In this document: positions 1 through 64,000 of the stretch, piece after piece
How positions within the stretch are numbered: the first letter of the stretch is position 1
Layout of the letters: every line of letters begins with the position of its first letter
Assembly: GCA_045106455.1 (NCBI GenBank)
Contig: JBGCEL010000004.1
Coordinates: 6,434-70,433 of the forward strand
Direction of reading: 5' to 3'
DNA from: Gammaproteobacteria bacterium
GTDB lineage: Bacteria; Pseudomonadota; Gammaproteobacteria; Steroidobacterales; JBCCMA01
DNA length: 64,000 nt
The notes under the pieces: generated by a model
Database searches by the model: none
Told to the model about the DNA's origin: nothing
What the model saw: only the letters and a program-made list of their open reading frames with translations
Made by a program: the position numbers and the translations under genes

Positions 1-788
1 CTTGCCACTTTCGCCTTACTGCAGTCGCCGGATGGCAGCAGCTCAATGAGCTTCGCATGCGCTTGCGCCACAACATTGGCGCGATCAAGGCGCGCCAAGA
101 AATTCAGCACGGCCTCATCATTTTGTCGCGCCAGCTCCGCATTGGCCGCCGGCAATCTGGCATCCAGATCGTCTTGATCAAAGTAAATACAATTGCGTTG
201 CTGTGCAAAGTGCACATTGGGACCGAAGTATTGTTTATAAATTTCTTCGGTGCCCGGAATACTGGCGCAAATCAAATCCACGCGTGCCGGACAATAATCC
301 GGCCGGTACATAAATCGAATCAGCTTCACGACCGTCGCAATCTGGCCGTCAATCAATACTCTGGGCACCTCCGAATCCGATTTTTGCTGTTGCGCCGGAA
401 ACACCAATGCCGGTGTCATCCCCGTCTCGTCAATCGCCACCTCACCGGTGGTGGTAATGAATGAGTGATAGCGCACCCAGCGTTGGCAAAATGCTCGCAA
501 CGTGCTGCTCGACAAAAGAGCAAAGCCGAGTGCGTGAAATGTGGTCGGATGCACGAAATCGGAAAACCGCAAACCGAAGCCCGGATCTTCGGTCAACTTG
601 ATCGCATCAGCGACAATTTTCCAATGCACCGCCGGATCCAGCCGTGCCGTGGGGTCCTTCAGATACGTTAAGTCGACGCCCGCATCGCGCATCAACTTGG
701 CCGCATCGACGTTGTAAGACTCTAACGTCTGATAGATAGCCACGGCGATCGGGCCATAGGATGAGCTTTGATTCGTTGGACTTTCCAC
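1..788 (-). CDS. AraC-family transcriptional regulator, N-terminal ligand-binding half (3' end / HTH domain lies beyond the left window edge)
   Basis: Absent from the ORF track because it runs off the edge. The minus-strand frame is open from 788 to 1. Translation (V/M)ESPTNQSSSYGPIAVAIYQTLESYNVDAAKLMRDAGVDLTYLKDPTARLDPAVHWKIVADAIKLTEDPGFGLRFSDFVHPTTFHALGFALLSSSTLRAFCQRWVRYHSF... resembles the arabinose-binding-like N-domain of OruR/ArgR-type AraC regulators. GTG at 788-786 is the most N-terminal start candidate after the upstream in-frame stop. Confidence 0.7.
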   Translation of the reverse strand, partial: MESPTNQSSSYGPIAVAIYQTLESYNVDAAKLMRDAGVDLTYLKDPTARLDPAVHWKIVADAIKLTEDPGFGLRFSDFVHPTTFHALGFALLSSSTLRAFCQRWVRYHSFITTTGEVAIDETGMTPALVFPAQQQKSDSEVPRVLIDGQIATVVKLIRFMYRPDYCPARVDLICASIPGTEEIYKQYFGPNVHFAQQRNCIYFDQDDLDARLPAANAELARQNDEAVLNFLARLDRANVVAQAHAKLIELLPSGDCSKAKVA

Positions 789-1251
789 TGCGTGAGCATC
801 CTCATTGAGGTTCAGTCGAGTATATATCGATTCTATGGTTCTGCCGGTTTAGCTAACATAAGAATCTCACGAAGTGCGATCGCGCAATGGGATTCACCGG
901 GCAACGGTCGAAAACTCGCCAATATCAGACGCTGGAGCCGAGCTTTGGCCAGTAAAGCTGCAACAATCCGGACGGTGCGAGTCGCAGCAGCGTTCAGACA
1001 ATCGCTCCGCCCAATGCACTTCGGTCCAAACGTCAGAGTGCGCTGCGAGGAAATCTCTGCAGGTTCGCATCTGAACGCCATCAGGCCCGGCCGTCATTAA
1101 GAGCAAAACGTTTGCAAGTATGGAAATTTAGTAGTTCTATTTACGGGTTAGACAGCAATGGACGCGATACCTTTGATCTTCAGAACTCGCGTCGCGTTAG
1201 CTGTATTGATATTCTCAAACCAATGACTAAGTCAAACTGAAGTACAAAAAC

Positions 1252-2058
1252 ATGAATTTTAAATTACCCAACATCCACCAGGCCGGTATTGGCGTCGCTT
1301 CGTTGCTTTTAAGCATAAACGCCGCCGCCGAGATCGTCGAAATCGATTTTGATTCGCTGCCGACCGGGGCTTATTTTGCCGGCCAAACCGTTGCCGCCAA
1401 CAATTTCACCTCAATCTCGACCACCGCTACGTTTTTAATCGGGCCCTCCGGTTTTGGCGACGGTGCGGGGCTAATTACCATTTCAAGCTTTGGTGCCGGC
1501 GATACGATATTTACATTTGACACGCAACTGGTGACGATCAATTCGGTCACCTTCACCGGTCGCAGCAACAACGCACCGGTGAGCTTCACCGTGCGCAGTC
1601 CCCTTGGCGTGATCATCGGCTCAGAAGACACGGATGCAAACTGGACGCAATCGACCAATCTGTCGTTTGGCCAACCTATTGGCGAAATTTCGGTGGCCAT
1701 GCTCGAATCGGAAATTCGCTCCCTGACCATTGACGTTGAATCCAACACGATTGATACCGACGGCGACGGCATGCCCGACGACACCGACAACTGCGTGCTC
1801 GTGGAAAACCCCATGCAAGAAGATGGTGACGGGGACAGCTATGGCAACAGCTGCGACACCGATTTGAACAACGATTGCGCCGTCAACTTCACCGATTTGG
1901 GCGATCTGCGTACGGAGTTCTTTACCGCCGACCCTGTGGCCGATTTTAACAGTGACGGTGCCGTCAACTTCGCGGACCTGGGAATTATGCGCGATCAGTT
2001 CTTCGGCACGCCGGGACCGAGCGGCCTGACGGATGATTGTGACGCCCCGGGTCGATAA
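1252..2058 (+). CDS. secreted Ca-binding repeat protein (thrombospondin type-3-like repeats + dockerin/EF-hand-like pair)
   Basis: N-terminal signal peptide (GVASLLLSINAAAE). The C-terminal part has DTDGDGMPDDTDNCVLVENPMQEDGDGDSYGNSCDTD (TSP3-like) followed by NNDCAVNFTDLGDLR...NSDGAVNFADLGIMR (dockerin-like duplicated loop). Confidence 0.7.
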   Translation: MNFKLPNIHQAGIGVASLLLSINAAAEIVEIDFDSLPTGAYFAGQTVAANNFTSISTTATFLIGPSGFGDGAGLITISSFGAGDTIFTFDTQLVTINSVTFTGRSNNAPVSFTVRSPLGVIIGSEDTDANWTQSTNLSFGQPIGEISVAMLESEIRSLTIDVESNTIDTDGDGMPDDTDNCVLVENPMQEDGDGDSYGNSCDTDLNNDCAVNFTDLGDLRTEFFTADPVADFNSDGAVNFADLGIMRDQFFGTPGPSGLTDDCDAPGR

Positions 2059-2068
2059 ACGCGGTCTG

Positions 2069-2635
2069 TCACAGACTAATCGACGCATCCACAACGTAAC
2101 GCCACGGTCCGCCTGGCGCCACGGCATCAAATGGATAGCAGGTAATCAAGGTTAAGCGTGGCAGATCGGGCTGTAGTTCGAGCGGGTCTTCGTTGATATT
2201 GACCACGCGAATGTCCTCCACTTGGTAGGTGCGTGATACGCCGTTGAGGCCTTCCAGCTCAAACCGATCACCGCGCGCCACGCTTTGCAGAAAACCGAAA
2301 TGCGTATCGCGGTGGCCGCCGATGATGGTGTGACCCGCACTACCCGGCGTGGCACTCGCCAGCATGTGTCCAGGACCAAACGCCAACGCTTCACCCGACA
2401 CACCGGCAAGGACAACGTAGTCCTTGCCGTGATCCGGTGCCCGCAAACGCCCTACCGGCGCCGTATCGGCCCAGGACCATGGCACCACGCGTTCACCGTC
2501 GACCTGTGCAGCCTGCCAGGCGCGTTGAATTAGCCATTGGGCAAGATGCGCCTTGGCCGGAATGTACAAACCTGACGCCAGCAGACCGAGCCCTGCCAAC
2601 ATCAAAACGCCCATCACGCCACGCGAGAATTTCAC
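2069..2635 (-). CDS. class GN ('marine proteobacterial') sortase
   Basis: N-terminal TM segment (MGVLMLAGLGLLASGLYI). Sortase signature LTLITCYPFD (TLxTC) and a conserved HxxxGGHRDTHF region. Lies directly downstream of its typical VIT-vWA substrate. The track start 2710 overlaps the upstream gene by 79 nt. GTG at 2635 gives a GTGA stop/start overlap; ATG at 2614 is the alternative. Confidence 0.8.
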   Translation of the reverse strand: MKFSRGVMGVLMLAGLGLLASGLYIPAKAHLAQWLIQRAWQAAQVDGERVVPWSWADTAPVGRLRAPDHGKDYVVLAGVSGEALAFGPGHMLASATPGSAGHTIIGGHRDTHFGFLQSVARGDRFELEGLNGVSRTYQVEDIRVVNINEDPLELQPDLPRLTLITCYPFDAVAPGGPWRYVVDASISL

Positions 2636-4740
2636 GCCGCGCCTTTGCGCAGGCGTAACCCCAAAGCCATACACAACATTAAAACTCCCACCATGCTTTG
2701 CAGCCACCAACTTGTCGCAGTCCGCGGATACGGCACCTGACCACCGGCCGGGGCCACATTCGCAATTCGTTGTGTCCTTAGGCTCGCCTGCAGCGGCCGC
2801 ACCGGACGCTCATCGACCGCTACGAGACTCGTGTAGCGTGTGACTAACCCGTGCGCCAATGCCAGCGGCAACACGCGACCGCGCACGTCTGCAGTCGACT
2901 CGCCACGCGACAAACCGTCCATCAATGAGGCCACCTTGCTGCGCGCCCACAGTGTGGACACACCGCGGAAATTCTCCGCTCGGGTAAGCGGTAACACACG
3001 CTCCCACGGCTCGCCGGCCTGGCGTCCGGCAATCGTCAGAGTGTCCGGAAGATCCGCGAGACGCGCCGTCAACATGAGCGGCTCACTTTGATAGAGATCC
3101 GGCGTACGCTGTGGCCACACCTCAGGCCGCTCGCCGGGCCAGCGAATGTTTACATCCTTAAGGACGGGCGACTCGAGCTTTTGAAACAGCGCGGTCATCC
3201 TCTCGCTCACCTCGTGCACCGCCCCGATGTAACTGTACGTGCCGCGACCGCTCGCCGCGGCGTTACGCATGAAAAAGCTGTTGGGCGCCGAACCGATGCC
3301 CACAGTGAAAAGTCGGCTCTCACCTAATTTTTGCTCAATCAAGCCGAACAATTCGCGTTCATTGTCCACGGCACCGTCGGTAATAAACACCACTTGACGC
3401 AACCGTCCGGTGCTTGCCTGAGCATCGAGGGCGCGGCCCAACGCCGGCGCCATGTTGGTGCCGCCATCAGCCCGCATACGCGACAAGTAGCGCCGGGCGT
3501 CCGCGAGATTCGCAGGCGTAGCTGGACGCGCCGTGGCAAACAAACTGCCTAGATTGCTGTTGAATTCGATCAGATTGAAATAGTCGACATCGCCGAGCAG
3601 ATTCAGTGCCAGCCCCACGGCCTCGCGCGCCTGCTCAAAGCTGGCGCCAGCCATCGAGCCGGATGTGTCGATCACGATGATGGTCTCGCGCGCCAGTCGC
3701 GTCGCCTCGGCAGCACTTTGCGGCGGCATGAACATGACCAGCGCGTAGGTTTCGCCATCGCGCTCCTCGGTAAACACGGCCGCTCCGGGCTCGGCGCCAA
3801 CAGTCGGCACCCACTCAAGCAAAAAATCTCGCTCCATAGGAACCGCTACATCACGTAACACAACGTGCTGACGTCGACCGCTACGGTCCACATCAATATC
3901 ATGGGAAGTGCTGGTGACCGTGCTGAGCGGAAAACCGGCATTCAGTACAACACTGATCTGCGCGAGGCTCGGCGCGTCCATCGGGCTCGAGGGTCGGTCG
4001 CCATGGCCGGCCAACGCAGCATTGACGGTTAACGGACTGTTCGAGGGCAACATCCCGGCGCTCAGTTGATCGGGACTAAAGCGTGGCGTAATCGTTAATG
4101 GGAAACGCAGAGAAATGCGTCCGGAGTCGTAACGCAGTGTTTCAAGGTAGCTGATTTCCACCTGCACGGTATCGCGTGGTGCGATGTTCGCAACGGCGGT
4201 GCGAAACAAATTCGGTCGATCCTGTTCAATCAGACTCGCGCGATTGCCCTCGCGCCTGGCCCGCTCGTAAGTCTTCTTTGCCGCCCTTTTTTCCATGATC
4301 TGTCCGTCGATCACGCGCTCGCCCACTTTCATGCGCAGCGCATCCACAGCGGCATCTTCCGGCAACGGAAACGCAAACAGTCCTTCCACCCATTCGTCCG
4401 AGGGGTTCGCAAAGGACTGTGTGACCACTACGCGGGCCAGCAGACCGGTCACATCAATATCTACATTGGTGTCGAGACGCGCCGCTTCGATGTAGGTGCC
4501 CGACGCACCCGAACTCAGGAGCAAACTGCCCGTCTGTACGTCCGCAAGCCCCATGGTGCGGTGTTCGGTCGTCACCGTGGAATGGCGCCAAAAACCGCCC
4601 ATCAAGCTGCGCTTGGTCTCTGTACGAGATTGCACCAACTCGGGCTGAGGCGCCGCGATCACCTGGCCGGCGAGCGAGAATCCCGACGTAAAAAACAGCA
4701 ACTTGAGAAAGACCGCTCTGGCCCACACAGAACTTTGCAT
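2632..4740 (-). CDS. VIT + von Willebrand A domain protein, dedicated proteobacterial sortase target
   Basis: Signal peptide from M at 4740 (MQSSVWARAVFLKLLFFTSGFSLAGQVIAA; GGAG about 11 nt upstream). VIT-like N-region. vWA MIDAS motif VIDTSGSM. C-terminal sorting signal YPRTAT + hydrophobic helix + RLRKGAA. The track start 4824 is probably over-extended. Confidence 0.85.
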   Translation of the reverse strand: MQSSVWARAVFLKLLFFTSGFSLAGQVIAAPQPELVQSRTETKRSLMGGFWRHSTVTTEHRTMGLADVQTGSLLLSSGASGTYIEAARLDTNVDIDVTGLLARVVVTQSFANPSDEWVEGLFAFPLPEDAAVDALRMKVGERVIDGQIMEKRAAKKTYERARREGNRASLIEQDRPNLFRTAVANIAPRDTVQVEISYLETLRYDSGRISLRFPLTITPRFSPDQLSAGMLPSNSPLTVNAALAGHGDRPSSPMDAPSLAQISVVLNAGFPLSTVTSTSHDIDVDRSGRRQHVVLRDVAVPMERDFLLEWVPTVGAEPGAAVFTEERDGETYALVMFMPPQSAAEATRLARETIIVIDTSGSMAGASFEQAREAVGLALNLLGDVDYFNLIEFNSNLGSLFATARPATPANLADARRYLSRMRADGGTNMAPALGRALDAQASTGRLRQVVFITDGAVDNERELFGLIEQKLGESRLFTVGIGSAPNSFFMRNAAASGRGTYSYIGAVHEVSERMTALFQKLESPVLKDVNIRWPGERPEVWPQRTPDLYQSEPLMLTARLADLPDTLTIAGRQAGEPWERVLPLTRAENFRGVSTLWARSKVASLMDGLSRGESTADVRGRVLPLALAHGLVTRYTSLVAVDERPVRPLQASLRTQRIANVAPAGGQVPYPRTATSWWLQSMVGVLMLCMALGLRLRKGAA

Positions 4741-4844
4741 TGGGAATGACTCCACAGTTTCGGCAGTGGTGTTCATTTGGCGGGATAAAATGGCGTCCGA
4801 CGTGTCGCCATTGCGGCGATTCAAGGATCAAATGTGGCAGAAGT

Positions 4845-5426
4845 ATGGCCATCTCTTTTTTTGGTAAGGTGGAGCGCACGCACCTCTTTTTATTGGATCA
4901 GTACTCCGTGAAACAGCGACTTATCTTTGCAGTGCGAACGACGTTGACCACAACGATGCTCGGTCTTTTGCTTTTGAGTTCTGCTCAAACAACGGCTGAC
5001 AATGCAGCGACGGACGACAATCTGCACGCACTGGTCTCCTGGACAAAGACCCTCGCCAGCGCCAAACAAAGCCAGGCACCAATCGTCGTTTTATTGGAAC
5101 AGCGTCACTGTGCTTTTTGTCAGCGTCTGAAACGAGATCTGATTCGCCCGCTTGCCAACGACCCGACGTATCGCGACCGCGCAATTTTTGTATCGGTTCT
5201 TACGGACATCGATGCCGGACTGATTGAAAAAGACGGCACCGAAGTCTCGGGCTTTGAATTCTCCGATCAGCTTAGGTCAAGCACCACTCCAACCGTCCTG
5301 TTTTTGGATAGTGCAGGCAATGAACTGCAAAAGCGCATCGTTGGGTACAAGGCAAGTGCCAGCTATACCGAATCTCTCAAAAAGAAAATTGAAGAGTCCA
5401 TCGCGGCGGTGCAGTCACAACACTGA
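4845..5426 (+). CDS. thioredoxin-fold protein (CxxC), exported
   Basis: HCAFCQRL CxxC motif in a thioredoxin-like context (VVLLEQRHCAFC...TPTVLFLDSAGNE). Hydrophobic signal MLGLLLLSSAQTTA. The start is uncertain (ATG 4845 or the downstream GTG/ATG). The track start 4740 would overlap the divergent gene. Confidence 0.6.
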   Translation: MAISFFGKVERTHLFLLDQYSVKQRLIFAVRTTLTTTMLGLLLLSSAQTTADNAATDDNLHALVSWTKTLASAKQSQAPIVVLLEQRHCAFCQRLKRDLIRPLANDPTYRDRAIFVSVLTDIDAGLIEKDGTEVSGFEFSDQLRSSTTPTVLFLDSAGNELQKRIVGYKASASYTESLKKKIEESIAAVQSQH

Positions 5427-5430
5427 CGTT

Positions 5431-6288
5431 TTAGGACGGTGTTTCGTCCGGTTCAATATGCACCGAAACATCGGTCACGCTGAAGCGCTCTTCCAATCGT
5501 GCTTCGATCGCATCTGCAATCGCGTGTGCTTCGCGGGTGGCGAGCATCGGCGCTACGGCAACAATCAGATCGACGCTGCGCCGATCCCCTTGCCATCGGG
5601 AGCGCACCCGCCGCACCTCGCGCACACCCTCCACCGAGCCCACACTTTCTTCCAGCAACTGTGTGTCCACCGATCGTTCATCCACCAGCACCGGCACCAC
5701 ACGCCGGAACAGTTGAACGGCGAGGTACAACACCACGCCACCAACGAAAACGGCGCATAGTGAATCCAGCCATGGCCAACCTCGCGCCGAGAGTTGCCAG
5801 CCGATAATCACGCCCACGGTTGTCAGTACATCGGTGAAGGTGTGACTGGCATCGGCATGCAAAATACTCGAATCAAGTCGGCGCGCCCACAGACGTTGCC
5901 AGCTTGCCAGGCCAATGTTGATGGCGAGCACACCGAGCATGAACAAAAGCCCCAGCGGTGAAGCATCGATGTCCGGCGCCTCACGACGAAACGCGTGCAA
6001 CACCAACTCGATCGCCAGCACGGTGAGAAGCGTGGCCAGAAAAAATACCGCCAGCGTTTCAAACTTTCGATGGCCGTAGGGATGTTCAGCGTCCGGCGGT
6101 GCAGCGCTCGCCCGCACCACGACCCAGGCGATGATGTTGTTGACAACATCCATTAGGGAATGCATCGCATCGGCCATGATGGCCAGCGAGCCGGTAAACA
6201 AGCCAACCAAAACTTTGACCAACAGAATAACCACGTTGGCGGCGCCCTCCACCACCAGTACGCGCTTTACCTGTTGATCGCGCTGCAC
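5431..6288 (-). CDS. cation diffusion facilitator (CDF) family metal efflux transporter
   Basis: Typical CDF N-terminus (GAANVVILLVKVLVGLFTGSLAIMADAMHSLMDVV), six predicted TM helices, HADASHTFTD motif, and a C-terminal cytoplasmic domain ending HIEPDE. Confidence 0.85.
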   Translation of the reverse strand: MQRDQQVKRVLVVEGAANVVILLVKVLVGLFTGSLAIMADAMHSLMDVVNNIIAWVVVRASAAPPDAEHPYGHRKFETLAVFFLATLLTVLAIELVLHAFRREAPDIDASPLGLLFMLGVLAINIGLASWQRLWARRLDSSILHADASHTFTDVLTTVGVIIGWQLSARGWPWLDSLCAVFVGGVVLYLAVQLFRRVVPVLVDERSVDTQLLEESVGSVEGVREVRRVRSRWQGDRRSVDLIVAVAPMLATREAHAIADAIEARLEERFSVTDVSVHIEPDETPS

Positions 6289-6348
6289 ACTATCGATCTT
6301 CTCTCACTCCCTGCGCTTCACCCCGCGCTATACACGCATTGAACGACG

Positions 6349-7632
6349 CTACATCAATCGACCCAGAGGCTCGTCGAGCGATACCGGCGGTTCAGTAAAC
6401 CACTGCGGCCCCTTCTCGGTCATGTACAGACAGTCTTCAAGGCGCACGCCAAACTCGCCAAAGATATAGATTCCCGGCTCATTGGAAAAACACATACCCG
6501 GTGCCAACGGTGTCTTCTCGCCGTGCACAAAATTGACGCGCTCGTGACCATCCATACCAATGCCGTGTCCGGTGCGATGACTTAAGCCCGGCGTCTTGTA
6601 ACCCGGTCCATAGCCCTTTGCTTCGTAGTATTTGCGCACCGCGTCGTCCACTTTCCCGGCCTCGGTCCCAAGCGTCGCCGTTTCAAACGCAATTTCCTGG
6701 CCGTTGCGCACCGTGTTCCACACATCGCGCTGCCTTTTGCTCGGCTCGCCGTAAACGAACGTGCGTGAGATATCCGACTGATAGCCCTCCACCGAGCAGC
6801 CGCAGTCCATCAGCACAATGCCGCCCTCGGTAATTTGCTGGGTTTGACCGGTGCCGTGCGGGTACGCACTGGCAGGACCAAATAACGCCAAACCCCAGAC
6901 ACCACTGCCACCGAGCTGAGTCTGCGCGGTGTTCATTAGGGCCTTGACGTCCTCGTGGGTCATGCCCTTGTCGAGCTTTTTGTATACGTACTCATACGCC
7001 CGCATCGTGACATCACTGGCGATTTTCATAAGCTCAATTTCAGCGGCCGATTTGTACATTCGACAGCCCTGCGTAACCGGCGTAGCCGACGCGACCTTAA
7101 ACGACGACGCGGCACGGCCCAGTCCGTCCGCCACGAAATAGCGCACCGTCTCCTCCAGCCCAATGGTGCCGCTGCGAATACCTCGGTCGTGCAAAATACC
7201 CCGTACGCGTTCGAACGGGTCATCGTGTTCATTCCAGGTACGAATGTCTTCACCGAAGGTCATGGACTCACGCACGCTGGGCTCTTCGAAATACGGCGTC
7301 ACGATGCCAATGTCCCCGCTGCGCGGTATCACCACGGCGGTGAGCCGCTCGCTGCGCCACCAGCTGATGCCGGTGAAATAGAGCATCGCCGAACCCGGCT
7401 CCAGTACGATGGCCGCCAAATCGTGTTCAGCCATCAGCGCCTGGGCTCGCTTTACACGCGTCAGTCGCTCTGCCACAGAGATGGGTTTAGCGCTGCCGAT
7501 AACAGACTCCAGCGCTTCTTTGGGCGGTTTCCGATGACCTGAATGGGCGCCTGCACCAACCGTTGAGAGTGTTGCCGCGCCCGCCATACCCGTACCGACC
7601 GCTTTTAGAAAATTGCGTTTGTTCAAGGCCAT
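6349..7632 (-). CDS. M24-family metallopeptidase (Xaa-Pro dipeptidase/creatinase-like), Tat-exported
   Basis: Start re-picked at ATG 7632 (GAGGAA SD just upstream). It gives MALNKRNFLKAVGTGMAGAATLSTVGAGA, a twin-arginine-type (KR variant) signal. Pita-bread fold motifs: VLMDCG, HRTGHGIGMDGHE, SNEPGIY, RLED. Confidence 0.85.
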   Translation of the reverse strand: MALNKRNFLKAVGTGMAGAATLSTVGAGAHSGHRKPPKEALESVIGSAKPISVAERLTRVKRAQALMAEHDLAAIVLEPGSAMLYFTGISWWRSERLTAVVIPRSGDIGIVTPYFEEPSVRESMTFGEDIRTWNEHDDPFERVRGILHDRGIRSGTIGLEETVRYFVADGLGRAASSFKVASATPVTQGCRMYKSAAEIELMKIASDVTMRAYEYVYKKLDKGMTHEDVKALMNTAQTQLGGSGVWGLALFGPASAYPHGTGQTQQITEGGIVLMDCGCSVEGYQSDISRTFVYGEPSKRQRDVWNTVRNGQEIAFETATLGTEAGKVDDAVRKYYEAKGYGPGYKTPGLSHRTGHGIGMDGHERVNFVHGEKTPLAPGMCFSNEPGIYIFGEFGVRLEDCLYMTEKGPQWFTEPPVSLDEPLGRLM

Positions 7633-7872
7633 TTCCTCATTTTTTCTTGATGCTGAGCATCCCACACATCCCGGCCCTTGGCCATTGGCGACGCACAGCT
7701 CCAACCAGAACACGGTGGCTCACCAACGCCAAACACCGCGCCTCATTGCAATGCAAAGTGCCATGGGCGATGCACTAAATCTGATCGCTCAAAGCGTCGA
7801 ATTATCTTCCCTTCCACGTCAGAATCAAACGTCACTTTACAACCGCCACTGCGGGCTACGGATGGACACGTC

Positions 7873-8775
7873 ATGGCAACACGCATACAGCGTAAACACC
7901 TGTCGCTGCGCGGCTTGCGAACGTTCACAAGGGCGGCGCACCATTTGAGTTTCCGCACAACAGCGGACGAGCTGTTCATTACGGCGTCGGCGGTCAGCCA
8001 CCAAATCAAGTCGCTCGAACAGGAAGTTGGCGCGCCGTTGTTTCACCGCGACCACCGCGCGATCGCACTCACCGATGCTGGCAGCGCACTTTATGATGAC
8101 GTGCGCGATCTAGTCGAGCAGCTCGACAGTATTACATCGGCGTATCGAGACGGTGGATTTCGGCGCGCCCTGCGTCTCTCGGTACAGCCCTATTTCGCAA
8201 GCGAAGTGTTGTTGCCGAATCTGGCGTCTTTTACTGACGATCACCCGGCGATCGATCTGCATTTGGATACCAACGACGAACAACCCCATCGGCACCCGGG
8301 CGGTGCGGACGCCTCCGTACGCATCTTTGATCGTGCGCCCGAGGGGCTTGTCTCCGATGCGTTTTACCCACTGCGACTGGTTCCGGCCTGTACACCGGCT
8401 GTGCTCCGCCGTCTCTCGTCGGTTGCCAAACCGCTAACCGCTGCGTTCCCGATGATCGTGCACAGTCAGCGACGTCAGGACTGGGATCAGTGGGCTGCTA
8501 CAGCCGGCATAGCCTTGCACACGCCTACCAGACTGATCGAGCTCAACTCCATGGTCACAGTCGTCAATGCCGCCTGCCAGGGTATCGGCGTTGCACTAAT
8601 ACCCATGCCACTAAGCGAAAGACTCTTCGCCGACGGTACGTTGGTGCGAGCCCACGCGAACGAGTACGCCACGCCTGATCGCTACTACTTCGTGAGCAGC
8701 GAGGCCGCCTCGCGCACCAAAGCCGTGCGTGCGCTGCGGACATGGGTATTAAAAACGTTCGCGCGCGTCGCCTGA
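7873..8775 (+). CDS. LysR-family transcriptional regulator (GcvA/AmpR-like)
   Basis: Start re-picked at ATG 7873. The N-terminal HTH is LSLRGLRTFTRAAHHLSFRTTADELFITASAVSHQIKSLE. LysR substrate-binding domain follows. Divergent from the M24 peptidase gene. Confidence 0.85.
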   Translation: MATRIQRKHLSLRGLRTFTRAAHHLSFRTTADELFITASAVSHQIKSLEQEVGAPLFHRDHRAIALTDAGSALYDDVRDLVEQLDSITSAYRDGGFRRALRLSVQPYFASEVLLPNLASFTDDHPAIDLHLDTNDEQPHRHPGGADASVRIFDRAPEGLVSDAFYPLRLVPACTPAVLRRLSSVAKPLTAAFPMIVHSQRRQDWDQWAATAGIALHTPTRLIELNSMVTVVNAACQGIGVALIPMPLSERLFADGTLVRAHANEYATPDRYYFVSSEAASRTKAVRALRTWVLKTFARVA

Positions 8776-8871
8776 ATTTTTTTCACCTTAAGCGTTATTT
8801 ATTCCCGGTTGTTGACAGCGTCCGCTCTGAATAGATTTGGGGCGTGACCACATAAATCGGGAGATCGCATC

Positions 8872-9393
8872 ATGAATCACAAATTTAATACGTTCCTTTC
8901 ACTGTTCGCCCTCGCTGCCGCCTCCAACAGCGCGCTTGCTCAAGAAGACCTCTATCAAACTTTGGTGTTCGAAGGCGGCGCTCAGAGCGCCGAATTGATA
9001 CGAGGTGATGCTGAGGAAGCCGTCGCGCAGTTGACGGGAAAATTCCCTGAGGGGCGTTCCATATTCTCGGTCCAGAACAACTTGTGCGTTGCTTACATCG
9101 CGTTGAAAGACGTCGAGGCCGCAACCAAGTCATGCGACACCGCGGTGCGGGCCAGCCGGCGCCAACTCTCTGTTACAGAGGTGTTTGTTAGCCATTCATG
9201 GCACACCCGCCGCGCTATCGCGCTGACGAACCGCGGGGTACTTGCCGCGCTAAGAGGCCAGACCGAAGCGGCTACCGCCGACTTCCAAAAAGCGGGTCGG
9301 CTTGATAGTTCGCTGAGTGGGCCGCGCGCCAATCTGCAACGCCTGCTGGCCAAAACAGAACTCGCACAGACGGTCGCCCGGCATACCGAGTAG
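8872..9393 (+). CDS. small secreted helical-repeat (TPR-like) protein, function unknown
   Basis: Clear signal peptide MNHKFNTFLSLFALAAASNSALAQ. Alanine-rich helical repeats (NNLCVAYIALKDVEAATKSCDTAV..., NRGVLAALRGQTEAATADFQKAG). Confidence 0.5.
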   Translation: MNHKFNTFLSLFALAAASNSALAQEDLYQTLVFEGGAQSAELIRGDAEEAVAQLTGKFPEGRSIFSVQNNLCVAYIALKDVEAATKSCDTAVRASRRQLSVTEVFVSHSWHTRRAIALTNRGVLAALRGQTEAATADFQKAGRLDSSLSGPRANLQRLLAKTELAQTVARHTE

Positions 9394-9444
9394 ACGTTAC
9401 TCGTTAATCAGGTAACACGCCCACACCGGGTATTTACACCGCTC

Positions 9445-9479
9445 GCGTCACCCGCGCCCTGCGCGGCGACGGGTGACGC
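9445..9479. terminator. GC-rich hairpin between convergent genes (possible bidirectional terminator)
   Basis: Perfect 10-bp inverted repeat gcgtcacccg (9445-9454) / cgggtgacgc (9470-9479) with a 15-nt GC-rich loop. No clear U-tract on either side. Confidence 0.4.
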
Positions 9480-9492
9480 TTGCGGCCACGGA

Positions 9493-12291
9493 TTAGAGGC
9501 AGCGCAAGTCGAATTTCCCATCTGCCTTGTGCTGATTGTTAAGATACGGTGCACCGGCAAGTGGTCGTGTGCTTTGCAACTTCACAATAAGCGTACCGCT
9601 TGCCGCATCCTGGTAGAACACGCCGCTCTTACTCGAGTCGTTGAACGTACGTAATTCGTCAAGGGTCAGCGCTTGATGCACAGGCTTGATGTTGGATCCC
9701 GGCCAATTGGTTAGCACATAGTCGGAGGGCTTGCTGCAGTTCGGCGCGAAGTGCGCGGCCGACGGTCCATCGATGATCATCGCTGACGTCCAATCGCCTA
9801 GATCGAGGGTTTCGATCCAGATCAGGTTCTTGTCCGGGGTCGTGCGAAAATCAAGATTGGTGATCCGATAGTTGATCGGTTGCGGTGTGTCCGCATACAT
9901 CTGAAACTTGGAAAACAACAACGCCGGGTCGCTGTTGCCAACCGTCGCATTGGTGTCCAGACGCGTCACGTCAAAAACCTGCTTATCGGACGCCGCGCCC
10001 GTATTTTCGCCCATCTGGAACTTGATCGACTGCGTCGGCGTCTGGCAACGCAAGATCGTCGACGCCGGAGTCGCCGGGTCGGCATCGGCGTTATTGGACT
10101 CGCGCACGCAATCCCCGGCAAGTTGGTTAAACGGATCGTCCGGACGTAAATACCCGGCAGCGCCGAACAACGATCCGTCAATGTCGTAGTTGGTCTCGCT
10201 GGCGTGAACGTCTCTCCAATTGAGCCCGAAGTGGCGCGTGTCGTAACTGATTCTGCGATACGGATCGTTCACAAAGTGAATTTGCTCCATCAAGTGATTG
10301 GCAAAATGCGCACGGCCAAATCGCGTAATGGGGGTCGGCGTGATTTCTTTGTTGTTCAGATACATCGGCGCCAGCGGTGCCGCAGGATAATCGAACGTTA
10401 CGTTTCGAAAGTGGTTGGGACCGTCGTACAAACCCCACCCTTTAAACAGGTTGTTTATGTTGCCGCGATCAACGCCCGGTATGCTCAGATCGGCGTGATA
10501 GTAGAGATCCTTATCCGCCGGCGTCAGGCCCTGATAATTCTCGCTGATACCGATGAAGACCGAATCGAAAAACTCCTGATTGCCAGTACCAAACCAACCA
10601 ATCGGCGCTTCTGCGACCACGGCGTTTTTGATGTGCGCCGTTTTTGCCAGACCCCGATAGTAAATGGCCGTTTTGCCCTGCTTGTAGGCATGCATTCCAT
10701 CAAACACCTGCGACGAGCCCGGTGCATAGCCGGTGACGGCTGGCTCACGATCAAACTCGTTGTCGGGATCGACCTGAGCCCCATCGGGCGCGCCGTCCCA
10801 GGTATGTCCGATACGTGTTGAGTAGGCGACATTGTCTTTGTAGTGCAATGTCTGGGAATTAATCGGCCGCACGTTTACCGGGCCCGCCAGACCGGCATAG
10901 TCGCAAAACTCGCCGTAGTTCGCCTGCGGTGCACCCTGGCTGTCGTAGCAATAGAGCTTGCGGATATAGGCATGCCAATAACCGCTACCGGAGTTGACCA
11001 CCACGTTGTCCTGAATCGTGTTGTTGCCGTTGGTGATCCAGAATCCGGCCGGTCCACGCCAGCGGGACAAGCCCACATCAATATCGGTCTGCAGCAGGTT
11101 TTCGCCGACGGCCGGTTCGATAACATCGACCACCAGATTGCCGATCAACGTATTCTCAATTTCGTTGCCGTTCTCAAGGAAGATCGCGTGACCCACCACG
11201 TTGTAGCAAAGGTTGTTACGAATATCGGCTTGATGCGTGTTGTGCAGGGCGACGCAGCGACTGGCGGAATCATGAATCGACGAATTGCGCAGGTACTGTC
11301 CTGTGACCAGTCCGGCATGATGCCAATGCACGGGATACCGACCAAGAATCTTCTGCTGACCCATGCGCTGGAATTCCACCGCGTCAATGCGCGCGGTCGC
11401 ACCGGGCATGATCATCAGGTGACCGCCTTTGGGTCGTGGGGCGTTCCAGTAGCTGTCATTGGCACCGCGAATCGTAATGTTGCGTTCAAGATTGGCCAGA
11501 TAGGCGCGCATATCGGCCACCAGGTCCTGCCCATTTTCGCCTGCAGCCGGATAGACCTTTGGCGCACCGCCGTAGTGGAAATGCTCCAGCGCACTGTCGA
11601 TCGCACACGTCCCCGCAGGGCAGTTATCGTCGAGCGTCAGTAATTCGGTTTGATCGAAATAAGTGCTGGTGGTGGTGAGGATAATCTGATCGCCCTTCTC
11701 CCAGCCGCCCGCACCCGCGGTAAGCAAGGAGGACTGATCGGCCTTGGCGTCCTGATTCAGACGCGAGAAACGCACCTTGGTCAGCTGACCGTGCAAATCC
11801 AGCGTGCCGCCGTTCATGACCACAAACGCACGCTCGCCGTGAGTGGATGGTGCAGGAAACGAGCGGTTATTTCGCAAGGTGAAGGTCACGTTGCCATCGA
11901 ACCGATTGCTGGCAGTGCCGCATTCGAGCTTGGCGTTCGGCCCCGCCACAATAATGCCGTCCGCCTTCACTACCGCATTGACGCCCGCCGCGCAGCGCAG
12001 CGTGCCGTTCACCGTAATCAGCCCGCAGTTGGTGTTGCCGGTAATTTGATACACCACGCCATTATCTGGAATCACGATATCCGGCGGGCCGCCACCCACC
12101 GGTTGCAAGCCGCACAAATTAGTGAGTTGCGCGGACGGCGCCGGCGTCACAATCGTTGGTGCCACCAGCGCCGATGTCACGGGCGGCAATGGCACGGCGG
12201 TCGGTGTCGTGACCGCAGGCGTTACCTGAGCGGCGCTGGCCAGTGAAAGCAACCCGGCGATTAGCCCGGTGGTTAATTGCGTATGTTTCAT
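9493..12291 (-). CDS. secreted G8-domain / right-handed beta-helix protein (CEMIP/TMEM2-like architecture)
   Basis: Signal peptide MKHTQLTTGLIAGLLSLASAAQ. G8-like glycine-rich region (ITVNGTLRCAAG...IIVAGPNAKLECGT). GRYPVHWHHAG motif and PbH1-like repeats (NSSIHDSASRCVALHNTHQADIRNNLCYNVVGHAIFLENGN). AAGGA SD before ATG 12291. Confidence 0.7.
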   Translation of the reverse strand: MKHTQLTTGLIAGLLSLASAAQVTPAVTTPTAVPLPPVTSALVAPTIVTPAPSAQLTNLCGLQPVGGGPPDIVIPDNGVVYQITGNTNCGLITVNGTLRCAAGVNAVVKADGIIVAGPNAKLECGTASNRFDGNVTFTLRNNRSFPAPSTHGERAFVVMNGGTLDLHGQLTKVRFSRLNQDAKADQSSLLTAGAGGWEKGDQIILTTTSTYFDQTELLTLDDNCPAGTCAIDSALEHFHYGGAPKVYPAAGENGQDLVADMRAYLANLERNITIRGANDSYWNAPRPKGGHLMIMPGATARIDAVEFQRMGQQKILGRYPVHWHHAGLVTGQYLRNSSIHDSASRCVALHNTHQADIRNNLCYNVVGHAIFLENGNEIENTLIGNLVVDVIEPAVGENLLQTDIDVGLSRWRGPAGFWITNGNNTIQDNVVVNSGSGYWHAYIRKLYCYDSQGAPQANYGEFCDYAGLAGPVNVRPINSQTLHYKDNVAYSTRIGHTWDGAPDGAQVDPDNEFDREPAVTGYAPGSSQVFDGMHAYKQGKTAIYYRGLAKTAHIKNAVVAEAPIGWFGTGNQEFFDSVFIGISENYQGLTPADKDLYYHADLSIPGVDRGNINNLFKGWGLYDGPNHFRNVTFDYPAAPLAPMYLNNKEITPTPITRFGRAHFANHLMEQIHFVNDPYRRISYDTRHFGLNWRDVHASETNYDIDGSLFGAAGYLRPDDPFNQLAGDCVRESNNADADPATPASTILRCQTPTQSIKFQMGENTGAASDKQVFDVTRLDTNATVGNSDPALLFSKFQMYADTPQPINYRITNLDFRTTPDKNLIWIETLDLGDWTSAMIIDGPSAAHFAPNCSKPSDYVLTNWPGSNIKPVHQALTLDELRTFNDSSKSGVFYQDAASGTLIVKLQSTRPLAGAPYLNNQHKADGKFDLRCL

Positions 12292-12323
12292 ATCGATCCT
12301 TTTTTATTCAAGATTTGCGGCGA

Positions 12324-15300
12324 CTATTGACCGAGGGTCAGGCGCTGCCAGCCGCCCTCACCCGTCGAGCCGTCGGCGTTTTCAATCTGCACAAACAAGA
12401 AATTCCAGCGCAGCGGTGAGAACAATCCATGCGGTGGTTCGTCGAGCGATGCGTTTACCATCGGAAACGTAAATGGCACGTTATCGGCGAGCGCCGCGGC
12501 TACGCCAGGCGCACGCGGGCCACCCAGCATGAGTTGGTAGTAGGCATGGGGCTCTAGCTCCACGGCCGTTTGCCAGATCGGCGCGCCGGTCACAGGGTCC
12601 GATGCATCCGTTGGGTAAAGTGGCAAACTCAGAACGCCGGTCTTGAGTTGATCCAGCGGACCACCCGGGTCCGGTGCCGCGGCCGCATCGTCGTTGTGGT
12701 AGTGCAAATGCAAACGCGCGCCGTGACGAATGTGATTGCCAGCCACTTGAAAACGGCGCGGCGCGTCATCGCGAATGTCGGCGCCTAGACCAAAACCGTT
12801 CGCGTCGGCGCCGTCTTTAATCAGGCCCCACTGCAGCAAACGCACTTGATGCAGAAACACACTTTCCAGGTCTTCGTTGTCCCGTACCCGCCAGACGCCC
12901 TCAATGTTGGTCACGTTTTCATAAAACGAATTGGCGACCATGGGCAGCAAGGCGATATTGTCTGGCGCGGGGCCGTCCACGGCTGCTGGCGCGACGCCAT
13001 CGGGTGCGGCCACCCGGCGCTCGCTGCCAAGCGGTACGGATTGAAACACCAATCGATCACCGACTTGCAGTGCATCAAGAAGCTCCGTCCGTTTCAAAGA
13101 CGACGCCGCCGCGTTTAGCGGCTGATACCGCTGCGTCACCGGATCAAACCAGAAGCCCCGTGCGCTGCCCGCAAGCGAGGCCTGCACCGCCACCCCGGCA
13201 TTGGCTGAACCTGCCTGTTGCTCCATACACATCAGCGTGGCGCCAACATTGTCCGCGCACGCGGCCGCGCAGGCCGTGGTGCCAACGGGCAGCGGCTCGA
13301 TGGCATCCACCTGACTCATGGTCACCGTCACCGCACACCCGATCATCGGCGCGGCACCCCAATCCACCTCGTGCACAAATTGATTGAGTGCCTGCAGGTT
13401 GACGCAGTGATCGTCGCCCGTCGGGCACAGCGATGAAGAAAAAAACGTGCGATTAAATTCGTTGATCGACGCCACCGTATTGACCAGTAACGGCGCGCCC
13501 GTCGCACGGGTTCCAAGATGGAACAAACCCTCGAAGCCGGTATACGGCGCCTGATCCGGATGCTCGAGACCGTCGATACTGCGCCGCGCTTCTTTCTGAA
13601 ACAGCCCGCGAATGGCCGCCGTTTCGGTGGGCTGGTTGGTCAAATCCGTAATCAAATTGTTGCTGCCCTCCGGCAGTGAATGGCACATCGCGCAGGAACG
13701 GGCCGACGCGGTGGTCGGAAACACGTGATACACCTTCAGACCACGCTGGCCCAGCGTGCTGGTATCCATATTCACGTCGGTCGTCGGATCAAAAAAACCG
13801 CTGGGCTGGCGCGCGCGAAGCTGCTTCGGATTCGGCGGATAGGAAATGGAATTGATGAACGCCTCGAAGCGCGCCATCTCCACCTCATCGAGCATGGCGC
13901 CGCCGAGCAAGGAACGGAACGAGCCGTTGAACGCTTTGAAATCTTCACGATCTGCGCGCCAGTGATACGGCGCATTGGTCACCCAGCCCGCATCTGCTGG
14001 CTCTACTTCGAAATTGAGCAACCCCTGAAGCGACTGAGTGACCATGAGGTCTTTGTCCGCCGGCAACTTCATCGGCGGCAACGCATCCACCAGCGCAGGC
14101 GGCACTTCTTCGTTTTGTGCTTCGGGTGTGCCCAGGTCCCACGCCAAACCATCGGTGCGACCCCACATGTGACAGCTCGCGCAGGACACAAACCCGTTGG
14201 CGGATAAACGCGCGTCATAGAGAAACGGCTGGCCCAGTCGGATGTAGTCGGGTCGTGGATCGTGGGACAGACTTAAACTTGCGTTGTCGACTAGCAATTC
14301 ACTGATCGGATCAAGCACGACAATCGAGTTATCCAGGTGGTTGAGCACGTACACCCGCGGCCCCGGATCATTTAGCTGCTGCGGATTGCCATACTTAATG
14401 GCAAGCGCGTTAGGGCCCGCCATGGGATTGGCATTGAACGTTGGGATATCGACCACATTCAGCGGCCACGCGCCCGCATCCAGCAACGTGGCGGCGGGTT
14501 GCAAGACGCCCACCCGGTCGTTGCTAAACGCTGTGAAAAACACTTTGGTCGCCGACTCATCGGCGTACACCGCGAGACTGGTCAACGTGGACAGCGCCCG
14601 ACTGCGCGGCACTGGCGAGGGCAGCGGGCCCGATGGCTGCCACAGATTAACGTCGCGCGTTTGCACGATGCTATCCGTCGCACACGGCGCAGCAACACGG
14701 TGAATTTGACTACGTACAAATCCGGTAGGCGCATCTCGCACCGCGTGCTCATCCGTCAGTTGACGATTTAGTGCGGTGCCGCTGGCTACGAAGAGCGAGC
14801 CATCAGGCGCGAACGCCATATTAAAACCGGTGGTACCAATTCCGCCACGCCCCACGGCCATGTCAAACGGTGTGGCCGCATCGGCGCAGTACAAATCCAG
14901 ATCAAACCCAAACGCATCGTGCTCATCGCTGCCGCCCTTTGCTGCAAGCACCAGCAGCTTGTCGTCACGCACCAAAACCGTCCGCGGTTCTTTGAGTGCA
15001 CGCGCGATCGTTTCATCCACGTTGCCATCCAGATCATCATCGATTGGCGCGTTCACGATGGCCGCCCGCAGCGCCGTATCCGCCTGGACGGGTGCAAGCG
15101 TCAGCGCATCACGCCATCCCACACCGTCGAGCGCCATGTGCGTGACAAACAAGCGCTCACGCACCTCACCATTTACCATTTGCGTGTGAAACGCGATATC
15201 CAGTGGCTCGTCCCCGACCGGCGTCGTCTCGATCAGTCCGACGCGCAACGACGCGGGGCCCTTTGGCGCTGACAGTCCAATCACCGACAGCGAGTCGCCC

Positions 15301-15620
15301 AGAAAGTTAGCCACGTACAGACGCGACAGTCGCGCGTTATAGCGCACCGACACTGGCTCAAGGCCCACGCGCACACGCGCCAATCGGCGATCGTCCGCGG
15401 ATTCATTCGTATCGTAAATTTCGAGCGTACCGTTGCGCGTATTCAATGCGGCGAGATAGTCATGTCCGCCCAAGCGCACCACCTCCAGCGCGTGCACTTG
15501 CGGGCTCTCGACGTTGAAATAGTCGCTGCGGCCTTGCGCCGTAGCGCTCACATGCCCGGCGCACAAGGCCATCACAACCCACACCCGGCTATGCCAGCTG
15601 CACAATTTTCGTGTCGACAT
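12324..15620 (-). CDS. exported beta-propeller protein fused to a dihaem cytochrome c peroxidase (CCP/MauG)-like domain
   Basis: Start re-picked at ATG 15620 (GGAGGGGAAGGTG directly upstream), giving signal MSTRKLCSWHSRVWVVMALCAGHVSATAQG. Two haem-binding CxxCH motifs: FLYDARLSANGFVSCASCHMWGRTDGLAWDLG (classic CCP context) and SCAMCHSLPEG. The N-terminal half has repeat character (YVANFLGDSLSVI, YVLNHLDNSIVVLD). It lies 32 nt upstream of the G8 gene, so an operon is likely. Confidence 0.7.
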   Translation of the reverse strand: MSTRKLCSWHSRVWVVMALCAGHVSATAQGRSDYFNVESPQVHALEVVRLGGHDYLAALNTRNGTLEIYDTNESADDRRLARVRVGLEPVSVRYNARLSRLYVANFLGDSLSVIGLSAPKGPASLRVGLIETTPVGDEPLDIAFHTQMVNGEVRERLFVTHMALDGVGWRDALTLAPVQADTALRAAIVNAPIDDDLDGNVDETIARALKEPRTVLVRDDKLLVLAAKGGSDEHDAFGFDLDLYCADAATPFDMAVGRGGIGTTGFNMAFAPDGSLFVASGTALNRQLTDEHAVRDAPTGFVRSQIHRVAAPCATDSIVQTRDVNLWQPSGPLPSPVPRSRALSTLTSLAVYADESATKVFFTAFSNDRVGVLQPAATLLDAGAWPLNVVDIPTFNANPMAGPNALAIKYGNPQQLNDPGPRVYVLNHLDNSIVVLDPISELLVDNASLSLSHDPRPDYIRLGQPFLYDARLSANGFVSCASCHMWGRTDGLAWDLGTPEAQNEEVPPALVDALPPMKLPADKDLMVTQSLQGLLNFEVEPADAGWVTNAPYHWRADREDFKAFNGSFRSLLGGAMLDEVEMARFEAFINSISYPPNPKQLRARQPSGFFDPTTDVNMDTSTLGQRGLKVYHVFPTTASARSCAMCHSLPEGSNNLITDLTNQPTETAAIRGLFQKEARRSIDGLEHPDQAPYTGFEGLFHLGTRATGAPLLVNTVASINEFNRTFFSSSLCPTGDDHCVNLQALNQFVHEVDWGAAPMIGCAVTVTMSQVDAIEPLPVGTTACAAACADNVGATLMCMEQQAGSANAGVAVQASLAGSARGFWFDPVTQRYQPLNAAASSLKRTELLDALQVGDRLVFQSVPLGSERRVAAPDGVAPAAVDGPAPDNIALLPMVANSFYENVTNIEGVWRVRDNEDLESVFLHQVRLLQWGLIKDGADANGFGLGADIRDDAPRRFQVAGNHIRHGARLHLHYHNDDAAAAPDPGGPLDQLKTGVLSLPLYPTDASDPVTGAPIWQTAVELEPHAYYQLMLGGPRAPGVAAALADNVPFTFPMVNASLDEPPHGLFSPLRWNFLFVQIENADGSTGEGGWQRLTLGQ

Positions 15621-15722
15621 CACCTTCCCCTCCAGACGTTGCCATATGGGGTTGGAGTCAATGCCCGATTGCTTTGCCCCCCCGGGCAACGGTAAGGTCG
15701 AAAAAAAGTCATCGGCAGCGCA

Positions 15723-16307
15723 ATGGGCGTATCGCTCCACGAAGAACTCCGCAAGATTGCTGGCGGCGACCGCAAGGCCACCGCATGGCTTTACGACACG
15801 TTCGCACCGCGTTTGTATCGTCGACTGCAGGCGCGTTACGGCCCGCTGGGACTCGACGCCGAAGAGCTATTGCACGATGCCTACGTGTTTTATCTGCAGC
15901 ACGATGGTCGGGTATTGCTGGCACTCGCCGAGCGTTGCAAGGACGAGACACTCGATGAATTTAGAGTGCATACCGCACTGTGGGATTTGGCCTGCGGCGT
16001 CGCCAGCAACAAGCGTCGCTCACAGCGTCGGTCAAATCTCGTGCCGCTCAATGACAGTGCGCTAGCCAGCGACGACGGTACCACTCGTCAAACGCTGACC
16101 CGTGACCTGCTCGAAAGACTGGACCTGTGCCTGAGCCACAAAAACCCGCGCGTCTATTTGTACTTCAAACTGCGCTTCGTCGATGGATTGGCACCCGACG
16201 ACATCAGCAAAACCACCGGCTGGTCGAAGAAGGCGACATACAAACTGCGTCAATCGTTCAATGCGGCGCTAAGCGACTGTGCCGATCGACTGGAAATCAC
16301 GCCGTGA
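15723..16307 (+). CDS. ECF-type (sigma-70 family) RNA polymerase sigma factor
   Basis: About 190 aa. Region-2-like DAEELLHDAYVFYLQ. Region-4 HTH LYFKLRFVDGLAPDDISKTTGWSKKATYKLRQSF. Confidence 0.75.
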   Translation: MGVSLHEELRKIAGGDRKATAWLYDTFAPRLYRRLQARYGPLGLDAEELLHDAYVFYLQHDGRVLLALAERCKDETLDEFRVHTALWDLACGVASNKRRSQRRSNLVPLNDSALASDDGTTRQTLTRDLLERLDLCLSHKNPRVYLYFKLRFVDGLAPDDISKTTGWSKKATYKLRQSFNAALSDCADRLEITP

Positions 16308-19027
16308 GATGGTCACTCATCGCATCGCTGTCTGTGACTTGCATTCTCACGGCGTGCGCGCCCGATGAGCCCACCACGGATGATCTGACCAGATCCGTGA
16401 CGATTTCCGTGCGCGGCCACCAGGAAGTGCGTCTGCAAACCGGGCAGCCAACACTGCCGTGGTTTATCGGCGCGCCATTCGTTGCCGGCGTGTGTCTATC
16501 CCCGCCGCTTGATGCTGATACAACGCAATGGCGGCTGGCCATAGATCTGGACCAGCACGACCCCAATCCGACGTTTAAAATGCCTACGGCTCGACGCGGC
16601 GAAATGTTGTGTGTTGATACGCAGCACACCGCCACGGACAACGGCCTTCATGCTTTGTGCGCCACCGTCGTCGATGATTTCGATGGCGCAATACGAACGC
16701 TGCCATGCGAGCCGGTGCATGTGAGCACGCACGATAGCGCGTACGCCGAAGCGAGTGATGCGCTCCAGCGTCTGCTACGCGAAACCCAACGCACTGGAAT
16801 TGCCGCTGAATTTCTAACTCTCGCGGCACAAGCACACGCCCAGCAACGCCCGGCAACGGCACTACGTGCGCTATTGATTGCAGCGCATTTCGAGCGCCGG
16901 GACGGGGGGCACGCTGCCGCAAACCAGCTAGACACCACGCCGTCGTGGCTTGACGACAATGCCGCGCACGCCATCGCCGCCCAGTTCTTTTACGAGCGCT
17001 CGATGATTGCTTTGCTTCAGGGCAATTTGCGTGCCGCCTGGCAAGATGCCGTTACGGCCGAAAGACGGTTTCGCGCCGTGGCGCATCCTAAAACGATTGT
17101 CGCGGCCACGCGGCGAGCACAAGTGCTGCAAGTGGCCGGCGCCGCCGATGAGGCACGCCGTGACCTCACGCGTGCCATTGCTCAGTGTGGAGGTAGCGAA
17201 TGCGAGCTGGCGCTGTTGCGCAATGCCCGCAGCACGCTTGCGTGGTGGCTCATGCGGGACGGTGCGACGCCGGCGGATCTGGAGCAAGCGCGCACACTTT
17301 TGACCAACGCCCTCGACGCAACGAAAGGCCTTGAACGCGCCAATGCGCTACTCAATCAGGCCTGGATGGATGCCCGCTCTGCACACGTTTCCAGCGCGTT
17401 AGACGAGGCCGGCCACTTGCTGCGTGATGCTAAGGGTCAACGCGGCGAGCAGCTACGTCACTGGCATACATTCTTGCTGGCCCGCAACGCGAGCCACGAC
17501 GGCGACCCGGTCCGCGCATTGCAGTTGCTCGATCAAATTCGAGACACCACGCCGGAACTTGCGACACGCACCCACAGTATGCGCGGTCACCTGTTACGTG
17601 CTTCAGGCCGACGCCAAGAGGCGGCACAGGAATTCTCACGGGCCGTCGCCCTGCACAGACGGGGCCTTAACCATGATATGCGGATACCGCTGTCGCCCGG
17701 ACAACGGGCTTCGGACCATTACGCACTGGCACTGAATGCGATTGATCTCGACGCGCCGGAGGCCGCCTGGACCGCACTGTCTTTGCTCGGCGACACACCC
17801 CGCGATTCAAGCTGCGACCGTGATCGGAACCACTCGACCGAGCAACGTCTCGATACGCTGTACCAAGAACTCAACACTCTGCAAGGATCGGTTTCCACAC
17901 AGCGTGCACGCCAGCGCGCACAAATACGCACACAACTTATGCTCGAGCAACGGGCGCTGCTGCGCAGCCACACTCTCTGCCATTCTGATCGAGCGCTGGC
18001 AGCTGAACCCGATCTGCGCGCGTTTTTCTACGACAATACGATTGTCGTACTGGCCCGCGATGATGCCGGCCGGATCGCGGTCGCCAAACGCACCCCCATA
18101 AAACACGCCTCTATGCACAGCACTATTGACTGGATGCGGCACGCGCAAAACGACGCGTCCATCGACGATATACAATGGCGGATGGCCACACGCGATTTGG
18201 CACTGGCGCTCTTGCCGCCGCCGGCCCGCTTTGAAGCGCCGTTAACACGCATGGCATTGCACGGCGCACTGCAAAATATACCGGTGGGGGCATTACCTTA
18301 TGGTGACGGCTGGCTCGCCGATCTCACCACGCTCGTCCAAACGCCGGCCGGCCAAGGGCAGCCCTTCCAACGCGATCTGCAGCGCACCCGTGGCGCAGTG
18401 GTGATCGACCCCAGTGAAAACTTCGCCAGCGCACAGGACAGCCACGACTTTTTTAGCCGTGAGTTGCCCTCGGCAAGCATCATTCGCGGTAGCACAGCAA
18501 ACGTTGCGCGCGTTCTGCGCGCCGCACGCGAAGCACGCTGGCTGCACATCGACGCCCACGGTGCCGCGGATCAACAGTTCGCTGATTTGTACGCGCTGCA
18601 CATGGCCGACGGCCTGTTGTTTTCCGCTGCCCTGACGCGACAGGCCGGCGGTCTTGAGTTTGCCAATCTCAGTAGCTGTCGCAGTGCTGCGTTTCCATTA
18701 ACCGCCGATGGTGGCCAGTGGGGGCTTGCCGGTGCGCTGGCGCAGGCCGGTGTTCCCTGGGTCATTGCGGCACGCCATGATCTGGACGACGAGGCAGCCG
18801 CCCGCTTTAACCAGAATTTCTACGCACACTACAACGTGAAGCCCTCGGTTCCCGCCGCCTATCGCCACGCCCACGCTGCACTGCGAGAGGCCTTCCCCGC
18901 ACGTATCTGGTCAGCATTGATACTTGTAGGGGGGCAAACTGACGCCACCCGGACTCCTCCCCTAATAGCGCAGCCTGTATCACCCGCTCGCCGCGCGCCC
19001 GCAACCACGGCACAACGCGATGAATGA
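16304..19027 (+). CDS. helical-repeat (TPR-like) + CHAT (caspase-like protease) domain lipoprotein
   Basis: GTG 16304 overlaps the sigma-gene stop (GTGA) and gives MRWSLIASLSVTCILTAC, a lipobox. A long alanine-rich helical-repeat region follows. The C-terminal CHAT domain keeps the His (WLHIDAHGA) and Cys (FANLSSCRSAAF) dyad. The track start 16127 is an over-extension into the sigma gene. Confidence 0.75.
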   Translation: MRWSLIASLSVTCILTACAPDEPTTDDLTRSVTISVRGHQEVRLQTGQPTLPWFIGAPFVAGVCLSPPLDADTTQWRLAIDLDQHDPNPTFKMPTARRGEMLCVDTQHTATDNGLHALCATVVDDFDGAIRTLPCEPVHVSTHDSAYAEASDALQRLLRETQRTGIAAEFLTLAAQAHAQQRPATALRALLIAAHFERRDGGHAAANQLDTTPSWLDDNAAHAIAAQFFYERSMIALLQGNLRAAWQDAVTAERRFRAVAHPKTIVAATRRAQVLQVAGAADEARRDLTRAIAQCGGSECELALLRNARSTLAWWLMRDGATPADLEQARTLLTNALDATKGLERANALLNQAWMDARSAHVSSALDEAGHLLRDAKGQRGEQLRHWHTFLLARNASHDGDPVRALQLLDQIRDTTPELATRTHSMRGHLLRASGRRQEAAQEFSRAVALHRRGLNHDMRIPLSPGQRASDHYALALNAIDLDAPEAAWTALSLLGDTPRDSSCDRDRNHSTEQRLDTLYQELNTLQGSVSTQRARQRAQIRTQLMLEQRALLRSHTLCHSDRALAAEPDLRAFFYDNTIVVLARDDAGRIAVAKRTPIKHASMHSTIDWMRHAQNDASIDDIQWRMATRDLALALLPPPARFEAPLTRMALHGALQNIPVGALPYGDGWLADLTTLVQTPAGQGQPFQRDLQRTRGAVVIDPSENFASAQDSHDFFSRELPSASIIRGSTANVARVLRAAREARWLHIDAHGAADQQFADLYALHMADGLLFSAALTRQAGGLEFANLSSCRSAAFPLTADGGQWGLAGALAQAGVPWVIAARHDLDDEAAARFNQNFYAHYNVKPSVPAAYRHAHAALREAFPARIWSALILVGGQTDATRTPPLIAQPVSPARRAPATTAQRDE

Positions 19028-19760
19028 CGATAAAAACCTCGATGAACTGGCTCACGAGATGGCACGTGGCCTGCAACCTGCGAACACGCCATCGCAGCTC
19101 ACCGACGCTGAGCTCCAGGCCTATCTTGATGGTCCCGGTGGTGCCGATATCGAAACTCGATTGGCGCGGGACGATGCCGCTCGCCAACGTCTTGCAACGC
19201 TCGCCGGTGTCGCGCCAGTCGTGGCGCCGACCGCCGTGCGAGAACGCATTCTGGGCCCGGAACCAGCACCGGTTCAACCTAATTGGCTCACCCGCATCGC
19301 CGCCGTCGTGGCGATGCTTGCCGTTGGGCTGGCGGTCTGGATGAGCGGTCCGACCGGTCCGACGGCTGAGCAGCGCCGCGCCTTCGCCGCACTCGACTAC
19401 TCGACCTCATTGCAAGGGCTGGCGCGAGTACGCGGCGTCAATGATGCGCGACCTGCCAGCGCCTATCCCGACAGTTTGGTCAGCATTGAGATTACACCCA
19501 CGGTGAGCACTTCTCTGCCGCTGCACTACGCGCTGTTCGCAGGCCGTCCGCCGCACCAACAACGACTGCAGCCCGTAAGCATACAGTCCAACCGCGGCGC
19601 CGTGACGCTGAAATTTCATCCCGAGCAGTACGCCGCGTTGCAACCCGGTCCGCTGCGCTTGCAAGTGGTTGTAAGTTTGCACGAGCTGCCAACAGACGCC
19701 TCACTTTTTGATAAGCGCGATAAAATTTTCGATTACGACCTGCTGATTCTGGCTCGCTAA
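19020..19760 (+). CDS. single-pass membrane protein with anti-sigma-factor-like N-terminus
   Basis: LTDAELQAYLDGPGGADIETRLARDDAARQRLATL resembles the anti-sigma (ZAS/RskA-type) N-domain but lacks the H/C zinc ligands. One TM helix (WLTRIAAVVAMLAVGLAVWM). Periplasmic C-domain of about 130 aa. ATGAATGA overlap with the CHAT gene stop. Confidence 0.5.
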   Translation: MNDDKNLDELAHEMARGLQPANTPSQLTDAELQAYLDGPGGADIETRLARDDAARQRLATLAGVAPVVAPTAVRERILGPEPAPVQPNWLTRIAAVVAMLAVGLAVWMSGPTGPTAEQRRAFAALDYSTSLQGLARVRGVNDARPASAYPDSLVSIEITPTVSTSLPLHYALFAGRPPHQQRLQPVSIQSNRGAVTLKFHPEQYAALQPGPLRLQVVVSLHELPTDASLFDKRDKIFDYDLLILAR

Positions 19761-19772
19761 AATCAGCACACG

Positions 19773-21413
19773 ATGGCGCACGACGCCACCACGGAGACCA
19801 CGACCATGACTCACTTCACACCAAAACTAACCCCTCTACGCGGCGCCGCGGCCGCCCTGTGCGTCACGTTGTGCGCCGGTGCTCAAGGAGACGTCACGTG
19901 GCAGCTCTACGATCGACAGTGCGCTCTCGACAACGTCGAGGAGCAATTCGCATGCGGTAACTACGGTCGGTTTTATCTAAACGGTGCGAGCCCGACAGAA
20001 TCTTGCGACGTGATTGCCGAGGGCAGCGACAATTCACTCCCGTATTTTGCGGTCCGAAACGTAGAACCGTTCCCCTCCGTTCCGGTTGTGCCAGCGGGAC
20101 AGCGTGCCGCCACGGCCTCAGCGACCGCCTTAACACAACATCCATTGCAACTTATCGACCAGACACCGTTTCCTAGCGCCATACCGTGGCTGGCCATGAT
20201 CGATTTCGCTGGCGCTCACGGCAACAGCGTGCATTGGCTGGCGCAGGCGGTCGCGGGTAGTGGCATCGCAAGCCGCACCATTTTGTTGGATGATCCGGAT
20301 CAAAATCCCGACGGCAACGTGACCGATCTCGACGTCTTGCGTTCTTTGTGTCAGGTGGCCAATGTGGCACAGCGCGCTCCGCATTTGCGACCCGTCGTCA
20401 ATATGAGCTTCGGTCGCCCCATTGCCGATACAGACCCTGTGAACACCATGACGTGCAGTGGGCCGCAGTTCAGCTGTCAAATTCTGCGCGTGACGCAACA
20501 CCTTGCGCAGCGCGATGCGCTGCTCGTCGCAGCCGGTGGCAAGCAACGCGAAACCCTGTTCCCTGCCGCACTCGAAACGGTCATCGCCGCCGGGCAGCTG
20601 GATCCTTCGGAGTTTGTGCTCACCAAGAACGCGCAGGCAACGTGGGAGATGCCCGCAGGCACCAATGCGTTGATGCCCGGGAACGGCTTGTGTATTCGCG
20701 GCGGCTGGTCTGCACCTTCCGGCGCGTCGTACGCCAGCGCTTTCCTTGCCGGCTGGCTGGCATTTGCCGCAAGCGACAACCCCGGTTTCGATCTGCATAC
20801 CGGTGTGCTGCAGCCGATTCATTCTCCCGCGCGTAATTGCCACGTGCTCGGCACGGACAGTGGCGGCGAACTGAGCGCGTGCAACGCCTACGTCGAGGAG
20901 GTGTTTCAGGGCATCGGCGGTCAGTATCAATCCGGCTGCTGGAGCAACCCGATTGATTTGTCAGCGCACGTTGCGCTCGGCACGCCGACCGTCGAGCAGC
21001 CCGAAGCCGTGGGCGCCGTCACCTGGAACGCACAAGTGCGACCGGCACCCGAGGGCGACCCCTGTGTCCCCTGCACGGGCTCAAATTTCGCGCGCAACGC
21101 ACCGGACACCGGCGACCTGACAATCAATCTGGCCAGCACGCTGCCCATGCGCCCCAATCTTGCAATTGAAAGCGTGCATGTCCGGGTGGACGCGCTGTTT
21201 TACCCACTGCTCGCCAGCGCCGATGTACTAAGCGCACTGCATGCCGGCCAGGTAGATGAGCTGGTTTTAAAAAACGCCGCGCCTCTGGTGACACAGGCAG
21301 GCTCGGCATCCCTGTTTTTTCAACTGCGTGATACCAGCGCGGCCAGTTGCTCGGATTTGGTTGATGGCGAAGCGGGGTGCGCCTGGATGGCGACGCACAT
21401 TCATACGTTCTAG
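19773..21413 (+). CDS. secreted subtilase (S8)-like protein, divergent
   Basis: Signal-like region (AAAALCVTLCAGAQG). S8-like blocks: LAMIDFAGAHGNSVHWLAQAVAG, VVNMSFG, LVAAGGKQ, SGASYASAFLAGWLA (Ser block). The Asp-His spacing is atypically short, so activity is uncertain. Confidence 0.5.
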   Translation: MAHDATTETTTMTHFTPKLTPLRGAAAALCVTLCAGAQGDVTWQLYDRQCALDNVEEQFACGNYGRFYLNGASPTESCDVIAEGSDNSLPYFAVRNVEPFPSVPVVPAGQRAATASATALTQHPLQLIDQTPFPSAIPWLAMIDFAGAHGNSVHWLAQAVAGSGIASRTILLDDPDQNPDGNVTDLDVLRSLCQVANVAQRAPHLRPVVNMSFGRPIADTDPVNTMTCSGPQFSCQILRVTQHLAQRDALLVAAGGKQRETLFPAALETVIAAGQLDPSEFVLTKNAQATWEMPAGTNALMPGNGLCIRGGWSAPSGASYASAFLAGWLAFAASDNPGFDLHTGVLQPIHSPARNCHVLGTDSGGELSACNAYVEEVFQGIGGQYQSGCWSNPIDLSAHVALGTPTVEQPEAVGAVTWNAQVRPAPEGDPCVPCTGSNFARNAPDTGDLTINLASTLPMRPNLAIESVHVRVDALFYPLLASADVLSALHAGQVDELVLKNAAPLVTQAGSASLFFQLRDTSAASCSDLVDGEAGCAWMATHIHTF

Positions 21414-21482
21414 GGCGACAGCGTCAGCGTCGCACCCACGATCACGCACGTCCTGTAACCGTGCTTCTGGCACAATGCATGC

Positions 21483-22460
21483 ATGAACGCACACCTCGAG
21501 CAGCTCGTCTTGACGGCCACTGGCGCCTCGACGTTAGTCAACTGTGAAACGATTCAGAGGCTATGGAGTGGCTACGGCCAGATCTTGCGTTGCACGCTGC
21601 GCGAAGCGAACCCGGGCAATCATGTAAGCGTGATCGTCAAACATGTTCGTTGGCCCACTTCAAATAGTCACCCGCGTGGCTGGAATACCGATCATTCGCA
21701 TACGCGCAAGGTTCGCTCCTATCAAGTAGAGAGCGTCTGGTACGAACGCTGGGCAGAGCAATGCGATGAATCATGCCGCGTACCAAGATGTCTGGCGCTC
21801 GAAGCACAAGGCGACGAGACTTTCATCGTGCTCGAAGATCTGGACGCTGCCGGTTTCGATCAGCGGCGCGACCACGCCACCGAGGCTGATGTGCAGGCCG
21901 GCCTGCACTGGCTCGCGAATTTTCACGCCACGTATATGCACGAAGTACCGACAGGGCTGTGGCAAACCGGCACCTACTGGCATCTGGGCACACGTCCCGA
22001 TGAACTCGACAAGCTCGAGGACCTGAAGCTCAAAACCGCAGCACCGCTGATCGACGCCAAACTGTCCGCCAGCCCGTTTCAGACCTTCGTCCACGGTGAC
22101 GCCAAACTGGCCAATTTTTGCTTCGCCGACGACAGCCGCGTCGCCGCCGTCGATTTTCAATACGTCGGTGGCGGCTGTGGCATGAAAGACGTTGCCTACT
22201 TCATTAGCAGCTGCCTGAGTGAAGTACAGTGCGAACGCGGCGAAGAGGCGCTACTGAACACCTACTTTGGCGCTCTGGAACACGCCCTGGCCGTGCGACG
22301 CTCGAGCGTCCCTTTTAAGGATCTCGAAGCGGACTGGCGTGCACTCTATCCGATCGCCTGGACCGATTTTTTTCGCTTCCTGCGCGGCTGGAGCCCCGGA
22401 CACTGGAAAATTCATCGATACAGCCAACGACTTGCGAGCGAAGTATTGGCGCAATTATGA
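21483..22460 (+). CDS. protein-kinase-like phosphotransferase (APH/choline-kinase/EcKL-like)
   Basis: Catalytic-loop motif [13 protein letters not shown] followed by [20 protein letters not shown]. Size and layout are typical of APH-fold small-molecule kinases. Confidence 0.7.
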
Positions 22461-23305
22461 CGCTCACGCCCGATCACTTGGAAAAACTGTGCGCGGTGGC
22501 CATTGACGCTGCCACCAGAACGGGCAAATACGTATTTAAAACGCGCCCCGAAAACGTTGAACACAAACACAACGGCGGATCACTGGCAACGCAAGTGGTG
22601 ACCGAAGTGGATCGCGAGAGTCAGCGCCAAATCGTGCAAATGCTCGCCCCTTCGATGGCGCAATATGATCTGGCACTGTTAGCCGAGGAGAGTCCTGATG
22701 ACGGCAGTCGCCTGATCAAGGATTTTTTCTGGTGTATTGATCCGATTGACGGCACGCTGTGCTTTATCGAAGGCGCAGCCGGTTACGCCGTTTCCATCGC
22801 GCTGGTCGCACGCGACGGCGTGCCGTACATCGGCGTTGTCTATGACCCGGTGGCGCGCGTGCTGTATCACGCCATTCGTGGCGCCGGCGCTTTTCGCAAC
22901 GGCGTTGCCTGGCAACCCGACTTAAAGCGCACGACGGCCCCACTGCAAGTTTTTACGGATCGAAGCGAAGCCAACGGTGAACGCTTCCTACCCACCATAA
23001 AGGCGCTGGATGCAACGGTCACGGCGTATGGCGGTGGCGTGCTCAATGCACTGTGGTGCCTGGACAATGCGCCAGCCTGCTACTTTAAATTTCCCAAGCC
23101 CAACGCGGGAGGCGGCTGCTTTTGGGATTTCGCAGCCACCGCGTGTATTTATTCGGAAGTCGGCGCCTGGGCATCCGATGCCCACGGCCAAGCGCTCGAA
23201 CTCAATCGCAAACGCTCAGTGCATCTGAACCACTGCGGCATTCTCTACGCCAGCGATGTTCAGATTGCTGAACGTTTTTTTAGCCTGGTACGCACCGCCA
23301 CGTAG
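22457..23305 (+). CDS. inositol monophosphatase / CysQ-family phosphatase
   Basis: Family motifs [18 protein letters not shown] and a C-terminal WDFAA region. ATGA overlap with the upstream kinase-like gene. Confidence 0.8.
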
Positions 23306-23313
23306 TGTCGCTG

Positions 23314-25227
23314 CTAGCGCGGAATCACCGTGCCGGCATAGATACGCACATAGTCCACCAGCATCTCCACCGGCTCATCGCCATCAAAAATGCTGTCATC
23401 CAAGCCCTGTTGGCCGCCCCAGCCGCCGCCCCAGGCCAGATTCAGAATGAGCTTGAACTCGTTGCCCGCCTCTTTTGCCCACGGCCAACCCAAATGGTCA
23501 TCCAGCGGCGTGTGATCGTGACCGTAGCCATTCATGTCGGGTGCATCGCGAAAGAACCCCTCGCGATCGCCGACCACGCCGTCACCGAGGTCCATCTTCG
23601 TCACCCGAACGTCATCGACGAACATCTCAATGGAACCGGGCTTCCAGACCAAGCGATAAACATGAAAATTTTCGGACACCGGCTCGGCATGGGCGAAGGT
23701 CATGCCCTGCCCCGTTTTGCCGGGGCGTCGATGCGGCCATAAAAAGCCGTTCGACTTATTTCTGTGCAAAGTGTGGTGCGTGCGATGCAGGCCTTGCGCC
23801 TCCTCGAACCCGACCGCTTCCATCAAATCGATCTCACCGGCATCCGGCCAACCAATCGTAAAGGGGCTTTCGGGTGTATGGTCTTTTTTACCCAGCAGCC
23901 AGATGGCAGGCCACGTGCCCCGCCCCGCCGGGACTTTTGCTCGCACCTCATAAATACCGTGCGGCATATCCACCAAATACGGCGTGCCGAAGCCATCTTT
24001 GCGCGTCGAGACCGCGCCGCTGGTGTACTGAAACGTTTGTCCGTTGGCTTGCAAGCAAGACACGTTTTCTTTTTTAAGCTCCAGCACCAGATAGCCGTTG
24101 GACTGGCCTTCCTGCGTGCGCGTCTCAACCCGCACGTTGGAAATGCCGGCATCCTGATACGCGGGGTCATCGCTTGTGTAGCACTGACGTTCGTTGTTAA
24201 TCACGCTACCGGTATTGTAGTCCCAGTAAGCGGGATTAATACGTCCGCCGTGCGTGTCATTAAATTCCTCGTCAAAATGCAGCACATAGTCCGGCGAGAC
24301 CACGGCAAGCGCACTAAAGAAACTTATATTTGGACTGCCTTCGCTCGCCACGGTCGATGCATTGGTGCGTACTTCAATATTGTGGTGCACCGTTGCCGTC
24401 GCCGTTTCGTATGCACACCGGTAGAGCGGGCGTGCTTCGCGCACGTCACAGATTTTTACGCCGTCCACAAAAAGACGAAACCACTGCGTGTCAGGCACCG
24501 AAGCCGCAAACGTGATCGGCGTATTGGTCGCCACACTGTGGGTGGAATCCGGGAACAGCACGATATCGCCCGCCTCCCCGCCAACGGTCAGCGCGCTAAA
24601 AAACTGCTGATTGGGGTTATCTGGTGTCACCACAAGTTCGGTGTTGGTGCGCACCTCGACTTCGTAGCGTCCTGTGGCCACCGGCACGGTATACGCGCAT
24701 TGATATACAGGACGGGGTTCGCGCAGGTCGCAAATCTTGACGCCGTTCACAAACATTCTGAACCACGCCGTGCCGGGCACTTGCGCCTGCAACACCACCT
24801 GCGAACCCGCCTGCACATCGTGCTCTGAATCGGGCGTCAGACTGATCGCGGAGCTACCGGTTTCACTAACCAGCGTGCTGAAGAAGCTCGCATTGGGGCT
24901 GTCCGGCGTAACTTGCGTGGAGCGATTGGTACGCACCTCTACCTGCACGCTCCCGGCCACCGCCGAGGTGGTATAGCGACAGACGTAGAACGGTCGCGGC
25001 TGGCGCACATCACAAATCTTGACGCCGTCCACGAACAGTCGAAACCACGCCGTGTTGGCCACCTGAGCGACAAGCGTTACTTCCGTGTTCGCCGTCACGA
25101 AATGCGAAGACCCTGAGGTCAACACGAAATTTGAAGCGCTTTGGGCCGAAAAAGACGGCGCGGCGGTTTCGCCTGCACAGGCGGTGAGAGAAAGAGCGAT
25201 CAAAACAATCGAGAAAACATACTTCAT
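23314..25227 (-). CDS. GH16 beta-glucanase (laminarinase-type) lipoprotein with three N-terminal tandem modules
   Basis: Start re-picked at ATG 25227, giving MKYVFSIVLIALSLTAC (lipobox). C-terminal GH16 domain with FDEEFND..., catalytic GEIDLMEAVG (ExDxxE) and ...VDYVRIY. Confidence 0.85.
   Translation of the reverse strand: MKYVFSIVLIALSLTACAGETAAPSFSAQSASNFVLTSGSSHFVTANTEVTLVAQVANTAWFRLFVDGVKICDVRQPRPFYVCRYTTSAVAGSVQVEVRTNRSTQVTPDSPNASFFSTLVSETGSSAISLTPDSEHDVQAGSQVVLQAQVPGTAWFRMFVNGVKICDLREPRPVYQCAYTVPVATGRYEVEVRTNTELVVTPDNPNQQFFSALTVGGEAGDIVLFPDSTHSVATNTPITFAASVPDTQWFRLFVDGVKICDVREARPLYRCAYETATATVHHNIEVRTNASTVASEGSPNISFFSALAVVSPDYVLHFDEEFNDTHGGRINPAYWDYNTGSVINNERQCYTSDDPAYQDAGISNVRVETRTQEGQSNGYLVLELKKENVSCLQANGQTFQYTSGAVSTRKDGFGTPYLVDMPHGIYEVRAKVPAGRGTWPAIWLLGKKDHTPESPFTIGWPDAGEIDLMEAVGFEEAQGLHRTHHTLHRNKSNGFLWPHRRPGKTGQGMTFAHAEPVSENFHVYRLVWKPGSIEMFVDDVRVTKMDLGDGVVGDREGFFRDAPDMNGYGHDHTPLDDHLGWPWAKEAGNEFKLILNLAWGGGWGGQQGLDDSIFDGDEPVEMLVDYVRIYAGTVIPR
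24295..25131 (-). repeat. three tandem 94-aa protein modules (unknown fold, possible carbohydrate-binding/Ig-like) inside the GH16 gene
   Basis: Period is about 94 aa (modules of 94, 94 and 91 aa as I delimit them). The shared core is (A/T)WFR(L/M)FV(D/N)GVKICD(V/L)R(Q/E)(P/A)RP(F/V/L)Y(V/Q/R)C(R/A)Y...EVEVRTN...(T/G)(P/S)(D/P)(S/N)PN...FFS(T/A)L. Each copy has a conserved Cys pair. Confidence 0.7.
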
Positions 25228-25469
25228 GAAAAAAAAATCCTGAGGCCTGAGCACGGCAGTCTTAACGTAATTCGGCCGAAGTATAACGCAACCCACGCGG
25301 TAACAATTTTCCATATTGTGCAAATTCTTGTGGCAAAGCCCGCGGCCATTGACGCCAATTTGACCTGTGTCCCAATTCCCCCACGACATTATTCCCATCC
25401 GGCCACGCACGCTTTAGATTGATGGAGATCCACCGCTAACGGCCTAACGACGTTCAAACCGACCCCTCT

Positions 25470-27227
25470 ATGACGAAAGACTGTGCAACTCGGTGGCTCT
25501 CTTTGCTTTGCAGTATGATCCCCGGCGTTCGCACCGCGTATTATGTCAATGCGGCAACACCTACTTGTGAGCAGCACATTGTCGCCAGCTACCCAGATGG
25601 CGCCACACCAAACGACGCTATTGAAGCGCTTGTACGCGACACACTGGTTGCGCAAGAGGAAATTGCTCGGCCCGTGCCGGGCGTGGCTATCCCGTCCAAA
25701 AGCTGGGCACTGGCACGACTCGTCGCGGTCGCCAACAGCGTGGGCGTCGTTGCACTTGAATTCGATGACACGACACAAGAGCAGCTAGCCGCTATCGGCC
25801 AACTCGTCGCGTGGGCTGGCCAATGGGCCACACTCGCACAGCCCGCTGCCATGGCGGTCAACCGCCACGAGCCAGACCTGAACCTGGCAAACGTGCTGCT
25901 GGAAGCCGCCACACTTGATCAAGCGCTCGCTAAGGCCTGTCGACACTTGTCCGGGAAGTTTGGCGGCACTCGTGTTGCCATCGGGCTGCACGCGGCGGAC
26001 GCCGTTTCTCTTGCCGCCGTCTCGGATCGCGCAGCATTCGACCGCCGCACGCAAAGCGCCGACCTGTATACGGTCGCGATGAATGAAGCGTTTGATCAAA
26101 GCCGTATTGTCGCCCACCCGCACACGGACACTACCGTTGCCGCCGTTAGCGTCGGCCACCGCAAGCTCGCCGATGCCGAGCGCTCCTGCGCGTGCAGCGT
26201 GCCACTTGGCACGAGCGGCGATCCGGCAGGCATCGTCACGCTGCTGCGCGCTGAATCCAAACCATTCACCGATGACGACATGGCGATGTTGCAACCGTAC
26301 GCCGCTTTGCTCGGGCACATCATCCACGTTCGCCGTCGGGCTGAGCAGGGACCTTGGCGTCGCCTGCGTCAGTCCATGCAGAGTTGGCGCAAACATTGGC
26401 TCATGGCCAATGCCCCGCGTCGCCGGATGGCGGTGGTCGGTGCCGCGGCCGTCATTGCGTTTCTGGCTCTGGGCTCTGCCCCGTATCAGGTGGGCGCACC
26501 GGCGGTTCTGGCCGGCACTTCGGAGCGCACCCTCGCCGCTCCGGTGGACGGTTACTTAAGCGAGGTGCACGTGCGCCCCGGCGCACGCGTTGCGAGTGGT
26601 CAAATTTTAGCCACGCTCGACCCGGCGCCACTGGAACGCCAACGCCGACAGTTGCAGGGCCAGCGTAGCCAACTCAACGGCGAGTACAACGTCGCGCTGG
26701 GCAAATTAGACGGTGCCGCGGCCCGCATTTTGCAGTCTCAACTCGCCCAAACTCATGTCCAGATCGAACATCTGGATGCGCAGCTCTCAAGACTCAATAT
26801 CACGGCGCCATTCGACGGCCTGGTTCTTGATGGCGATCTGATGCACGCCGCGGGCGGCCCCGTCGCACTCGGCGACACCCTTTTCCGACTGACCCCGAAC
26901 GGGGGCTATCTGGTGCGCTTGCACGTCTCGGCGAGCGACGTCGAAGCGATTGGCATTGGCGCACGCGGCCGCCTAAAACTAGCGGCACTGCCCAATGCGC
27001 AGCTGGACATTGAAGTGGTGCGAATTAACGGCATCGCACAAACCGTTGACGGCCGCAGCGTGCTGGAGATGGAAGCCACCGTACACGGCAATCAGGACTA
27101 TCTGCGCCCCGGCATGAAAGGCGTTGCACGGCTCGATGCGGGGCACGCCCGAGTTCTGTGGATCTGGACGCATTCAATTTGGCAACGCATGAAGCTCTGG
27201 TTGTGGCGCTTCAGCCCGGTGGCATAA
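25470..27227 (+). CDS. GAF-domain / TM / HlyD-type periplasmic adaptor fusion protein
   Basis: The cytoplasmic N-half ends in a typical GAF C-terminus (SVPLGTSGDPAGIVTLLRAESKPFTDDDMAMLQPYAALLGHII). One TM helix (MAVVGAAAVIAFLALGSAPY). Adaptor motifs: PVDGYLSEVHVRPGARVASGQILATLD, a coiled-coil hairpin, and ITAPFDGLVLDGDL. Confidence 0.7.
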   Translation: MTKDCATRWLSLLCSMIPGVRTAYYVNAATPTCEQHIVASYPDGATPNDAIEALVRDTLVAQEEIARPVPGVAIPSKSWALARLVAVANSVGVVALEFDDTTQEQLAAIGQLVAWAGQWATLAQPAAMAVNRHEPDLNLANVLLEAATLDQALAKACRHLSGKFGGTRVAIGLHAADAVSLAAVSDRAAFDRRTQSADLYTVAMNEAFDQSRIVAHPHTDTTVAAVSVGHRKLADAERSCACSVPLGTSGDPAGIVTLLRAESKPFTDDDMAMLQPYAALLGHIIHVRRRAEQGPWRRLRQSMQSWRKHWLMANAPRRRMAVVGAAAVIAFLALGSAPYQVGAPAVLAGTSERTLAAPVDGYLSEVHVRPGARVASGQILATLDPAPLERQRRQLQGQRSQLNGEYNVALGKLDGAAARILQSQLAQTHVQIEHLDAQLSRLNITAPFDGLVLDGDLMHAAGGPVALGDTLFRLTPNGGYLVRLHVSASDVEAIGIGARGRLKLAALPNAQLDIEVVRINGIAQTVDGRSVLEMEATVHGNQDYLRPGMKGVARLDAGHARVLWIWTHSIWQRMKLWLWRFSPVA

Positions 27228-29351
27228 ATGCACGCAACCCACACACCCACGCCAACTACCTTTACGCCGTGCCTGACACGCGATGCCAGCGTGCATCGTC
27301 ACAGTTATCGCGGTACGCCGTGGTACATCGTGCACGACGGCATGACCGGACGTAGCCTTCATTTGGCCGCCGGTGCGTGGCGCGTTATCGACGCGATGGA
27401 CGGGCGCCGTTCGCCAGAGGAAATACTCGCGTACTTGCAACGCAACGGTGCACCGGTGCAGGCGAACGATGTGCACAGCGTCTGCGCCGAGTTACTGCGC
27501 GCCGGTCTCCTGCAAGGGACGACTTGTGAACAGGCGGATTCGCTGCAACTGGCAAGCCAGCCGCCCCCCCGCTGGAAACAGTGGCTAACCTCCCCACTTT
27601 CTATTCGCCTGCCGCTGCTTAACCCGCAAGTCTGGCTCGACAAACGTATTGCCAACGTAAGGCCCCTGTTCACGTCCACCACGCTGTGGCTGTGGCTGTC
27701 CGTCGTGATCACGGCCTGCTTTATGGCCGTCAGTCACCAAAACGAGCTGACCGAACGCGTCGCCTCGACCGTGATCAGCCCGTACGGCGTCATCCTGTTT
27801 TTGAGCGTTTACGCAGTAATGAAGTCACTGCACGAACTCGCCCATGCGTTTAGCATCCGGGCCTTCGGTGGCGCCGTCAACGAAATGGGCCTGGTGTTTC
27901 TGGTGTTCATGCCGGTGCCCTACGTCGATGCGGCCGCTGCCACCACGTTTGTCAACAAACGCCAGCGTATGCTCGTGAGCGCGTCGGGCATCATGGTAGA
28001 GGCATTTATTGGCGCGATCGCGCTGATACTCTGGACCAAAATCGAGCCCGGCGTGGTACGCGAAATCTGTTTCGCGGCGCTCATTATCGGTGGCGTCTCG
28101 ACGCTTTTGTTCAACGGCAATCCGTTGCTGCGCTTTGACGGCTACTACGTCTTAAGCGACGCTCTGGAAATACCAAATCTCGCCACCCGCTCGCGCCGCT
28201 ATTTGCACTATGCGATACAGCGGTACATGTTGCGCATGAAAGACGCTATTACTCCGGTTGTCACGCCCTCCGAACGCCTTTGGTTTGTGCTGTACGGCGT
28301 GCTGTCATCCATTTACCGTCTGATCATCCTTGCATTCATTGTCTGGTTTGTATCGCGCCAGGTGCCGTTGGTCGGCTACGCACTGGGCGCCTGGGTGTTT
28401 GTGTCGCAGTTGTTGCTACCAGCATTGCGTGGGTTTACCAGCGTCGTGACGCGGGCGCGCAACGCCACCAACTCGCGGCAAGTGTTATCCCGACTTAGCG
28501 CTACAACGCTCGCCTGCGGTGTCGTGACATTCGGCTTGCCAATGCCGGCGTGGAGCAGCGCTGAGGGCGTGATCTGGATGCCGCCAGAGGCGCAGGTTCG
28601 GGCACCCGTTGACGGCACGGTGGCCACAACACTGCTGGGCGACGGGACCAGCATCGTGCCCGAACAAGCCATTGTGCAGCTCGAAAGCCCGTCGCTTGTG
28701 AATGACGCGCGCGTGATAGCCGAACAGCTCAATGAAGTCCGCGCCCGCCAAAACCTTGCTCTGTTTCGCGATCGCAGCGCACTACGCAGCGTGGCTGAAA
28801 ACCTGCACCAGACCGAAATGCGTCTGACAGAAGCCCAACAGAAAGTACGTTCACTAACGCTAAAGAGTCCGGTCGCCGGTGCGCTGCATTTTTTCGATGA
28901 GAACACGCTCGCCGGGCGCTACGTGCGCAAGGGCGAGGTTCTCGCGTACGTGCGCGATGATCAGGCGCCTATTGTGCGCGTGGTCGTGAAACAAACGCAG
29001 ATCGAAAAACTACGCGACCCGAATACGAATGTTCGCGTGCTCATACCCGGTTATTTGGATCGGCAGTTCGCCGCCACTTTGGTGCAAGAGGTTGGGGCCA
29101 CGACTAACACGCTACCCAGCGCCGCATTGGGTAGCGCGGGCGGCGGCCGCATCGCCACAAATCTGACCGATGAACACCGTCGCACAGCGGCCGAGGACGT
29201 ATTTATCCTCGATGTCCAGCTGGCACCGAACGCACCCGACGTGGCGATCGGCACGCGCGTCTACCTACGCTTCGACTACGCCCCGGCTCCGTTGGCTCAG
29301 CAAATGCTGCGCAGCCTGCGCCAGCTCACGCTCGGTGGCAGCCGTGCGTAA
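27228..29351 (+). CDS. PqqD-like domain / site-2-protease (M50) membrane domain / HlyD-type adaptor tri-fusion
   Basis: TAAATG junction with the upstream gene. N-terminal WYIVHDGMTGRSLHLAAGAWRVIDAMDGRRSPEEILAYL...LLRAGLL is PqqD/RRE-like. Polytopic region carries HELAH (HExxH, 27831-27845) and NGNPLLRFDG (S2P NxxPxxxxDG, about 28113-28142). C-terminal adaptor region (VRAPVDGTV..., coiled coil, LKSPVAGAL). Confidence 0.75.
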   Translation: MHATHTPTPTTFTPCLTRDASVHRHSYRGTPWYIVHDGMTGRSLHLAAGAWRVIDAMDGRRSPEEILAYLQRNGAPVQANDVHSVCAELLRAGLLQGTTCEQADSLQLASQPPPRWKQWLTSPLSIRLPLLNPQVWLDKRIANVRPLFTSTTLWLWLSVVITACFMAVSHQNELTERVASTVISPYGVILFLSVYAVMKSLHELAHAFSIRAFGGAVNEMGLVFLVFMPVPYVDAAAATTFVNKRQRMLVSASGIMVEAFIGAIALILWTKIEPGVVREICFAALIIGGVSTLLFNGNPLLRFDGYYVLSDALEIPNLATRSRRYLHYAIQRYMLRMKDAITPVVTPSERLWFVLYGVLSSIYRLIILAFIVWFVSRQVPLVGYALGAWVFVSQLLLPALRGFTSVVTRARNATNSRQVLSRLSATTLACGVVTFGLPMPAWSSAEGVIWMPPEAQVRAPVDGTVATTLLGDGTSIVPEQAIVQLESPSLVNDARVIAEQLNEVRARQNLALFRDRSALRSVAENLHQTEMRLTEAQQKVRSLTLKSPVAGALHFFDENTLAGRYVRKGEVLAYVRDDQAPIVRVVVKQTQIEKLRDPNTNVRVLIPGYLDRQFAATLVQEVGATTNTLPSAALGSAGGGRIATNLTDEHRRTAAEDVFILDVQLAPNAPDVAIGTRVYLRFDYAPAPLAQQMLRSLRQLTLGGSRA

Positions 29352-29400
29352 GACCTTCACACACATAACGCTCCGCCAGAACACTCTGAGAAACACCACG

Positions 29401-30807
29401 ATGCATCAGTCATTTTTCGCCCCACTCGTTTGCGCCATCATGACCGTTGCTGTGGGCAGCACAACGCTTGCCGACGAGTTCGATGCGCACACCCTGAACT
29501 GCGTGATCCTGCCGGACGAGGTCGTCGACATCAGCAGCTCGGTGCCCGGTGTGCTCGAGCAAGTATTGGTGGAGCGCAGCGATAAGATTCAAAAGGGCCA
29601 GGTGCTGGCACGGTTGGAGGCAAGCGTAGAACAGGCGGTCACAGCGTTGGCGGAAGCACGTGCCACGGCCATCTCTGAACTGCGACTACGCCAGACCGAG
29701 CTCGGCTACGATGTTCAGCATCGTGATCGACTGTCTGAATTACAGCAACGCCATGTCGCATCATCGCAATCTTACGAAGACGCGCAGCGCACGGCAGAAG
29801 CCGCGCGCTGGCGACTCAAACTTGCCGAGGAGCGGCGCGAAGAGGCGCAGCTGGATCAACGCCGTGTCGCCGCCCTGCTCGCACAAAAGACCATTCGCAG
29901 TCCCATCGACGGCGTCGTTATCGCGCGGCATCACTCGGTGGGTGAACATGTTAATAGCGAGGCCGTGGTAACGGTCGCCAGGCTCGACCCGCTGCGGGTA
30001 GAGGTGCTTACGCCGATTGACATGTTCGGCAAAATTCAGCCGGGCATGCTGATGGACGTGCGTGCTGAGATCGACCCACAGACGCGGCACACGGCCGAAG
30101 TCGTGGCCGTGGACCCGGTAGCCGATGCCGGCAGCGGCATGTTTGCCGTTGAGCTCACGTTGCCCAACCCGAATAACGCGCTGCCTGCCGGCATCAAGTG
30201 TTACAGCGAACTGAGCCCAGGCGAGCAACCCTCGCCGACCGCCGCGCCCGCATCCACGGTGGCAGATGCACCCAACCCTGTGACGCCCTCGCCCACCCCC
30301 GTGATCACGGCAAACTTTGATGCCAGCGAACTGTGCCGTGTCTTTCCGGCTGTGACCGAACCCGAATCCATCTCGCGCTTGATGCGCACTGCGGTTGTGC
30401 TGGGTGGACGCGCGCAGAAAATACGCGCCGATGTTGCGGTAGCGAACGGCTACATTGTTGCCTCGCCCCGAGCCGACGCAGCGCAGCTTGAGCAGTGGCA
30501 AGAAACCTTAGGCGCGGCGGGCGAAAACGACACCGCCGTAATGCAACGCGGCGATTTTCGTCAGCGACTGACGATGGGCACCTACAACGGACCGCGCTCG
30601 GCAGAGCGCCGTCGCGATCAAATTGCCGCGCTTGGCGTAAGCGCAGAGGTGCTGCCACGCATGCGCAGCGCCACGGCCTGGAAGATTGAGGTGCAGCTTC
30701 CACAGCCGCTGCCAGCGCCAACCGGCACCCCGCCGCTGGCCGCCTTCATGGAACGCTTTAACAGCGAAGCCGTGCCGTGTGCATCCATTCGCGCGGCGAG
30801 CCTCTAA
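29401..30807 (+). CDS. membrane-fusion (RND/HlyD-type) periplasmic adaptor with Pro-rich linker and C-terminal SPOR-like domain
   Basis: Start at ATG 29401 (signal/anchor MHQSFFAPLVCAIMTVAVGSTTLA). Adaptor motifs VVDISSSVPGVLEQVLVERSDKIQKGQVLARLE and IRSPIDGVVIARH. PSPTAAPASTVADAPNPVTPSPTP linker. The C-terminal RLTMGTYNGPRSAERRRDQIAALGVSAEV is SPOR-like. The track start 29170 is an over-extension. Confidence 0.7.
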   Translation: MHQSFFAPLVCAIMTVAVGSTTLADEFDAHTLNCVILPDEVVDISSSVPGVLEQVLVERSDKIQKGQVLARLEASVEQAVTALAEARATAISELRLRQTELGYDVQHRDRLSELQQRHVASSQSYEDAQRTAEAARWRLKLAEERREEAQLDQRRVAALLAQKTIRSPIDGVVIARHHSVGEHVNSEAVVTVARLDPLRVEVLTPIDMFGKIQPGMLMDVRAEIDPQTRHTAEVVAVDPVADAGSGMFAVELTLPNPNNALPAGIKCYSELSPGEQPSPTAAPASTVADAPNPVTPSPTPVITANFDASELCRVFPAVTEPESISRLMRTAVVLGGRAQKIRADVAVANGYIVASPRADAAQLEQWQETLGAAGENDTAVMQRGDFRQRLTMGTYNGPRSAERRRDQIAALGVSAEVLPRMRSATAWKIEVQLPQPLPAPTGTPPLAAFMERFNSEAVPCASIRAASL

Positions 30808-30814
30808 CGTACTC

Positions 30815-33800
30815 ATGACACGCAAACGATCATCCAGACGGCCCGCAAACGCACTGTCGTTTGCGGTCGAGGCGCTTGAGCCGCGGCTGTTGCTGTCGGC
30901 GGACTGGGCGCTGGGCCTGGCGCCGGATGATGTGCGCGATGATCCGTTCGATCTGGATGCCGCCGCGGCCCATCGAGTGTTACGTGCACTCGGTTCTGAA
31001 GCCCCGTTGCCCGCCTCGATGGATCTGGAACATTTTATGGCACTGCAGCCGGCGACGCCGGAATTTGCCAATGATCAGTCCTTGGCAGAGAAGCCGTCGC
31101 GCACCGATTTTAGACTGCTATCCGGCGATGCCCCGCAAAGTGTTGACGACGGCTATTCGGTAAACGAAGACGAATCGATCACGTTCAACGCCGTGTGGTT
31201 CGACCCGGATTGGATCGCACGCCGTGAACTCACCATCGACAACAGCGCCAGCGCCACTGATCTCAACGACTTTCCGGTATTGATCACGCTCGACGCATCG
31301 CGTATCGACTACAGCCTTACCGAGGATGACGGCGACGATCTGCGCTTCACGGATGACGCCGGCAATCTGCTGGATTACGAGATCGAGCTGTGGGACGAAA
31401 GCGGCACGTCTTACGTATGGGTTCGAGTGGACAGCATTACGGCCGGCTCGACGACCGAGAGTATTTACATGTATTACGGCAATTCCAGCGCCGGCGAAGG
31501 GCAATCGCCCCGGGACGTCTGGGATGCCAACTATCAGCAAGTCCAGCATTTGGAGGAAACAAGCGGCAACTACGATGATTCCACCGCCAATGGTGTTGAC
31601 ATCAGTCTTAGCGGCGGCGACCCCCACGGCGACGACATGTTCATCGGTCCCGCCCATGCTTTTGACGGCACCAACGAACTCGACAGCCAACCTGAAGCAC
31701 TCGATGACAGTCGCGCTGCCGGCACAATTTCCATGTGGGTGGAATTTGATGAGCGCTCCGGCGTGATCAACCTGCTGACCTCGGACGTCGCGCGCGATCA
31801 AGCGATTTGGACTGACGACGGTACGTTTCACGTAGCAATGGCCACGAACTTGTTTACCTTTAGTAACCTGTCCGGAGGGTCGATCGAAAACGGCTGGAAT
31901 CAGGTCGTATTCACTTGGGACAGCGTCACCGGCGAACAGGCGCTTTACGCCAACGGCCTATTGGTCGATCAGGTATCGGTGGGCGCATGGGACCCGGATG
32001 GCGTGGACGGCAACACCATCAACATCGGTGGCGCCGCCGACGCCTTTCTGGGCTTTTTTCCCGAGCGCGACGGCCTCCAGGGCGGCATCGATGAAATACG
32101 CGTGTCCGACGTGGCGCGCTCGGCCGATTGGGTGGCCGCACAGTTCGCCACCATCAACGACAATTTTATTAGCTATGGTGCCGAAGAAGGGGCTGCCCGC
32201 GGCGTGCTGGAAAACGACACCGATGCCGAGAACGATGTGCTGGCCGCGGTCCTTGAAACCGGTCCGAGCAATGCCGCATCGTTTACGCTGTTTGCCGACG
32301 GCAGTTTCGAATACACGCCGCAGGCCAATTTCGTCGGCACCGACTCGTTTACCTACCGCGCCGATGACGGCAGCAGTCTCTCGGCGGCCGCGGCGACGGT
32401 CACCATCACCGTCAACGCGGTGAACGACGCCCCGACGTTCACGCTTGGCGGCGCACAGAACGTGAACGAAGATGGCGGTGGACAGAGTGTGGCGAATTTC
32501 TCCGTCGCCTCTGCGGGAGGCGGCGCTGATGAGTCGGGCCAAACGTTTACGTACATCGTCACCGGCGACAACCCGGGCCTGTTTTCGGTAGCACCGAGTA
32601 TTGATGCGGACGGCACACTTACCTACACGCTGGCACCTAACGCCGTTGGCAGCGCCAACCTGACCGTGCAGATGTCCGATTCCGGTGGCACGGCCAATGG
32701 CGGTAGTGACGCCGCTGTCGCGGAAAACTTTGTGATCAACGTTGCTCCCGTAAACGACGCACCTTCGGCCACGTTACTTGGCAACCAAACGGTCGTCGAG
32801 AATGCCGGCCCGCAGGCAGTGGCAAACTTTGCCGCCGGTTTTACGGGTGGTGGCGCGGATGAGAGCGGGCAAAACTTGTCTTATACGGTCATAACCGGTT
32901 TTCCCGCGCTGTTCAGCGCTGCTCCGGCCATCTCTCCCGACGGCACGCTGACGTTCACATTTGCCGACGGGATGTCTGGCTCCACCACGGTGGACGTGAT
33001 TGTCAGGGACGATGGGGGCACTGCGAATGGCGGTCAAGACACCTCTACCACCTACACCTTCACTCTGACCGCGACGCCGGCGTCGGTACCGCCGACGGCG
33101 CTGAACATGGATCAGACACTCAGCTACATTGAAGACAACACGCTCGACCTCGCGAACATCATTGTCAGCGACGGCGATGCCGGCGATGTGATTACCGCAA
33201 CGCTCACGCTGGCCGATCCATTGGCAGGTAGTTTGAGCACGCTCAGCGGCGCAGGCGAAACGTACGTAGCGGCCACGGGACGCTGGCGCATCGTGGGCAC
33301 GCAAGCCGAAGTGAACACCGCACTCGCCAACGTCACGTTCGTCCCGGCTGCCAACTACGCGCTGGATACGAGCATTGCAGTGAATATTCAAGATGCGGAC
33401 GGAACCGGCCCTGCGGATGGGCTGATCGAGCTTAACGCCCTGGCCGTTAACGATGCGCCCTCCGCAACGCTCGCAGGCGACGTCAACGTTTTGGAGAACT
33501 CAGGACCACAAACCATCGCCGGATTTGCGGTTGGATTTGTCGGTGGCGGTACTGATGAGGCCGGTCAAGCACTCACTTATATAGTGAGCGCTGATCAGGT
33601 CAACATGTTTAGCAGCGGCCCGGTGATTTCCTCGGACGGCACCCTGAGCTTCACCACCGCGGACAACGTTACCGGCAGTGCAACCGTTCGCGTGCGCGTG
33701 ATCGACGATGGCAACACCGCCAATGGCGGGCAAAATCAGTCGGTCGACTACACGTTCAATATCATCATCAATGATCGGCCCGATGCACCGACGACCACCA

Positions 33801-36550
33801 ACATGAACCAAGTCGTGCTGTATACCGAAGACGGCGGCCCGGTCGACTTTGCGGACATGGTGGTGAGCGACGACGATCCGGGCGAGACGATTACCGCAAC
33901 GCTAACACTCGCTGATCCCACAGCCGGCGTGTTGACCACGCTCAGCGGTTCGGGCGAGACCTACAATGCCGTTGCCGGTCAGTGGCAAATCACCGGCAAC
34001 GCAGCCACCGTGAATGCGGCGCTTGCCAATCTATCGTTCGCGCCCGGTGCAAACTACGCGCTCGATACGAGCATCAACGTGCGTATTGTCGACGCCGCCG
34101 GCACTGGCCCGTCCGACGGAACGATCGCGCTGCAGGCGATCGCCATCAACGATACACCCCAGGCCATCTTTGCCGGCGATATTGCCGTGGACCAGAACGC
34201 CGGAGCTCAAACTTTTGCAGGCTTCGCGACACCGTCCCCCGGTGGTGGCACAGATGAACTCGCACAAACATTTACCTATACCGTCACCGTGGATAACGGC
34301 GCTTTATTTAGCGTTGCGCCCGCCATCACGCCCGACGGTACGCTCACGTTTACGGCCGCGGACAACACTTCCGGCAGCACCACGGTACGCGTGCGCGTCA
34401 CCGATAGCGGCGACACCGTCAATGGCGGTCAAGACCAGTCGATCGAATATGTGTTCCAAATTGACATCGGCGCACCCACTGCGACCAACTTGAATCAGGT
34501 CGTCAACTACATTGAAGACGGCGACCCGGTTGGGTTTGATGCCATTGTCGTAAGCAATGCTGCCCCGGATGAAACCATTACAGCGACACTCAGCCTGAGC
34601 GATCCGGCCGCCGGATCGCTGTCCACTGCAAGCGGTTTGGGCGAGACATTGACCACCTCAGGACAGTGGCGAATCACCGGCACCGTCGCACAGGTCAACG
34701 CCGCACTTGCCGACGTCACGTTTACGGCTGCGAACAATTACGCACAAGACTTGAGCATTGTCGTGCGCATCACCGATGCGGCCGGAAACGGGCCTGCTGA
34801 TGGTTTGCTGGCCCTCCAGGCAACCGCCGTCAATGATGCACCACTGGCAAGCCAGCTCAATCAAATCCAGAATTTTCTGGAAGACACCATTGACGTGGCG
34901 CTCAACGACATTGTGGTCAGTGATGTTGACGCCGGCGACGTTGTTTCTGCCACGTTAACCCTGGACAACCCGGCGGCAGGACAGCTGTCGAGCTCGAGTG
35001 GCAACGGCGAATCCTATGACGCACGCAGCGGCACCTGGCGCGTCAGTGGTAGCACGGCGCAAGTGAGTGCCGCCCTGGCCGCTGTCGTGTTCGAACCGCT
35101 GAATGATTTTGCCGGCAGTGTCAGCGTACGCACACAGATTGTGGATCAAGACGGTGCCGGGCCCGATGCCGGCGTCATTACTCTGCAGGCCACGGCCGTA
35201 AACGATGCACCAACCGTCGCCGTTTCCGGCGATTTGGTGGTTGACGAAGACGCCCCGGCCCAACGCATAGCCGGCTTTGCAAACGTGCTAGACAACGGCG
35301 GCGCGGACGAGAGCGGTCAAACCATCGTCTACAGTCTCAGCACCGACAATGAAGATTTATTCCGGGTCGCACCCTCCATCAGCGAGACGGGCGAACTCCA
35401 TTACGAGCTTGCCGCCAACGCCAACGGCACCGCCAACATCACCGTCGTGGCGCGCGATGATGGCGGTCGCGACAACGGCGGCGTCGACACGGCTCCTACA
35501 CAGCAGTTCGTGATTCAGGTCAATCCTGTCAACGACGCGCCGGAAGCAACCAGCCAGTTTGTGGTCGCGCCGCCCTCTGGCATTGTGGTGCTGTCAGCGG
35601 CTTCGTTCGGATTTACCGATCCCGCCGATGGCGATACCTTCGAAGGCGTATTTATTACAAGTTTGCCAGCGCAAGGCGAACTGTTGCTCGACGGTCAACC
35701 CGTGGCCGCCGGCGCGTTCGTTTCGGCCGCCGATCTTGTCGCAAATCGGCTGTCGCTGTCGTCGTTTGCCATACCCGGCGATAGCCTGCTACTGAGTTTC
35801 GATTTTCTAGTCCGTGACTCGGGTGGTACCGCCGATGGCGGCACCGACGTGGCGGTCAAGACCAGCACGATTACGATATCTGTCGACGTACCCAAGACGG
35901 ACGGCACCACGAACACAACACCAGCCGTGATCTCAGAAGCCGACGCCTCGGCCGACACGACCACCGCAACGGTCGTCAGCGACGCGGATCAGTCGACCGA
36001 TGAACAGCGGTCTGCTCCCGCGATCGACCTGAGCACGCCGGCAAGCCCTGCAACCCTTGCGCCCACGGTCGCCGTCACAACGCCGGTGACGAGCCTGCTC
36101 GAGATTCCCCAAGCCGCCGATGCAACCCAAGCGGCGAAGACTTTCAGTCCGGCGGTATCGCGTGTGCTGGTTTCACTGCTCGAAAATGTCCGCTCCGGCA
36201 TTGGCGATGCCACTGTCATCCAGACCACGGCCACCACGACGCTTGCGGCCGTCACCGAGATACTCGTGGAGCAACTTAGCGACCTGCGCGACGAAACCGG
36301 CGCCGAGCAGGCCTCGGAGGAACTGGTCATCATGCAGTCCAGCGCGGTGGCCTTCGGCTTGTCGGTAGGCTACGTCTCCTGGTTGCTGCGTGGCGGTGTG
36401 TTGGTCAGCAGCATGCTTACCTCCCTGCCGGCCTGGCGCTTTATTGATCCATTGCCGATTTTCTCGGGCGTACGACAAGGTGACGAGGACGAAGAGTCGT
36501 TGCAGGATATCGTCAGCGCCGACGAGCACGACACAGGACCACAAGCGTGA
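30815..36550 (+). CDS. 1911-aa repeat adhesin-like protein: LEPR-XLL N-terminus, DUF2341 + LamG-like, about 100-aa VNDAP-delimited repeats, C-terminal membrane anchor
   Basis: ATG 30815 lies 8 nt after the upstream stop. N-terminus MTRKRSSRRPANALSFAVEALEPRLLLSAD. DUF2341-like block (RRELTIDNSASATDLNDFPVLITLD...YVWVRVDSI...IYMYYGN). LamG-like block (...IDEIRVSDVARSADWVAAQF). Ten repeat modules follow. C-terminal hydrophobic segment AVAFGLSVGYVSWLLRGGVLVSSMLTSLPAW, then an acidic tail. Confidence 0.8.
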   Translation: MTRKRSSRRPANALSFAVEALEPRLLLSADWALGLAPDDVRDDPFDLDAAAAHRVLRALGSEAPLPASMDLEHFMALQPATPEFANDQSLAEKPSRTDFRLLSGDAPQSVDDGYSVNEDESITFNAVWFDPDWIARRELTIDNSASATDLNDFPVLITLDASRIDYSLTEDDGDDLRFTDDAGNLLDYEIELWDESGTSYVWVRVDSITAGSTTESIYMYYGNSSAGEGQSPRDVWDANYQQVQHLEETSGNYDDSTANGVDISLSGGDPHGDDMFIGPAHAFDGTNELDSQPEALDDSRAAGTISMWVEFDERSGVINLLTSDVARDQAIWTDDGTFHVAMATNLFTFSNLSGGSIENGWNQVVFTWDSVTGEQALYANGLLVDQVSVGAWDPDGVDGNTINIGGAADAFLGFFPERDGLQGGIDEIRVSDVARSADWVAAQFATINDNFISYGAEEGAARGVLENDTDAENDVLAAVLETGPSNAASFTLFADGSFEYTPQANFVGTDSFTYRADDGSSLSAAAATVTITVNAVNDAPTFTLGGAQNVNEDGGGQSVANFSVASAGGGADESGQTFTYIVTGDNPGLFSVAPSIDADGTLTYTLAPNAVGSANLTVQMSDSGGTANGGSDAAVAENFVINVAPVNDAPSATLLGNQTVVENAGPQAVANFAAGFTGGGADESGQNLSYTVITGFPALFSAAPAISPDGTLTFTFADGMSGSTTVDVIVRDDGGTANGGQDTSTTYTFTLTATPASVPPTALNMDQTLSYIEDNTLDLANIIVSDGDAGDVITATLTLADPLAGSLSTLSGAGETYVAATGRWRIVGTQAEVNTALANVTFVPAANYALDTSIAVNIQDADGTGPADGLIELNALAVNDAPSATLAGDVNVLENSGPQTIAGFAVGFVGGGTDEAGQALTYIVSADQVNMFSSGPVISSDGTLSFTTADNVTGSATVRVRVIDDGNTANGGQNQSVDYTFNIIINDRPDAPTTTNMNQVVLYTEDGGPVDFADMVVSDDDPGETITATLTLADPTAGVLTTLSGSGETYNAVAGQWQITGNAATVNAALANLSFAPGANYALDTSINVRIVDAAGTGPSDGTIALQAIAINDTPQAIFAGDIAVDQNAGAQTFAGFATPSPGGGTDELAQTFTYTVTVDNGALFSVAPAITPDGTLTFTAADNTSGSTTVRVRVTDSGDTVNGGQDQSIEYVFQIDIGAPTATNLNQVVNYIEDGDPVGFDAIVVSNAAPDETITATLSLSDPAAGSLSTASGLGETLTTSGQWRITGTVAQVNAALADVTFTAANNYAQDLSIVVRITDAAGNGPADGLLALQATAVNDAPLASQLNQIQNFLEDTIDVALNDIVVSDVDAGDVVSATLTLDNPAAGQLSSSSGNGESYDARSGTWRVSGSTAQVSAALAAVVFEPLNDFAGSVSVRTQIVDQDGAGPDAGVITLQATAVNDAPTVAVSGDLVVDEDAPAQRIAGFANVLDNGGADESGQTIVYSLSTDNEDLFRVAPSISETGELHYELAANANGTANITVVARDDGGRDNGGVDTAPTQQFVIQVNPVNDAPEATSQFVVAPPSGIVVLSAASFGFTDPADGDTFEGVFITSLPAQGELLLDGQPVAAGAFVSAADLVANRLSLSSFAIPGDSLLLSFDFLVRDSGGTADGGTDVAVKTSTITISVDVPKTDGTTNTTPAVISEADASADTTTATVVSDADQSTDEQRSAPAIDLSTPASPATLAPTVAVTTPVTSLLEIPQAADATQAAKTFSPAVSRVLVSLLENVRSGIGDATVIQTTATTTLAAVTEILVEQLSDLRDETGAEQASEELVIMQSSAVAFGLSVGYVSWLLRGGVLVSSMLTSLPAWRFIDPLPIFSGVRQGDEDEESLQDIVSADEHDTGPQA
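32420..35890 (+). repeat. ten tandem ~110-120-aa modules of three types (order A-A-B-A-B-A-B-B-A-C) within the adhesin gene
   Basis: Most junctions carry VNDAP. Type A consensus: ...ENxGxQxxxxFAxxxxGGGxDExGQxxTYxV...LFSxxPxIxxDGTLTFT...GSxxVxVxVxDxGxTANGGxD. Type B consensus: ...NxxQxxxYxEDxxxxxxxIVVSDxDxGxxITATLTLxDPxAGxLxTxSGxGETY...WxIxGxxAxVNxALAxxxF...DAxGxGPxDGxIxLxAxA. Boundaries are approximate. Confidence 0.7.
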
Positions 36551-39051
36551 AACGACCGTCAGCACGCACAATGGTAACCATCGCCATTACTTTGGTGATG
36601 CTCAGCCTGTTTTTATTCAGCACCGTGCTTGGCATGTTCCCCGACATCGAAAAGACCCGCCGTGAAGGGCGTGTGACCGTCGCTGAGCTCATGGCACTTG
36701 GCCTGATTAATGACATCGGTAACGAACGAGAAGATCGCATCGGACAAACGCTGCGTTTTGCCGTAGAGCGAAATTCTGACATCGAATCAGCCGCCGTGCG
36801 CGACGCCAGCGGCCTTGCCATTGGCACCGCCGGTGACCACGCGGGCTACTGGACCCCCATCCAAAGCGGGCAATCGAGCGTGGCGCAGATCACTGTGCCA
36901 ATCATGCGCGGGAACACACAATGGGGTTCACTCGAACTGCGTTTCCGTGAGCACCAGCGACCGGGCGTGGTGGGTATGCTTGATCGGCCTATCGTGCGCT
37001 TTGCACTGTATCTGCTCGTTGGCGGGTTCTTTGCCACCTATTTTATTTTGGGTCGCATGCTGCGCGCTTTAGATCCCACGCAGGCCGTGCCCTCGCGCGT
37101 ACGCTCAGCGCTGGACACCATAAGCGAAGGCCTCATCGCCATCGACACCAAAGGTCAGGTGATGCTTGCCAACGCCGCCTTCGCGACCCTCTGCGGGCGC
37201 GATGCCGATGCACTTGTGGGCATAAGCGTCGCAGATCTTGCGTGGGTTGGCGATGAAGACGGTCAGGTTAAGCATCCGTGGGAGCGCACGCTGCAAGACA
37301 GTCAGGCCGTTATTAACGAATCGATGACGCTCAAAGATAAAGACGGGAAGCAGCGCACGTTCCTCGTTAACTGCTCACCGGTGCTCGGCGGCAACGGCAA
37401 AGCACTTGGTGCACTGATTGGTCTTGGCGACGTTACCGAACTCGAGGAAAAAGAAATTCAGTTACGGCGCTCCAAAGAAGAGGCCGAAGCCGCCAACCGC
37501 AGCAAAAGCGAATTTTTGGCCAACATGAGTCATGAAATTCGAACGCCCATGAACGCTATTCTGGGCTTTACGAACCTGCTCAAGCGCGGCTACGCCAAGA
37601 ACGCACAGCAGCGTCAGGAATATCTGCAGACCATTGAGTCCAGTGGTTCGTTCTTGCTCGAACTTATTAACGATTTGCTGGATCTGTCCAAAATCGAGGC
37701 CGGCTCGCTGACCATGGAGACCCTCGAGTGTGAGGCGCATTTGGTCGTTCGCGACGTCTGCACGACGCTGCAGCTGCGTGCGCAGGAAAACAACGTTGAC
37801 CTCTCATTTGCCGTCACCACAGAAATACCCCAGCACATTCAGACCGACCCGACGCGTTTGCGGCAGATCGTGACAAACCTTCTGGGTAACGCCATCAAAT
37901 TCACCTCGGACGGCACCGTGGATGTCACCGTGGCACTCGATGCCGACGACCCTACCCTGCTCGCCGTGGCCGTCACCGACTCGGGCGTGGGCATGACAGA
38001 GGACCAAACGAAGGCGATTTTCGAGCCCTTCGTGCAGGCTGATTCATCCATTACGCGACGCTTTGGCGGCACGGGTCTCGGCCTGTCCATTAGCCGACGC
38101 TTCGCACGTGCACTGGGTGGCGACATTTATGTCGACAGCACGGCCGGCGTTGGCAGCACCTTCACAGCGCGGATTGCCACCGGCAATACCGAAGGTGTGC
38201 CTCGCATCTCGCCCGAAGCAGCCTCCCAGGCCGTGCACATCGAAGAGGCGGTTTCCACGTCAAGCCTGCATCTGCCCAATGCGCATGTGCTGGTGGCAGA
38301 CGACAACAAACAGAATCGCGATCTGCTGCGTCTGGTGCTGGAGGAGCACGGTTTGCGTGTGACAACCGCCGTTAATGGCGAGGAGGCCGTTGCGGCTGTG
38401 TCCGAAAGCATGTTCGACATTATATTGATGGACGTGCAAATGCCGGTAATGGACGGCTACGAGGCCACACGCGCCATACGATCCAGCGGTATCGAAGTGC
38501 CCATTATTGCCCTTACGGCTCTGCTCATTGGCGAGGCTCGAGACGCACTGCTTGAAGCAGGCTTCGACGCCTTCTTCGCCAAACCCATCGATGTAGACGG
38601 CCTGCTTGAACTTATCGCCGAGAAGCTCGGCAGCCTGCCCGCGTGCACGCTGCAGCAGACCCCGCGCGACGGGCCGACCCCGGATACCGAATCGACCGCG
38701 CCCATTGCGTCGCGTTTGCCAGTACACGACCCGCGCTACCGGGACATTGTGCAAGAATTTGTCGACCAGCTTGATGACACGATCAAACAGCTGCGCGATG
38801 CGTTTGATGTGGGCGATCACAAACGTCTGGCTGAGGTAGCGCACTATCTCAAGGGCGTTGCTGGCAGCATGGGCTATCCCGACTTCACCGCGCCTTGCAG
38901 AGATTTAGAGCACGCGGTCACCTCACGACACGATGCCAATATTCGCGCCAGCCTGAGCGTCATCGACGCACTCGCCGCGCGCGTCGTTTTGAGCGACGTC
39001 TCGGTTGCGGTGACGGACAGCCGCACAGCTTCAGTCGCAGCAGCACAATAA
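36547..39051 (+). CDS. hybrid sensor histidine kinase (2 TM, PAS, HisKA, HATPase_c, REC, HPt)
   Basis: GTG 36547 overlaps the adhesin stop (GTGA). H-box SEFLANMSHEIRTPMNAILGF. G-boxes DSGVGM and GGTGLGLSISRRFA. Receiver VLVADDNKQNRDLL...DIILMDVQMPVMDG. HPt-like AHYLKGVAGSMGY. Confidence 0.9.
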   Translation: MKRPSARTMVTIAITLVMLSLFLFSTVLGMFPDIEKTRREGRVTVAELMALGLINDIGNEREDRIGQTLRFAVERNSDIESAAVRDASGLAIGTAGDHAGYWTPIQSGQSSVAQITVPIMRGNTQWGSLELRFREHQRPGVVGMLDRPIVRFALYLLVGGFFATYFILGRMLRALDPTQAVPSRVRSALDTISEGLIAIDTKGQVMLANAAFATLCGRDADALVGISVADLAWVGDEDGQVKHPWERTLQDSQAVINESMTLKDKDGKQRTFLVNCSPVLGGNGKALGALIGLGDVTELEEKEIQLRRSKEEAEAANRSKSEFLANMSHEIRTPMNAILGFTNLLKRGYAKNAQQRQEYLQTIESSGSFLLELINDLLDLSKIEAGSLTMETLECEAHLVVRDVCTTLQLRAQENNVDLSFAVTTEIPQHIQTDPTRLRQIVTNLLGNAIKFTSDGTVDVTVALDADDPTLLAVAVTDSGVGMTEDQTKAIFEPFVQADSSITRRFGGTGLGLSISRRFARALGGDIYVDSTAGVGSTFTARIATGNTEGVPRISPEAASQAVHIEEAVSTSSLHLPNAHVLVADDNKQNRDLLRLVLEEHGLRVTTAVNGEEAVAAVSESMFDIILMDVQMPVMDGYEATRAIRSSGIEVPIIALTALLIGEARDALLEAGFDAFFAKPIDVDGLLELIAEKLGSLPACTLQQTPRDGPTPDTESTAPIASRLPVHDPRYRDIVQEFVDQLDDTIKQLRDAFDVGDHKRLAEVAHYLKGVAGSMGYPDFTAPCRDLEHAVTSRHDANIRASLSVIDALAARVVLSDVSVAVTDSRTASVAAAQ

Positions 39052-39095
39052 ATGCTGCACGCCTTATACACGGAACCGCAGGCGGAGAACTTCCA

Positions 39096-40904
39096 ATGAC
39101 AACGCGCCCAACAACGGATGGAACACTGGAGGTCGCCGCCGCGAGCAAAAGCGCCGGCGCCGACCCTAAGATTATGATCGTGGACGACGCTTCCATGACC
39201 ATCCGAATTCTGCAAACGTTTTTGGAAGATGCCGGCTATCGTCGCTTCGTGACCACCAGCGATTCGACCCAAGCCATTGAGCTGGTCGAGTCCGAGCGAC
39301 CTGATGCGTTGCTGCTGGACCTGCATATGCCAAGTGTTAGCGGCTTTGATATTTTGGAGCAAATTCGCGCGAGCTTCGACATTCGCCACACTCCCGTTAT
39401 TATTCTCACCGCCTCCGATGACGGCAACAGCAAACTAAAAGCACTGGAGCTTGGTGCTACGGACTTTTTGGCCAAGCCGGTCGATACCAGCGAACTGGCA
39501 CTGCGCCTGCGCAATACTCTGGCCACCAAAACCTATCAGGATCGACTGACGTACTACGATCCGCTCACCGATTTACCCAATCGAAAACTGCATAGCGAGC
39601 GACTCTCGCGCAGTCTCGTCCGCGCATTTCGAAGTAGACAACGCGGCGCCATGCTGCACATCAATCTCGACCGCTTTCGCCGCGTAAACTCCTCGCTCGG
39701 CCACGCTGCCGGCGACCATCTGCTGCGGCACACGGCGCAGCGACTCGATCGAATTGTGCGCCAACTCGACAACTCCGTGTCGTTGTCCATGGAACCCGGT
39801 ACACCCACGGCCGCTCGTTTGGGTGGCGACGAATTCGGAGTTCTACTGCCCACCGTCGAAAGCAACGATGCCGCCCGCGCCATTGCAGAGCAGATCCTCG
39901 GTGCCATCACCAAGCCGGTGGAATGGAAAGGCAGCGAAGTGGTGGTTACCGCCAGCATTGGCGTCGAGACGTTTCCAGACTCCGCCACCACCACGCAGCA
40001 GATTATTCGCAACGTCACGCTGGCGGCCGCTCGCGCCCGGTCGCTGGGTCGCAACCGGCATGAAGTATATTCGCCGCTGTCCGAGGCCAGCGTGTCGCAG
40101 GAAGTGCATCTTGAAAGCGATCTGCATCGCGCCCTGTCGCGCAACGAGCTGCGCTTGCACTATCAACCCAAAGTGGACCTGGCGACGGGCAATATCGGCA
40201 GCGCCGAGGCACTATTGCGCTGGGAGCACAAAACCCGCGGTCTGGTGAGTCCCAGCGAATTTATCCCGCTAGCCGAACAAACCGGTCTCATCGTGCCGTT
40301 TGGCACCTGGGTCATCCAAACCGCCTGCGCGCAAATCCGGCAGTGGTGCGATGACGGCCTGCCGCCGCTGCCGGTGGCGGTAAACGTCTCCAGCCTGCAG
40401 TTTGCCAACGGTGACCTGTTATCCATCGTGGCCGACGCCATTACCACCGCCGGTATCGCGCCTGCGCTGCTCATTTTGGAGCTCACCGAAACCGCCGTTC
40501 TAAAAAACACCGAAGAGACGATTAGCACTCTGCACGCGATTCGCTCGCTCGGGGTCAAACTGTCGCTGGATGATTTCGGAACCGGTTACTCGTCACTGTC
40601 GTATCTTGAGCGACTGCCAATCGACCAACTAAAAATCGATCGGTCGTTTGTCGAGAAAATTGAAGACGGCAACACCGCGCCCATCGTAGACGCCGTGATC
40701 GCCATGGCCAAGAGTCTCGGCATGCACACCGTGGCGGAGGGTGTCGAAGAACCCTGTCAGGTGGACTACCTCAAGGCCCGCCACTGCGATCAATATCAAG
40801 GCTTTTACTTTTCGCGCGCCGTAGACCCCGTGTCGTTCGGCAACCTGGTGGCCGAACAAATGAAGCGCGAGCGGCCGCAAGTCAGCACGGCGCAAGCACG
40901 CTAA
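39096..40904 (+). CDS. response regulator with REC-GGDEF-EAL domains (c-di-GMP turnover)
   Basis: Start re-picked at ATG 39096. REC IMIVDDASMTIRIL...LLLDLHMPSVSGFD. Intact RLGGDEFGVLL. EAL-domain motifs SAEALLRWEH and SLDDFGTGYSSLSYL. Confidence 0.9.
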   Translation: MTTRPTTDGTLEVAAASKSAGADPKIMIVDDASMTIRILQTFLEDAGYRRFVTTSDSTQAIELVESERPDALLLDLHMPSVSGFDILEQIRASFDIRHTPVIILTASDDGNSKLKALELGATDFLAKPVDTSELALRLRNTLATKTYQDRLTYYDPLTDLPNRKLHSERLSRSLVRAFRSRQRGAMLHINLDRFRRVNSSLGHAAGDHLLRHTAQRLDRIVRQLDNSVSLSMEPGTPTAARLGGDEFGVLLPTVESNDAARAIAEQILGAITKPVEWKGSEVVVTASIGVETFPDSATTTQQIIRNVTLAAARARSLGRNRHEVYSPLSEASVSQEVHLESDLHRALSRNELRLHYQPKVDLATGNIGSAEALLRWEHKTRGLVSPSEFIPLAEQTGLIVPFGTWVIQTACAQIRQWCDDGLPPLPVAVNVSSLQFANGDLLSIVADAITTAGIAPALLILELTETAVLKNTEETISTLHAIRSLGVKLSLDDFGTGYSSLSYLERLPIDQLKIDRSFVEKIEDGNTAPIVDAVIAMAKSLGMHTVAEGVEEPCQVDYLKARHCDQYQGFYFSRAVDPVSFGNLVAEQMKRERPQVSTAQAR

Positions 40905-42559
40905 TTCGCGGGCGCGCGCCACACAATTTTCGCCGCACCGAGGTTTGAGAGCTGGGCCGCGTAACGCTCTTCCAGCTGATCGCGTTTAATTTTCATCGTG
41001 GGCGTCAATAGTTTGTTTTCGATGGTCCACTCGTCGGCCGCCACCACCAGATGCGACAGGCGCTCGTGTGATTCGAGTGTGCCGTTTACAATCTCCAGAA
41101 GCTCCAGCAGGTGCTCGTCCATGGCCTCTCTTGGACGCTCATGCGCGGTCGCTGAGAGCACCAGCACAGCGACGGCTGCGGGCAGCCCGGCGCCCATCAC
41201 ACAGACCTGCTCCACCAACGGATCCCCGGCCAGCTTGCCTTCAATCGGCACCGGCGCGACGTATTTGCCTTTCGCCGACTTGAACTGATCCTTCACCCGT
41301 CCAGTGATACGAAACGCCTCCACGGATTCATCCCACTCGCCCTTGTCGCCGGTGCGAAAAAAGCCATCGTCGGTAAAGACCTCTGCCGTGAGTTCCGGCA
41401 AGTTGTAATACTCAGTCATAACGGCCGGCGAGCGAATCAGAATTTCACCGTTGTCGGAGACCTTCATTTCGGTACCCGACAGCGGCTGACCGATCGTGCC
41501 GAGTCGCTTTTCCTCAAACGGTAAGTTGGTGCAGGAAAGTCCACAGGTCTCACTCATGCCCCAGCCTTCACTGATCGCAATGCCAAGGCGCAAATACCAG
41601 CGCAGAGTGCGTGGCGAGACCGGCGCACTGCCACACCCAAAACGGCGGCAGTCGGCGAAACCCAGCTTGTCGCGCACGCGGCGCGCCACCATCGGTCCGA
41701 TGACGGGCAGGGAAAGCAAAAACTTGAGTTTCTTCGGCGCCATCGACTGATGCACACCCGACTGAAACTTCACCCACAATCGCGGCACGGAGATAAACAT
41801 CGTAACGCGGCCGCGCTTCAGGTCCTCAACAAACGTCTCGAGGCGATCGAGAAAATAGATGGGCGTGCCGGCAAAAAGACACGGTCCAACGGATGCCGTG
41901 CGTTCGGTCACGTGAGCCAACGGAAGATAAGACATGATGCGATCGTCCGCGCTCAAGCCATAGCGAGTGACGCAGGCCGTGCATGCATATTCATAGGCGC
42001 GGTAGCTCAAGACGACGCCTTTGGGCTGACCGGTGCTGCCGGACGTGTACAGGATGGTCATCACATCGTCTGCAGCCGGCGACTTTACTGGCGCATGGGG
42101 CTCGCTCGCATCAATGAGTGCCTGCATCGTGTCCGTGCAACGCACCCCCGGATAACGCATTCCGATCACACGAACGCCGTCCGGCACGCAAGATTCGATA
42201 ATGGCAGGTTTATCCAGCCGCCCAACGATCACCGCCAGCGCGCCACTGTGGGTCAATACATAACCGATGGTATCTGGTCCGGCCGTTGGATAAATCGGCA
42301 CAGAGATAAGACCGGCCATGGCAATCGCGGCATCGGCGATTACCCACTCGGCACAGTTTTTCGACAAGATCGCCACGCGGTCGCCGGCAACCAGTCCACT
42401 GTCCAGCAAACCCTGTGCAAAACGCGCGGTATCGTCAAAGGCCTGCGCAAATGTCCATTCCCGCACGTCGCCATCCAGCGGCTGGGTTAGAAAAACACGC
42501 TCGGGCGTGTCGCTGGCCCACTGCGCCAACTGCTCATAAGAGGTCTTTACTTGGGCCAC
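40901..42559 (-). CDS. AMP-dependent acyl-CoA synthetase (long-chain fatty acid-CoA ligase-like)
   Basis: AMP-binding motif ILYTSGSTGQPKGV, plus GWGMSET, FRTGDKGEWD and the C-terminal lid PTMKIKR. Confidence 0.85.
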   Translation of the reverse strand: MAQVKTSYEQLAQWASDTPERVFLTQPLDGDVREWTFAQAFDDTARFAQGLLDSGLVAGDRVAILSKNCAEWVIADAAIAMAGLISVPIYPTAGPDTIGYVLTHSGALAVIVGRLDKPAIIESCVPDGVRVIGMRYPGVRCTDTMQALIDASEPHAPVKSPAADDVMTILYTSGSTGQPKGVVLSYRAYEYACTACVTRYGLSADDRIMSYLPLAHVTERTASVGPCLFAGTPIYFLDRLETFVEDLKRGRVTMFISVPRLWVKFQSGVHQSMAPKKLKFLLSLPVIGPMVARRVRDKLGFADCRRFGCGSAPVSPRTLRWYLRLGIAISEGWGMSETCGLSCTNLPFEEKRLGTIGQPLSGTEMKVSDNGEILIRSPAVMTEYYNLPELTAEVFTDDGFFRTGDKGEWDESVEAFRITGRVKDQFKSAKGKYVAPVPIEGKLAGDPLVEQVCVMGAGLPAAVAVLVLSATAHERPREAMDEHLLELLEIVNGTLESHERLSHLVVAADEWTIENKLLTPTMKIKRDQLEERYAAQLSNLGAAKIVWRAPAN

Positions 42560-42633
42560 GGCGTTTTCCTTAGGTTGTCGACGTCACGACTATAGCCAAG
42601 CCGTCGCATGGCCGCACACTTGCACTGCACCAT

Positions 42634-42663
42634 AAAAAAACCCCGCCTCAGGGGCGGGGTTTG
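42634..42663 (-). terminator. rho-independent terminator of aceA
   Basis: On the minus strand: aaccccgcc-cctga-ggcggggtt followed by TTTTTTT (stem 42641-42647 / 42653-42659; A-run 42634-42640 on the plus strand). It sits about 30 nt after the aceA stop. Confidence 0.8.
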
Positions 42664-42691
42664 CCTTTCGCCTGAAAGCGCCCGCGAGCGA

Positions 42692-44287
42692 CTAGCCGAA
42701 CTGATTCATCGTGTTTGCTTCTCCGGAGGCTTTGAGCGCCGCGTCGCCTGAGAAGTATTCCTTGTGGTCATCGCCGATGTCAGAGCCCGACATGTTTTGA
42801 TGTTTCACACACGCGATGCCCTCGCGGATTTCTTTGCGTTGCACGCCGGCCACGTAACCCAGCATGCCCTGCTCGCCAAAGTACTCGCGCGCCAGCTCGT
42901 CGGTGGACAGTGCCGCCGTGTGGTAGGTGGGCAGCGTGATGAGATGATGGAAAATACCGGCCTCACGCGCGGCGTCGGCCTGGAACGTGCGAATTTTTTC
43001 ATCCGCTTCCACGGCCAATTCGCTGGTGTCGTAATCGGCACTCATCAGCTGCGCCCGATCGTAGGCTGAGGTGTCTTTGCCCTGCTCGGCCCAGGCATCA
43101 AACACCTGCTGGCGGAAGTTGAGCGTCCAGTTGAACGACGGGCTGTTGTTGTACACAAGCTTCGCGCTCGGCACCACAGCGCGAATCCGGCTAAGCATGC
43201 CGCCGATCTGACCGATGTGAGGCTTCTCGGTTTCGATCCACAGCAAATCGGCGCCATTTTGCAATGACGTGATGCAATCGAGAATGACACGATCTTCACC
43301 GGTGCCGCTGCGGAACTGAAATAAATTACTTGGCAAGCGCTTTGGTCGCACGATTTTGCCGTCCTGCTTAATCAGCACATCGCCGTTGTTGAGTTGGTCC
43401 AGCGACAGCTCTTCCACGTCGAGAAACGCATTGTACTGATCGCCCAAATCGCCGGGCTTCTCGCTGACCGCAATTTGTTTGGTAAGTCCGGCACCCAGCG
43501 AGTCTGTACGTGCGACGATGACGCCGTCATCCACGCCGAGCTCAAGAAACGCGTAGCGCACGGCGCGAATTTTGGCCAGAAAATCCTCGTGCGGTACCGT
43601 GACCTTGCCATCTTGATGGCCACACTGCTTTTCATCCGACACCTGATTCTCAATTTGAATGCAGCATGCACCCGCCTCGATCATTTTCTTGGCCAGCAGA
43701 TACGTGGCCTCCGCGTTGCCGAATCCCGCATCGATATCGGCGATAATCGGCACGATGTGCGTCTGATGGCCGTCAATCTCTTTCTTGATGGCCTGCGTCG
43801 CCACGTCATCGCCGCCACCGCGCGCCTCATCGAGACGTCGAAACAAGCCGCCAAGTTCACGCGCGTCGGCCTGTCGCAAGAACGTGTAGAGCTCCTCAAT
43901 CAACGCGGGCACGGACGTTTTCTCGTGCATTGACTGATCCGGGAGCGGTCCGAACTCGGAACGCAGAGCTGCGATCATCCAGCCTGACAGATACAGGTAG
44001 CGACCTTTGGTTTCACCGAAGTGCTTCTTGATCGAGATCATCTTTTGCTGCCCGATAAACCCGTGCCAGCAGCCGAGCGACTGCGTGTAGGCGGACGTAT
44101 CGGCGTCGTAGCGCGCCATGTCGTCTCGCATAATCGTTGCCGTGTACTTGGCAATGTCCAGACCGGTTTGAAAGCGATTCTGCGCTTTCATACGCGCGAC
44201 GTTTTCCGGATCAATGGCATCCCAGGCGGTGCCATGGCTGGTGACAGTTTTCGCCGCTGCGTCAATATCGCTGTGGTACTTTGACAC
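42692..44287 (-). CDS. aceA: isocitrate lyase (long, Pseudomonas-type, 531 aa)
   Basis: Strong family match: QNRFQTGLDIAKYTATIMRDDMARYDADTSAYTQSLGCWHGFIGQQKMISIKKHF and active-site region QVSDEKQCGHQDGKVTVPHEDF. The start is most likely GTG 44287 (GGAGAA 6 nt upstream), giving MSKYHSDID.... The track's TTG 44299 adds 4 residues. Confidence 0.93.
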   Translation of the reverse strand: MSKYHSDIDAAAKTVTSHGTAWDAIDPENVARMKAQNRFQTGLDIAKYTATIMRDDMARYDADTSAYTQSLGCWHGFIGQQKMISIKKHFGETKGRYLYLSGWMIAALRSEFGPLPDQSMHEKTSVPALIEELYTFLRQADARELGGLFRRLDEARGGGDDVATQAIKKEIDGHQTHIVPIIADIDAGFGNAEATYLLAKKMIEAGACCIQIENQVSDEKQCGHQDGKVTVPHEDFLAKIRAVRYAFLELGVDDGVIVARTDSLGAGLTKQIAVSEKPGDLGDQYNAFLDVEELSLDQLNNGDVLIKQDGKIVRPKRLPSNLFQFRSGTGEDRVILDCITSLQNGADLLWIETEKPHIGQIGGMLSRIRAVVPSAKLVYNNSPSFNWTLNFRQQVFDAWAEQGKDTSAYDRAQLMSADYDTSELAVEADEKIRTFQADAAREAGIFHHLITLPTYHTAALSTDELAREYFGEQGMLGYVAGVQRKEIREGIACVKHQNMSGSDIGDDHKEYFSGDAALKASGEANTMNQFG

Positions 44288-44352
44288 GGTCTTCTCCAAG
44301 TAAGTGGTACAACGCCCATACTAAAGAGTATTGCCGCAGTGCATTCAAATAA

Positions 44353-44577
44353 AAATTTCACAACGTGAACTTTACAGTGAAATTTCACAATCAATGTAAA
44401 AAGAGAGATAAATCTGTTTTATATCAAGGCTTTCCCGTTGCTTTCTTGAGAAGAAAAATTTAGTCCGTCGTCTTCAGTATCGCTATTTCGTGACCAAAAA
44501 TCCTTTTAAGCCGTGCATCCATGGCCTATTGTCAAAATGAATTTTTACATTAATATTTACACAACGTAAATTTCACA
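44353..44577. promoter_or_regulatory. aceA / regulator divergent control region with repeated AAATTTCACA motifs and palindromes
   Basis: AT-rich 300-bp intergenic region. The 10-mer AAATTTCACA occurs three times (44353-44362, 44380-44389, 44568-44577). TTCAC-N3-GTGAA lies at 44357-44369. A perfect 12-bp palindrome GTGAAATTTCAC lies at 44377-44388. CACAACGT is repeated at 44359 and 44560. Confidence 0.45.
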
Positions 44578-44589
44578 GGCAGTACTCGC

Positions 44590-46161
44590 ATGGACCGATC
44601 GTCCGGGCTAAAACGCAAGGCTCACTTCCTGGGCACCAAAATCCGTTCTCTGCGCAAGCGCAATCAGCTTACGCTCGACGATCTGTCGGTTCGCTGCATT
44701 CAGATTGATTCCCAAGCCGCCCCGTCGGTCTCGTATTTGTCCATGATTGAAAATGGCAAACGCGTGCCCTCTGAACGCCTGCTGCAAATCATCGCCGACA
44801 TATTCCAAAAGGAAGTGAGCTGGTTTTACGACGAGACGCTTGATGATGACGCGATCGATCCTGTGCCCCGGCGCTCGGCCGTTGCCGGCCTCGCGCTCGA
44901 GCCGGGCTTTCTCTTCCAGGAGCAGCTTTTGCAATTGGCGATTCCTGAACTGCTGGCCCAAACCGGCACTACCGGTCGACAGTTTGCCCATCTCCTCATC
45001 CGCGCTCATCAGGAGTCGTCGCAAAACCGTTTTCCAGATATCGAGCGCGCCGCGGAACGCGTGGGCAAAAAGCGCTTCCCAATCCATTTCGAAGATGTGG
45101 AAAAAATCGCAACCGATCTGGGACTCACCCTTCGCTGGTTCGACAAGCCGCCGTTTCGCGACCGCGAGAACGACCAGGAACCGTTCAAGATGGTCGTACG
45201 CTCGTTTTATGACGCACCCAACACGGTCTATTTAAACAACGCCCTGCGCGATCAGCCCGAGCGCTTGAAATTTGATCTGGCCAATCACATCGCGCACAAA
45301 GTGCTACACGGTGGCGACGGCGCTCGCACACCTCAGGTTTCGGGCAGCGGTGCGGCGGATCGACGTCATGACGGCGACAGCGGCAACATCGATGCGCAAG
45401 ATATCTTGTACGCGTGGCGTGATTTCGAGTGCAGCTATTTTGCCGCTGCGCTGCTCGCGCCGAAGACCCCATTTCGCCAGTATCTGGCCAAACACGCCTA
45501 CGCCATCGACTGCGGCGAACGCGTCGGTTTGACCAAGGCCCTGGTCATGCGTCGCATGCCGAGCGTGAGCCCCTATCCCCACTGGCATTTTTTCGATGCC
45601 TACCCGCCCGGAGACCTGCGTGCGGTCTATCGTGGCAACGGCATCCCACTGCCATGGGGAAACATGACCATGGTCACAGACCCCTGTCAGCATTGGGCCG
45701 TGTTTCGCATGTTCGACACGCGCTCACGTAAGCCCACAGCTCAGATTTCCGTGCTGCGCAGCGGCGATGACAAACGCCTTTACACCTGCCAGTCCGTGCG
45801 CAGCAAAGACGCCGCCGGCAACACACACGTCCTATGTGCGGGCGTAGATTTGGCACCGGCATTGCGCGCTCAGAACATCGAGCCTCGCGACATTATTGAT
45901 GCGATCGAAACCAGCTGTAACGCGGGCGGTGGCAGCGGTGACATTCCCGCTGCCGTGCGCACGCAACTGCAGAGTGTGGGCCGAATATTGAACATTGGCT
46001 GGATCGCAGAAGGCTGTCGCAAGCCCGCCACCATTATTTGCCCGCGCAGCTCATCGTGCCCGCGTGAAAAAAACTGTTTGGGGAAACGTCAGCCTAAACA
46101 GCCATCACCGATCGATCAGCTGCGGGAGGAACTCACTGGCGGTCCGGCACAATGTGACTGA
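44590..46161 (+). CDS. XRE-HTH / ImmA-IrrE-like / DUF2083 regulator (ScfR/RamB/PrpR-type short-chain acyl-CoA responsive regulator)
   Basis: N-terminal HTH (LGTKIRSLRKRNQLTLDDLSVRC...SYLSMIENGKRVPS). Large C-terminal domain with conserved Cys residues. Divergently paired with aceA, as for RamB-icl pairs. Confidence 0.75.
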   Translation: MDRSSGLKRKAHFLGTKIRSLRKRNQLTLDDLSVRCIQIDSQAAPSVSYLSMIENGKRVPSERLLQIIADIFQKEVSWFYDETLDDDAIDPVPRRSAVAGLALEPGFLFQEQLLQLAIPELLAQTGTTGRQFAHLLIRAHQESSQNRFPDIERAAERVGKKRFPIHFEDVEKIATDLGLTLRWFDKPPFRDRENDQEPFKMVVRSFYDAPNTVYLNNALRDQPERLKFDLANHIAHKVLHGGDGARTPQVSGSGAADRRHDGDSGNIDAQDILYAWRDFECSYFAAALLAPKTPFRQYLAKHAYAIDCGERVGLTKALVMRRMPSVSPYPHWHFFDAYPPGDLRAVYRGNGIPLPWGNMTMVTDPCQHWAVFRMFDTRSRKPTAQISVLRSGDDKRLYTCQSVRSKDAAGNTHVLCAGVDLAPALRAQNIEPRDIIDAIETSCNAGGGSGDIPAAVRTQLQSVGRILNIGWIAEGCRKPATIICPRSSSCPREKNCLGKRQPKQPSPIDQLREELTGGPAQCD

Positions 46162-46194
46162 AACCGCCTGAGCGCTTAAGGACATAACCCGCGC

Positions 46195-46638
46195 TTAGTG
46201 ACTACTGCGTAGTTTCTGCACCGCGGATTCAACTTTGGCTCGAATCTCATCCGGCGCGGTTTTGCCTTTCACAATGAAATCTTTCACGAACTGCTTGTCG
46301 AACGCGCGAATCTGATCTTCACGCCGTTGCGACGAACTAAACATCATAATGACGCAAGTAAGATAGGCCGCTTGGGACGCGCGCATGTCTTCGAACGAAT
46401 CGAGGAACTCGAAACCGTTCACGAGCGGCATGTTAATGTCGAGAAAAATGATGAGCGGCGGAATTTTCTCGCCGTGGTCGTGACTGTTCTGTTCGTAGTT
46501 GCCAAGAAAATCCAGCGCCTCCTGTCCGTCGCTGGCCTCAAACGCCTCGAAGGACAATCCGGCAGAGCGAAGCTTCCGGATCAAGATATACCGATCGGCT
46601 TCCTCATCGTCCACAACCATGATCGAGAACTCATTCAC
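46195..46638 (-). CDS. single-domain CheY-like response regulator
   Basis: IMVVDDEEADRYIL...IIFLDINMPLVNGFEFL receiver motifs. GTGA overlap with the upstream kinase gene. Confidence 0.85.
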   Translation of the reverse strand: MNEFSIMVVDDEEADRYILIRKLRSAGLSFEAFEASDGQEALDFLGNYEQNSHDHGEKIPPLIIFLDINMPLVNGFEFLDSFEDMRASQAAYLTCVIMMFSSSQRREDQIRAFDKQFVKDFIVKGKTAPDEIRAKVESAVQKLRSSH

Positions 46639-47771
46639 GACACATTCTCCTGCGAAGTTAGCGTAACGGTCATGGTGGTGCCTTCATTCGACGTCTGCAT
46701 CGCGACCTCACCACCCATCGCCATCGCGTTTTGTCTCACCATGTAGAGCCCAATGCCGGAACCTGACAGGTCGCGTCCGTGATAGCGACTAAAAAGATCG
46801 AACACGGCGTCGCCGCCATTGCCTGGAATACCCAGACCGTTATCCGACACGACAATCATTACTCCGTCGTCGTCGTCCGTCACTCGAATTTCTGCATTGC
46901 ACCGGGGTTTCGCCGCGTTAAAAAACTTCACGGCGTTAGACAAAAGATTGGTCAGTATCTGCTGAACCAAAACTCGCGGGAGTTTGTGCGGGCGAGTTTG
47001 ACGCACGTCTTTGGCGATGAAGACATTGTTTTGCGTAATCAAAAAATCGTGGCTGGACACCACCTCATCCACCATTTTTTCCAAATCGATCGACTCGGGT
47101 GGGTGTTCCTCGATACCACTCCTGGCAATGTCTAATAGATCAAGAACAAATTGCTCCAGTGACGAAGTTTGTTCGATGATGATCTTCGCGTTGCGCTTAG
47201 CCTCCAACAAATTACCGCTATTGATATCCTCAAGCATAAATTCCGCCAACCCGCGGATGGTGGTCAGCGGCGACTTGAGATCGTGGGACGTACGATAGGA
47301 AAACTGCAGCAATTCGTCATTGCTCCGCTCCAGGTTTCTAGTGCTGGTGCGCAAACGTTCGCGGTCTTGCCACTCACGCGTAATATCCTGCGTCGCACCA
47401 AGCACTTTAACGACGTTGCCGGCTGCGTCCGTGTGTACGCGTCCGAGCGCACGCACATGGCGCACGTCGCCGTCACACTCACGCACGATGCGATGTTCAA
47501 TGTCGTAGGAGACGTGGGTTTCAAGGGTATTCGCGAGCGCCGCATTGATCATCTGGGCATCATCAGGGTGAGCCAGTGGCATGAGTTCGGCCATCGTCAG
47601 GGCGCGTCCGTCCGTGCCATGAATAACGTGCCAATGGTCGGAAAATGACCAACGGTCACGCGCTACGTCCCACGCCCAGGAACCCACGTTGGACAGCGTC
47701 TCCGCCTCACTGAGCAGCGCATGGGCCTCACGCGCGTCGCGCAGATCCAGTGTTGGGTTCTTGGTGCTCAA
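46635..47771 (-). CDS. cytoplasmic PAS sensor histidine kinase
   Basis: PAS region (SNVGSWAWDVARDRWSFSDHWHVIHG). H-box FSYRTSHDLKSPLTTIRG. N/G boxes LLSNAVKF, DNGLGI and GSGIGL. Confidence 0.85.
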   Translation of the reverse strand: MSTKNPTLDLRDAREAHALLSEAETLSNVGSWAWDVARDRWSFSDHWHVIHGTDGRALTMAELMPLAHPDDAQMINAALANTLETHVSYDIEHRIVRECDGDVRHVRALGRVHTDAAGNVVKVLGATQDITREWQDRERLRTSTRNLERSNDELLQFSYRTSHDLKSPLTTIRGLAEFMLEDINSGNLLEAKRNAKIIIEQTSSLEQFVLDLLDIARSGIEEHPPESIDLEKMVDEVVSSHDFLITQNNVFIAKDVRQTRPHKLPRVLVQQILTNLLSNAVKFFNAAKPRCNAEIRVTDDDDGVMIVVSDNGLGIPGNGGDAVFDLFSRYHGRDLSGSGIGLYMVRQNAMAMGGEVAMQTSNEGTTMTVTLTSQENVS

Positions 47772-47949
47772 TGGCTAAACAAATCGTCCCTGCGTTGTCA
47801 GCAGACGGCATTCTAACGCCCGCGGTCGTGCATTGGAAATCAGAGAACTGCCTACGCGACCGGGATTATTCACCGCCACCATCTCATGCGACTATGTAAA
47901 GACTGTGCTGCTTGGAGATGCGACTATTTCGCGTACACGAAAAAACACC

Positions 47950-48882
47950 GTGCGATTCGCGCTCGCACTTGTTGCGGTCACGCTGGTCGGCTGCGCAACG
48001 TCATTGCATCCGCAACAGGCGCTGGTCACCGATACGTTCACGCGCGATCAGTACGGTCGTTTTTTGCTAAACGTCTCGGTCAATGGTCGCACCGCGCGAC
48101 CGTTTGTGGTGGATTCCGCCGCCAGCATCTCGGCGGTGTTTGAATCGGCACGCGATTCGCTGAAACTAAAACCCATGGGATTGACCACCATCGTGCATGG
48201 CATCGCGGCCAGCCGCGAGCGTGGCATTTACGCGGTGCGTAAGGCCGAGTTTGCCGGCCACGCGCTCGACCTGCAGCGCGTGGTCGTACTACCTGATCCC
48301 GGCTCGCATGCAAATCTGCCCGTGCGACCCGCCGGCATTCTCGGTCAGGATGTACTCACGCGCTATCGCATTTTGTTTCAGCGCGATGGATCGGTCGTCG
48401 CCTTCTTTCCAGCCGCTGATGCACCCGCCCAAATTGTGGGCTGGGACGCACTGCCACTGATTCGCGGCACCACCAACAGAGCATCGCGTGCCGTATTTTT
48501 CCTACCCGTCGACATCGAAGGGCATAAGGCCAACGCCATTTTTGATCTTGGCTCGGGCAACAACGTGGTGAATTGGCAGGTGGCGCGCAGCGCGGGCTTG
48601 TCGGTGGGTGACTTCCCACGGCAACGTCAGAACGCGCTTGAGGGCATCCACGACAATACCGATGCGTTGCCGCGTTTTGTTGCGGGCGATATCCGAACGC
48701 AGGATACGGTGTGGTACGAGGAAGTGTTTGTTATTGCAGACCTGCCAATTTTTGCCACGCTGGGCCTTTCCGGGCAACCCGCCGCACTGCTCGGGGCCCG
48801 CCTGTTTTCACAGCGCGATTTCGTGCTCGATCTGCAGCGCGAGCGCATATTGCTTAAATCGCATGAGGAAGACCGCCGCTAG
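47950..48882 (+). CDS. retropepsin-like (clan AA) aspartic protease lipoprotein, two-lobed
   Basis: GTG 47950 gives MRFALALVAVTLVGC (lipobox); the start is uncertain (track TTG 47833; GTG 47905 also in frame). There are two pepsin-lobe-like halves, with VVDSAASISAV and IFDLGSGNNVV (D-[ST]-[AG]-type motifs). Confidence 0.55.
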   Translation: MRFALALVAVTLVGCATSLHPQQALVTDTFTRDQYGRFLLNVSVNGRTARPFVVDSAASISAVFESARDSLKLKPMGLTTIVHGIAASRERGIYAVRKAEFAGHALDLQRVVVLPDPGSHANLPVRPAGILGQDVLTRYRILFQRDGSVVAFFPAADAPAQIVGWDALPLIRGTTNRASRAVFFLPVDIEGHKANAIFDLGSGNNVVNWQVARSAGLSVGDFPRQRQNALEGIHDNTDALPRFVAGDIRTQDTVWYEEVFVIADLPIFATLGLSGQPAALLGARLFSQRDFVLDLQRERILLKSHEEDRR

Positions 48883-49094
48883 ACCCAGCCCTGACGCCAC
48901 AGCGTCGCATCTTTGAGCTCGCGCCACGGCAGTGTTCGTTCCTTACCGCTGTGCACAGCTTCGAGACAGCAGCTAACGGGCTGTCCCGATTCATCATCCA
49001 GAATAGCCGTCACCATAAAATGTTTTTCCCGACGGACGGGCGTCACGGCCGTCCATTTGCTGTGCAGCAGTTTTTTGGGGCTCACCTGATTCAT
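48879..49094 (-). CDS. small Trp-rich conserved protein (TIGR02450-like)
   Basis: 71 aa. LLHSKWTAVTPVRREKHFMVT...LPWRELKDATLWRQGW matches my recollection of the Trp-rich family. It overlaps the convergent protease gene end by 4 nt. Confidence 0.6.
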   Translation of the reverse strand: MNQVSPKKLLHSKWTAVTPVRREKHFMVTAILDDESGQPVSCCLEAVHSGKERTLPWRELKDATLWRQGWV

Positions 49095-49157
49095 AACTGT
49101 TGGAAAACCTCGAAGCCGAAAACCGCAGCTTGTGCATGATCAGCAATTGTATACACT

Positions 49158-50582
49158 ATGTCTCGTATGAACACGTTAGTTATGCCAATCCGGGTCTTGT
49201 TCCTGTTTGCCACCGTGCTGATCTTAAGCGCCTGCGGCGGATCAGGCTCTGACGCGGGCACCACCAACCCGCCGGTCACACCGCCGCCAGCGACCGGAGG
49301 ACTTCCGACCGATGCGAGCCTGATGACGTCGGCGGACCCCAACGCCGGTCGCACCAATGATGACGCCACTCGCTGGTTTGATCAAAACGCCAAAGTGGTG
49401 CGCTCGCTGACCGCTGACCCCAATTTTACGGACCTCGACTTCCTCGCTTCTCTACTGCAAGACAAACGTCTGGTGATGCTTGGCGAAAGCAGTCACGGAG
49501 TGCGCGAATACTCTCAGGCCAAAGTCCGGCTAATTAAGTACCTGCATAAAGAACTTGGCTACAACGTACTGGCGTTTGAAGGCGGTATGTTCGACTGCGA
49601 GTTTGCGCAGGGCCTGATACAGCTCAATGCGGTTGAGCCGGCCATGGACAGCTGCCTGTTCGGTGTGTGGCAAACCGAAACCCTGCGCGAGCTATTCGCC
49701 TATGTTGCCTCAACGCGCAACTCGTCAACACCGCTGCGACTCACCGGGTTTGATGTGCAGGCCAGTGGCAATACGATTGCGCAGCGTCCCAACGCGCTGG
49801 GCGATCTCGTGGCACGGGTTTCGTTCAACTTTGCCGAGCAGGTGCGCCAGCAGGATGACAACTTCGTCAACCTCACACGCAACGCGCTCGCGGCCGCAAG
49901 CGCATCCGATCCGGCCATGGTGGCGCTGTCCAACGCGCTCACGCAAATTAGCAATGACTACGCGGCGCTCGCCGACTATCTCGATGCCAACATGAGTCTG
50001 ATTAGCGCCAACGACGCGGTGACAGAAACCGACGTGCGCATTGCGATCGCGTACGCCCGCAGCAGTCCCGACTACGCGACGCAAATCGCACGGCGCTTTA
50101 CCAGCGGACAGGGTAATGCAAGTCGCGACCGCGGCATGGCGGCCAACCTGATTGCGCTCGTTACACAAATTTATCCCGACGACAAAATCATTGGCTGGGC
50201 GCACAACGCGCACTTGCGCCACCAAGGTACGGGGTTTGTGCCCGACGGCAATATGGGCGCACTGACGCACAATGAACTCGCCGCACAGATGTACACAATA
50301 GGGCTGTACATGTACCGCGGTCAGCACACCTTTAATGACCGCACCGTGCAGGATGTTAGTGCCCCGCTCGACTTCAGCCTTGAAGCGATTTTCCACAGCA
50401 AGCGTCAGTCGTATTTGTTTTTGGATTTTGAGAATGCGTCCACCACCGACAGTGGCGCCGCGTGGCTTGATCAGGTGACACCCACCTGGGCCTGGGGCAG
50501 CTTTCAGGTGTCTATGCGCTTACGCGATGAGTATGACGGTGTGCTGATCATCGACAGTGTGAACCCGCCAATCTATCGATAA
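49158..50582 (+). CDS. erythromycin-esterase-family (Ere/ChaN-like) lipoprotein
   Basis: Lipobox LILSAC. Family motif VMLGESSHGVREYSQAKVRLIKYLHKELGYNVLAFEG and a later GWAHNAH. Confidence 0.7.
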   Translation: MSRMNTLVMPIRVLFLFATVLILSACGGSGSDAGTTNPPVTPPPATGGLPTDASLMTSADPNAGRTNDDATRWFDQNAKVVRSLTADPNFTDLDFLASLLQDKRLVMLGESSHGVREYSQAKVRLIKYLHKELGYNVLAFEGGMFDCEFAQGLIQLNAVEPAMDSCLFGVWQTETLRELFAYVASTRNSSTPLRLTGFDVQASGNTIAQRPNALGDLVARVSFNFAEQVRQQDDNFVNLTRNALAAASASDPAMVALSNALTQISNDYAALADYLDANMSLISANDAVTETDVRIAIAYARSSPDYATQIARRFTSGQGNASRDRGMAANLIALVTQIYPDDKIIGWAHNAHLRHQGTGFVPDGNMGALTHNELAAQMYTIGLYMYRGQHTFNDRTVQDVSAPLDFSLEAIFHSKRQSYLFLDFENASTTDSGAAWLDQVTPTWAWGSFQVSMRLRDEYDGVLIIDSVNPPIYR

Positions 50583-50601
50583 GCATCGAGCGCTCGCGCC
50601 G

Positions 50602-51051
50602 TCAGGGCATCGCGGCTATGCACTCAATCTCAACGCGAGCGTTCATCGCCAAACCGTTCACGCCCATGGCCGAACGCGCGGGCGGGTTTTTAAAGAACGT
50701 TTTATACACTTCGTTCATAGCACCCCACTCGTCCATGTCGGCCAGAAAGACGGTGCATTTCACCACGCGATCCATGCTGCTGCCCCAAGCCTCAACGCTC
50801 GCCTGAATGCTCTGCAGCGTGCGTCGCGTCTGCCCCTGAATGCCGCCTGGAGCGAGCTCGCGAGTACCCGGCAAATTGCCAATTTTTCCGGAGAGAAACA
50901 GCAGATCGCCCACGCGCACGGCATCCGAGAACGGCAGGTTCAGCGCTTTGGCCTCAGACGTACTTAAGTACTCCGGGTCCGCCGAAGGCACCGTCGTGGC
51001 GCAACCAGTGGCCATTGCGGCCAGCACAATCCAAACGATGCGGTGCTTCAT
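50602..51051 (-). CDS. RidA/YjgF (L-PSP) family protein with lipoprotein signal
   Basis: MKHRIVWIVLAAMATGC lipobox. The family core is LFLSGKIG...KCTVFLADMDEWGAMNEVY...PARSAMGVNGL...RVEIECIA. Confidence 0.8.
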   Translation of the reverse strand: MKHRIVWIVLAAMATGCATTVPSADPEYLSTSEAKALNLPFSDAVRVGDLLFLSGKIGNLPGTRELAPGGIQGQTRRTLQSIQASVEAWGSSMDRVVKCTVFLADMDEWGAMNEVYKTFFKNPPARSAMGVNGLAMNARVEIECIAAMP

Positions 51052-51062
51052 GAGCGATGTCC

Positions 51063-54000
51063 TTAGTCGAGAATATCCTCTGATCTTAACGTAACCACCA
51101 CCGAACGCACCTTGCCCTCACGCAGAAACAAATGATTGGACACATCCGCCGGTAGCTCAAGCGCGGTAAAATGTTGGCTTTTCCCGTCGGCCTCGAACAC
51201 CTCGACCCCAGCCGGCCCCGACGCATCAAGACGATAAATGATCAACACCTGACACCATGTGAAGGCCAGCGCCTGCGCCGGTACGCTGGCGGTTTTCCAG
51301 TCTTGGTCCACATTTAGATAGCGCAGCGAGCCGGCTTGCGTCGCAAACTCGCGGCGCCGCAAAAGACTCGGCTCGAATTTCACCTGTCCATTGGTCACCC
51401 GAATACCCAGCTCGGCAAACCGCGTCAGCACTTCTTCTTTGACCTGACCGGTCATACCCGGCTGCTGCGCGCCGGCGTGTTTTGGTGTGTGGGAATAGGG
51501 ATCGGTGGGAAACGCACCGTACTCGGCCGGCGTCTTGTTAAACCCGATGCCCTCACGCACGCGATAATAATGTTCTGCCAACTGCACACAAACGGCGTTG
51601 TCGCTACCCTGCTCGCGGGCCGCGAAATAATTTTCCTGAATCGCCAGCAACAGCTTTGACACCATGTGCCAGTAGATGCTGCCCAATCCCTCAAAACCAA
51701 ACATGCCACCCGAACGACCGGTAAACGCTTTGTGATTGAACACCTGTTCATACAAAGCCAACAATGGCTCGCGCGACGCAGACATCTGCGCCGCGTAGTG
51801 ATCACCAAGATCGGCCAGAGCCGCCTCCAGGGCATCGGCATTGGTCAGCGCGGCCGCAAAGCGCCAGGTGCCAACCGCATCGCGTTCAATGAGTCGGCGA
51901 TCATCATTCTCGATCATCGCGTTAAGCAGAGGATTAGCCAGCACGTCTTTCTCAGGCACGCGATTTTTCTGCAGCCAGTTCGGTAAATCTCGATCCGGGT
52001 ACAGCAAAAACGAACGCTGATCTGCGCGATAGAGCGCGCTGCCAAACAAGGTATTCAAAAGCGCCACCGCCTCGGCGGGCGCCACCGCCCCCGAACTCAG
52101 CGCGGCCACCTGACCTTCCAGCATCGGATACAAGGTATCCACCTCAGCCGTACCGTCGTTAAGCTCCAAAAGGTTGTAGGCCTGATACAAACCGTCTTCG
52201 CGTTTGCCGCTTACGATGCTGTGATCGATGACCATCAGAGCGTCATCGAGCAACGATCGCACGTCGCTCATCGCAATGTTGCGCGAGCCACTGAAACGTT
52301 CATTGGCGTACAGCGTGAGTCGATAGGCGCTCGCCGCACCGCCAAGTGCCTGCAACAGGGCCAGACGTCGCGTTGCGTCCAATGGCCCCTGGCCGAGATC
52401 GTCACGGACCGCGGCAAGCGCCGTCGCCGTACTCTCCAGCCATTCCACCACCTCTGCAGACAGCTCGACACTCTGTGTATCGCCGTCGATCAAGCTTGCC
52501 ATCCAGCGCACGTAGCGGCGCATGTAATAGAGCGTGACCATCGAAAGTCCCTGACCCACGAGCGCATTGTTCGCATCGTTCCATTCAGGTCGTTGTGTAT
52601 TGAGCCAAATGCCGCCGTCTACCACCAGGTTGCTGAGCTTGGCCAGCAGTGGCACCACGAGTTTTTCCAGCAGGTTGACCTGATACACGGCGCCGGCGCC
52701 GTCCTGGAGCAACTTGCCGTCGGCGCCCATGGCGGCCACACGTGCCTCGATGCGATCGGCTAAATCGTGGTCGTACTCGACCGTGCTTGCCGCGTCGTGC
52801 ACCAGATCGTCGAATGGCTTAATGCGATACGGCACGTTCGCGTAGCTGTACACGCGGTCTCTAAGACCGTGGGCGATGCGTCCCGGAAAAAATTGCTCGG
52901 ACAGTTCCAGCAGCTTGAGCAGATAAATAATTTGGTGATCGCCCCAGTAGCCAATGTAGCTCCACGGATCGTCGGGCTCTTCCACCTCCCAGTCGATTCC
53001 GTCGCTGGTAATGCGATAGGGGTTGTAACCATCCACCGTGGAGGCGTTCACAAATTTGGCGATGATGTTGTCAACAAAATCCGGGAACGAATACAGCAAT
53101 GCTTCCCAATTTTGAAAGATGTCGCGCCAGTTGCCCTGATAGGCCAAAAGACGACGCCCCTGATCATCGTTGAGTCGAATCGCAAACTGGTTCCACGGAC
53201 GACTGGGATCACCGTGCCGACGGCCAAAACGCAGCGGCAAGAATTCATGGCCAAGACGCGTAAGACCGGCATCGCCGATCTTTTCAATTCGCGTGCGCAT
53301 ATCGCTAACGCTCAACGACTCGGGCCACTGCGCAATAGCCGCACTGCAGCGGGCAGCCAGCGGCGCATTGAAACGCTGCAGGTGGCGCTCGAAGTGCTTT
53401 CGCGGCACGCGATAGTTTTCATCGAAAATACCACCACGCATCACGTTAAACAGCACGTTGGCATAGTGATGCGTTGAGACATTTTCTTCGGCCGTCCACT
53501 GCATGCCATCGCTCGCGCCCATAATCCGGGCCAGACCATCGCTGCCACGTTCTACAGAGGCCTGTAGCAACGCATCGATGTTCTCGCTGGTGTGCAGCTG
53601 CTCGCGCAATCTCACCACATCGGACTGGGTTTGCTCTGTGTTGGCGACCAGCGACCAGCGTTTGGGCTGGTTGGGTTCCAGAGTAAGCGTGGCAACCTGC
53701 AGATAGGACCCACGCACACCACGATTGTGTATCTCATCGATCAGCGTCTCGCCACGGCGAAAGGACGCGATTGGGTGGCTACTAAGAAGCGTGCGGGGGT
53801 TTGGCAGGCCCGTGCCAAACACTGTGGTCGCACGCAACGACTCGCACGGCTCCGCACGATCCGTAATCCCTGAGAACAGCGTGAACAATGCCAGCTGCGA
53901 GTCCGTCTCAAACTCGTTCCACTTATACGCATCCACCAGATTACTGGCCATCGCCTGCGTGCCGCGCGGCGTTCCCGCCGGGAGAATATTCTGGATGCCG

Positions 54001-54494
54001 TCGAGCACCTCTACGCGGCGCGCCGCCGAGCTCGTGCTGACCAGCTCTGCGCGACGCACAAAGCCGTACTCCTCGCAGGTACTCCATAAATAGCGAAACG
54101 TCAGCCCGAGAGTCTGATTAGTTTCCTCAAACAGCAGCTTATCGCCAAGGGTGTTTTTGTACAGGTTCCGCTGCACCTCGAAACGCCCGTCGTGTTCGCG
54201 ATTAAACGGCTCCCAAATAACCTCACCGTTTGCGCCCGCAACACGCAGCAGCGTTTTGCACCCGGTATGTAATGCACTGTCGTAAATCTGGTCGACCGCG
54301 GAGTACGGAAACAACGCCGTCTCGGGCGAGACGCGGCCCGCCGTAATGCCACCGTTGGAGGCGACAAACAGCCAGTGGTCGCTGTCCGACACCACGCTAA
54401 TAAAAAACGGCGCCATCTGATCGACGTTTTCAATCGCGTAGAAACGCTCGTCGCCAAGCGAAACGAAATGTCCCGTTACGCCGTGTTGATTCAT
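51063..54494 (-). CDS. large cytoplasmic conserved protein, possibly (alpha/alpha)6 glycoside phosphorylase/hydrolase-like
   Basis: Uninterrupted coding frame of 1143 aa from ATG 54494 (track start 54548). No signal peptide. RPEWNDANNALVG resembles the (D/E)WND catalytic-acid motif of GH94-clan phosphorylases. It sits among beta-glucanase genes. The functional call is low-confidence. Confidence 0.45.
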   Translation of the reverse strand: MNQHGVTGHFVSLGDERFYAIENVDQMAPFFISVVSDSDHWLFVASNGGITAGRVSPETALFPYSAVDQIYDSALHTGCKTLLRVAGANGEVIWEPFNREHDGRFEVQRNLYKNTLGDKLLFEETNQTLGLTFRYLWSTCEEYGFVRRAELVSTSSAARRVEVLDGIQNILPAGTPRGTQAMASNLVDAYKWNEFETDSQLALFTLFSGITDRAEPCESLRATTVFGTGLPNPRTLLSSHPIASFRRGETLIDEIHNRGVRGSYLQVATLTLEPNQPKRWSLVANTEQTQSDVVRLREQLHTSENIDALLQASVERGSDGLARIMGASDGMQWTAEENVSTHHYANVLFNVMRGGIFDENYRVPRKHFERHLQRFNAPLAARCSAAIAQWPESLSVSDMRTRIEKIGDAGLTRLGHEFLPLRFGRRHGDPSRPWNQFAIRLNDDQGRRLLAYQGNWRDIFQNWEALLYSFPDFVDNIIAKFVNASTVDGYNPYRITSDGIDWEVEEPDDPWSYIGYWGDHQIIYLLKLLELSEQFFPGRIAHGLRDRVYSYANVPYRIKPFDDLVHDAASTVEYDHDLADRIEARVAAMGADGKLLQDGAGAVYQVNLLEKLVVPLLAKLSNLVVDGGIWLNTQRPEWNDANNALVGQGLSMVTLYYMRRYVRWMASLIDGDTQSVELSAEVVEWLESTATALAAVRDDLGQGPLDATRRLALLQALGGAASAYRLTLYANERFSGSRNIAMSDVRSLLDDALMVIDHSIVSGKREDGLYQAYNLLELNDGTAEVDTLYPMLEGQVAALSSGAVAPAEAVALLNTLFGSALYRADQRSFLLYPDRDLPNWLQKNRVPEKDVLANPLLNAMIENDDRRLIERDAVGTWRFAAALTNADALEAALADLGDHYAAQMSASREPLLALYEQVFNHKAFTGRSGGMFGFEGLGSIYWHMVSKLLLAIQENYFAAREQGSDNAVCVQLAEHYYRVREGIGFNKTPAEYGAFPTDPYSHTPKHAGAQQPGMTGQVKEEVLTRFAELGIRVTNGQVKFEPSLLRRREFATQAGSLRYLNVDQDWKTASVPAQALAFTWCQVLIIYRLDASGPAGVEVFEADGKSQHFTALELPADVSNHLFLREGKVRSVVVTLRSEDILD

Positions 54495-55134
54495 GTTCGT
54501 GCTCAATGTACTGCTCCAGTCGCGGCGCCACCTAAGTTGCCACGACACGCTTCAAGTTGTGCCCGCACTGCGTGTGCGCGCTGGTCATTACTGGGAATTT
54601 ATCTGCGACATAAAAATGCGTTCACGATGATACTGACAAGCGTAAAAACGTGCTGACATTTCGCCAGGTTGAGGGCGGCCCTGTCGGCATTGTGATAAAT
54701 CTTGCAGAAGATCCGATGACAATTTTCTCACTGTGGCCTGCCCCCACTAAAACAATCACACTGTGCCCCGGGGGCGCCTATCGAAAACCATGGCGGCCAT
54801 CGCGCCGAAGCACCTTAATTAGACGTCTACGGCCGCGTGGCGAACGTGTATGGTTGGCGCTGACGCCGAACATGGGTTCGATCAGCGCATCCATACCGTG
54901 CAACAGCGCGGCGTCCCGACCAGCGCAACCATCAGGCTGGCACTCGGATTTAACACAATCAGCCTGCGGCCCGATGCGTGGGCCCGGAGACGACCCGCGA
55001 ATGCCTACTGGCGATCAATTATCATATGTTTCAATGACATCCAATTCATGGATGCACGAACAAGGCAGGCTTCCACGCACATTTTCATATGCCCTGTATC
55101 CCAATGGCTACAAAATTGATGCCCTATCGTCCGC

Positions 55135-55167
55135 ACAATTGACAGCGTTGTCAATTGTCGCTAAAAC
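55135..55167 (+). promoter_or_regulatory. candidate sigma-70 promoter overlapped by a 10-bp inverted repeat upstream of the giant GH16 gene
   Basis: ACAATTGACA-gcgt-TGTCAATTGT (55135-55158). The left arm contains a perfect -35 TTGACA (55139-55144). TAAAAC at 55162-55167 follows after a 17-nt spacer. It lies about 55-85 nt upstream of ATG 55221. Confidence 0.35.
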
Positions 55168-55220
55168 GTCAAAGTATTGACGCCGTCTGCCCATCATGAA
55201 AATTACTCGAGAGCTCAATC

Positions 55221-58200
55221 ATGTCCTCACAACCGATTCCTCGTTTAGCTCGCTTTGCCGCGCTCGCGCTCATTCTGACCGGCTTGGCCGGCTGTTTTGG
55301 CGACGGCGACGGACCCGAGCGCATCCCGGGCACCCCGCAGCCCATGGTCACCGGCCTGCTTATTGATGCGCCCATTAGTGGCGTGGCCTACCGCACCTCT
55401 GGCGGTGACGAAGGTACGACGAGCGCAGCCGGTGAGTTTCTGTACATCGAGGGCGAGTCGATTGCCTTTACGATCGGCGGCATCGAATTGGGTTCGGTGC
55501 CCGGCGCACCGATCATCACGCCGGTTGGCCTGACGCGCAGCAGCGACCCCAATGACACCTCGGCGGTTAATCAGTTGGTGTTCTTGCAAAGCCTGGACTC
55601 GGACGGGGACCCGAGCAACGGCATCACCATCGCCACCAGCGTAGCCAGCAGTGCCGACGGTCGTTCGCTTGATTTTGCCTCACCCACCTTCCGCGATGAC
55701 GCGATGGCGCTGCTTGGACAAATCGCGCCCGGCGCGATGTTGATCAGCAATGACGAAGCACTCAGCAACTTCTACGCAACGTATGCCGAAATGGGCGGCA
55801 TCGATACGTTTGGTTTTGCGTTTGCGGGCTTCCCGCCGGTTGGTGGCGATACCGGATTCGAACTTATTTTCTCGGACGAATTCAACACCGATGGGGCACC
55901 CGACGCGTCGAAATGGAACTTCGAGACCGGCTATGGCAGCAACAACAGCGGCTGGGGCAACAACGAGTGGCAGCTCTACACAACCGCCACCGACAACGTC
56001 CGCGTGGAAGACGGCAATCTGGTGATTCAGGCTCGTTGCGACACGCCGCCCTGCGGCGTCCGTGATGGCACCGTCACCTCGGCGCGACTCAATACCAAAG
56101 ACAAATTCGAATTCAAATTCGGCAAAGTGATCGCACGCATCAAACCACCCGTGGGTGAGGGATCGTGGCCGGCCTTCTGGTCTTTGGGCGCCAACTTCCC
56201 CGAAACGCCGTGGCCACGTGCCGGCGAGATCGATTTCATGGAAATGTTCCCGACCGTTTCCAACGATCGCACCACACACTTTACGATGCACTGGTGCGAC
56301 CAGACTATTCAGGCACCAGAAACCTGCAGTTTTCCGGAAGGCCGCGTGTTCGATTCACAAAGCCGCGAATTCCCACAAGCGCTGGGCGACGACTTCCACA
56401 TTTTTGAAGCCGACTGGAACGGTACTCAGATCACCGGAAAAATGGACGGCGTTGACGTGTTCTCGCGCAACATTGAAGCCGCCACCATGGAAGAATTTCT
56501 GCGTGAGTTCTTCCTGATCCTGAACGTCGCCATGGGCGGCACGCTCGGCAGCGACAACCAGCCACCGAGCGGCGACGAAGTGTGGCCGCAAACCATGCTG
56601 GTCGACTATGTGCGCGTGTTCCAACGCACCGGTGACGGTGTGATTGACGACACCACCATCGACTTTGAAGACGCGCCCGAAAGCTACGATTTTGGTATGG
56701 ACGGCGGCTTTGGCGGCGGTGCTGCACAGGTACTGGCCAACCCGGTCAGCGAAGGCATCAACACCAGCGCACAAGTGGGCCGCATGCTTAAATTCGCCGG
56801 CGAACCGTTTGCCGGTTCGAGCCTGACGCTGCCCACGCCATTGGAAATTCCAGGCGGCGGCACGTTCACCATGAAGGTGTGGTCGCCACGCGCTGTCAAC
56901 GTGCTATTGAAACTCGAAGGCGGCACCACCGAGCCCGAGATCAACATTCCCCACGGCGGTACGGGCTGGGAAGAACTCAGTTTTAGTTTCGACAACTTTA
57001 GCGGCTCGTTTAGCGCGCTGACGTTTATTTTCGATCTGGGTATTGTTGGCGATGCGACCAATGATCCGGACAACTGGACGTTCTACTTTGATGACATCGT
57101 CGTGCCCACCGGCAACGGCGGTGGCCCTGATCCCGATCCAGAAGAACCCGAAGCGTTCTTCTCCGACTTTGAAGATGCACCGGAATCTTACGACTTCGGT
57201 TTGGACGGTGGCTTCGGCGGCGGTGCCGCCCAGGTACTGGCCAACCCGGTACCCGGTGGCATCAACACCAGCGCGCAGGTCGGTCGCATGCTCAAATTTG
57301 CCGGCGAACCGTTTGCAGGCTCACTGCTGACGTTGCCCGCCCCGATTGATGTTGTGGCAGGCAGCTCGTTCAACATGAAAGTCTGGTCGCCGCGACCCGT
57401 ACGTGTGCTGTTCAAACTCGAAGGCGACACCGACGCCGAGGTGGAGGTGAACCACGGCGGTACCGGCTGGGAGCTGTTGAACTTCTCGTTCCCCAATTAC
57501 GCCAGCACGGTGCAGGGAATAACGCTGATTTTTGATCTGGGTACCATTGGTGACGCCACCGGCGATCCGGACAACTGGACGTTCTACTTCGACGACATCG
57601 AGCAGGTACCACCACAGCCGGTGATGCCGCCAAGCCTTGCGCAGATCGATCTGCCGATTACGTTTGACGATCCGATGGTCGACTACACGGTGGTGGACTT
57701 CGGTGGCGCGGTCACCACATTGGTCGTTGATCCGGAAGATGGCGACAACATGGTTGCCTCCACGCTCAAGCCTGCTGGCGCCGAAACGTTTGCGGGTACA
57801 ACGGCCAGCACCGTGGATGGTTTGGCCACGGCCATCCCCTTCTCGCCGACGCAAACGACCATCGGCATTCGCGTCTACTCACCCGACGCTGGCATTCCCG
57901 TGCGCATGAAAGTAGAAGACGCCGACGATGGTGACATCGCGGTGGAAGCCGAACTCTTGACCACCGTCGCCAACGAATGGGAAACGCTGGTGTTCGATTT
58001 CACCAACGTCGTCACGGGCCCCGCACTGGATCTGTCGCAGAGCTATCGCAAGATCAACGTGTTTTTCAACTTCAACACTGACGGCGATACGGCGGGTGCT
58101 AAAACCTACCTGTGGGACGACGTGGAGTTTGGCGTACCGGCACCGGTGGTCGATGACACGCCACCTACGCTGACCGCGGTAAGCATCGTCTCTGACAATG

Positions 58201-61200
58201 CCAACCCGCTGCTTGCTACGACCGGCAACACGCTCACGCTGTCGTTCACGGCGGACGAGCCAATCGAGACTCCCACCGTCATGATCGGCGGTATGGCCGC
58301 CGCCGTCAGCGGCGCGGCCACCACGTGGGAGGCCACTCGCGTGATTGACAGCGGCGACGCCGACGGTGCCGTCGCTGTGTCCATTGCGTTCGCCGATCTG
58401 GCCGACAACGTTGGCACAACGGTCACCGCCACCACCGACAACAGCAGTGTGACGGTGGACGCCACCGCGCCCACCGCGACCTTGAGCGGTGCGCCGGTCG
58501 ACTTCACCTCACTGGACGCCATTGCCCTGACGCTGACCTTCAGCGAAGCGGTTAGCGGCCTCGAGCTCGCTGACATCGTGGTCACCAACGGTGCGGCGAG
58601 TGCGCTGATGGCCGTTGATGCAACGACCTACACCGTCAACGTCACGCCCAGCGGCGCCGGCGACCTGATGGTGGCCGTGGCCGACGGCGCGGCCGTTGAT
58701 GCGGCCGGCAACGTCAGTAGCGCGGCCACGATGATCTCGGTCACGAACAATCTGGACGCGGATGCACCGCTGCTGACGGCCATTGCCATTGCCTCGAACA
58801 ACGCCAACCCGGCACTCGCGGTCACCGGCGACGTGGTCACGCTCACGATGACGGCCAACGAAGACATCGTCGCGCCCACCGTCGTGATTGGTGGCGCACC
58901 GGCCGATTTGATTACCGGCGCGGGCGCTACTTGGACGGCCACGCGGACCCTGCTGGCCACCGATACCGAAGGCCCGGTTGCGTTCCTGATCACGTTTGAA
59001 GATTTGGGCGGTAACATCGGTCAGGCGGCGAGTGTCACCACCGATGGCTCTGCCGTCGAATTCGACATTTCGGCACCGGCCGCGCAAATCACCGGCCTGC
59101 CCGCCACGATTCAGACGCTGGATGCGATTGCCGTCACCGTCACGTTTGATGAAGACGTGACCGGCTTTGAGGCCGGCGATCTTGCCGTGACCAACGGCGT
59201 GGCCGCTGACTTCACGGCGGTGGATGCCACCACCTACACCGCCAACGTGACACCGGATGGCATTGGTGCGCTAAGTATCACGGTGGCTGCGGATGTCGCC
59301 TTTGATGCGGCCGGCAACGGCAACAGCGCCGCCGCGGTCTCGGCTGATCTGGATCTGCAGCCGCTGTGGACACTCACCTGGTCCGACGACTTCGACGGCA
59401 GTGCGCTCAACGACGCCAACTGGACCGCGCGTACCGATGCGGATTGTCCGGCACCGTGCGCAGGCGTGCAGAGCTACACCGCGGATAACATTATCGTAGC
59501 GGCTGGTGCACTCACGATTGAAGGCCGCGAAGAAGCCGGATCGACCTACTCGTCAGCGCTGATCGACACGCGGGGCAAGCTCGAGCTCACCCACGGTCGT
59601 ATCGAGATCGACGCACGCATGCCGGGCACGCTCGGCACCCTGCCCTCGCTGTTCCTGCTGCCGGTCGACGATGCCTATGGACCGTGGCCGCAGTCGGGTG
59701 AAATCGATCTGGCCAACGCGCCGGACCTGGGCATTGGCAGCAACGCCACGCTTGAGCACACGCTGCAGTACGGCCTGCCGGTACCGGAAAACACCGTCAC
59801 GACGGGCACGTCCGAACCGGCCAACCCGGCATTGAGCAACACACTGACCTATGCCCTGGAGTGGGAAGCCGGCGAGATTCGCTGGTTTGTTGACGGCGTT
59901 CACGTGGCCACGCAAACCCAGGACAACTGGTATTCGTATGGTGAGGACGCCGACGGCGTGTACACGCTCGGCACCGATGCCGCACCGTTTGATCAAAACT
60001 TCTATCTGGCCATCGGCCTTGGCATTGCCGACACGGCTGGTGCCGGTTCAACCTTCCCGCAATCGCTGCAGATTGATGCGGTACGCGTATACGAATGCGC
60101 CAACGCCATCGATCCTGTCGCGGGCACGGGTTGCAGCACGGGCGATGCCGGCGTCATGCCGATCACCGCCCCAAGCGAACCCTACACCGAGTCGCTGGAT
60201 GTCTACGTGGATGCCCCGGCAACGTTGAGCTTTGTTGACGAAGCCGATCCGGGCACGCCGGTGATGCAAGCGCTGGCGGTCGCACCGGTCGAAACCGGTG
60301 GCGCCACGGTCAACACTAACAACACCGGTGCCATCGATGGTACGGATGTGGTGTGGAGCCTCGACATCAATGCCGCCGCGGGCAGCGCCGGGGTCACGGT
60401 CAGTGCTATGGACAACGGTCCAACCACCGGCTTTTTCGATCTGACCGGCGGTGAAACGGCCGGCGAGATTCTGTTCCGCATGCGCGTCGAGTCGGCCACC
60501 GCCGGCACGGACATCAGCGTGGGCTTCGATGGCGCCGCGGGCGCTGCGGGCCGTGATGCCCTCACCTTTACCGCCGACGGACAGTGGCAACAGTACTCGG
60601 TGAAAATTGCCGATGTGGTCACCGCCTCGGTGGGCGCCGGCACCACGCTCGATATGGCGAACCTCACGGCGTTGTTTGCGCTCAACGTCACGGGCGGCTC
60701 GGCGGTCTTTAGTTTGGACGACATCGAAGTGGTCGTCGCCTGCCGTGAGACCGGCACCTGCCAAGCTACGCCGCGGATTCCCAATGTGGTGGTGACCACG
60801 GTCTATGGTCCGCAGGACTTCGAATCGCTGGACATTATGGGCGCGGACATCGGCGACGGCTGGCGCTACTTCATTAATGTGTTTGAAGGCCCCAGCTACC
60901 TGTTTGGCTACGGCAATCCGGCTCCGAACGGACCGCAAATCTCGGCCATCGCGACCGGCGAAGGCGGCGCTGAACAAGGTCTGCAACAGTTCTCGGTCTA
61001 CAGCGACTATGAGTGCTGTCCGGGCGGCGGGCCTGGCGGCACGCCATCTGGCCATCAAAGCGCCAACGGCTTGGTGGAAACCAACGTCTTCATCGAAGCG
61101 CGCGGCGTCGGTGGATCATCGATTTCGGCGGACGACGTGGGTGACACGTGGACGTTTACGTTCGATGCGAAACGCGGCAATCTGGGCGGCGCATCGCGCG

Positions 61201-61433
61201 CCTTCGCGTTCATCAAGGTGCTCAATCCAACCGCCGGGTTCTCCACCACGGACGTCACTCAGGTGGAACTGACCGCCTCGGCCGCCGACTGGGACACCTA
61301 CACGCTGGAATTGACCATTGGTGAATGGATTGGTCAGGTTCTACAGTTCGGCTTCCAGACCACGGCCGCAGGTTTTGAACCGTCCGGCGTGTTCTACGAT
61401 AACGTCGAAGTTACGAGTATCGATGGTCCATAG
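55221..61433 (+). CDS. 2070-aa multidomain beta-glucanase lipoprotein with two GH16 modules, CBM-like and Ig-like repeats
   Basis: Lipobox LILTGLAGC. GH16 module 1 at about 55860-56630 (FSDEFNTDG..., GEIDFMEMF, VDYVRVF). GH16-like module 2 at about 59360-60100 (WSDDFDGS..., GEIDLANAP, IDAVRVYE). Repeated CBM-like and Ig-like modules lie between and after them. Confidence 0.85.
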   Translation: MSSQPIPRLARFAALALILTGLAGCFGDGDGPERIPGTPQPMVTGLLIDAPISGVAYRTSGGDEGTTSAAGEFLYIEGESIAFTIGGIELGSVPGAPIITPVGLTRSSDPNDTSAVNQLVFLQSLDSDGDPSNGITIATSVASSADGRSLDFASPTFRDDAMALLGQIAPGAMLISNDEALSNFYATYAEMGGIDTFGFAFAGFPPVGGDTGFELIFSDEFNTDGAPDASKWNFETGYGSNNSGWGNNEWQLYTTATDNVRVEDGNLVIQARCDTPPCGVRDGTVTSARLNTKDKFEFKFGKVIARIKPPVGEGSWPAFWSLGANFPETPWPRAGEIDFMEMFPTVSNDRTTHFTMHWCDQTIQAPETCSFPEGRVFDSQSREFPQALGDDFHIFEADWNGTQITGKMDGVDVFSRNIEAATMEEFLREFFLILNVAMGGTLGSDNQPPSGDEVWPQTMLVDYVRVFQRTGDGVIDDTTIDFEDAPESYDFGMDGGFGGGAAQVLANPVSEGINTSAQVGRMLKFAGEPFAGSSLTLPTPLEIPGGGTFTMKVWSPRAVNVLLKLEGGTTEPEINIPHGGTGWEELSFSFDNFSGSFSALTFIFDLGIVGDATNDPDNWTFYFDDIVVPTGNGGGPDPDPEEPEAFFSDFEDAPESYDFGLDGGFGGGAAQVLANPVPGGINTSAQVGRMLKFAGEPFAGSLLTLPAPIDVVAGSSFNMKVWSPRPVRVLFKLEGDTDAEVEVNHGGTGWELLNFSFPNYASTVQGITLIFDLGTIGDATGDPDNWTFYFDDIEQVPPQPVMPPSLAQIDLPITFDDPMVDYTVVDFGGAVTTLVVDPEDGDNMVASTLKPAGAETFAGTTASTVDGLATAIPFSPTQTTIGIRVYSPDAGIPVRMKVEDADDGDIAVEAELLTTVANEWETLVFDFTNVVTGPALDLSQSYRKINVFFNFNTDGDTAGAKTYLWDDVEFGVPAPVVDDTPPTLTAVSIVSDNANPLLATTGNTLTLSFTADEPIETPTVMIGGMAAAVSGAATTWEATRVIDSGDADGAVAVSIAFADLADNVGTTVTATTDNSSVTVDATAPTATLSGAPVDFTSLDAIALTLTFSEAVSGLELADIVVTNGAASALMAVDATTYTVNVTPSGAGDLMVAVADGAAVDAAGNVSSAATMISVTNNLDADAPLLTAIAIASNNANPALAVTGDVVTLTMTANEDIVAPTVVIGGAPADLITGAGATWTATRTLLATDTEGPVAFLITFEDLGGNIGQAASVTTDGSAVEFDISAPAAQITGLPATIQTLDAIAVTVTFDEDVTGFEAGDLAVTNGVAADFTAVDATTYTANVTPDGIGALSITVAADVAFDAAGNGNSAAAVSADLDLQPLWTLTWSDDFDGSALNDANWTARTDADCPAPCAGVQSYTADNIIVAAGALTIEGREEAGSTYSSALIDTRGKLELTHGRIEIDARMPGTLGTLPSLFLLPVDDAYGPWPQSGEIDLANAPDLGIGSNATLEHTLQYGLPVPENTVTTGTSEPANPALSNTLTYALEWEAGEIRWFVDGVHVATQTQDNWYSYGEDADGVYTLGTDAAPFDQNFYLAIGLGIADTAGAGSTFPQSLQIDAVRVYECANAIDPVAGTGCSTGDAGVMPITAPSEPYTESLDVYVDAPATLSFVDEADPGTPVMQALAVAPVETGGATVNTNNTGAIDGTDVVWSLDINAAAGSAGVTVSAMDNGPTTGFFDLTGGETAGEILFRMRVESATAGTDISVGFDGAAGAAGRDALTFTADGQWQQYSVKIADVVTASVGAGTTLDMANLTALFALNVTGGSAVFSLDDIEVVVACRETGTCQATPRIPNVVVTTVYGPQDFESLDIMGADIGDGWRYFINVFEGPSYLFGYGNPAPNGPQISAIATGEGGAEQGLQQFSVYSDYECCPGGGPGGTPSGHQSANGLVETNVFIEARGVGGSSISADDVGDTWTFTFDAKRGNLGGASRAFAFIKVLNPTAGFSTTDVTQVELTASAADWDTYTLELTIGEWIGQVLQFGFQTTAAGFEPSGVFYDNVEVTSIDGP
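56661..57600 (+). repeat. two tandem ~150-aa CBM-like modules
   Basis: Copies at about 56661-57100 and 57165-57600 share DFEDAPESYDFG(M/L)DGGFGGGAAQVLANPV..GINTSAQVGRMLKFAGEPFAGS.LTLP...MKVWSPR.V.VL.KLEG...HGGTGWE.L.FSF...DPDNWTFYFDDI. A third, more divergent module follows (about 57640-58130). Confidence 0.7.
58150..59360 (+). repeat. duplicated pair of Ig-like modules ([X-Y]x2)
   Basis: X: TPPTLTAVSIVSDNANPLLATTGNTLTLSFTADEPIETPTVMIGG vs DAPLLTAIAIASNNANPALAVTGDVVTLTMTANEDIVAPTVVIGG. Y: DATAPTATLSGAPVDFTSLDAIALTLTFSEAVSGLELADIVVTNG vs DISAPAAQITGLPATIQTLDAIAVTVTFDEDVTGFEAGDLAVTNG. Confidence 0.7.
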
Positions 61434-61447
61434 TTCGGACCATCGAT
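61419..61447 (+). other. 11-bp perfect inverted repeat spanning the stop codon of the giant GH16 gene
   Basis: atcgatggtcc (61419-61429) / ggaccatcgat (61437-61447), with a 7-nt loop containing TAG 61431-61433. No U-tract follows. Confidence 0.4.
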
Positions 61448-61492
61448 TCACAACCCCAACAAACTTGAGTCAAAAAACAAAGAGTAGTCACA

Positions 61493-64000
61493 ATGACGAA
61501 TGTAGGTTTTTCCACACGCAGCACTTCGCTCGTCGCGAGGCTGACCCTCGCCCTGCTGATGTGCATGGCCATCAGTGGGCAGGCACACGCCGCCGATAAG
61601 GTCACAACGTTCAAGGACGACAACGGCTGGAAGCTGCTCGTCAACGGCGAGGACTACTACATCAAGGGGATCGTGTGGAGTTACAGTCCGCGCGGGCAAA
61701 ACTACTCGTACAATCTGTGGGGCGAATCGGACGAGAAAATCCGCGCCATACTGGACTACGACTTTGCATTGATGCAGGCGGCCGGTGTCAACACCATCCG
61801 CAGCTTTATGATGCTGCCGCCCAAGTGGGTCACATACGTGTACGAGACCTACGGCATCCGTACGGTCATCAACCCGCTCATGGGCCGTTACGGCTATCTC
61901 GTGGGGGGGCGCTGGATTCCAAACACCGACTACTCCGACCCGCTCACTCGCGCCACGCTCAAAAAAGACATGCTCGACATCGTCAACACGTACAAAGACG
62001 TGCCCGGCGTGTTGATGTTCGCGTTTGGTAACGAGAGCAACTACGGCCTGTCCTGGTCCAGTTTTGAGATTGAAAATCTGCCCGAGGGCGAGCGCAACAC
62101 GGAGAAGGCGCGCTACCTGTACAGCCTGTTCAACGAGGTGATGAAGGCCGGTAAGTCAATTGCCCCCAATCACCCGTTCACCATCGTCAACGGCGACATT
62201 CAGTACATCGATCTGATTGCAGAATACTGCACCGACATGGATCTTTTGGGCAGCAACGTCTACCGCGGCAAAAGCTTCACCAGCCTGTGGGAAGAAGTGG
62301 ACAAGAAACTCGACATGCCGGTGGTGTTTTTCGAGTTTGGCAGTGATGCGTTCAACGCGCGCGAAGGCCGCGAAGACGGACCGGCTCAGGCAGGGCTCCT
62401 GCGTGACCAGTGGCAGGAGATGTACAACAAATCCTACGGCAACGGCGAGGAAGGCAACTCCAGCGGCGGTTTCGTTTTTGAATGGCGTGACGAATGGTGG
62501 AAGTACCTGCAGGAAGAAAATCTGGAAGTGCACGACGACAATGCCTCGTGGTCCAACCAAGGCTATCCGTTTGACTGGGCGCCGGGCCAGAACAACATGA
62601 ACGAAGAGTGGTTCGGCATCGTCGCATTGGGTTTGCCCAACGCAGACGGCGTATATGAAGCCCGCCCGCGCATGGCCTATGACGTGCTCTCCGAGATCTT
62701 TCATATGGACCCATATGAAATGAAAAAAGACGCGTTCAACCAAAAAATCGCCACCATAAACATGGATTATCTGGAGCTCAAAAGCGATGTTCGTGAGATC
62801 AAGAGCAAACAGGTCGAAGACGATCAGGTGCTCAAATTCGCCGGCGGCAGCCTGCTGACGCGCTTTGTGCTCAAGGGCACGGAAAACGCCATTTCCGAGA
62901 GCGGCGAAAACGGCGTTGAATTTTCTGACGGTCAGCTGTTGTTCATGGATTTTGAATTCAAACCCACCGAAAAAATTGACGGCCAGTTCACGGTCAACGT
63001 TCTGGGCGATGTCGCGGACCTCGAACCGCTGGAAATCGTTTACGGACGGCGTGGTTTGCCCGTGCAGGTGGTGGGCTTCGGCACCACCGATCAGGGTGTG
63101 GAAGTACAGACAGTACAAACTTTCACGGATCGCGAGCGCGTCGAGATTTACGATTTCGAAGCCAAGTACGTGGGCGAAGATTTCGACGTCACCGCGTTTT
63201 ATCACACGCCGCGTTATCACTGGAAATACAAAGGCGATTTCTTTGGACTGGTGCGTGAAGCCACCGACATCTACGGCGCCGATATCTGGAACGCGAAAGC
63301 GCCCGAAGGTGTGGAGTTCGTCGGCAAGGGTCGTTACGAAGGCCTGACCATTTTGGGCGGACCGGAAGTGTACTGGGGCGCCAACCCGAAAGTCGTGGGC
63401 AAATACAGCTCCAAATTCCGCAACACGGACTGGACCTTTATTCACTCCGAAGACGTGTCGCGTCTGGCCGCCGGCGTCGCCGCAACGCTTGCCACCGTGC
63501 GTCAATCGCGTCAGACCACGCTGTACACCAAGACGCCCATCGGTCCGGCCAAACTTGAGCTGGGCGCCATGCTCGCCAGTGGCGAGCGCGTCGGCGATCA
63601 ATACGATCGCGTGGTACGCGGCAACATCTTGCTCGATGAAATCGACTTTGAAGACACGATTGCCTTGCGCACGCGTTTCACGTTCCCGTTTTTGGGCACT
63701 CAAACCTACATTGCGACCAACCACGCCGGCCTTGTCGCCGAGGGCGGTGACGTCCTGCGCGAATTCGGCACGCGTCTGCCCTACTCCAATCTCGGTAACA
63801 CCGAAGAATACGAGATGGGCATGATGATGAACTTTGGCAATCTGATGATCTTCCCGCGCTTGCTGTATCGCCAGAACCTCGTGGATGCCAACCCCAATCT
63901 GCCCTCGTCCATTGAAAACGGCGTGTTGATGCCCGGCATCGCCATTCGGGATCGCGACGCCGATCCGTTCGCGGTGCTTGGTAACCGCGAAGCCCGCGCC
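61493..64000 (+). CDS. secreted TIM-barrel (clan GH-A-like) glycoside hydrolase, 3' end beyond the window
   Basis: Absent from the track because it runs off the right edge; the frame is open from ATG 61493 to 64000. Signal MTNVGFSTRSTSLVARLTLALLMCMAISGQAHA. GH-A-like hallmarks: VNTIRSF and VLMFAFGNESNYG (NE acid/base motif). The 522-aa track ORF 62156-63724 (-) is its antisense shadow. Confidence 0.7.
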   Translation, partial: MTNVGFSTRSTSLVARLTLALLMCMAISGQAHAADKVTTFKDDNGWKLLVNGEDYYIKGIVWSYSPRGQNYSYNLWGESDEKIRAILDYDFALMQAAGVNTIRSFMMLPPKWVTYVYETYGIRTVINPLMGRYGYLVGGRWIPNTDYSDPLTRATLKKDMLDIVNTYKDVPGVLMFAFGNESNYGLSWSSFEIENLPEGERNTEKARYLYSLFNEVMKAGKSIAPNHPFTIVNGDIQYIDLIAEYCTDMDLLGSNVYRGKSFTSLWEEVDKKLDMPVVFFEFGSDAFNAREGREDGPAQAGLLRDQWQEMYNKSYGNGEEGNSSGGFVFEWRDEWWKYLQEENLEVHDDNASWSNQGYPFDWAPGQNNMNEEWFGIVALGLPNADGVYEARPRMAYDVLSEIFHMDPYEMKKDAFNQKIATINMDYLELKSDVREIKSKQVEDDQVLKFAGGSLLTRFVLKGTENAISESGENGVEFSDGQLLFMDFEFKPTEKIDGQFTVNVLGDVADLEPLEIVYGRRGLPVQVVGFGTTDQGVEVQTVQTFTDRERVEIYDFEAKYVGEDFDVTAFYHTPRYHWKYKGDFFGLVREATDIYGADIWNAKAPEGVEFVGKGRYEGLTILGGPEVYWGANPKVVGKYSSKFRNTDWTFIHSEDVSRLAAGVAATLATVRQSRQTTLYTKTPIGPAKLELGAMLASGERVGDQYDRVVRGNILLDEIDFEDTIALRTRFTFPFLGTQTYIATNHAGLVAEGGDVLREFGTRLPYSNLGNTEEYEMGMMMNFGNLMIFPRLLYRQNLVDANPNLPSSIENGVLMPGIAIRDRDADPFAVLGNREARA

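Follow-up and report, generated by a model that had tools for sequence, protein, structure and literature searches.

A fusion of an RRE-like domain, a site-2-protease core and an HlyD adaptor encoded next to a LEPR-XLL adhesin: a probable leader-processing subunit of an export system

Organization of the locus

The window (the whole 64-kb stretch of DNA analyzed here) contains a forward-strand operon in which the gene for a three-domain fusion protein lies between the genes for two further HlyD-type adaptors. A gene for a large repeat protein and two signaling genes follow:

25470..27227, + strand: GAF-HlyD gene (Pfam GAF_2, HlyD_3, HlyD_D23 and Biotin_lipoyl_2; TM/topology analysis)
27228..29351, + strand: tri-fusion gene, RRE + S2P/M50 + HlyD adaptor, 707 aa (ATG start; ORF call)
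29401..30807, + strand: HlyD3, the third adaptor, 468 aa (topology; independent gene call)
30815..36550, + strand: putative substrate, a 1,911-aa LEPR-XLL repeat protein (Pfam, NCBIfam; start and length from the gene call)
36547..39051, + strand: hybrid histidine kinase, PAS-HisKA-HATPase-REC-Hpt (Pfam)
39050..40904, + strand: REC-GGDEF-EAL c-di-GMP turnover protein (Pfam; start approximate, ORF list from 38895)

The same 707-aa fusion product, with neighbors of 585, 468 and 1,911 aa, appears in a public gene call made independently. The stop codon of the GAF-HlyD gene directly adjoins the start of the fusion gene. GAF-HlyD has a cytoplasmic N-terminal region that includes a GAF domain (residues 147-286); an Arg-rich stretch then leads into a single TM helix (318-341), and an HlyD-type adaptor (343-559) follows in the periplasm. 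HlyD3 comprises the N-terminal signal/anchor MHQSFFAPLVCAIMTVAVGSTTLA, an adaptor domain, a Pro-rich linker and an unassigned C-terminal domain of ~170 aa; an ATG at 29170 in the ORF list was considered as its start and rejected in favor of 29401, in agreement with the 468 aa of the independent call. These two additional adaptors had not been part of an earlier, sequence-only reading of the fusion gene, and neither had the gene for a truncated SecA-like ATPase that is present in most other lineages.

GAF-HlyD lies directly upstream of the fusion gene in 76 of 80 genome loci and HlyD3 lies downstream of it in 62 of 80, while the truncated SecA-like ATPase gene is present in 61 of 80 and absent from the window. 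The conserved gene order is GAF-HlyD, fusion, (truncated SecA-like ATPase), HlyD, and the combination of GAF-HlyD, fusion and HlyD3 is conserved across Gamma-, Beta-, Alpha- and Deltaproteobacteria, Myxococcota, Omnitrophota and Nitrospira. The SecA-like protein of these operons matches B. subtilis SecA over residues 41-603 and is devoid of the scaffold, wing and two-helix finger regions. When ORFs of 110 aa or longer were clustered all against all, a ~110-aa DUF3467 protein was the sole small conserved neighbor; because DUF3467 had no match among PDB sequences, a SecB-like role for it is just a guess. In the 64-kb window, tblastn detected neither a SecA-like nor a DUF3467 gene. A cognate inner-membrane transporter of the ABC, RND or MFS type is encoded neither in the operon nor in the rest of the window, and no TolC-like gene is present in the window. 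The system is compact, with three to five genes plus cargo. The position of the hybrid kinase is likewise occupied in loci L001 and L162, and synteny of the REC-GGDEF-EAL gene extends to L001, L162 and L157; the hybrid kinase likely regulates the locus.

Three domains in one polypeptide

The fusion belongs to a large, uncharacterized family of 3,697 clusters at 50% identity, nearly all of ~715 aa, whose members are inconsistently labeled "peptidase M50", "HlyD family adaptor" or "hypothetical". Its parts are as follows:

27267..27518, + strand: RRE/PqqD-like winged helix, residues ~14-97, predicted cytoplasmic (profile, AF2, Foldseek, PF05402 in homologues)
27615..28538, + strand: S2P-like membrane core, residues ~130-437, 7 TM (hydropathy, positive-inside rule, AF2 secondary structure, NF041824, PF02163 in homologues)
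27831..27845, + strand: HELAH zinc-binding/catalytic motif, residues 202-206, at the cytoplasmic end of TM2 (motif, topology prediction)
28113..28142, + strand: NGNPLLRFDG, the second S2P motif NxxPxxxxDG, residues 296-305, with Asp304 as the third zinc ligand (motif)
28539..29333, + strand: HlyD/MFP-type adaptor, residues ~438-702, periplasmic (Pfam HlyD_3, Foldseek, PDB sequence match)

Altogether, our analysis confirms that the ORF at 27228-29351 is genuine and that its reading as a tri-fusion of a PqqD-like domain, an S2P/M50 protease and an HlyD adaptor, first proposed from sequence alone, holds for each of the three domains on the basis of profiles, homologues and AF2/Foldseek models. 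In a Pfam search with the window protein alone, M50 and PqqD both fell below significance. These two assignments rest on family-level and structural evidence.

The AF2 model of the N-terminal domain, with pLDDT >90 across residues 11-95, has the beta3-alpha3 order of an RRE winged helix, in which a three-stranded sheet (residues 20-27, 30-37 and 43-46) precedes three helices (50-56, 63-72 and 79-91). Its best PDB neighbors in Foldseek, 6JX3_B, TbiB1 (5V1U), PqqD (5SXY) and CteB (5WGG), with TM scores of 0.63-0.70, are RiPP recognition elements solved with leader peptides. At the sequence level, the window protein alone matches the ApyI RRE model weakly (E 0.0013, residues 40-95) and does not match Pfam PqqD, while PF05402 is matched by 17 of 30 fusion homologues and the family profile of the domain matches PqqD 3G2B over its whole length (E 6e-5), which makes the PqqD/RRE match firm at the family level. 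By hydropathy and the positive-inside rule, both the RRE and the active site are predicted to face the cytoplasm, and the adaptor is predicted to be periplasmic. An N-terminal domain that was unlike an RRE, or that lay in the periplasm, was to count against the sequence-only reading; because the domain is RRE-like and predicted to be cytoplasmic, neither is the case.

The membrane core is built from TM1 (150-170), TM2 (185-205), a re-entrant hairpin (215-232), TM3 (247-270) and TM4 (276-296), followed by cytoplasmic helices (296-350), TM5 (350-377), TM6 (380-403) and TM7 (420-437). Both S2P motifs are intact, as the earlier reading had them: HELAH lies at the end of TM2, corresponding to the HExxH within a TM helix that is characteristic of M50 proteases, and NGNPLLRFDG provides NxxPxxxxDG with its Asp ligand. 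H202, E203 and H206, as well as N296, G297, N298, P299, L300, L301 and D304, are invariant in an alignment of 30 sequences (A1). Among 106 homologues, HExxH is kept in all and the exact N..P....DG pattern in 88; eight of the 18 homologues without DG were read, and all eight have DA with the Asp retained. This pattern suggests that the catalytic motifs are under selection. PF02163 does not match the window protein at E<0.01 and matches 25 of 30 homologues (best E 6.6e-7).

The C-terminal third, correctly called an adaptor in the earlier reading, matches HlyD_3 with 32.9 bits against a cut-off of 22.2 and contains a barrel-sandwich, an alpha-hairpin (488-541) and a beta-barrel in the AF2 model. 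The full-length model (pLDDT 81) matches MexA, AcrA and MacA with E values down to 1.5e-11 in Foldseek, and the best PDB sequence match of the adaptor is 8DCK_C, an MFP of the T1SS type (E 3.4e-6). Fold and profile thus both assign this third to the HlyD/membrane-fusion proteins.

The LEPR-XLL adhesin and its linkage to the operon

The adjacent 1,911-aa protein contains DUF2341, Big_9/tandem-95 and cadherin-like repeats and domains, and two segments at its ends bear on its relation to the fusion:

30815..30904, + strand: LEPR-XLL leader MTRKRSSRRPANALSFAVEALEPRLLLSAD (NF012209, motif scan, logo of 85 sites)
36338..36463, + strand: C-terminal hydrophobic segment SSAVAFGLSVGYVSWLLRGGVLVSSMLTSLPAWRFIDPLPIF followed by an acidic tail (common to the giants of L001, L058, L065 and L078)

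In the leader, a basic n-region precedes the conserved motif, and a hydrophobic Sec-type h-region is lacking; its pattern can be written as a basic stretch and then phi-phi-E-E-L-E-P-R-phi-L-phi-S-A-D. The region 30815-31174 of the window scores 28.3 bits with NF012209 (cut-off 17 bits), which makes the adhesin a LEPR-XLL protein, and ten of ten operon-adjacent N-termini examined pass this cut-off. No transmembrane helix is formed by the segment behind the LEPR motif, and in this the adhesin departs from S2P substrates of the classical kind. At the other end of the protein, the hydrophobic segment is possibly a membrane anchor; it is found in only some of the linked giants, and most operon-linked giants end differently.

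The linkage between LEPR-XLL proteins and the operon is reciprocal. In the forward direction, a LEPR motif adjoins the operon in 18 of 80 fusion-selected loci as well as in the window, with no matches over 1.34 Mb in a reversed-sequence control, and a giant ORF adjoins the operon in 25 of the 35 loci whose flanks extend 8 kb or more to each side. In 16 of these 35 well-flanked loci the giant lies upstream of the operon, and the N-termini of these giants lie beyond the available sequence. In the reverse direction, operon components are directly upstream in 25, and the fusion itself in 23, of 31 metagenome loci that were chosen by their LEPR/DUF4347 N-terminus alone and have >5 kb upstream; ~20% of LEPR loci have no operon within 10 kb. 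Homologues of the L035 giant, sought with its last 1,200 aa, were RTX-type fragments of at most ~2,000 aa, with no full-length protein among them; on the contigs of two of these homologues, P0126 and P0125, the giant is split into pieces that add up to >6,200 aa and runs off the end of the contig. The nearest relatives of the window (51% and 41% identity) have the same SecA-less synteny and a LEPR leader. Since the RRE is the only recognizable peptide-binding module left in this SecA-less clade, we favor a pairing of RRE and leader. Together with the daptide RRE-S2P precedent described below, reciprocal synteny provides strong but indirect support, at the level of sequence and gene order, for the idea that the RRE of the fusion binds and reads the LEPR-XLL N-terminus of the adhesin.

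A model for leader-directed export

We suggest that the fusion is probably a leader-recognizing, leader-processing adaptor subunit of a dedicated envelope-spanning system that exports the adjacent LEPR-XLL adhesin. RREs bind linear leaders, and RiPP leaders dock to them as an added beta-strand. In our model, the cytoplasmic RRE would capture the N-terminal leader of the adhesin, probably in this same manner. The tethered S2P site, which HELAH and Asp304 form on the cytoplasmic side of the membrane, would then remove the leader, and the HlyD domain of the fusion, GAF-HlyD and HlyD3 would form a periplasmic conduit to an outer-membrane exit. The outer-membrane exit of this proposed conduit is not encoded in the window. 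In most lineages the truncated SecA-like ATPase would be the likely motor, while in the clade of the window, in which this gene is missing, energy would have to come from elsewhere. Finally, export may be coupled to c-di-GMP or other signaling through the hybrid kinase and the GGDEF-EAL protein, perhaps with a contribution of the GAF domain. The analysis shows domain identities, motif conservation, predicted topology, operon conservation and reciprocal linkage to LEPR-XLL proteins, from which we infer RRE-leader binding, cleavage and its site, the stoichiometry, the route across the inner membrane, the partner in the outer membrane and the source of energy. Points against the model are that the 64-kb window has no gene for an inner-membrane transporter or for a SecA-like or TolC-like protein, that ~20% of LEPR loci have no operon nearby, that the segment behind the motif is no transmembrane helix, that the N-termini of the upstream giants lie outside the sequence at hand, and that the window protein by itself is below Pfam significance for M50 and PqqD.

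The fusion could instead be a release or quality-control protease, with the S2P core cutting the C-terminal segment, or another membrane-embedded part, under c-di-GMP control to release or turn over the adhesin and with the RRE having a docking or regulatory function only; LapG/LapD control of LapA would be the analogy. The hydrophobic segment and acidic tail shared by the adhesin of the window and the giants of L001, L058, L065 and L078, and the co-located hybrid kinase and GGDEF-EAL genes, are compatible with such a function. However, the C-termini differ in most operon-linked giants, whose common feature is the N-terminal LEPR motif, and this motif is also the sole conserved linear motif that an RRE, as a reader of linear leaders, could bind. 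Moreover, the segments cut by S2P enzymes are N-in and close to the cytoplasmic face, while the C-terminal anchor of an exported protein would have the opposite, N-out/C-in orientation. We therefore disfavor cutting of the C-terminal anchor, which the sequence-only reading had offered as an alternative to leader removal, and consider a release or quality-control protease unlikely. The conservation of the active site bears in turn on whether the core cleaves at all. With no further inner-membrane component encoded in the window, part of the conduit may have to come from the 7-TM core, and this core could conceivably serve only as a membrane scaffold or channel for the adaptors, or as a non-cleaving, chaperone-like receptor, for which the C39-like domains in HlyB are a precedent. 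Degenerate pseudo-enzymes normally lose their motifs, whereas both zinc-site motifs are kept in >100 diverse homologues of the fusion, making a purely structural role very improbable.

Two further explanations would uncouple the fusion from the giants. The best model matches of the fusion are to RiPP proteases (daptide_HExxH with 161 bits and YydH/LiaK with 43 bits), and NHLP-bacteriocin HlyD models weakly match the flanking adaptors, as would be expected if the operon matured and exported a small peptide, a RiPP or bacteriocin, as in daptide or YydH/LiaK systems, and the giants were co-regulated neighbors. Every RiPP model nevertheless scores far under its cut-off, the window contains neither a RiPP tailoring enzyme nor an ABC exporter, and mere co-regulation does not account for a reciprocal LEPR linkage of this strength. 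Among the clustered ORFs (110 aa or longer) there was no conserved neighbor that might serve as a precursor, DUF3467 being the only small one conserved, and a small RiPP precursor was rejected as the substrate; we regard small-peptide maturation as very unlikely. Three MFP-type adaptors could also be those of a generic tripartite efflux pump whose substrate is a small molecule or polysaccharide and which has no particular connection to the adhesin, but there is no RND, ABC or MFS gene, an RRE and a protease would have no role in small-molecule efflux, and the strong linkage to LEPR giants argues in the same direction, so that such a pump is extremely improbable.

Returning to leader-directed export of the adhesin, we tentatively propose, as a broader and less certain idea, that the fusion could be the signature of an undescribed and widespread export pathway of diderm bacteria. 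Giant surface proteins (2,000 to >6,000 aa) would carry an N-terminal LEPR-XLL leader that the RRE reads and the S2P core removes, and they would pass through a three-adaptor HlyD conduit. The motor would in most lineages be the truncated SecA-like protein, which the clade of the window would have lost or replaced, and a DUF3467 chaperone possibly takes part. We found no description in the literature of a LEPR-XLL-linked SecA-like/HlyD/M50 operon; apparent mentions of M50 in a review on periplasmic adaptors and in a Chem Rev article were a DOI string and the residue M507. To our knowledge, the only function described for RREs is the recognition of short precursors of natural products; the RRE of the fusion seems to have been recruited for giant secreted proteins, whose N-terminus it would read. 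If so, the orphan LEPR-XLL tag, at present an annotation label only, gains a cognate machine, the fusion family of ~3,700 clusters gains a function, and there is a testable answer to how adhesins of several thousand residues are exported without Sec signals or ABC exporters.

Comparison with known systems

MpaP, an RRE-S2P leader peptidase of daptide biosynthesis, is the closest characterized relative of the fusion. Like MpaP/DapP, the fusion joins an RRE to an S2P core, its residues 14-410 being collinear with positions 1-376 of the 379 in the daptide RRE-S2P model NF041824; the score of 161.4 bits lies below the 300-bit family cut-off and thus outside this equivalog family. The leader that MpaP/DapP cuts from the N-terminus of its precursor carries ELExMEAP, a motif that resembles EELEPR of the LEPR leader. 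Unlike MpaP/DapP, the fusion has an extra HlyD adaptor of ~270 aa and is Gram-negative, and its presumed substrate has 1,911 aa instead of ~25 aa. Daptide clusters contain a precursor ending in Thr, a DUF-RRE protein, an oxidative decarboxylase, an aminotransferase and a methyltransferase, and none of these genes is among the window genes scanned. The epipeptide metalloprotease model NF058609 (YydH/LiaK) covers only residues 149-318 with 42.7 bits, far from its 225-bit cut-off. The fusion shares with RseP, SpoIVFB and MjS2P the HExxH and NxxPxxxxDG motifs in TM helices and an active site near the cytoplasmic face, but the similarity is very low (3B4R, E 0.39, HExxH region only), and an RRE and an HlyD domain are present in place of PDZ or CBS domains. 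RseP also clears signal peptides.

In peptidase-containing exporters (PCATs) such as colicin V CvaAB-TolC, a cytoplasmic peptidase trims the N-terminal leader at the exporter and an HlyD-family adaptor bridges to the outer membrane. The fusion would follow the same logic of leader trimming and adaptor, but a C39 domain and an ABC transporter are missing, and the peptidase, an intramembrane metalloprotease, is part of the adaptor polypeptide itself. Type I secretion systems (HlyBD-TolC, and LapA/LapBCE with LapG/LapD) are similar in their HlyD-like adaptor, giant repeat/RTX-like cargo and nearby c-di-GMP genes. They differ in that the window has no ABC or OMF gene, the conserved cargo signal is N-terminal and not C-terminal, three different adaptors are present, and most fusion operons contain a truncated SecA-like ATPase.

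Truncated SecA domains have been reported embedded in giant proteins (bioRxiv 10.1101/2023.11.21.568195), a report in which HlyD and M50 are not mentioned. As with accessory SecA2 and these giant-embedded SecA domains, a truncated SecA is linked to giants in the 61 of 80 operons that encode one; in contrast, the SecA of the fusion operons is a stand-alone gene among adaptor and protease genes, and the window has none. If our proposal is correct, this stand-alone SecA connects to the unexplained SecA-like domains inside giants, the pathway is neither type I secretion, having no ABC transporter, nor classical Sec export, and LEPR-XLL is a sorting signal, as PEP-CTERM is for exosortase.

Results

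Domain identity of the fusion protein

The three domains that the sequence-only reading had assigned to the fusion protein, namely a PqqD/RRE-like N-terminal domain, an S2P/M50 protease core and a C-terminal HlyD adaptor, are settled by family-level and structural evidence. Its gene is

27228-29351, forward strand: fusion protein, ATG start, 707 aa

and the identical protein is found in an independent public gene call (26.5-kb contig; flanking products of 585, 468 and 1,911 aa), with the two motifs quoted in that reading located at residues 202-206 (HELAH) and 296-305 (NGNPLLRFDG). On its own, this protein gives significant matches only for the HlyD part (Pfam HlyD_3, residues 544-619, 32.9 bits against a cut-off of 22.2 bits) and to NCBIfam's daptide intramembrane metalloprotease model (161.4 bits, E 3e-47; residues 14-410 on model positions 1-376 of 379), while the ApyI RRE model matches faintly (E 0.0013, residues 40-95). 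Its relatives number in the thousands and are full-length, at about 715 aa: 4,941 match at E<=1e-5 among 90%-identity clusters, and 3,697 clusters at 50% identity match at E<=1e-30, and almost every one of the top 150 is close to full length (~700-740 aa).

H202, E203, H206, N296, G297, N298, P299, L300, L301 and D304 are invariant in an alignment of 30 family members, in which a Pfam scan detects HlyD_3 (29/30), Peptidase_M50 (25/30), HlyD_D23 (23/30) and PqqD (17/30). All 106 homologues from the fetched loci contain HExxH, and 88 contain N..P....DG; in the eight of the other 18 that were read, D-A replaces D-G and the Asp is retained in each. A profile of the N-terminal 128 residues matches Xanthomonas PqqD (3G2B, E 6e-5) over the entire domain. 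The AF2 model of this domain has three strands followed by three helices (pLDDT >90 for residues 11-95), and the PDB structures closest to it are RiPP recognition elements with leader peptides bound in the structure, headed by the lasso-peptide B1 protein 6JX3_B (E 2.5e-3, TM 0.70), with TbiB1 (5V1U/5V1V), PqqD (5SXY), the CteB RRE (5WGG/5WHY), TigE, TruD and TglHI as further neighbours. The C-terminal third of the full-length model (pLDDT 81.3) matches MexA, AcrA and MacA with E down to 1.5e-11, and among PDB sequences the family profile matches best to 8DCK_C, a membrane fusion protein of the type I secretion type (E 3.4e-6); by fold and profile, the fusion protein is a genuine adaptor of the HlyD family.

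Hydropathy and the positive-inside rule predict a cytoplasmic N-terminal domain, as proposed earlier, followed by TM1 (150-170), TM2 (185-205) with HELAH at its cytoplasmic end, a re-entrant hairpin (215-232), TM3 (247-270), TM4 (276-296) running into NGNPLLRFDG, a K/R-rich cytoplasmic segment (296-350), TM5 (350-377), TM6 (380-403), an Arg-rich cytoplasmic loop, TM7 (420-437) and the periplasmic adaptor. In this predicted layout, the RRE would share the cytoplasmic side with the active site of the protease, the arrangement required for leader capture followed by cleavage.

A conserved operon of adaptors

The fusion gene lies between those of two further adaptors:

25470-27227, forward strand: GAF-HlyD protein, with a predicted cytoplasmic GAF domain, single TM (318-341) and periplasmic adaptor
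29401-30807, forward strand: last adaptor, HlyD3, with an N-terminal signal/anchor, adaptor domain, Pro-rich linker and C-terminal domain

For the last adaptor, a mechanical ORF list gave a start at ATG 29170, with a 180-nt overlap with the fusion gene; it was rejected in favour of ATG 29401, the start in the public gene call. The C-terminal ~170 aa of HlyD3 after the Pro-rich linker (30250-30807) have no Pfam match and resemble a SPOR-like repeat by eye; short versions (~290 aa), common in SecA-containing operons, do not have this extra domain.

In 80 species-level genome loci found with the family alignment, GAF-HlyD is immediately upstream of the fusion gene in 76 and a second HlyD-type adaptor is downstream in 62. 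These loci come from Gamma-, Beta-, Alpha- and Deltaproteobacteria, Myxococcota, Omnitrophota, Nitrospira and others, and cultured carriers include Neptuniibacter caesariensis, Geomonas paludis and Methylobacterium brachythecii. In 61/80 loci, a stand-alone gene for a truncated SecA (~666 aa) with SecA_DEAD motor, preprotein cross-linking domain and P-loop lies between the fusion gene and the last adaptor (for example L006:12090-14087, L035:12896-14890, L063:12081-14075 and L033:12090-14105). It matches only residues 41-603 of B. subtilis SecA, so that the wing, the two-helix finger and most of the scaffold are missing. The gene was not found by tblastn in the window, and is likewise absent from locus L001 and from the loci of relatives P0002 and P0012 (51% and 41% identity). 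Directly upstream of GAF-HlyD, 26/80 loci encode a DUF3467 protein (~110 aa, E 4e-23; L063:7696-8034, L022:7701-8048 and 24 others) with the conserved sequence VRWDDSxMxTSYANVCNV...REEVTLLFG; it is absent from the window, and no sequence relative was found in the PDB. A SecB-like chaperone role for this protein is only a guess. In L067 and L071, DUF3467 is fused to another unknown domain. ORFs that resemble tryptophan halogenases by eye also lie near some operons, as does a ~270-aa domain (…ERSFK…LGHxSGGxDRDGxxFLTVYY), and in some cases these are joined to one another or to DUF3467 (L033:3868-6756, reverse strand; L052:3168-5735, reverse; L073:792-2435, forward; L071:3326-4459, forward). The scanned ORFs of the window include no ABC, RND or MFS transporter and nothing TolC-like.

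Linkage to LEPR-XLL giants

In the window, the last adaptor gene is followed by

30815-36550, forward strand: adhesin, 1,911 aa, N-terminus MTRKRSSRRPANALSFAVEALEPRLLLSAD

and its product passes NF012209 (NCBIfam "LEPR-XLL domain-containing protein") with 28.3 bits against a 17-bit cut-off, as do 10/10 operon-adjacent N-termini tested. A six-frame scan of the 80 fusion-selected loci and the window (1.34 Mb) detected the LEPR motif in 18/80 loci and the window, each time adjoining the operon, and 0 times in the reversed sequences used as control. Where both flanks extend for at least 8 kb (35 loci), a giant ORF adjoins the operon in 25 (16 upstream, 9 downstream). In the reverse direction, metagenome contigs were searched with an alignment of LEPR/DUF4347 N-termini, the pattern [LM]E[PG]R[LVI]L[FYL]SA[DG] and a DUF4347 stretch being the only search patterns; among LEPR-selected loci with >5 kb upstream, operon components are directly upstream in 25/31 and the fusion gene itself in 23/31. 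The motif is retained in the window relatives L162 (VVETLEPRLLLSADW) and L163 (RVELLEPRLLLAADW).

The logo of 85 sites comprises a basic n-region of about 13-39 residues, the motif phi-phi-E-E-L-E-P-R-[LIV]-L-[LYF]-S-A-D and a short weakly hydrophobic stretch; this leader is not a Sec signal peptide. In most lineages a DUF4347 domain comes after it (E 1e-56; L053:10458-11237, L037:7017-7916 on the reverse strand, L009:15659-16438 and most of the metagenome loci L081-L160), with conserved HIISHG, LIYGCN and DVAASDDLTG motifs; in the window adhesin, DUF2341 takes this position. Near its C-terminus, the adhesin has a moderately hydrophobic segment (residues 1842-1883; 36338-36463), …GLSVGYVSWLLRGGVL…SLPAWRFIDPLPIF, with an acidic tail, which is common to the giants of L001, L058, L065 and L078; among the remaining operon-linked giants, the C-termini represent at least two different motif classes. 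Upstream of the operon in L164 (1-16204) and L165 (1-9313), giants with RTX repeats span consecutive ORFs totalling >6,200 aa and are cut by the contig end. Their size would fit the "8K" in the model name LEPR-8K, if "8K" is protein length.

Two genes follow the adhesin:

36547-39051: hybrid histidine kinase
~39050-40904: REC-GGDEF-EAL protein

The pair is also found after the adhesin in L001, L157 and L162, and Granulosicoccaceae loci have a ~1,090-aa ORF similar to both directly after the last adaptor. These genes beside the operon suggest c-di-GMP control. Elsewhere the window encodes

9493-12291, reverse strand: G8/CEMIP beta-helix protein, 932 aa
16127-19027: CHAT-domain protein, 966 aa, first of three genes in a row upstream
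19020-19760: 246-aa protein, faint WCX match, second in the row
19773-21413: S8 subtilase-like protein, 546 aa, third in the row
23314-25410, reverse strand: GH16-domain protein, 698 aa, divergent from the operon
55221-61433, forward strand: GH16-domain protein, 2,070 aa, Big_12 repeats

and neither the two GH16-domain proteins nor the G8/CEMIP protein contains a LEPR motif.

Discussion

What the analysis itself establishes is the identity of the domains, the conservation of the motifs, the synteny and the linkage; leader binding, cleavage and the export route are steps that we infer. In our model, the cytoplasmic RRE of the fusion protein would capture the adhesin's LEPR-XLL leader, which the fused protease would cut off at the inner face of the membrane, and the periplasmic section of the route out of the cell would consist of the fused adaptor together with the two other adaptors. 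Homology to the daptide model, the predicted topology and the linkage to LEPR giants make this model probable, and the main line of the sequence-only reading is thereby supported. Among the relatives of the RRE-S2P module, only RiPP leader peptidases have been characterised: in daptide biosynthesis, removal of a leader with the motif ELExMEAP is assigned to the RRE-dependent intramembrane peptidase MpaP. The RRE is the sole recognisable peptide-binding module that co-varies with the tag in the SecA-less clade, which argues that the RRE, rather than SecA, reads the LEPR tag. We speculate that the acidic E-E-x-E of the leader could find its counterpart in conserved Arg and His residues of RRE strands 1-3 (R24, H25, R28, R42 and R45).

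The sequence-only reading had also considered cleavage of the C-terminal anchor. Cutting within residues 1842-1883, the segment shared with the giants of four other loci, would release the adhesin, but most linked giants have other C-termini and the anchor orientation is one not preferred by S2P enzymes, making this mechanism unlikely. The daptide-like module might instead point to a small-peptide RiPP system, which we consider very unlikely because the scan of window ORFs found no tailoring genes or ABC exporter, and clustering of ORFs of at least 110 aa found no conserved precursor-like neighbour. It is similarly improbable that the S2P core is a non-catalytic scaffold, as its zinc-site motifs are strictly retained. 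A generic efflux pump would leave the RRE, the protease and the linkage unexplained and is the least credible of these alternatives.

Returning to leader capture and cleavage, it is possible, though we hold this only tentatively, that the fusion protein is the mark of a categorically new pathway of export, in which LEPR-XLL would serve as the sorting signal. In the literature searched, we found no paper on this operon, on the fusion protein or on the LEPR-XLL tag. The nearest work concerns SecA domains without scaffold and wing inside giant proteins, thought to aid their own export, and mentions neither HlyD nor M50 (bioRxiv 10.1101/2023.11.21.568195).

The fusion protein would work like the daptide leader peptidase, yet it falls outside that family (161 bits against a 300-bit cut-off) and its surroundings lack the daptide gene context; nor is it a member of the YydH/LiaK proteases (43 bits against 225). 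Tripartite pumps and type I systems are defined by a cognate transporter, whereas none was found for the fusion protein among the scanned window ORFs. In peptidase-containing ABC exporters with a membrane fusion protein, such as the colicin V system CvaAB-TolC, leader cleavage is coupled to export. The logic of the proposed system resembles theirs; however, these exporters have an ABC module, in place of which most lineages of the fusion system have the truncated SecA. What would be new is the combination of RRE-dependent leader removal with a secretion adaptor in one protein, with a giant protein as its proposed substrate.

Follow-up and report, generated by a model that had tools for sequence, protein, structure and literature searches.

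Giant bacterial proteins are increasingly being reported, from Omnitrophota, from Chlorochromatium symbionts and from roseobacter and rhizobial plasmids, and raise the question of the route by which they leave the cell. One N-terminal element of very long proteins has been catalogued for years as NCBIfam NF012209 (LEPR-XLL), and a related planctomycete motif, RRLxxExLExRxLLA, was proposed in 2004 as a novel export signal (Studholme et al., cited in PMC8567305), dozens of related motifs being found in each planctomycete genome (PMC8567305). Both resemble the element of our locus in the motif itself, in its N-terminal place after a basic stretch and in the very long, repeat-rich extracellular proteins that carry it; the planctomycete variants (LEDRTLL...) diverge from our motif after the R. 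Unlike our locus, however, the catalogue entry and the 2004 proposal, in the form in which it is cited, come without a mechanism and without machinery attached, in particular without a link to an RRE-M50-adaptor cassette. The preliminary description of this DNA had called the motif functionally unexplained, in agreement with the searchable literature, which holds passing mentions and the one export-signal proposal of 2004, and in which no description of a LEPR-linked RRE-M50-adaptor cassette was found.

Peptidase-containing ABC export (colicin V CvaAB-TolC) and the M50-type RiPP proteases (YydH/LiaK, daptide HExxH) resemble our locus in that the leader is N-terminal and marked by a short conserved motif, that a domain which binds or cuts the leader is fused to membrane machinery, and that HlyD-type adaptors and TolC (here in relatives) take part; the nearest curated families of our protein M are RiPP leader proteases of the daptide HExxH and YydH/LiaK types, which it matches below the equivalog cut-offs. 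In contrast to these systems, the LEPR cargo is 2,000-12,000 residues long and not a peptide, the cassette has no ABC transporter, C39 domain or double-glycine site, and the motor in relatives would be a SecA paralogue. The Lap system (LapA/LapBCE/LapD/LapG) likewise combines a repeat-rich giant adhesin with HlyD-type adaptors, an operon-linked protease and c-di-GMP genes. Unlike Lap, the window (the whole stretch of 64,000 nucleotides that was analysed) has no ABC transporter; its putative targeting element is conserved at the N-terminus instead of being a C-terminal signal, its protease is an intramembrane M50 type and not a periplasmic cysteine protease, and the cargo has a C-terminal membrane module of its own.

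The accessory Sec systems of Gram-positive bacteria (SecA2, SecA2/SecY2), which export very large serine-rich adhesins, have a parallel in relatives of our locus, where a dedicated SecA paralogue is encoded next to the gene of a giant adhesin whose N-terminal signal is unusual. The hosts here, on the other hand, are Gram-negative and show no SecY2, Asp proteins or glycosyltransferases, the paralogue is truncated and absent from the window operon, and the adaptors and the M50 protein have no counterpart in accessory Sec. Finally, giant proteins of Omnitrophota and Actinobacteria embed truncated SecA_DEAD/PPXD domains that have been proposed to export the protein in which they lie (West-Roberts et al., bioRxiv 10.1101/2023.11.21.568195). 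These share with our cassettes the SecA motor and preprotein-binding domains without scaffold or wing, as well as C-terminal membrane anchors, but carry SecA within the giant protein, whereas here it is a separate cassette gene; the study mentions neither LEPR, M50 nor HlyD (bioRxiv 10.1101/2023.11.21.568195).

The LEPR-type N-terminus of the adhesin

The gene of the adhesin-like cargo (30815..36550, + strand) is an ORF of 1,911 codons from the ATG at 30815 to the stop at 36550, whose translated product begins with MTRKRSSRRPANALSFAVEALEPRLLLSAD (also given as MTRKRSSRRPANALSFAVEALEPRLLLSADWALGLAPDD). Its LEPR-type leader, aa 1-30 (30815..30904, +), consists of the basic stretch MTRKRSSRRP followed by FAVEALEPRLLLSAD, with LEPRLLL encoded at 30875-30895; translation of the ORF thus reproduces the N-terminus that had been read earlier. 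Homologues such as L001, the closest relative of the window, which begins with MARRAKSCPHADDLSFAVEPLEPRLLLAAD, support the start codon at 30815 through where the motif lies with respect to their Met. The spacing to the upstream stop, given previously as 8 nt, needs correction to 7 nt, since the TAA occupies 30805-30807.

NF012209, with a curated cut-off of 17 bits, matches residues 16-33 of the whole adhesin with 23.6 bits (E 2.6e-5) and the N-terminal fragment alone with 27.5 bits (E 1.5e-6), placing the adhesin in this family with the motif at the extreme N-terminus of a long, repeat-rich protein. PGAP gives the name 'LEPR-XLL domain-containing protein' to cassette-linked giants of 4,033 and 10,603 residues, and the earlier statement that LEPR-XLL is a catalogued feature of very long proteins is borne out. 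A degenerate DNA pattern for LEPRLLLSAD matched once in the window and never in 100 dinucleotide-preserving shuffles, and in the six frames of the window the adhesin copy is the only N-terminal LE.R.LL.

Alignment of 139 unique N-termini gives as family consensus a K/R-rich region (about 4.7 K/R in the 22 residues before the motif) and then [PFL][LV][FL]ExLEPR[LI]L[LF]SAD. Conservation reaches 91% at E(-3), 87% at L(-1), 79% at P(+1) and 93% at L(+4), with S at 82%, A at 79% and D at 71%, and is at background level straight after D; E22, R24 and A29 of the adhesin are invariant in the alignment of cassette-linked N-termini. This profile is typical of a recognition or leader element.

In its make-up the leader does not conform to a Sec, Tat or lipoprotein signal. 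Over the first 45 residues of the adhesin, 9-residue Kyte-Doolittle means peak at 1.74 and uncharged residues run on for 9 positions at most (PANALSFAV), against 2.4-3.2 and 16-22 residues in three Sec- or lipoprotein-type N-termini of the same window, and the charged residues E19, E22 and R24 sit within the would-be hydrophobic core. These values and the conserved charges inside the supposed h-region speak against a Sec (signal peptidase I) signal, and re-inspection of the start brought no cleavable Sec signal to light. A lipoprotein (signal peptidase II) signal is rejected for want of a lipobox and of any cysteine in the first 48 residues, and a Tat signal because S-R-R-P-A-N-A is followed by E, E and R within 15 residues, leaving no uncharged stretch after 'SRRP'; no conserved RR was found in the basic region of the 139 homologous N-termini, where K/R positions vary. 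The lack of an h-region and of a lipobox, both noted in the preliminary description, is borne out, whereas the absence of an AxA site stated alongside them is not absolute, because 'LSA|D' formally fits the signal peptidase I -3/-1 rule, if loosely, with S-A conserved at 79-82% and no h-region before it. This boundary could also be a signal peptidase I site, an observation that speaks against the reading favoured below.

Behind the leader, the 1,911-aa adhesin contains DUF2341 (aa 172-243), tandem-95/Big_9/cadherin-like repeats (aa ~457-1700; NCBIfam tand_rpt_95 139.5 bits, Pfam Big_9, Cadherin_5 and DUF2341) and a conserved C-terminal module (aa ~1810-1905; 36242..36529, +); it is shorter than the plasmid members of the LEPR group (4,000-12,700 aa). 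The module comprises a moderately hydrophobic segment, AVAFGLSVGYVSWLLRGGVLVSSMLTSLPAWRFIDPLPIF, and an acidic tail (DEDEESLQDIV). A search with it hit 3,644 cluster representatives at E<=1e-3, 1,090 of them at E<=1e-10; in every case the match lies at the very C-terminal end. No Pfam or NCBIfam model covers the module, and all of the ~21 full-length representatives with an intact N-terminus have a LEPR-type start. This membrane-type module is widespread, unmodelled and co-occurs with LEPR. RTX-type giants are without it, yet they have LEPR and the cassette. The motif heads at least two unrelated cargo classes, these RTX-type giants and the module-bearing cadherin/Ig adhesins, both cassette-linked, and is the sole feature common to them. 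As a type 1 secretion substrate (RTX/Lap-type) the adhesin was rejected, given three adaptors but no ABC transporter or TolC, and a C-terminus made of the membrane-type module and the acidic tail.

The operon and its relatives

The first gene of the operon, G (25470..27227, +), encodes a cytoplasmic GAF domain (aa 147-286; Pfam GAF_2), one TM by hydropathy (aa ~320-338) and a periplasmic HlyD/MFP adaptor domain (HlyD_3, HlyD_D23). Of 80 genomic loci (1.27 Mb) assembled with M as anchor, almost every one has a G homologue immediately before M.

M (27228..29351, +) is a three-part fusion according to NCBIfam, Pfam across the family, AF2 and Foldseek, with an RRE (PqqD-like) domain at aa ~14-95, an M50/site-2-type intramembrane metalloprotease domain at aa ~133-436 and a periplasmic membrane-fusion (adaptor) domain at aa ~438-702; at E<=1e-10 its family comprises over 4,900 members. 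The catalytic motifs are HELAH at 202-206 and NGNPLLRFDGYY at 296-307, and H202, E203, H206, N298, P299 and D304 are invariant in 18 family members. M thereby has the HExxH and NxxPxxxxDG motifs in separate TM helices, with G305 likewise invariant, that characterise site-2 proteases and peptidase M50. Pfam finds HlyD_3 in 18/18, Peptidase_M50 in 14/18 and PqqD in 9/18 of these members; for the M of the window itself, Pfam gave no PqqD or Peptidase_M50 match at threshold (E<=0.01 for Peptidase_M50). Among curated RiPP families, daptide_HExxH (NF041824) reaches 161 bits over aa 14-410 (cut-off 300) and YydH/LiaK (NF058609) 43 bits (cut-off 225), and an ApyI RiPP-binding match covers aa 40-95. 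With scores below the cut-offs and a giant protein as the adjacent candidate substrate, M was not accepted as a RiPP leader protease equivalog.

In the AF2 model of M (pLDDT 79.5), the top Foldseek matches of the C-terminal part are MexA, AcrA and MacA; the three MFP domains, with these matches and with TolC in relatives, have an envelope-spanning character. The N-terminal domain (aa 1-112, pLDDT 83) is modelled with strands at 20-27, 30-37 and 43-46 and helices at 50-56, 63-72 and 79-91. Its best Foldseek matches are TbiB1 (5v1v, 5v1u) and 6jx3 (TM 0.68-0.71), lasso-peptide RREs solved with leader peptides, and the best PDB sequence matches of its profile are PqqD 5sxy and 3g2b (E 0.004). On the strength of the model, the domain has an RRE fold and is predicted to bind a leader, and therefore provides a concrete candidate reader for the hypothesis that LEPR is a tag.

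H (29398..30807, +) is a third periplasmic adaptor (RND_mfp/HlyD; Pfam HlyD_3, HlyD_D23), scoring 121 bits against TIGR01730 (cut-off 94.9). Its start is likely M77 of the ORF 29170-30807; counted from 29398, a TM at aa 6-24 forms an N-terminal TM/signal anchor, and a C-terminal extension of ~200 aa is weakly SPOR-like (SPOR E 0.086, sub-threshold). Downstream of the adhesin follow a hybrid sensor histidine kinase (36547..39051, +; PAS-HisKA-HATPase-REC-Hpt by Pfam), whose start overlaps the adhesin stop by 4 nt and which also follows the LEPR adhesin in L001, L090, L091 and L092, and a response regulator for c-di-GMP turnover (39090..40904, +; REC-GGDEF-EAL by Pfam), the last conserved gene of this operon type, in a position conserved in L090-L092. 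The operon has no ATPase, recognised channel or TolC, so that local genes alone cannot explain export; ABC transporter and TolC are absent from operon and window, and tblastn found no SecA-like gene in the window.

The co-encoded adaptor/M50 machinery described earlier is present; what had gone unnoticed is that in most relatives the cassette also includes a truncated SecA paralogue, DUF3467 and TolC, none of which the window has, so that its operon is a reduced variant. The paralogue, truncated to ~660 aa, retains an intact preprotein-binding domain (SecA_DEAD, SecA_PP_bind, P-loop), and lies directly after M in 57 of the 80 loci and in most plasmid records. Against SecA2 models it scores 354-502 bits (E ~1e-105 to 1e-150), below the cut-offs of 725-1,100, and no SecY2 was seen; membership of the accessory Sec (SecA2) systems was rejected on these scores and on the lack of a SecA-like gene in the window. 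SecA-less cassettes, such as those of the window, L001, L090, L092, L089 and Thalassospira, have the same LEPR motif. Since the motif is unchanged with or without the paralogue, it points to a component present in all cassettes. A TolC-family gene ends the cassette in Thalassospira, Methylosinus, L089, L035, L065, L067 and L078.

Association of LEPR with the cassette

Whether the search starts from M or from LEPR, LEPR proteins show a strong enrichment of neighbouring adaptor/M50 genes. Starting from M, a LEPR-type ORF was found beside the cassette in 20 of the 80 loci; in 17 it shares the strand of the cassette, whose last gene ends 4-509 bp before its start, and in 3 more it is upstream or divergent. 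A strict regex matched 14 times in the six frames of the 1.27 Mb, always (14/14) within 65 codons of an ORF start. In nineteen others, a giant RTX-type ORF, N-truncated with its N-terminus outside the fetched DNA, precedes G in the same orientation; 16 of these giants end no more than 1.5 kb from G. Where both sides were visible (52 loci), 16 have a LEPR ORF, 16 an N-truncated giant and 20 neither. In prospective checks, two giants whose N-termini had been out of view, those of L088 (Kineobactrum sediminis, 3,408 aa) and L089 (4,136 aa), both proved to start with the motif, and an Omnitrophota locus (L027) has G, M and an ORF of >3,148 aa starting ...FEAMESRILLSAN. On 10/10 complete plasmid records a giant ORF of 4,033 to ~12,700 aa abuts the cassette and starts with [LFYI]EPRxLL[SAN]AD, two being named LEPR-XLL by PGAP. 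An HMM search of ORFs >=40 aa in the 80 loci found no conserved small ORF with a LEPR-like leader.

In the opposite direction, a context-blind DNA-pattern scan of metagenomes gave 122 LEPR matches, all but two of them following a basic stretch at most 134 codons from an in-frame upstream stop. Where at least 1.5 kb of upstream DNA was available (n=80), cassette genes were found upstream in 23 cases, with homologues of G, M, X or H on the same strand in 14 and divergent in 9. Three module-bearing adhesins, chosen only for being full length, all lie in G-M-(SecA)-H-adhesin-HK-RR operons resembling that of the window. The link is, however, not obligatory in cis: upstream of 57/80 metagenomic LEPR genes (~70%) the visible DNA contains no cassette gene, the fetched loci of 8 complete LEPR ORFs with >=3 kb beyond the gene are entirely without G, M, X or H, and 4 of 6 informative profile-selected LEPR loci have no cassette within 10 kb. 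In planctomycetes, with dozens of motifs per genome, any dependence would therefore act in trans or through another pathway.

Discussion

The proposal that LEPR may be the tag of the co-encoded adaptor/M50 machinery, which a lack of adaptor/M50 enrichment near LEPR proteins would have contradicted, gains support from the enrichment found from both anchors, from the absence of a Sec signal and from the RRE fold of M. The conserved envelope gene set beside the giants probably reads LEPR as an export and processing signal. We consider it reasonably likely that LEPR marks, at the N-terminus, giant surface proteins (about 2,000 to >12,000 residues) handled as cargo by an envelope machine of their own, encoded with them.

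In the window, this machine would consist of three inner-membrane proteins, G, M and H, each of them contributing an HlyD/MFP adaptor domain in the periplasm. M would bind the LEPR motif of nascent or unfolded cargo through its cytoplasmic RRE domain, and the cargo would be threaded across the inner membrane N-terminus first, driven by the truncated SecA paralogue in most relatives and presumably by the housekeeping SecA in the reduced variant of the window. Cleavage by the M50 domain close to the conserved S-A-D boundary would remove the leader, G, M and H would carry the chain outwards through their adaptor domains together with a TolC-type channel, and the C-terminal module would keep the adhesin tethered to the cell, with display or release placed under c-di-GMP control by the downstream hybrid kinase and REC-GGDEF-EAL protein. 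M50 proteases act on helices within the membrane, and M50 might have the conserved, glycine-containing C-terminal module as its substrate instead; this counts against leader cleavage.

More tentatively, and with rather more doubt than belief, we suggest that the largest bacterial proteins are secreted by a hitherto undescribed pathway that spans the envelope and is formed by these genes. In it, the RRE-M50-adaptor protein would read and remove LEPR, the SecA paralogue or housekeeping SecA would thread the cargo from N to C, three adaptors and TolC would form the duct, DUF3467 would serve as chaperone, and the C-terminal module would be an inner-membrane tether for c-di-GMP-controlled display. 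A cargo so tethered in the inner membrane would be displayed through the duct. If true, this would be a type-1-like system in reverse, its motor of Sec type and the reader of its leader of RiPP type.

The analysis ties the motif to one particular and widespread gene set. This set offers candidates for the reader (RRE), the peptidase (M50), the motor (SecA paralogue) and the duct (three adaptors and TolC), and the question is therefore directly testable in cultured strains; the answer would define a new route for adhesin surface display. For annotation, LEPR should be sought upstream of annotated giant-gene starts, cassette genes labelled 'DEAD/DEAH helicase', 'translocase' or 'prepilin peptidase' should be renamed as SecA paralogues, and a model should be built for the C-terminal module.

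It is unlikely, in our estimate, that LEPR is instead an atypical Sec signal read by SecA (the cassette paralogue, or the housekeeping SecA in the window) and not by the RRE-M50 protein, with M50 clearing the leader after translocation in the manner of RseP or cutting the C-terminal module for c-di-GMP-controlled release of the adhesin. The position of the paralogue, with its intact preprotein-binding domain, directly after M in those 57 loci would agree with such a role, as would the N-terminal place and basic n-region of the signal, the fit of 'LSA|D' to the -3/-1 rule and the similar truncated SecA domains inside giant proteins for which own export was proposed (West-Roberts et al., bioRxiv 10.1101/2023.11.21.568195). 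The moderately hydrophobic C-terminal module, moreover, has a helix-breaking R-G-G, as is often the case in site-2-protease substrates, and HK and GGDEF-EAL genes are always downstream of module-bearing adhesins. What SecA recognises, however, is a hydrophobic core, and LEPR instead conserves E, E, R and D and nowhere exceeds 9 uncharged residues in a row; SecA-less cassettes keep the same motif, the protease-fused RRE would have no obvious role if the substrate were a membrane helix, and the RTX-type giants keep LEPR and cassette without the C-terminal module.

The RRE of M is most likely cytoplasmic, because it is N-terminal to the membrane domain and the adaptor, periplasmic by analogy with MFPs, is C-terminal to it. 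This topology tells against a reading in which the N-terminal LEPR serves for retention or docking and not for export, staying, like the LapA retention module, on the inner side of the adaptor/TolC duct until a LapG-like M50 would release the adhesin upon a change in c-di-GMP; a retention plug would not be in the cytoplasm. We regard this as improbable, even though N-terminal proteolysis is linked to c-di-GMP in the Lap paradigm and the operon encodes c-di-GMP turnover, a GAF sensor adaptor, a protease fused to an adaptor and a repeat-rich, adhesin-like cargo. For a C-terminus-first exit, an ABC transporter is lacking and no type 1 signal can be recognised at the C-terminus, the cargo could be tethered by its own conserved C-terminal membrane module, and LEPR has only ~13 conserved residues, unlike a folded plug.

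It is very improbable, finally, that the adjacency reflects no more than a need of giants for adaptor/TolC-type export genes, with LEPR a lineage marker of a single giant-protein family, read by an unlinked factor and RRE-M50 serving another, unseen peptide: most metagenomic LEPR genes being without a visible cassette, 20/52 evaluable cassettes being without a visible LEPR gene and the nearest curated relatives of M acting on small RiPP peptides would all suit this, but the HMM search of ORFs >=40 aa in the 80 loci gave no conserved small ORF with a LEPR-like leader, LEPR is all that the two unrelated cassette-linked cargo classes share, and the LEPR giant abuts the cassette on every one of the ten plasmids.

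Adhesin N-terminus

The adhesin ORF starts at ATG 30815 on the + strand, comprises 1,911 codons and ends at 36550; its product begins with MTRKRSSRRPANALSFAVEALEPRLLLSAD. Translation bears out the position of the LEPRLLL codons (30875-30895) proposed in the preliminary description, while the spacer to the stop of the upstream gene (TAA, 30805-30807) is 7 nt and not the 8 nt counted there. We rejected TTG 30686 as an alternative start, both for its overlap with the upstream gene in a different reading frame and because the homologues start at a Met that precedes the basic region.

The motif itself is known and already catalogued. The suggested search with the NCBIfam LEPR-XLL model (NF012209) places adhesin residues 16-33 above the cut-off (23.6 against 17 bits), and the score rises to 27.5 bits when the N-terminal fragment is searched by itself. 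Written as a degenerate DNA pattern, the motif has one match in the window and none in 100 shuffles. The remainder of the protein consists of DUF2341 (aa 172-243), tandem-95/Big_9/cadherin-like repeats and a C-terminal segment that is moderately hydrophobic and ends in an acidic tail.

In a consensus drawn from 139 unique N-termini, a stretch rich in K/R (4.7 K/R per 22 residues) precedes [PFL][LV][FL]-E-x-L-E-P-R-[LI]-L-[LF]-S-A-D, and from the first position past the D conservation is at background level. The adhesin N-terminus has a best 9-residue hydropathy mean of 1.74 and a longest uncharged run of 9 residues, compared to 2.4-3.2 and 16-22 residues for three Sec- or lipoprotein-type N-termini elsewhere in the window. 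We rejected a Sec, Tat or lipoprotein reading because of this hydropathy, the conserved charges, the lack of cysteine and an RR that is unconserved among relatives. The missing h-region described earlier is real, whereas the statement that no AxA is present is not absolute: LSA before the D loosely satisfies the -3/-1 rule, so that a signal-peptidase-I cut is possible. Judged from the sequence, the conserved charges in the 13-residue core and the abrupt boundary have the look of a recognition or leader element, unlike a membrane-inserting h-region.

Operon of the window

The operon comprises tightly packed genes, all on the + strand. G (25470-27227) encodes a GAF domain, one TM segment and an HlyD-type adaptor; M (27228-29351) an RRE, that is, a PqqD-like RiPP-recognition element, fused to an M50 protease and an adaptor; and H (29398-30807) a third adaptor, above the RND_mfp cut-off, with a weakly SPOR-like tail. 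They are followed by the adhesin (30815-36550), with LEPR leader, repeats and C-terminal module, a hybrid PAS-HisKA-HATPase-REC-Hpt kinase (36547-39051) and a REC-GGDEF-EAL regulator (39090-40904). No ABC transporter, SecA paralogue, TolC or DUF3467 was found in the window.

Taken mechanically, the ORF of H begins at 29170, and its first 182 nt coincide with the end of M; the true start is likely ATG 29398 (MHQSFFAPLVCAIMTVAVG...), which leaves out 29170-29397 (+) and gives back an N-terminal membrane anchor. The C-terminal extension of H, of about 200 aa (30475-30654, +), is SPOR/FtsN-like at sub-threshold E values of 0.086 and 0.085, a sequence resemblance that hints at peptidoglycan binding. 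Long H variants (460-500 aa) also occur at L001, L009, L018, L024, L031, L046, L050 and L076, all among the 80 genomic loci (L001-L080) described below.

Several other large genes of the window have products that look secreted and carry no LEPR motif: a 2,070-aa GH16 and Big_12 protein (55221-61433, +), a 698-aa GH16 lipoprotein-like protein (23314-25410, -), a G8/CEMIP beta-helix protein (9493-12291, -), and a CHAT-domain protein followed by a subtilase (16127-21413, +).

Domain architecture of M

Pfam run on the window M alone missed both PqqD and M50, which were found by a scan of 18 family members (HlyD_3 in 18/18, Peptidase_M50 in 14/18, PqqD in 9/18). At E<=1e-10 the family has over 4,900 members, each of about 715 aa. 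In the membrane core, HExxH (H202, E203, H206) and NxxPxxxxDG (N298...D304) are both invariant; the curated families nearest to this core are RiPP leader proteases, and it scores below the cut-off of each (daptide HExxH, 161 against 300 bits; YydH/LiaK).

The C-terminal third adopts a periplasmic adaptor fold (AF2 pLDDT 79.5; top Foldseek matches MexA, AcrA and MacA, E ~1e-12). A Foldseek query with whole M detected only this part, and the RRE fold came from a separate model of residues 1-112. The first ~100 residues form three strands and three helices (AF2 pLDDT 83), whose best Foldseek matches are the lasso-peptide RRE proteins TbiB1 (5v1v, 5v1u) and 6jx3, with TM 0.68-0.71; all of these structures contain the leader peptide. 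The best PDB sequence matches of the domain are PqqD.

The cassette in relatives

A genome scan anchored on M gave 80 loci, each with flanks of up to 10 kb. The cassette order is G-M-X-H on a single strand, where X is a truncated SecA paralogue of ~660 aa with SecA_DEAD, preprotein-binding domain and P-loop, and no C-terminal wing/scaffold. X scores under every SecA and SecA2 cut-off, and lies directly 3' of M in 57/80 loci (for example L024:12093-14084, L006:12099-14090 and, from a further locus, L088:24423-26420, all +). It is absent from the window, from the closest relative L001 (M 63% identical) and from about nine other loci. Public records label X as 'translocase', 'DEAD/DEAH box helicase', 'preprotein translocase subunit SecA' or, in Methylosinus, 'prepilin peptidase'.

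A DUF3467 gene of ~100 aa lies just 5' of G, between the LEPR giant (a very long ORF adjoining the cassette) and the first adaptor gene, in about 30 of the 80 loci and in 8/10 plasmid records (L089:22441-22719, +; L213:13681-14022, +). It has no match among PDB sequences and we found no relevant literature on it; DUF3467 might be a cargo chaperone. A TolC-family outer-membrane gene closes the cassette in Thalassospira, Methylosinus, L089, L035, L065, L067 and L078 (L220:23036-24448, L219:24924-26351 and L089:27602-28996, all +). A divergent short H-like adaptor gene recurs 150-740 bp 5' of the LEPR gene (L215:1-17, -; L229:1942-2670, -), also in the metagenome loci L098, L109, L123, L140, L142, L160 and L161. 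Our full-text literature searches found no description of the cassette.

Association of the motif with the cassette

The preliminary description had suggested testing whether PqqD, M50 and HlyD neighbours are enriched near LEPR-XLL proteins. The association is found in both directions: in 17+3 of 80 loci anchored on M, in 23/80 anchored on LEPR and in 10/10 plasmids.

In the M-anchored loci, an ORF of LEPR type starts 4-509 bp past the last cassette gene 17 times and lies upstream or divergent in the 3 others. A strict regex gave 14 matches in 1.27 Mb read in six frames, all at ORF N-termini and none elsewhere. A giant ORF in the orientation of G, its start beyond the fetched DNA, lies 5' of G at 19 further loci; at 16 of these it ends no more than 1.5 kb from G. 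Among the 52 loci visible on both sides, 16 have a LEPR ORF, 16 a giant whose start is out of view, and 20 neither.

Before checking, we predicted that the giants with unseen N-termini begin with LEPR. The giants at M loci form a homologous RTX-type family; searching with one of those upstream of G recovered not the query protein itself but full-length homologues, which bear the motif where their N-termini are intact. At L088 (Kineobactrum sediminis) a 3,408-aa protein starting with ...RLEALEPRLLLSAD is followed by G, M, a SecA-like gene and H; at L089 a 4,136-aa protein starting with ...MERMEPRLLLSGE precedes DUF3467, G, M50, adaptor and a TolC-like OEP.

Full-length M homologues occur in 13 complete plasmid or chromid records, of which we examined 10 (Alisedimentitalea, Pseudosulfitobacter, Mesorhizobium ciceri, Rhizobium beringeri, R. 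johnstonii, Ensifer adhaerens, Methylosinus, Pseudohalocynthiibacter, Pontibrevibacter and Thalassospira). An ORF of 4,033 to ~12,700 residues ends directly 5' of the cassette in all ten, and each begins with a basic stretch and [LFYI]EPRxLL[SAN]AD (10/10). Two of these ORFs carry the name 'LEPR-XLL domain-containing protein' in the independent PGAP annotation. In Alisedimentitalea scapharcae and Rhizobium johnstonii the RefSeq start lies 3' of an in-frame LEPR motif, and the annotated proteins therefore lack the leader (L217, NZ_CP123586.1 183000-184395; L231, 15688 against annotated start 15826). A tblastn search of plasmids with the short LEPR peptide gave no match, the query being short and the low-complexity filter on.

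For the reverse direction, metagenome contigs were scanned with a context-blind DNA pattern in which Arg was fixed as CGN, so that the sample covers CGN-encoded and not AGR-encoded motifs. The scan yielded 120 loci with 122 matches, all but two lying <=134 codons past an in-frame upstream stop and after a basic stretch; most open ORFs of >1,000 codons. For the 80 LEPR genes with >=1.5 kb upstream, homologues of G, M, X or H lie upstream on the same strand in 14, divergently in 9, and no cassette gene is visible in 57. The resulting 29% is a lower bound, since cassettes 3' of C-truncated giants are invisible in an upstream test. For eight complete LEPR ORFs with >=3 kb downstream, the whole of the fetched locus is free of G, M, X and H. 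When LEPR N-termini were used for a profile search of a 5.8-billion-protein collection, only fragments of <=79 aa came back; used as a small context sample, these show the cassette at 2/6 informative loci. The link between LEPR and the cassette is clearly not obligatory. Some LEPR genes are broken by or lie among IS elements (rve, IS66 transposases), with stand-alone leader fragments of 48-76 aa (L083:2030-3738; L084:1-5158).

C-terminal module and operon types

The last ~95 residues of the adhesin (36242-36529, +) read ...GLSVGYVxWLLRGGVLxSSxLSSLPAWRFxDPLPxL... and then the acidic tail. This module has 3,644 cluster representatives at E<=1e-3, at the extreme C-terminus in every case, and matches no Pfam or NCBIfam model. 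The full-length representatives with intact N-terminus (~21) all begin with a LEPR-type motif. Three module proteins, selected solely for being full length, all lie in G-M-(SecA)-H-adhesin-hybrid kinase-REC-GGDEF-EAL operons of the window type. The window therefore has a reduced form, lacking SecA, of a conserved operon that we call 'type B'; 'type A' is the arrangement of the plasmid loci (LEPR giant, DUF3467, G, M, SecA, H, TolC), and the motif is the sole feature common to the cargo of both types. On one metagenome contig (L085) two module-bearing adhesins stand in tandem (1-504 and 14079-18791, both +), the first followed by a hybrid kinase and REC-GGDEF-EAL, the second by REC-GGDEF-EAL.

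Proposed mechanism and alternatives

Starting from what is observed, namely the motif, the missing h-region, the domains of the neighbouring proteins and the two-way association, we propose that the RRE domain of M reads LEPR as a leader in the cytoplasm; among the domains here, only the RRE has the binding of short leader motifs as its known function. The cargo would move N-terminus first, with the SecA paralogue as driver where present; M50 may cut off the leader near S-A-D; a duct would be formed by the three adaptors together with TolC; and the C-terminal module could tether the protein. Display or release may be controlled by the kinase, the GGDEF-EAL pair and the GAF domain.

Alternatively, SecA could read the motif, and M50 would serve for clean-up or release, with the glycine-containing C-terminal module as a possible substrate. 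We consider this unlikely, as the motif is the same in cassettes with and without the SecA paralogue, which favours a reader present in all. That LEPR is instead the retention element of a Lap-like release switch seems improbable. The leader-export proposal is weakest in that channel and motor are missing from the window operon and that many LEPR genes are orphans; the orphans would suit adjacency with no direct functional link to the motif, which we regard as very improbable.

Relation to known systems

Our full-text searches found no description of LEPR function. Under the leader reading, the LEPR system resembles peptidase-containing ABC exporters in leader-dependent export through adaptor/TolC ducts, but has neither ABC transporter nor C39 domain. 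It likewise resembles accessory SecA2 export in the proposed export of giant adhesins, but has no SecY2, and its SecA2 scores fall below cut-off, as do those of M against the RiPP-protease equivalogs. As proposed, it works most like these two kinds of export, yet belongs to neither. We rate it a variant, itself new, of known export-system kinds; that it is a distinct secretion pathway is a real possibility, though the less likely one.

Similar truncated SecA domains have been reported within giant proteins, and the cassette was not (West-Roberts et al., bioRxiv 10.1101/2023.11.21.568195). LEPRxLL has been described on Chlorochromatium proteins of 36,806 and 20,647 aa adjoining TolC and SapC genes, where Cag_662 (SapC) adjoins the LEPRxLL giants Cag_663 and Cag_665 (bioRxiv 10.64898/2026.03.19.712371). 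A SapC-family gene (L217:558-1355, +) also adjoins the Alisedimentitalea LEPR giant, in divergent orientation, and may be compared with Cag_662.

Follow-up and report, generated by a model that had tools for sequence, protein, structure and literature searches.

A C-terminal module of LEPR-XLL giant adhesins

The giant repeat adhesin encoded in the window (the whole 64-kb stretch of DNA analysed here) ends in a previously uncatalogued C-terminal element of LEPR-XLL giant adhesins. Our preferred reading, judged from sequence and given a probability of roughly 45%, is that these last ~110 residues act as a dedicated docking, retention and sorting module, which would make the LEPR-XLL adhesins substrates of an apparatus consisting of GAF-HlyD, S2P-HlyD and HlyD proteins, with or without a truncated SecA. 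The initial annotation had presented the C-terminus as an anchor rather than a secretion signal, which we consider a false choice: the module appears to be a family-specific mark carried by the proteins that one dedicated apparatus handles, and is thus most likely also a sorting signal.

Translation of positions 30686-36550 reproduced the previously quoted C-terminus exactly, with ELV beginning at nt 36320 and the stop codon ending at 36550, and the likely start is an ATG located 8 nt past the stop codon of the upstream HlyD gene, resulting in a protein of 1,911 aa (Table 1). The protein scores above the NCBIfam NF012209 cut-off and is thus a LEPR-XLL family member, no classical Sec signal peptide was found at its N-terminus (maximum N-terminal 19-mer Kyte-Doolittle mean 0.88), and the 250 aa preceding the module are rich in A (14.8%), T (13.6%), V (10.4%) and S (10.4%). 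The LEPR-XLL motif is also present on RTX-type giant proteins (PMC10868602), and this N-terminal signal is therefore not exclusive to the system described here.

Table 1. Coordinates of the adhesin gene, its C-terminal module and the neighbouring genes in the window
Feature	Position	Strand	Description	Evidence
Giant repeat adhesin	30815..36550	+	LEPR-XLL N-terminus, DUF2341, tandem-95/Big_9/cadherin-like repeats, T/A-rich linker, C-terminal module	
LEPR-XLL N-terminal motif	30860..30913	+	FAVEALEPRLLLSADW	NCBIfam NF012209, 23.6 bits vs cut-off 17
LDxLRxE-type motif	36272..36295	+	QLSDLRDE, helix leading to module	Consensus LD..R in two alignments and in 236 sequences
H1	36329..36388	+	20-residue moderately hydrophobic helix IMQSSAVAFGLSVGYVSWLL, GLSVGY (GxxxG) core	Alignment, hydropathy
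RGG	36389..36397	+	Arg invariant; positions 2-3 variable (G/S/T/A, then G/S/E)	
H2	36398..36436	+	13 residues (VLVSSMLTSLPAW), Leu face and Ser face, conserved PAW end	Conservation scores 7-9 of 9
Juxtamembrane motif	36437..36463	+	RFIDPLPIF ([RQ]xIDPLPV[LF]), D and P invariant	Alignments
Acidic cluster and conserved short amphipathic motif	36479..36514	+	GDEDEESLQDIV	Family consensus [DE][DE]xSLExLV, 19-23 residues past W
GAF-HlyD adaptor	25470..27227	+	Cytoplasmic N-terminal GAF region, one TM at ~aa 320-338, then adaptor domain	Pfam GAF_2 6e-8, HlyD_3 3e-16; hydropathy; orthologues in related loci
S2P-HlyD	27228..29351	+	Intramembrane HExxH (site-2-type) metalloprotease, weak N-terminal PqqD/RRE-like domain, C-terminal HlyD adaptor domain	NCBIfam daptide_HExxH, YydH/LiaK, HlyD_3
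Third HlyD/RND-type periplasmic adaptor	29398..30807	+	C-terminal extension weakly SPOR-like	NCBIfam RND_mfp 3e-35 (above cut-off), Pfam HlyD_3/HlyD_D23; SPOR E 0.093
Hybrid histidine kinase	36547..39051	+	2 TM, ~120-aa periplasmic domain, PAS, HisKA, HATPase, REC, Hpt	Domain matches; orthologues in related loci
REC-GGDEF-EAL response regulator	39096..40904	+	c-di-GMP turnover	Pfam EAL 2e-76, GGDEF 5e-33, Response_reg 1e-28; follows kinase in related loci

A profile of the module matched 5,183 cluster representatives, always at the extreme C-terminus, and a search of 5.8 billion proteins gave hits down to E 5e-21, far beyond chance. Essentially all full-length module-bearing proteins carry the LEPR-XLL N-terminus. 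The module is not covered by Pfam, NCBIfam or PDB; the tail alone gave no RTX, autotransporter or CTERM-sorting match in Pfam or NCBIfam at E<=10. Its order and spacing are fixed: the LDxLRxE helix, the 20-aa H1, R[GS]G, a 13-aa H2 ending in PAW (13 residues in 76/76 motif-matched loci sequences), [RQ]xIDPLPV, a linker that is mostly acidic and an ESLExLV-like motif, the latter located in 238 of 244 sequences and modelled as a low-confidence helix (138-146) in the first AF2 model. Alignment of C-termini, as proposed in the initial annotation, showed that SLPAWRFIDPLP is conserved, that homologues retain the hydrophobic segment together with the WRFIDPLP motif, and that seven positions (G, W, R, P, W, D, P) never vary, whether in an alignment of 21 sequences or in one of 99. 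The strongly acidic tail described there is seen in this adhesin (10 D/E and a single K/R in the last 36 residues) but not throughout the family, where the stretch beyond the helices spans 34-96 residues and is acidic in 175, neutral in 64 and basic in 5 of 244 sequences; what is conserved is the ESLExLV-like motif.

Several genomes encode multiple module-bearing proteins, some distant from the machine cluster, as is expected of a sorting signal. The operon linked to the module is kept across Gamma-, Beta-, Delta- and Alphaproteobacteria and Planctomycetes, and cultured carriers of the module are Marinobacter sp. F3R11, Neptunomonas japonica, N. qingdaonensis, Noviherbaspirillum suwonense and Denitromonas halophila, in which the hypotheses put forward here are directly testable.

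Three established classes of exported protein were considered, and the adhesin lacks the hallmarks of each. The lack of RTX repeats, a beta-barrel and known sorting motifs had been noted before, and was confirmed by motif and domain searches: the adhesin contains no GGxGxD, LPxTG or PEP motif (regular expression search), does not match Pfam HemolysinCabind, and the whole protein gave zero RTX, autotransporter or CTERM-sorting matches in Pfam and NCBIfam. The absence of GGxGxD repeats, and of a HlyB-type ABC transporter from the annotated window ORFs and the clustered loci, speaks against an RTX type 1 substrate. For type 5 secretion (autotransporter or two-partner) neither a C-terminal beta-barrel nor a TpsB partner was found with Pfam/NCBIfam, and AF2 models the tail entirely as helix. 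PEP-CTERM, GlyGly-CTERM and LPXTG signals were rejected on the absent motifs, the lack of NCBIfam matches at E<=10 and the 34-96 residues that follow the helices.

Genomic linkage to a probable orphan export machine and a c-di-GMP pair

In 80 genomic loci the operon order is GAF-HlyD, S2P-HlyD, (truncated SecA), HlyD, giant protein, hybrid kinase and REC-GGDEF-EAL, and the machinery was found in 17/21 loci with sufficient upstream DNA. The truncated SecA paralogue is present in the cluster in 12/80 loci and in loci L083-L085, in each case between the M50-HlyD and HlyD genes. In the 64-kb window itself no SecA-like gene was detected by tblastn, nor a TolC-type channel, and despite the presence of adaptors neither the annotated ORFs of the window nor the clustered loci include an ABC transporter.

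This gene set resembles the 'secondary SecA_DEAD' locus of Kamneva, Poudel & Ward 2015 (PMC4452313), composed of GAF-HlyD, Peptidase_M50-HlyD, SecA_DEAD and HlyD/biotin-lipoyl genes, which was judged 'type I secretion related' with a role 'completely unknown', and for which no substrate, giant protein, kinase or GGDEF-EAL pair, or C-terminal module was named. The trio of adaptor genes preceding the adhesin matches that locus in domain architecture and order, and the window thus contains its GAF-HlyD, M50-HlyD and HlyD/biotin-lipoyl gene set, but its cluster differs in lacking the SecA_DEAD gene; components of the locus may be encoded elsewhere in the genome (PMC4452313). The machine locus is also carried by Methylobacterium extorquens AM1.

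The site-2-type protease (S2P) that the initial annotation described as co-encoded is present here and in related loci. Its best match is to daptide_HExxH (3e-47; 161 bits, below the NCBIfam equivalog cut-off of 300), followed by YydH/LiaK (5e-11) and HlyD_3 (1e-7), with weak matches to ApyI (E 0.0013), PqqD (E 0.005) and Peptidase_M50 (E 0.065). The catalytic HExxH and NxxPxxxxDG motifs are kept, with H202, E203, H206, N296, N298, P299, D304 and also E258 conserved in at least 90% of 20 homologues.

Downstream of the adhesin, the GTG startcodon of the kinase overlaps the adhesin stop codon (GTGA), and a kinase orthologue is found directly 3' of the giant-protein gene in 60/75 loci, with a median gap of 15 nt (44/61 within ±30 nt); its periplasmic domain has two conserved Arg residues, R42 and R75. 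Being located beside an orphan export machine and a c-di-GMP pair, the module probably marks the long-missing substrates of that machine.

Nature of the C-terminal helix

The best 19-mer of the module has a Hessa sum of about +4.5 kcal/mol, versus −2.3 to +2.3 for the true TM helices of neighbouring proteins, and a Kyte-Doolittle mean below 1.6, with the hydrophobic core located 37-72 residues from the end of the adhesin. Two AF2 runs gave a single continuous helix passing through RGG (pLDDT 86-90), and nearly all core positions, on every face of the helix, have conservation scores of 7-9 of 9, whereas the true TM anchors of neighbouring proteins are scarcely conserved. Such all-face conservation fits a helix buried in protein, and with the marginal hydrophobicity and the modelled continuous helix it suggests that a plain lipid anchor does not fit the module well; the anchor of the initial annotation is not supported as worded there, and its interpretation as a whole is partly supported. 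The flanking charges (N-flank 3.0 K/R and 4.4 D/E, C-flank 2.5 K/R and 6.5 D/E) leave the topology ambiguous for most members of the family, and some variants have K/R-rich linkers immediately after H2, which point to a cytoplasmic tail.

We regard it as rather unlikely that the module is a lipid-embedded tail anchor of one long or two short TM helices, within which the co-encoded S2P would cut for regulated release, functionally like LapG on LapA. This would agree with the catalytically intact S2P, the helix-destabilising Ser, Gly and Pro residues of H2 (SSxLSSLP), the invariant Arg in the putative substrate helix and invariant intramembrane Glu (E258) in the protease, the c-di-GMP enzymes in the operon, and a geometry of LDxLRxE motif, spacer and hydrophobic helix which mimics a RiPP precursor handled by RRE-S2P enzymes. 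However, known S2P substrates are cleaved within helices of N-in/C-out orientation that contain helix-destabilising residues, mostly once a first cut has primed them, whereas H1, with the passenger outside, would have the opposite orientation, and its hydrophobicity seems too low for the segment to anchor the protein on its own. In addition, the closest protease family removes N-terminal ELExMEAP leaders, and the resemblance of these to the N-terminal ExLEPR of the adhesins makes the latter a strong rival; by homology to RRE-fused leader peptidases, ExLEPR is an equally good or better putative S2P substrate than the C-terminal helix.

A C-terminal secretion signal of the type 1 kind, bound by cytoplasmic domains of the adaptor/S2P complex, entering the duct first and then cleaved by S2P or exported along with the adhesin, is unlikely. 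The three HlyD-type adaptors, the earlier 'type I secretion related' verdict, the C-terminal location shared by several substrates per genome and the LEPR-XLL motif on RTX proteins, which use C-terminal signals, would all be consistent with it, but RTX repeats are lacking, as is an ABC transporter in the annotated ORFs. Type 1 signals are moreover poorly conserved in sequence and not hydrophobic, unlike the near-invariant 36-residue hydrophobic core seen here, and SecA motors thread from N- to C-terminus.

Quite improbable is a tight helical hairpin with both ends outside and the RGG turn at the cytoplasmic face, its periplasmic acidic tail being sensed by the periplasmic domain of the downstream kinase. 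The small-residue faces on H1 and H2 suit helix-helix packing, acidic flanks on both sides and the single Arg in the loop agree with the positive-inside rule, and the translationally coupled kinase offers R42 and R75; yet H2 has just 13 residues, the turn tolerates RSG, RTS, RAG and RGE, the K/R-rich linkers directly follow H2 in variants, and neither AF2 run showed a hairpin, although an AF2 model of a membrane segment taken by itself says little against one. Finally, the helices could form an exported membrane-insertion element as in pore-forming toxins or translocators, with weak hydrophobicity avoiding the inner membrane of the producer. While marginal hydrophobicity and the terminal position on a giant protein that is secreted match this, near-invariance on all faces suggests a specific protein partner rather than lipid, the conserved partners are of cytoplasmic type with tight kinase coupling, and the passenger domains are adhesin-like (Big_9, cadherin-like, DUF2341), making it highly improbable.

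A model for export, retention and signalling

For the docking, retention and sorting module that we favour, we infer topology, docking inside the machine, export direction and the signalling link as follows. The giant chain, still unfolded, would pass from the cytoplasm into a duct that the three adaptors build across the periplasm; the S2P membrane domain would provide its platform at the inner membrane, and a SecA-type ATPase would act as motor. Export would halt when the conserved long helix (H1-RGG-H2) lodges within the protein platform at the inner membrane, so that the adhesin may stay tethered via its C-terminus with the N-terminus outside, and PAWRFIDPLP and the ESLExLV tail would remain cytoplasmic, able to contact receiver domains on that side, whether RRE, GAF, SecA-like or those of the kinase. 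The translationally coupled hybrid kinase and the REC-GGDEF-EAL regulator could then link adhesin status to c-di-GMP. Counting against this mechanism, the site-2 protease fold is not known as a protein-conducting pore, the window shows neither a SecA-like motor gene nor a TolC-type exit channel, and LEPR-XLL also occurs on RTX-type proteins.

Taken further, and only tentatively, the module and the N-terminal ExLEPR leader may together identify the substrates of the orphan SecA_DEAD / M50-HlyD / GAF-HlyD / HlyD apparatus. This apparatus would then be a distinct envelope-spanning export route, neither type 1 nor Sec, in which a truncated SecA motor and S2P-adaptor platform thread giant adhesins outward and hold them by the lodged helix, while kinase and GGDEF-EAL protein read tether occupancy or release as c-di-GMP. 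If true, this would be a new Gram-negative way to export and tether very large adhesins, and a new link from adhesin to c-di-GMP signalling of relevance to the biofilms that marine and freshwater Proteobacteria, as well as Planctomycetes, form. The signature GLSVGYVxWLxRGGVLxSSxLSSLPAWRxIDPLP already provides a simple finder for thousands of giant surface proteins, and ties them to an apparatus that has been without substrate or role since 2015.

Comparison with known systems

In the LapA/LapBCE/LapG/LapD system, c-di-GMP controls whether a giant adhesin secreted by the type 1 route is kept or let go. LapA has RTX repeats and leaves through an ABC transporter; an N-terminal plug holds it back until a periplasmic cysteine protease frees it. 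The two systems would share a giant repeat adhesin sitting in an envelope conduit made of adaptors, a protease of its own and, as proposed here, control by c-di-GMP, whereas our system would use a putative C-terminal helix for retention and an adaptor-fused intramembrane metalloprotease, and has neither RTX repeats nor an ABC transporter. The PEP-CTERM/exosortase, GlyGly-CTERM/rhombosortase and LPXTG/sortase signals consist of a motif, a TM helix and a terminal basic cluster. Like the module, each is a short conserved sequence at the C-terminus that recurs on several surface proteins of a genome and is genetically tied to a dedicated membrane-embedded protease, but the module has helix, RGG, helix, PAWRFIDPLP and a mostly acidic tail, and the enzyme family is another one.

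MpaP of daptide biosynthesis is an RRE-fused site-2 protease recognising an N-terminal ELExMEAP leader (bioRxiv 10.1101/2023.03.08.531785). Its family is the best match of the protease described here, ahead of YydH/LiaK, an N-terminal PqqD/RRE-like region is weakly indicated in our protease too, and ELExMEAP resembles ExLEPR; differences are that MpaP lacks a HlyD domain and acts on peptides of ~50 aa, versus presumed substrates of 1,300-4,600 aa, and that our protease stays below the family cut-off (161 vs 300) with a weak RRE match (E 0.005). In the giant proteins of Omnitrophota, C-terminal TM anchors are followed by SecA DEAD/preprotein-binding domains (bioRxiv 10.1101/2023.11.21.568195). 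There the SecA-like domains form part of the giant protein itself (in cis), and the machinery nearby is type II/IV-like; the likeness to the LEPR-XLL adhesins, which agrees with the favoured model, is one of arrangement, namely a giant extracellular passenger, C-terminal membrane segments and a link to a SecA-like motor without scaffold and wing domains.

The adhesin and its genomic surroundings

The giant adhesin gene comes fourth in a cluster whose genes all lie on one strand (see the table), and translation of the frame ending at 36550 gives exactly the C-terminus quoted in the initial annotation. The N-terminus scores 23.6 bits for the NCBIfam LEPR-XLL motif, whose cut-off is 17, and DUF2341 and tandem-95/Big_9/cadherin-like repeats were also recognised by Pfam and NCBIfam. 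A motif scan of the adhesin gave no GGxGxD, LPxTG or PEP motifs, and RTX, autotransporter or CTERM-sorting models of Pfam and NCBIfam matched neither the whole protein nor, at E<=10, the tail alone. With neither motif nor model match, RTX/type 1, autotransporter barrel, LPXTG, PEP-CTERM and GlyGly-CTERM signals are ruled out, in agreement with the initial annotation, which had noted the lack of RTX repeats, a beta-barrel and LPxTG/PEP-CTERM sorting signals. There is no ABC transporter or TolC-type gene in the 64-kb window, the PDB holds no solved-structure relatives of the C-terminal module or of the protease, and a search of the plasmid collection matched nothing.

Features of the adhesin cluster and of other parts of the window (window positions)
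Feature	Position	Strand	Remarks
GAF-HlyD adaptor	25470-27227	+	
HExxH intramembrane protease	27228-29351	+	Weak PqqD-like N-terminus, HlyD domain C-terminal
HlyD/RND-type adaptor	29398-30807	+	
C-terminal extension of this adaptor	30199-30804	+	Sub-threshold SPOR-like match (E 0.093)
Giant adhesin	30815-36550	+	Likely ATG start, 8 nt past the upstream stop; 1,911 aa
LEPR-XLL motif with invariant core E-x-L-E-P-R	30860-30913	+	Alignment A4
Start of ELV in the adhesin C-terminus	36320	+	
R1859, mid-helix	36389-36391	+	
Hybrid histidine kinase	36547-39051	+	GTG start overlaps adhesin stop
REC-GGDEF-EAL response regulator	39096-40904	+	
ORF, 268 aa	1252-2058	+	No Pfam family at thresholds used
Two adjacent large genes	9493-15740	-	932 aa with G8 and CEMIP beta-helix domains; 1,138 aa with di-haem cytochrome c peroxidase (MauG-like) domain
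Three same-strand genes	16127-21413		966-aa CHAT-domain protein; 246 aa without Pfam match; 546-aa divergent S8 subtilase
GH16-family protein, 698 aa	23314-25410	-	N-terminal segment repeated three times
ORF, 1,161 aa	51063-54548	-	No Pfam family at thresholds used
GH16-family protein, 2,070 aa	55221-61433	+	Lipoprotein-like N-terminus, two GH16 matches, Big_12 domains
ORF, 522 aa	62156-63724	-	No Pfam family at thresholds used

The SPOR-like match in the third adaptor hints at peptidoglycan binding. Elsewhere in the window, the two large GH16 proteins suggest a beta-glucan-degrading marine gammaproteobacterium, and the CHAT-domain and subtilase genes may form a protease-based module unrelated to the adhesin finding.

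A conserved C-terminal module

Searching with the last 153 residues of the adhesin identified 22 relatives with E-values down to 5e-21, and a profile made from these matched 5,183 representatives of 50%-identity clusters; for 3,691 of these, E was 1e-10 or lower. The module is the extreme C-terminus in every profile match listed, the longest of these proteins having 4,583 aa, and nearly all full-length family members start with the LEPR-XLL motif, the exceptions being visibly truncated ORFs. Alignments of 21 and 99 sequences, the check proposed in the initial annotation, confirmed conservation of the hydrophobic segment and the WRFIDPLP region, with invariant G, W, R, P, W, D and P residues. 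The consensus (LDxxR...GLSVGYVxWLxRGGVLxSSxLSSLPAWRxIDPLPVL...DDxSLExL) consists of a helix of 20 residues (H1), R[GS]G, a second helix (H2), [RQ]xIDPLPV[LF], a linker and an ESLExLV-like motif located 19-23 residues past the W, and total tail length is 34-96 residues. The turn after H1 accepts RSG, RGS, RTS, RAG and RGE; H2 is exactly 13 residues long in 76/76 motif-matched sequences and has PAW at its end.

Helix environment and tail topology

The module helices are only moderately hydrophobic, as the Kyte-Doolittle mean is below 1.6 for every 19-mer, and in a crude, position-independent Hessa-scale sum the best 19-mer reaches about +4.5 kcal/mol, versus -2.3 to +2.3 for the transmembrane helices in the kinase, adaptor and protease proteins encoded nearby. 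Both AlphaFold2 runs, with the 21- and 99-sequence alignments, modelled RGG and H2 as parts of one uninterrupted helix (block pLDDT 86-90), a crude prediction for an isolated membrane segment, and a two-helix hairpin, being absent from both, is disfavoured but not disproved. Core positions of the module score 7-9 of 9 in conservation almost throughout and on all helix faces, whereas in the true transmembrane anchors of the partners hardly any residue is conserved at >=90%. From this difference we infer that the module helix is surrounded by protein rather than facing lipid.

The tail of this adhesin is strongly acidic, as originally described (10 D/E and 1 K/R in the last 36 residues), but this does not extend to the whole family, where tails are acidic in 175/244, neutral in 64/244 and basic in 5/244. 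A Comamonadaceae-type variant (loci L053, L060, L061, L069 and L079; proteins P0016-P0020) has PAWQ for PAWR, a linker rich in K/R and Pro, and EVEKLFD in place of the acidic run plus ESLExLV. With such K/R-rich variants and only 175 acidic tails, the conserved feature is the ESLExLV-like motif and not acidity itself. Positive-inside counting is ambiguous for most members and favours neither side; a cytoplasmic tail is supported by the K/R-rich variants, by the Arg directly following H1, and by analogy with Omnitrophota giant proteins, in which C-terminal transmembrane anchors are followed by SecA-like domains without scaffold and wing (West-Roberts et al. 2023, bioRxiv 10.1101/2023.11.21.568195). 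The 261-aa protein P0021 (L087:742-1527), in which a Sec-type signal peptide and Peptidase_M15_3 domain are fused straight to the module, would, if real, put the segment before H1 in the periplasm (N-out H1), but was set aside as topology evidence because it comes from a single 2.4 kb contig with ~2x coverage and may be chimeric.

Genetic linkage to adaptor, protease and signalling genes

Scanning GTDB genomes by pattern gave at least 495 loci, spread over Gamma-, Beta-, Delta- and Alphaproteobacteria and Planctomycetes, and the gene order of the window recurs among the 80 loci retrieved, most related loci being from metagenome-assembled genomes. An orthologous kinase (E ~1e-200) is directly downstream in 60/75 loci with enough sequence, with an estimated median gap of 15 nt between adhesin and kinase start (within +-30 nt in 44/61), and the machinery is present in 17 of the 21 loci whose upstream sequence covers >=3 kb, while the four exceptions have interrupted giant ORFs. 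The module, paired with the N-terminal LEPR-XLL motif, is in firm genetic linkage with the adaptor/S2P(/SecA-like) genes and with the kinase/c-di-GMP pair. Several genomes have more than one module-bearing giant gene, arranged in tandem or lying well away from the cluster (L028, L078, L005, L082, and the metagenome-assembled L003+L009, L016+L040, L019+L022 and L065+L077), and some are 'orphans' without nearby kinase or machinery, as would be expected if the module were a sorting signal served in trans.

The cluster also includes a truncated SecA paralogue of 600-670 aa in 12/80 loci and in the additional loci L083-L085, mostly between the protease-adaptor and third adaptor genes (L027:1874-3880; also L017, L036, L038, L050, L054, L058, L074, L083, L084 and L085). 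It aligns to SecA positions ~18-550 of 787, and has the SecA_DEAD motor, P-loop and preprotein cross-linking domain, but not the scaffold, wing and finger regions. The gene was not found in the window by tblastn.

Proteolysis and proposed role of the module

Among 20 homologues, the catalytic residues of the protease (H202, E203, H206, N296, N298, P299 and D304) and the intramembrane E258 are conserved at a level of >=90%. The proposal of the initial annotation that this protease cuts the C-terminal helix of the adhesin can draw on the helix-destabilising Ser, Gly and Pro residues in H2, on the resemblance of the LDxLRxE, spacer and hydrophobic helix layout to a RiPP precursor, and on E258 as candidate partner for the invariant Arg of the helix; E258, itself in a transmembrane helix, and R1859 could form an intramembrane salt bridge. 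We nevertheless consider such a cut unlikely, as site-2 proteases are known to cut helices in N-in/C-out orientation, and the closest protease family takes off N-terminal leaders with a motif, E-x-M-E-A-P, that can be aligned to E-x-L-E-P-R, which is invariant in the adhesins. In the daptide system, RRE domains are fused to the intramembrane site-2 protease MpaP, which cleaves off a leader that carries ELExMEAP and precedes a hydrophobic core (bioRxiv 10.1101/2023.03.08.531785). The likeness of the LEPR-XLL core to this RRE-recognised motif suggests that the adhesin N-terminus may act as a leader which an RRE binds and the protease of the cluster cuts. Co-occurrence cannot separate the two ends, because every substrate carries both signals. 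A search with the LEPR N-terminal profile, aimed at counting LEPR-XLL proteins without this C-terminus, matched almost only fragments of 30-80 aa, and in a small, biased sample of six LEPR contexts, four belonged to this system (L082-L085) and two lay outside it (L081, L086). LEPR-XLL is also on record for an RTX/serralysin giant protein (PMC10868602); the RTX-domain gene after the LEPR gene in L085 is uninterpretable, as it lies in a frameshifted long-read assembly.

Our main reading, based like all inference here on computation, is that the module is a docking, retention and sorting element which tethers the adhesin within an adaptor/S2P/SecA-type export machine, and we put its probability slightly below one half (about 0.45). 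The three adaptors imply a periplasm-spanning duct that they would form together, with the S2P membrane domain as its inner-membrane platform, and a SecA-type motor would thread the unfolded adhesin chain through until H1-RGG-H2 lodges in the platform and export stops. The adhesin would then remain tethered with its N-terminus outside, and PAWRFIDPLP and ESLExLV would be kept in the cytoplasm, within reach of RRE, GAF, SecA-like or kinase domains.

Comparison with known systems

The machinery is the orphan locus of Kamneva et al. 2015 (PMC4452313), who described a four-gene module of GAF-HlyD, M50-HlyD, SecA_DEAD and HlyD, proposed SecA_DEAD as ATPase and the M50 protein as membrane component, and called the role of the locus 'completely unknown', with substrate, adhesin, kinase and GGDEF unmentioned; the truncated SecA of the related loci fits their 'secondary SecA_DEAD' proteins. 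What is new is the C-terminal module itself, which has no entry in Pfam, NCBIfam or PDB and for which we found no description in the literature on LEPR-XLL, DUF4347 and M50/HlyD/GGDEF proteins, its identification as common signature of LEPR-XLL giant proteins encoded beside the 2015 locus, and its tight coupling with a hybrid kinase and GGDEF-EAL regulator. Nearest in working are the Lap-type retained adhesins and the pairs of CTERM sorting signal and intramembrane enzyme, yet the system lacks defining features of each. Its general kind, in which a sorting or anchor signal at the C-terminus goes with a membrane protease of its own, is already known. That the system as a whole forms a separate secretion route is a tentative suggestion which we would sooner doubt than accept.
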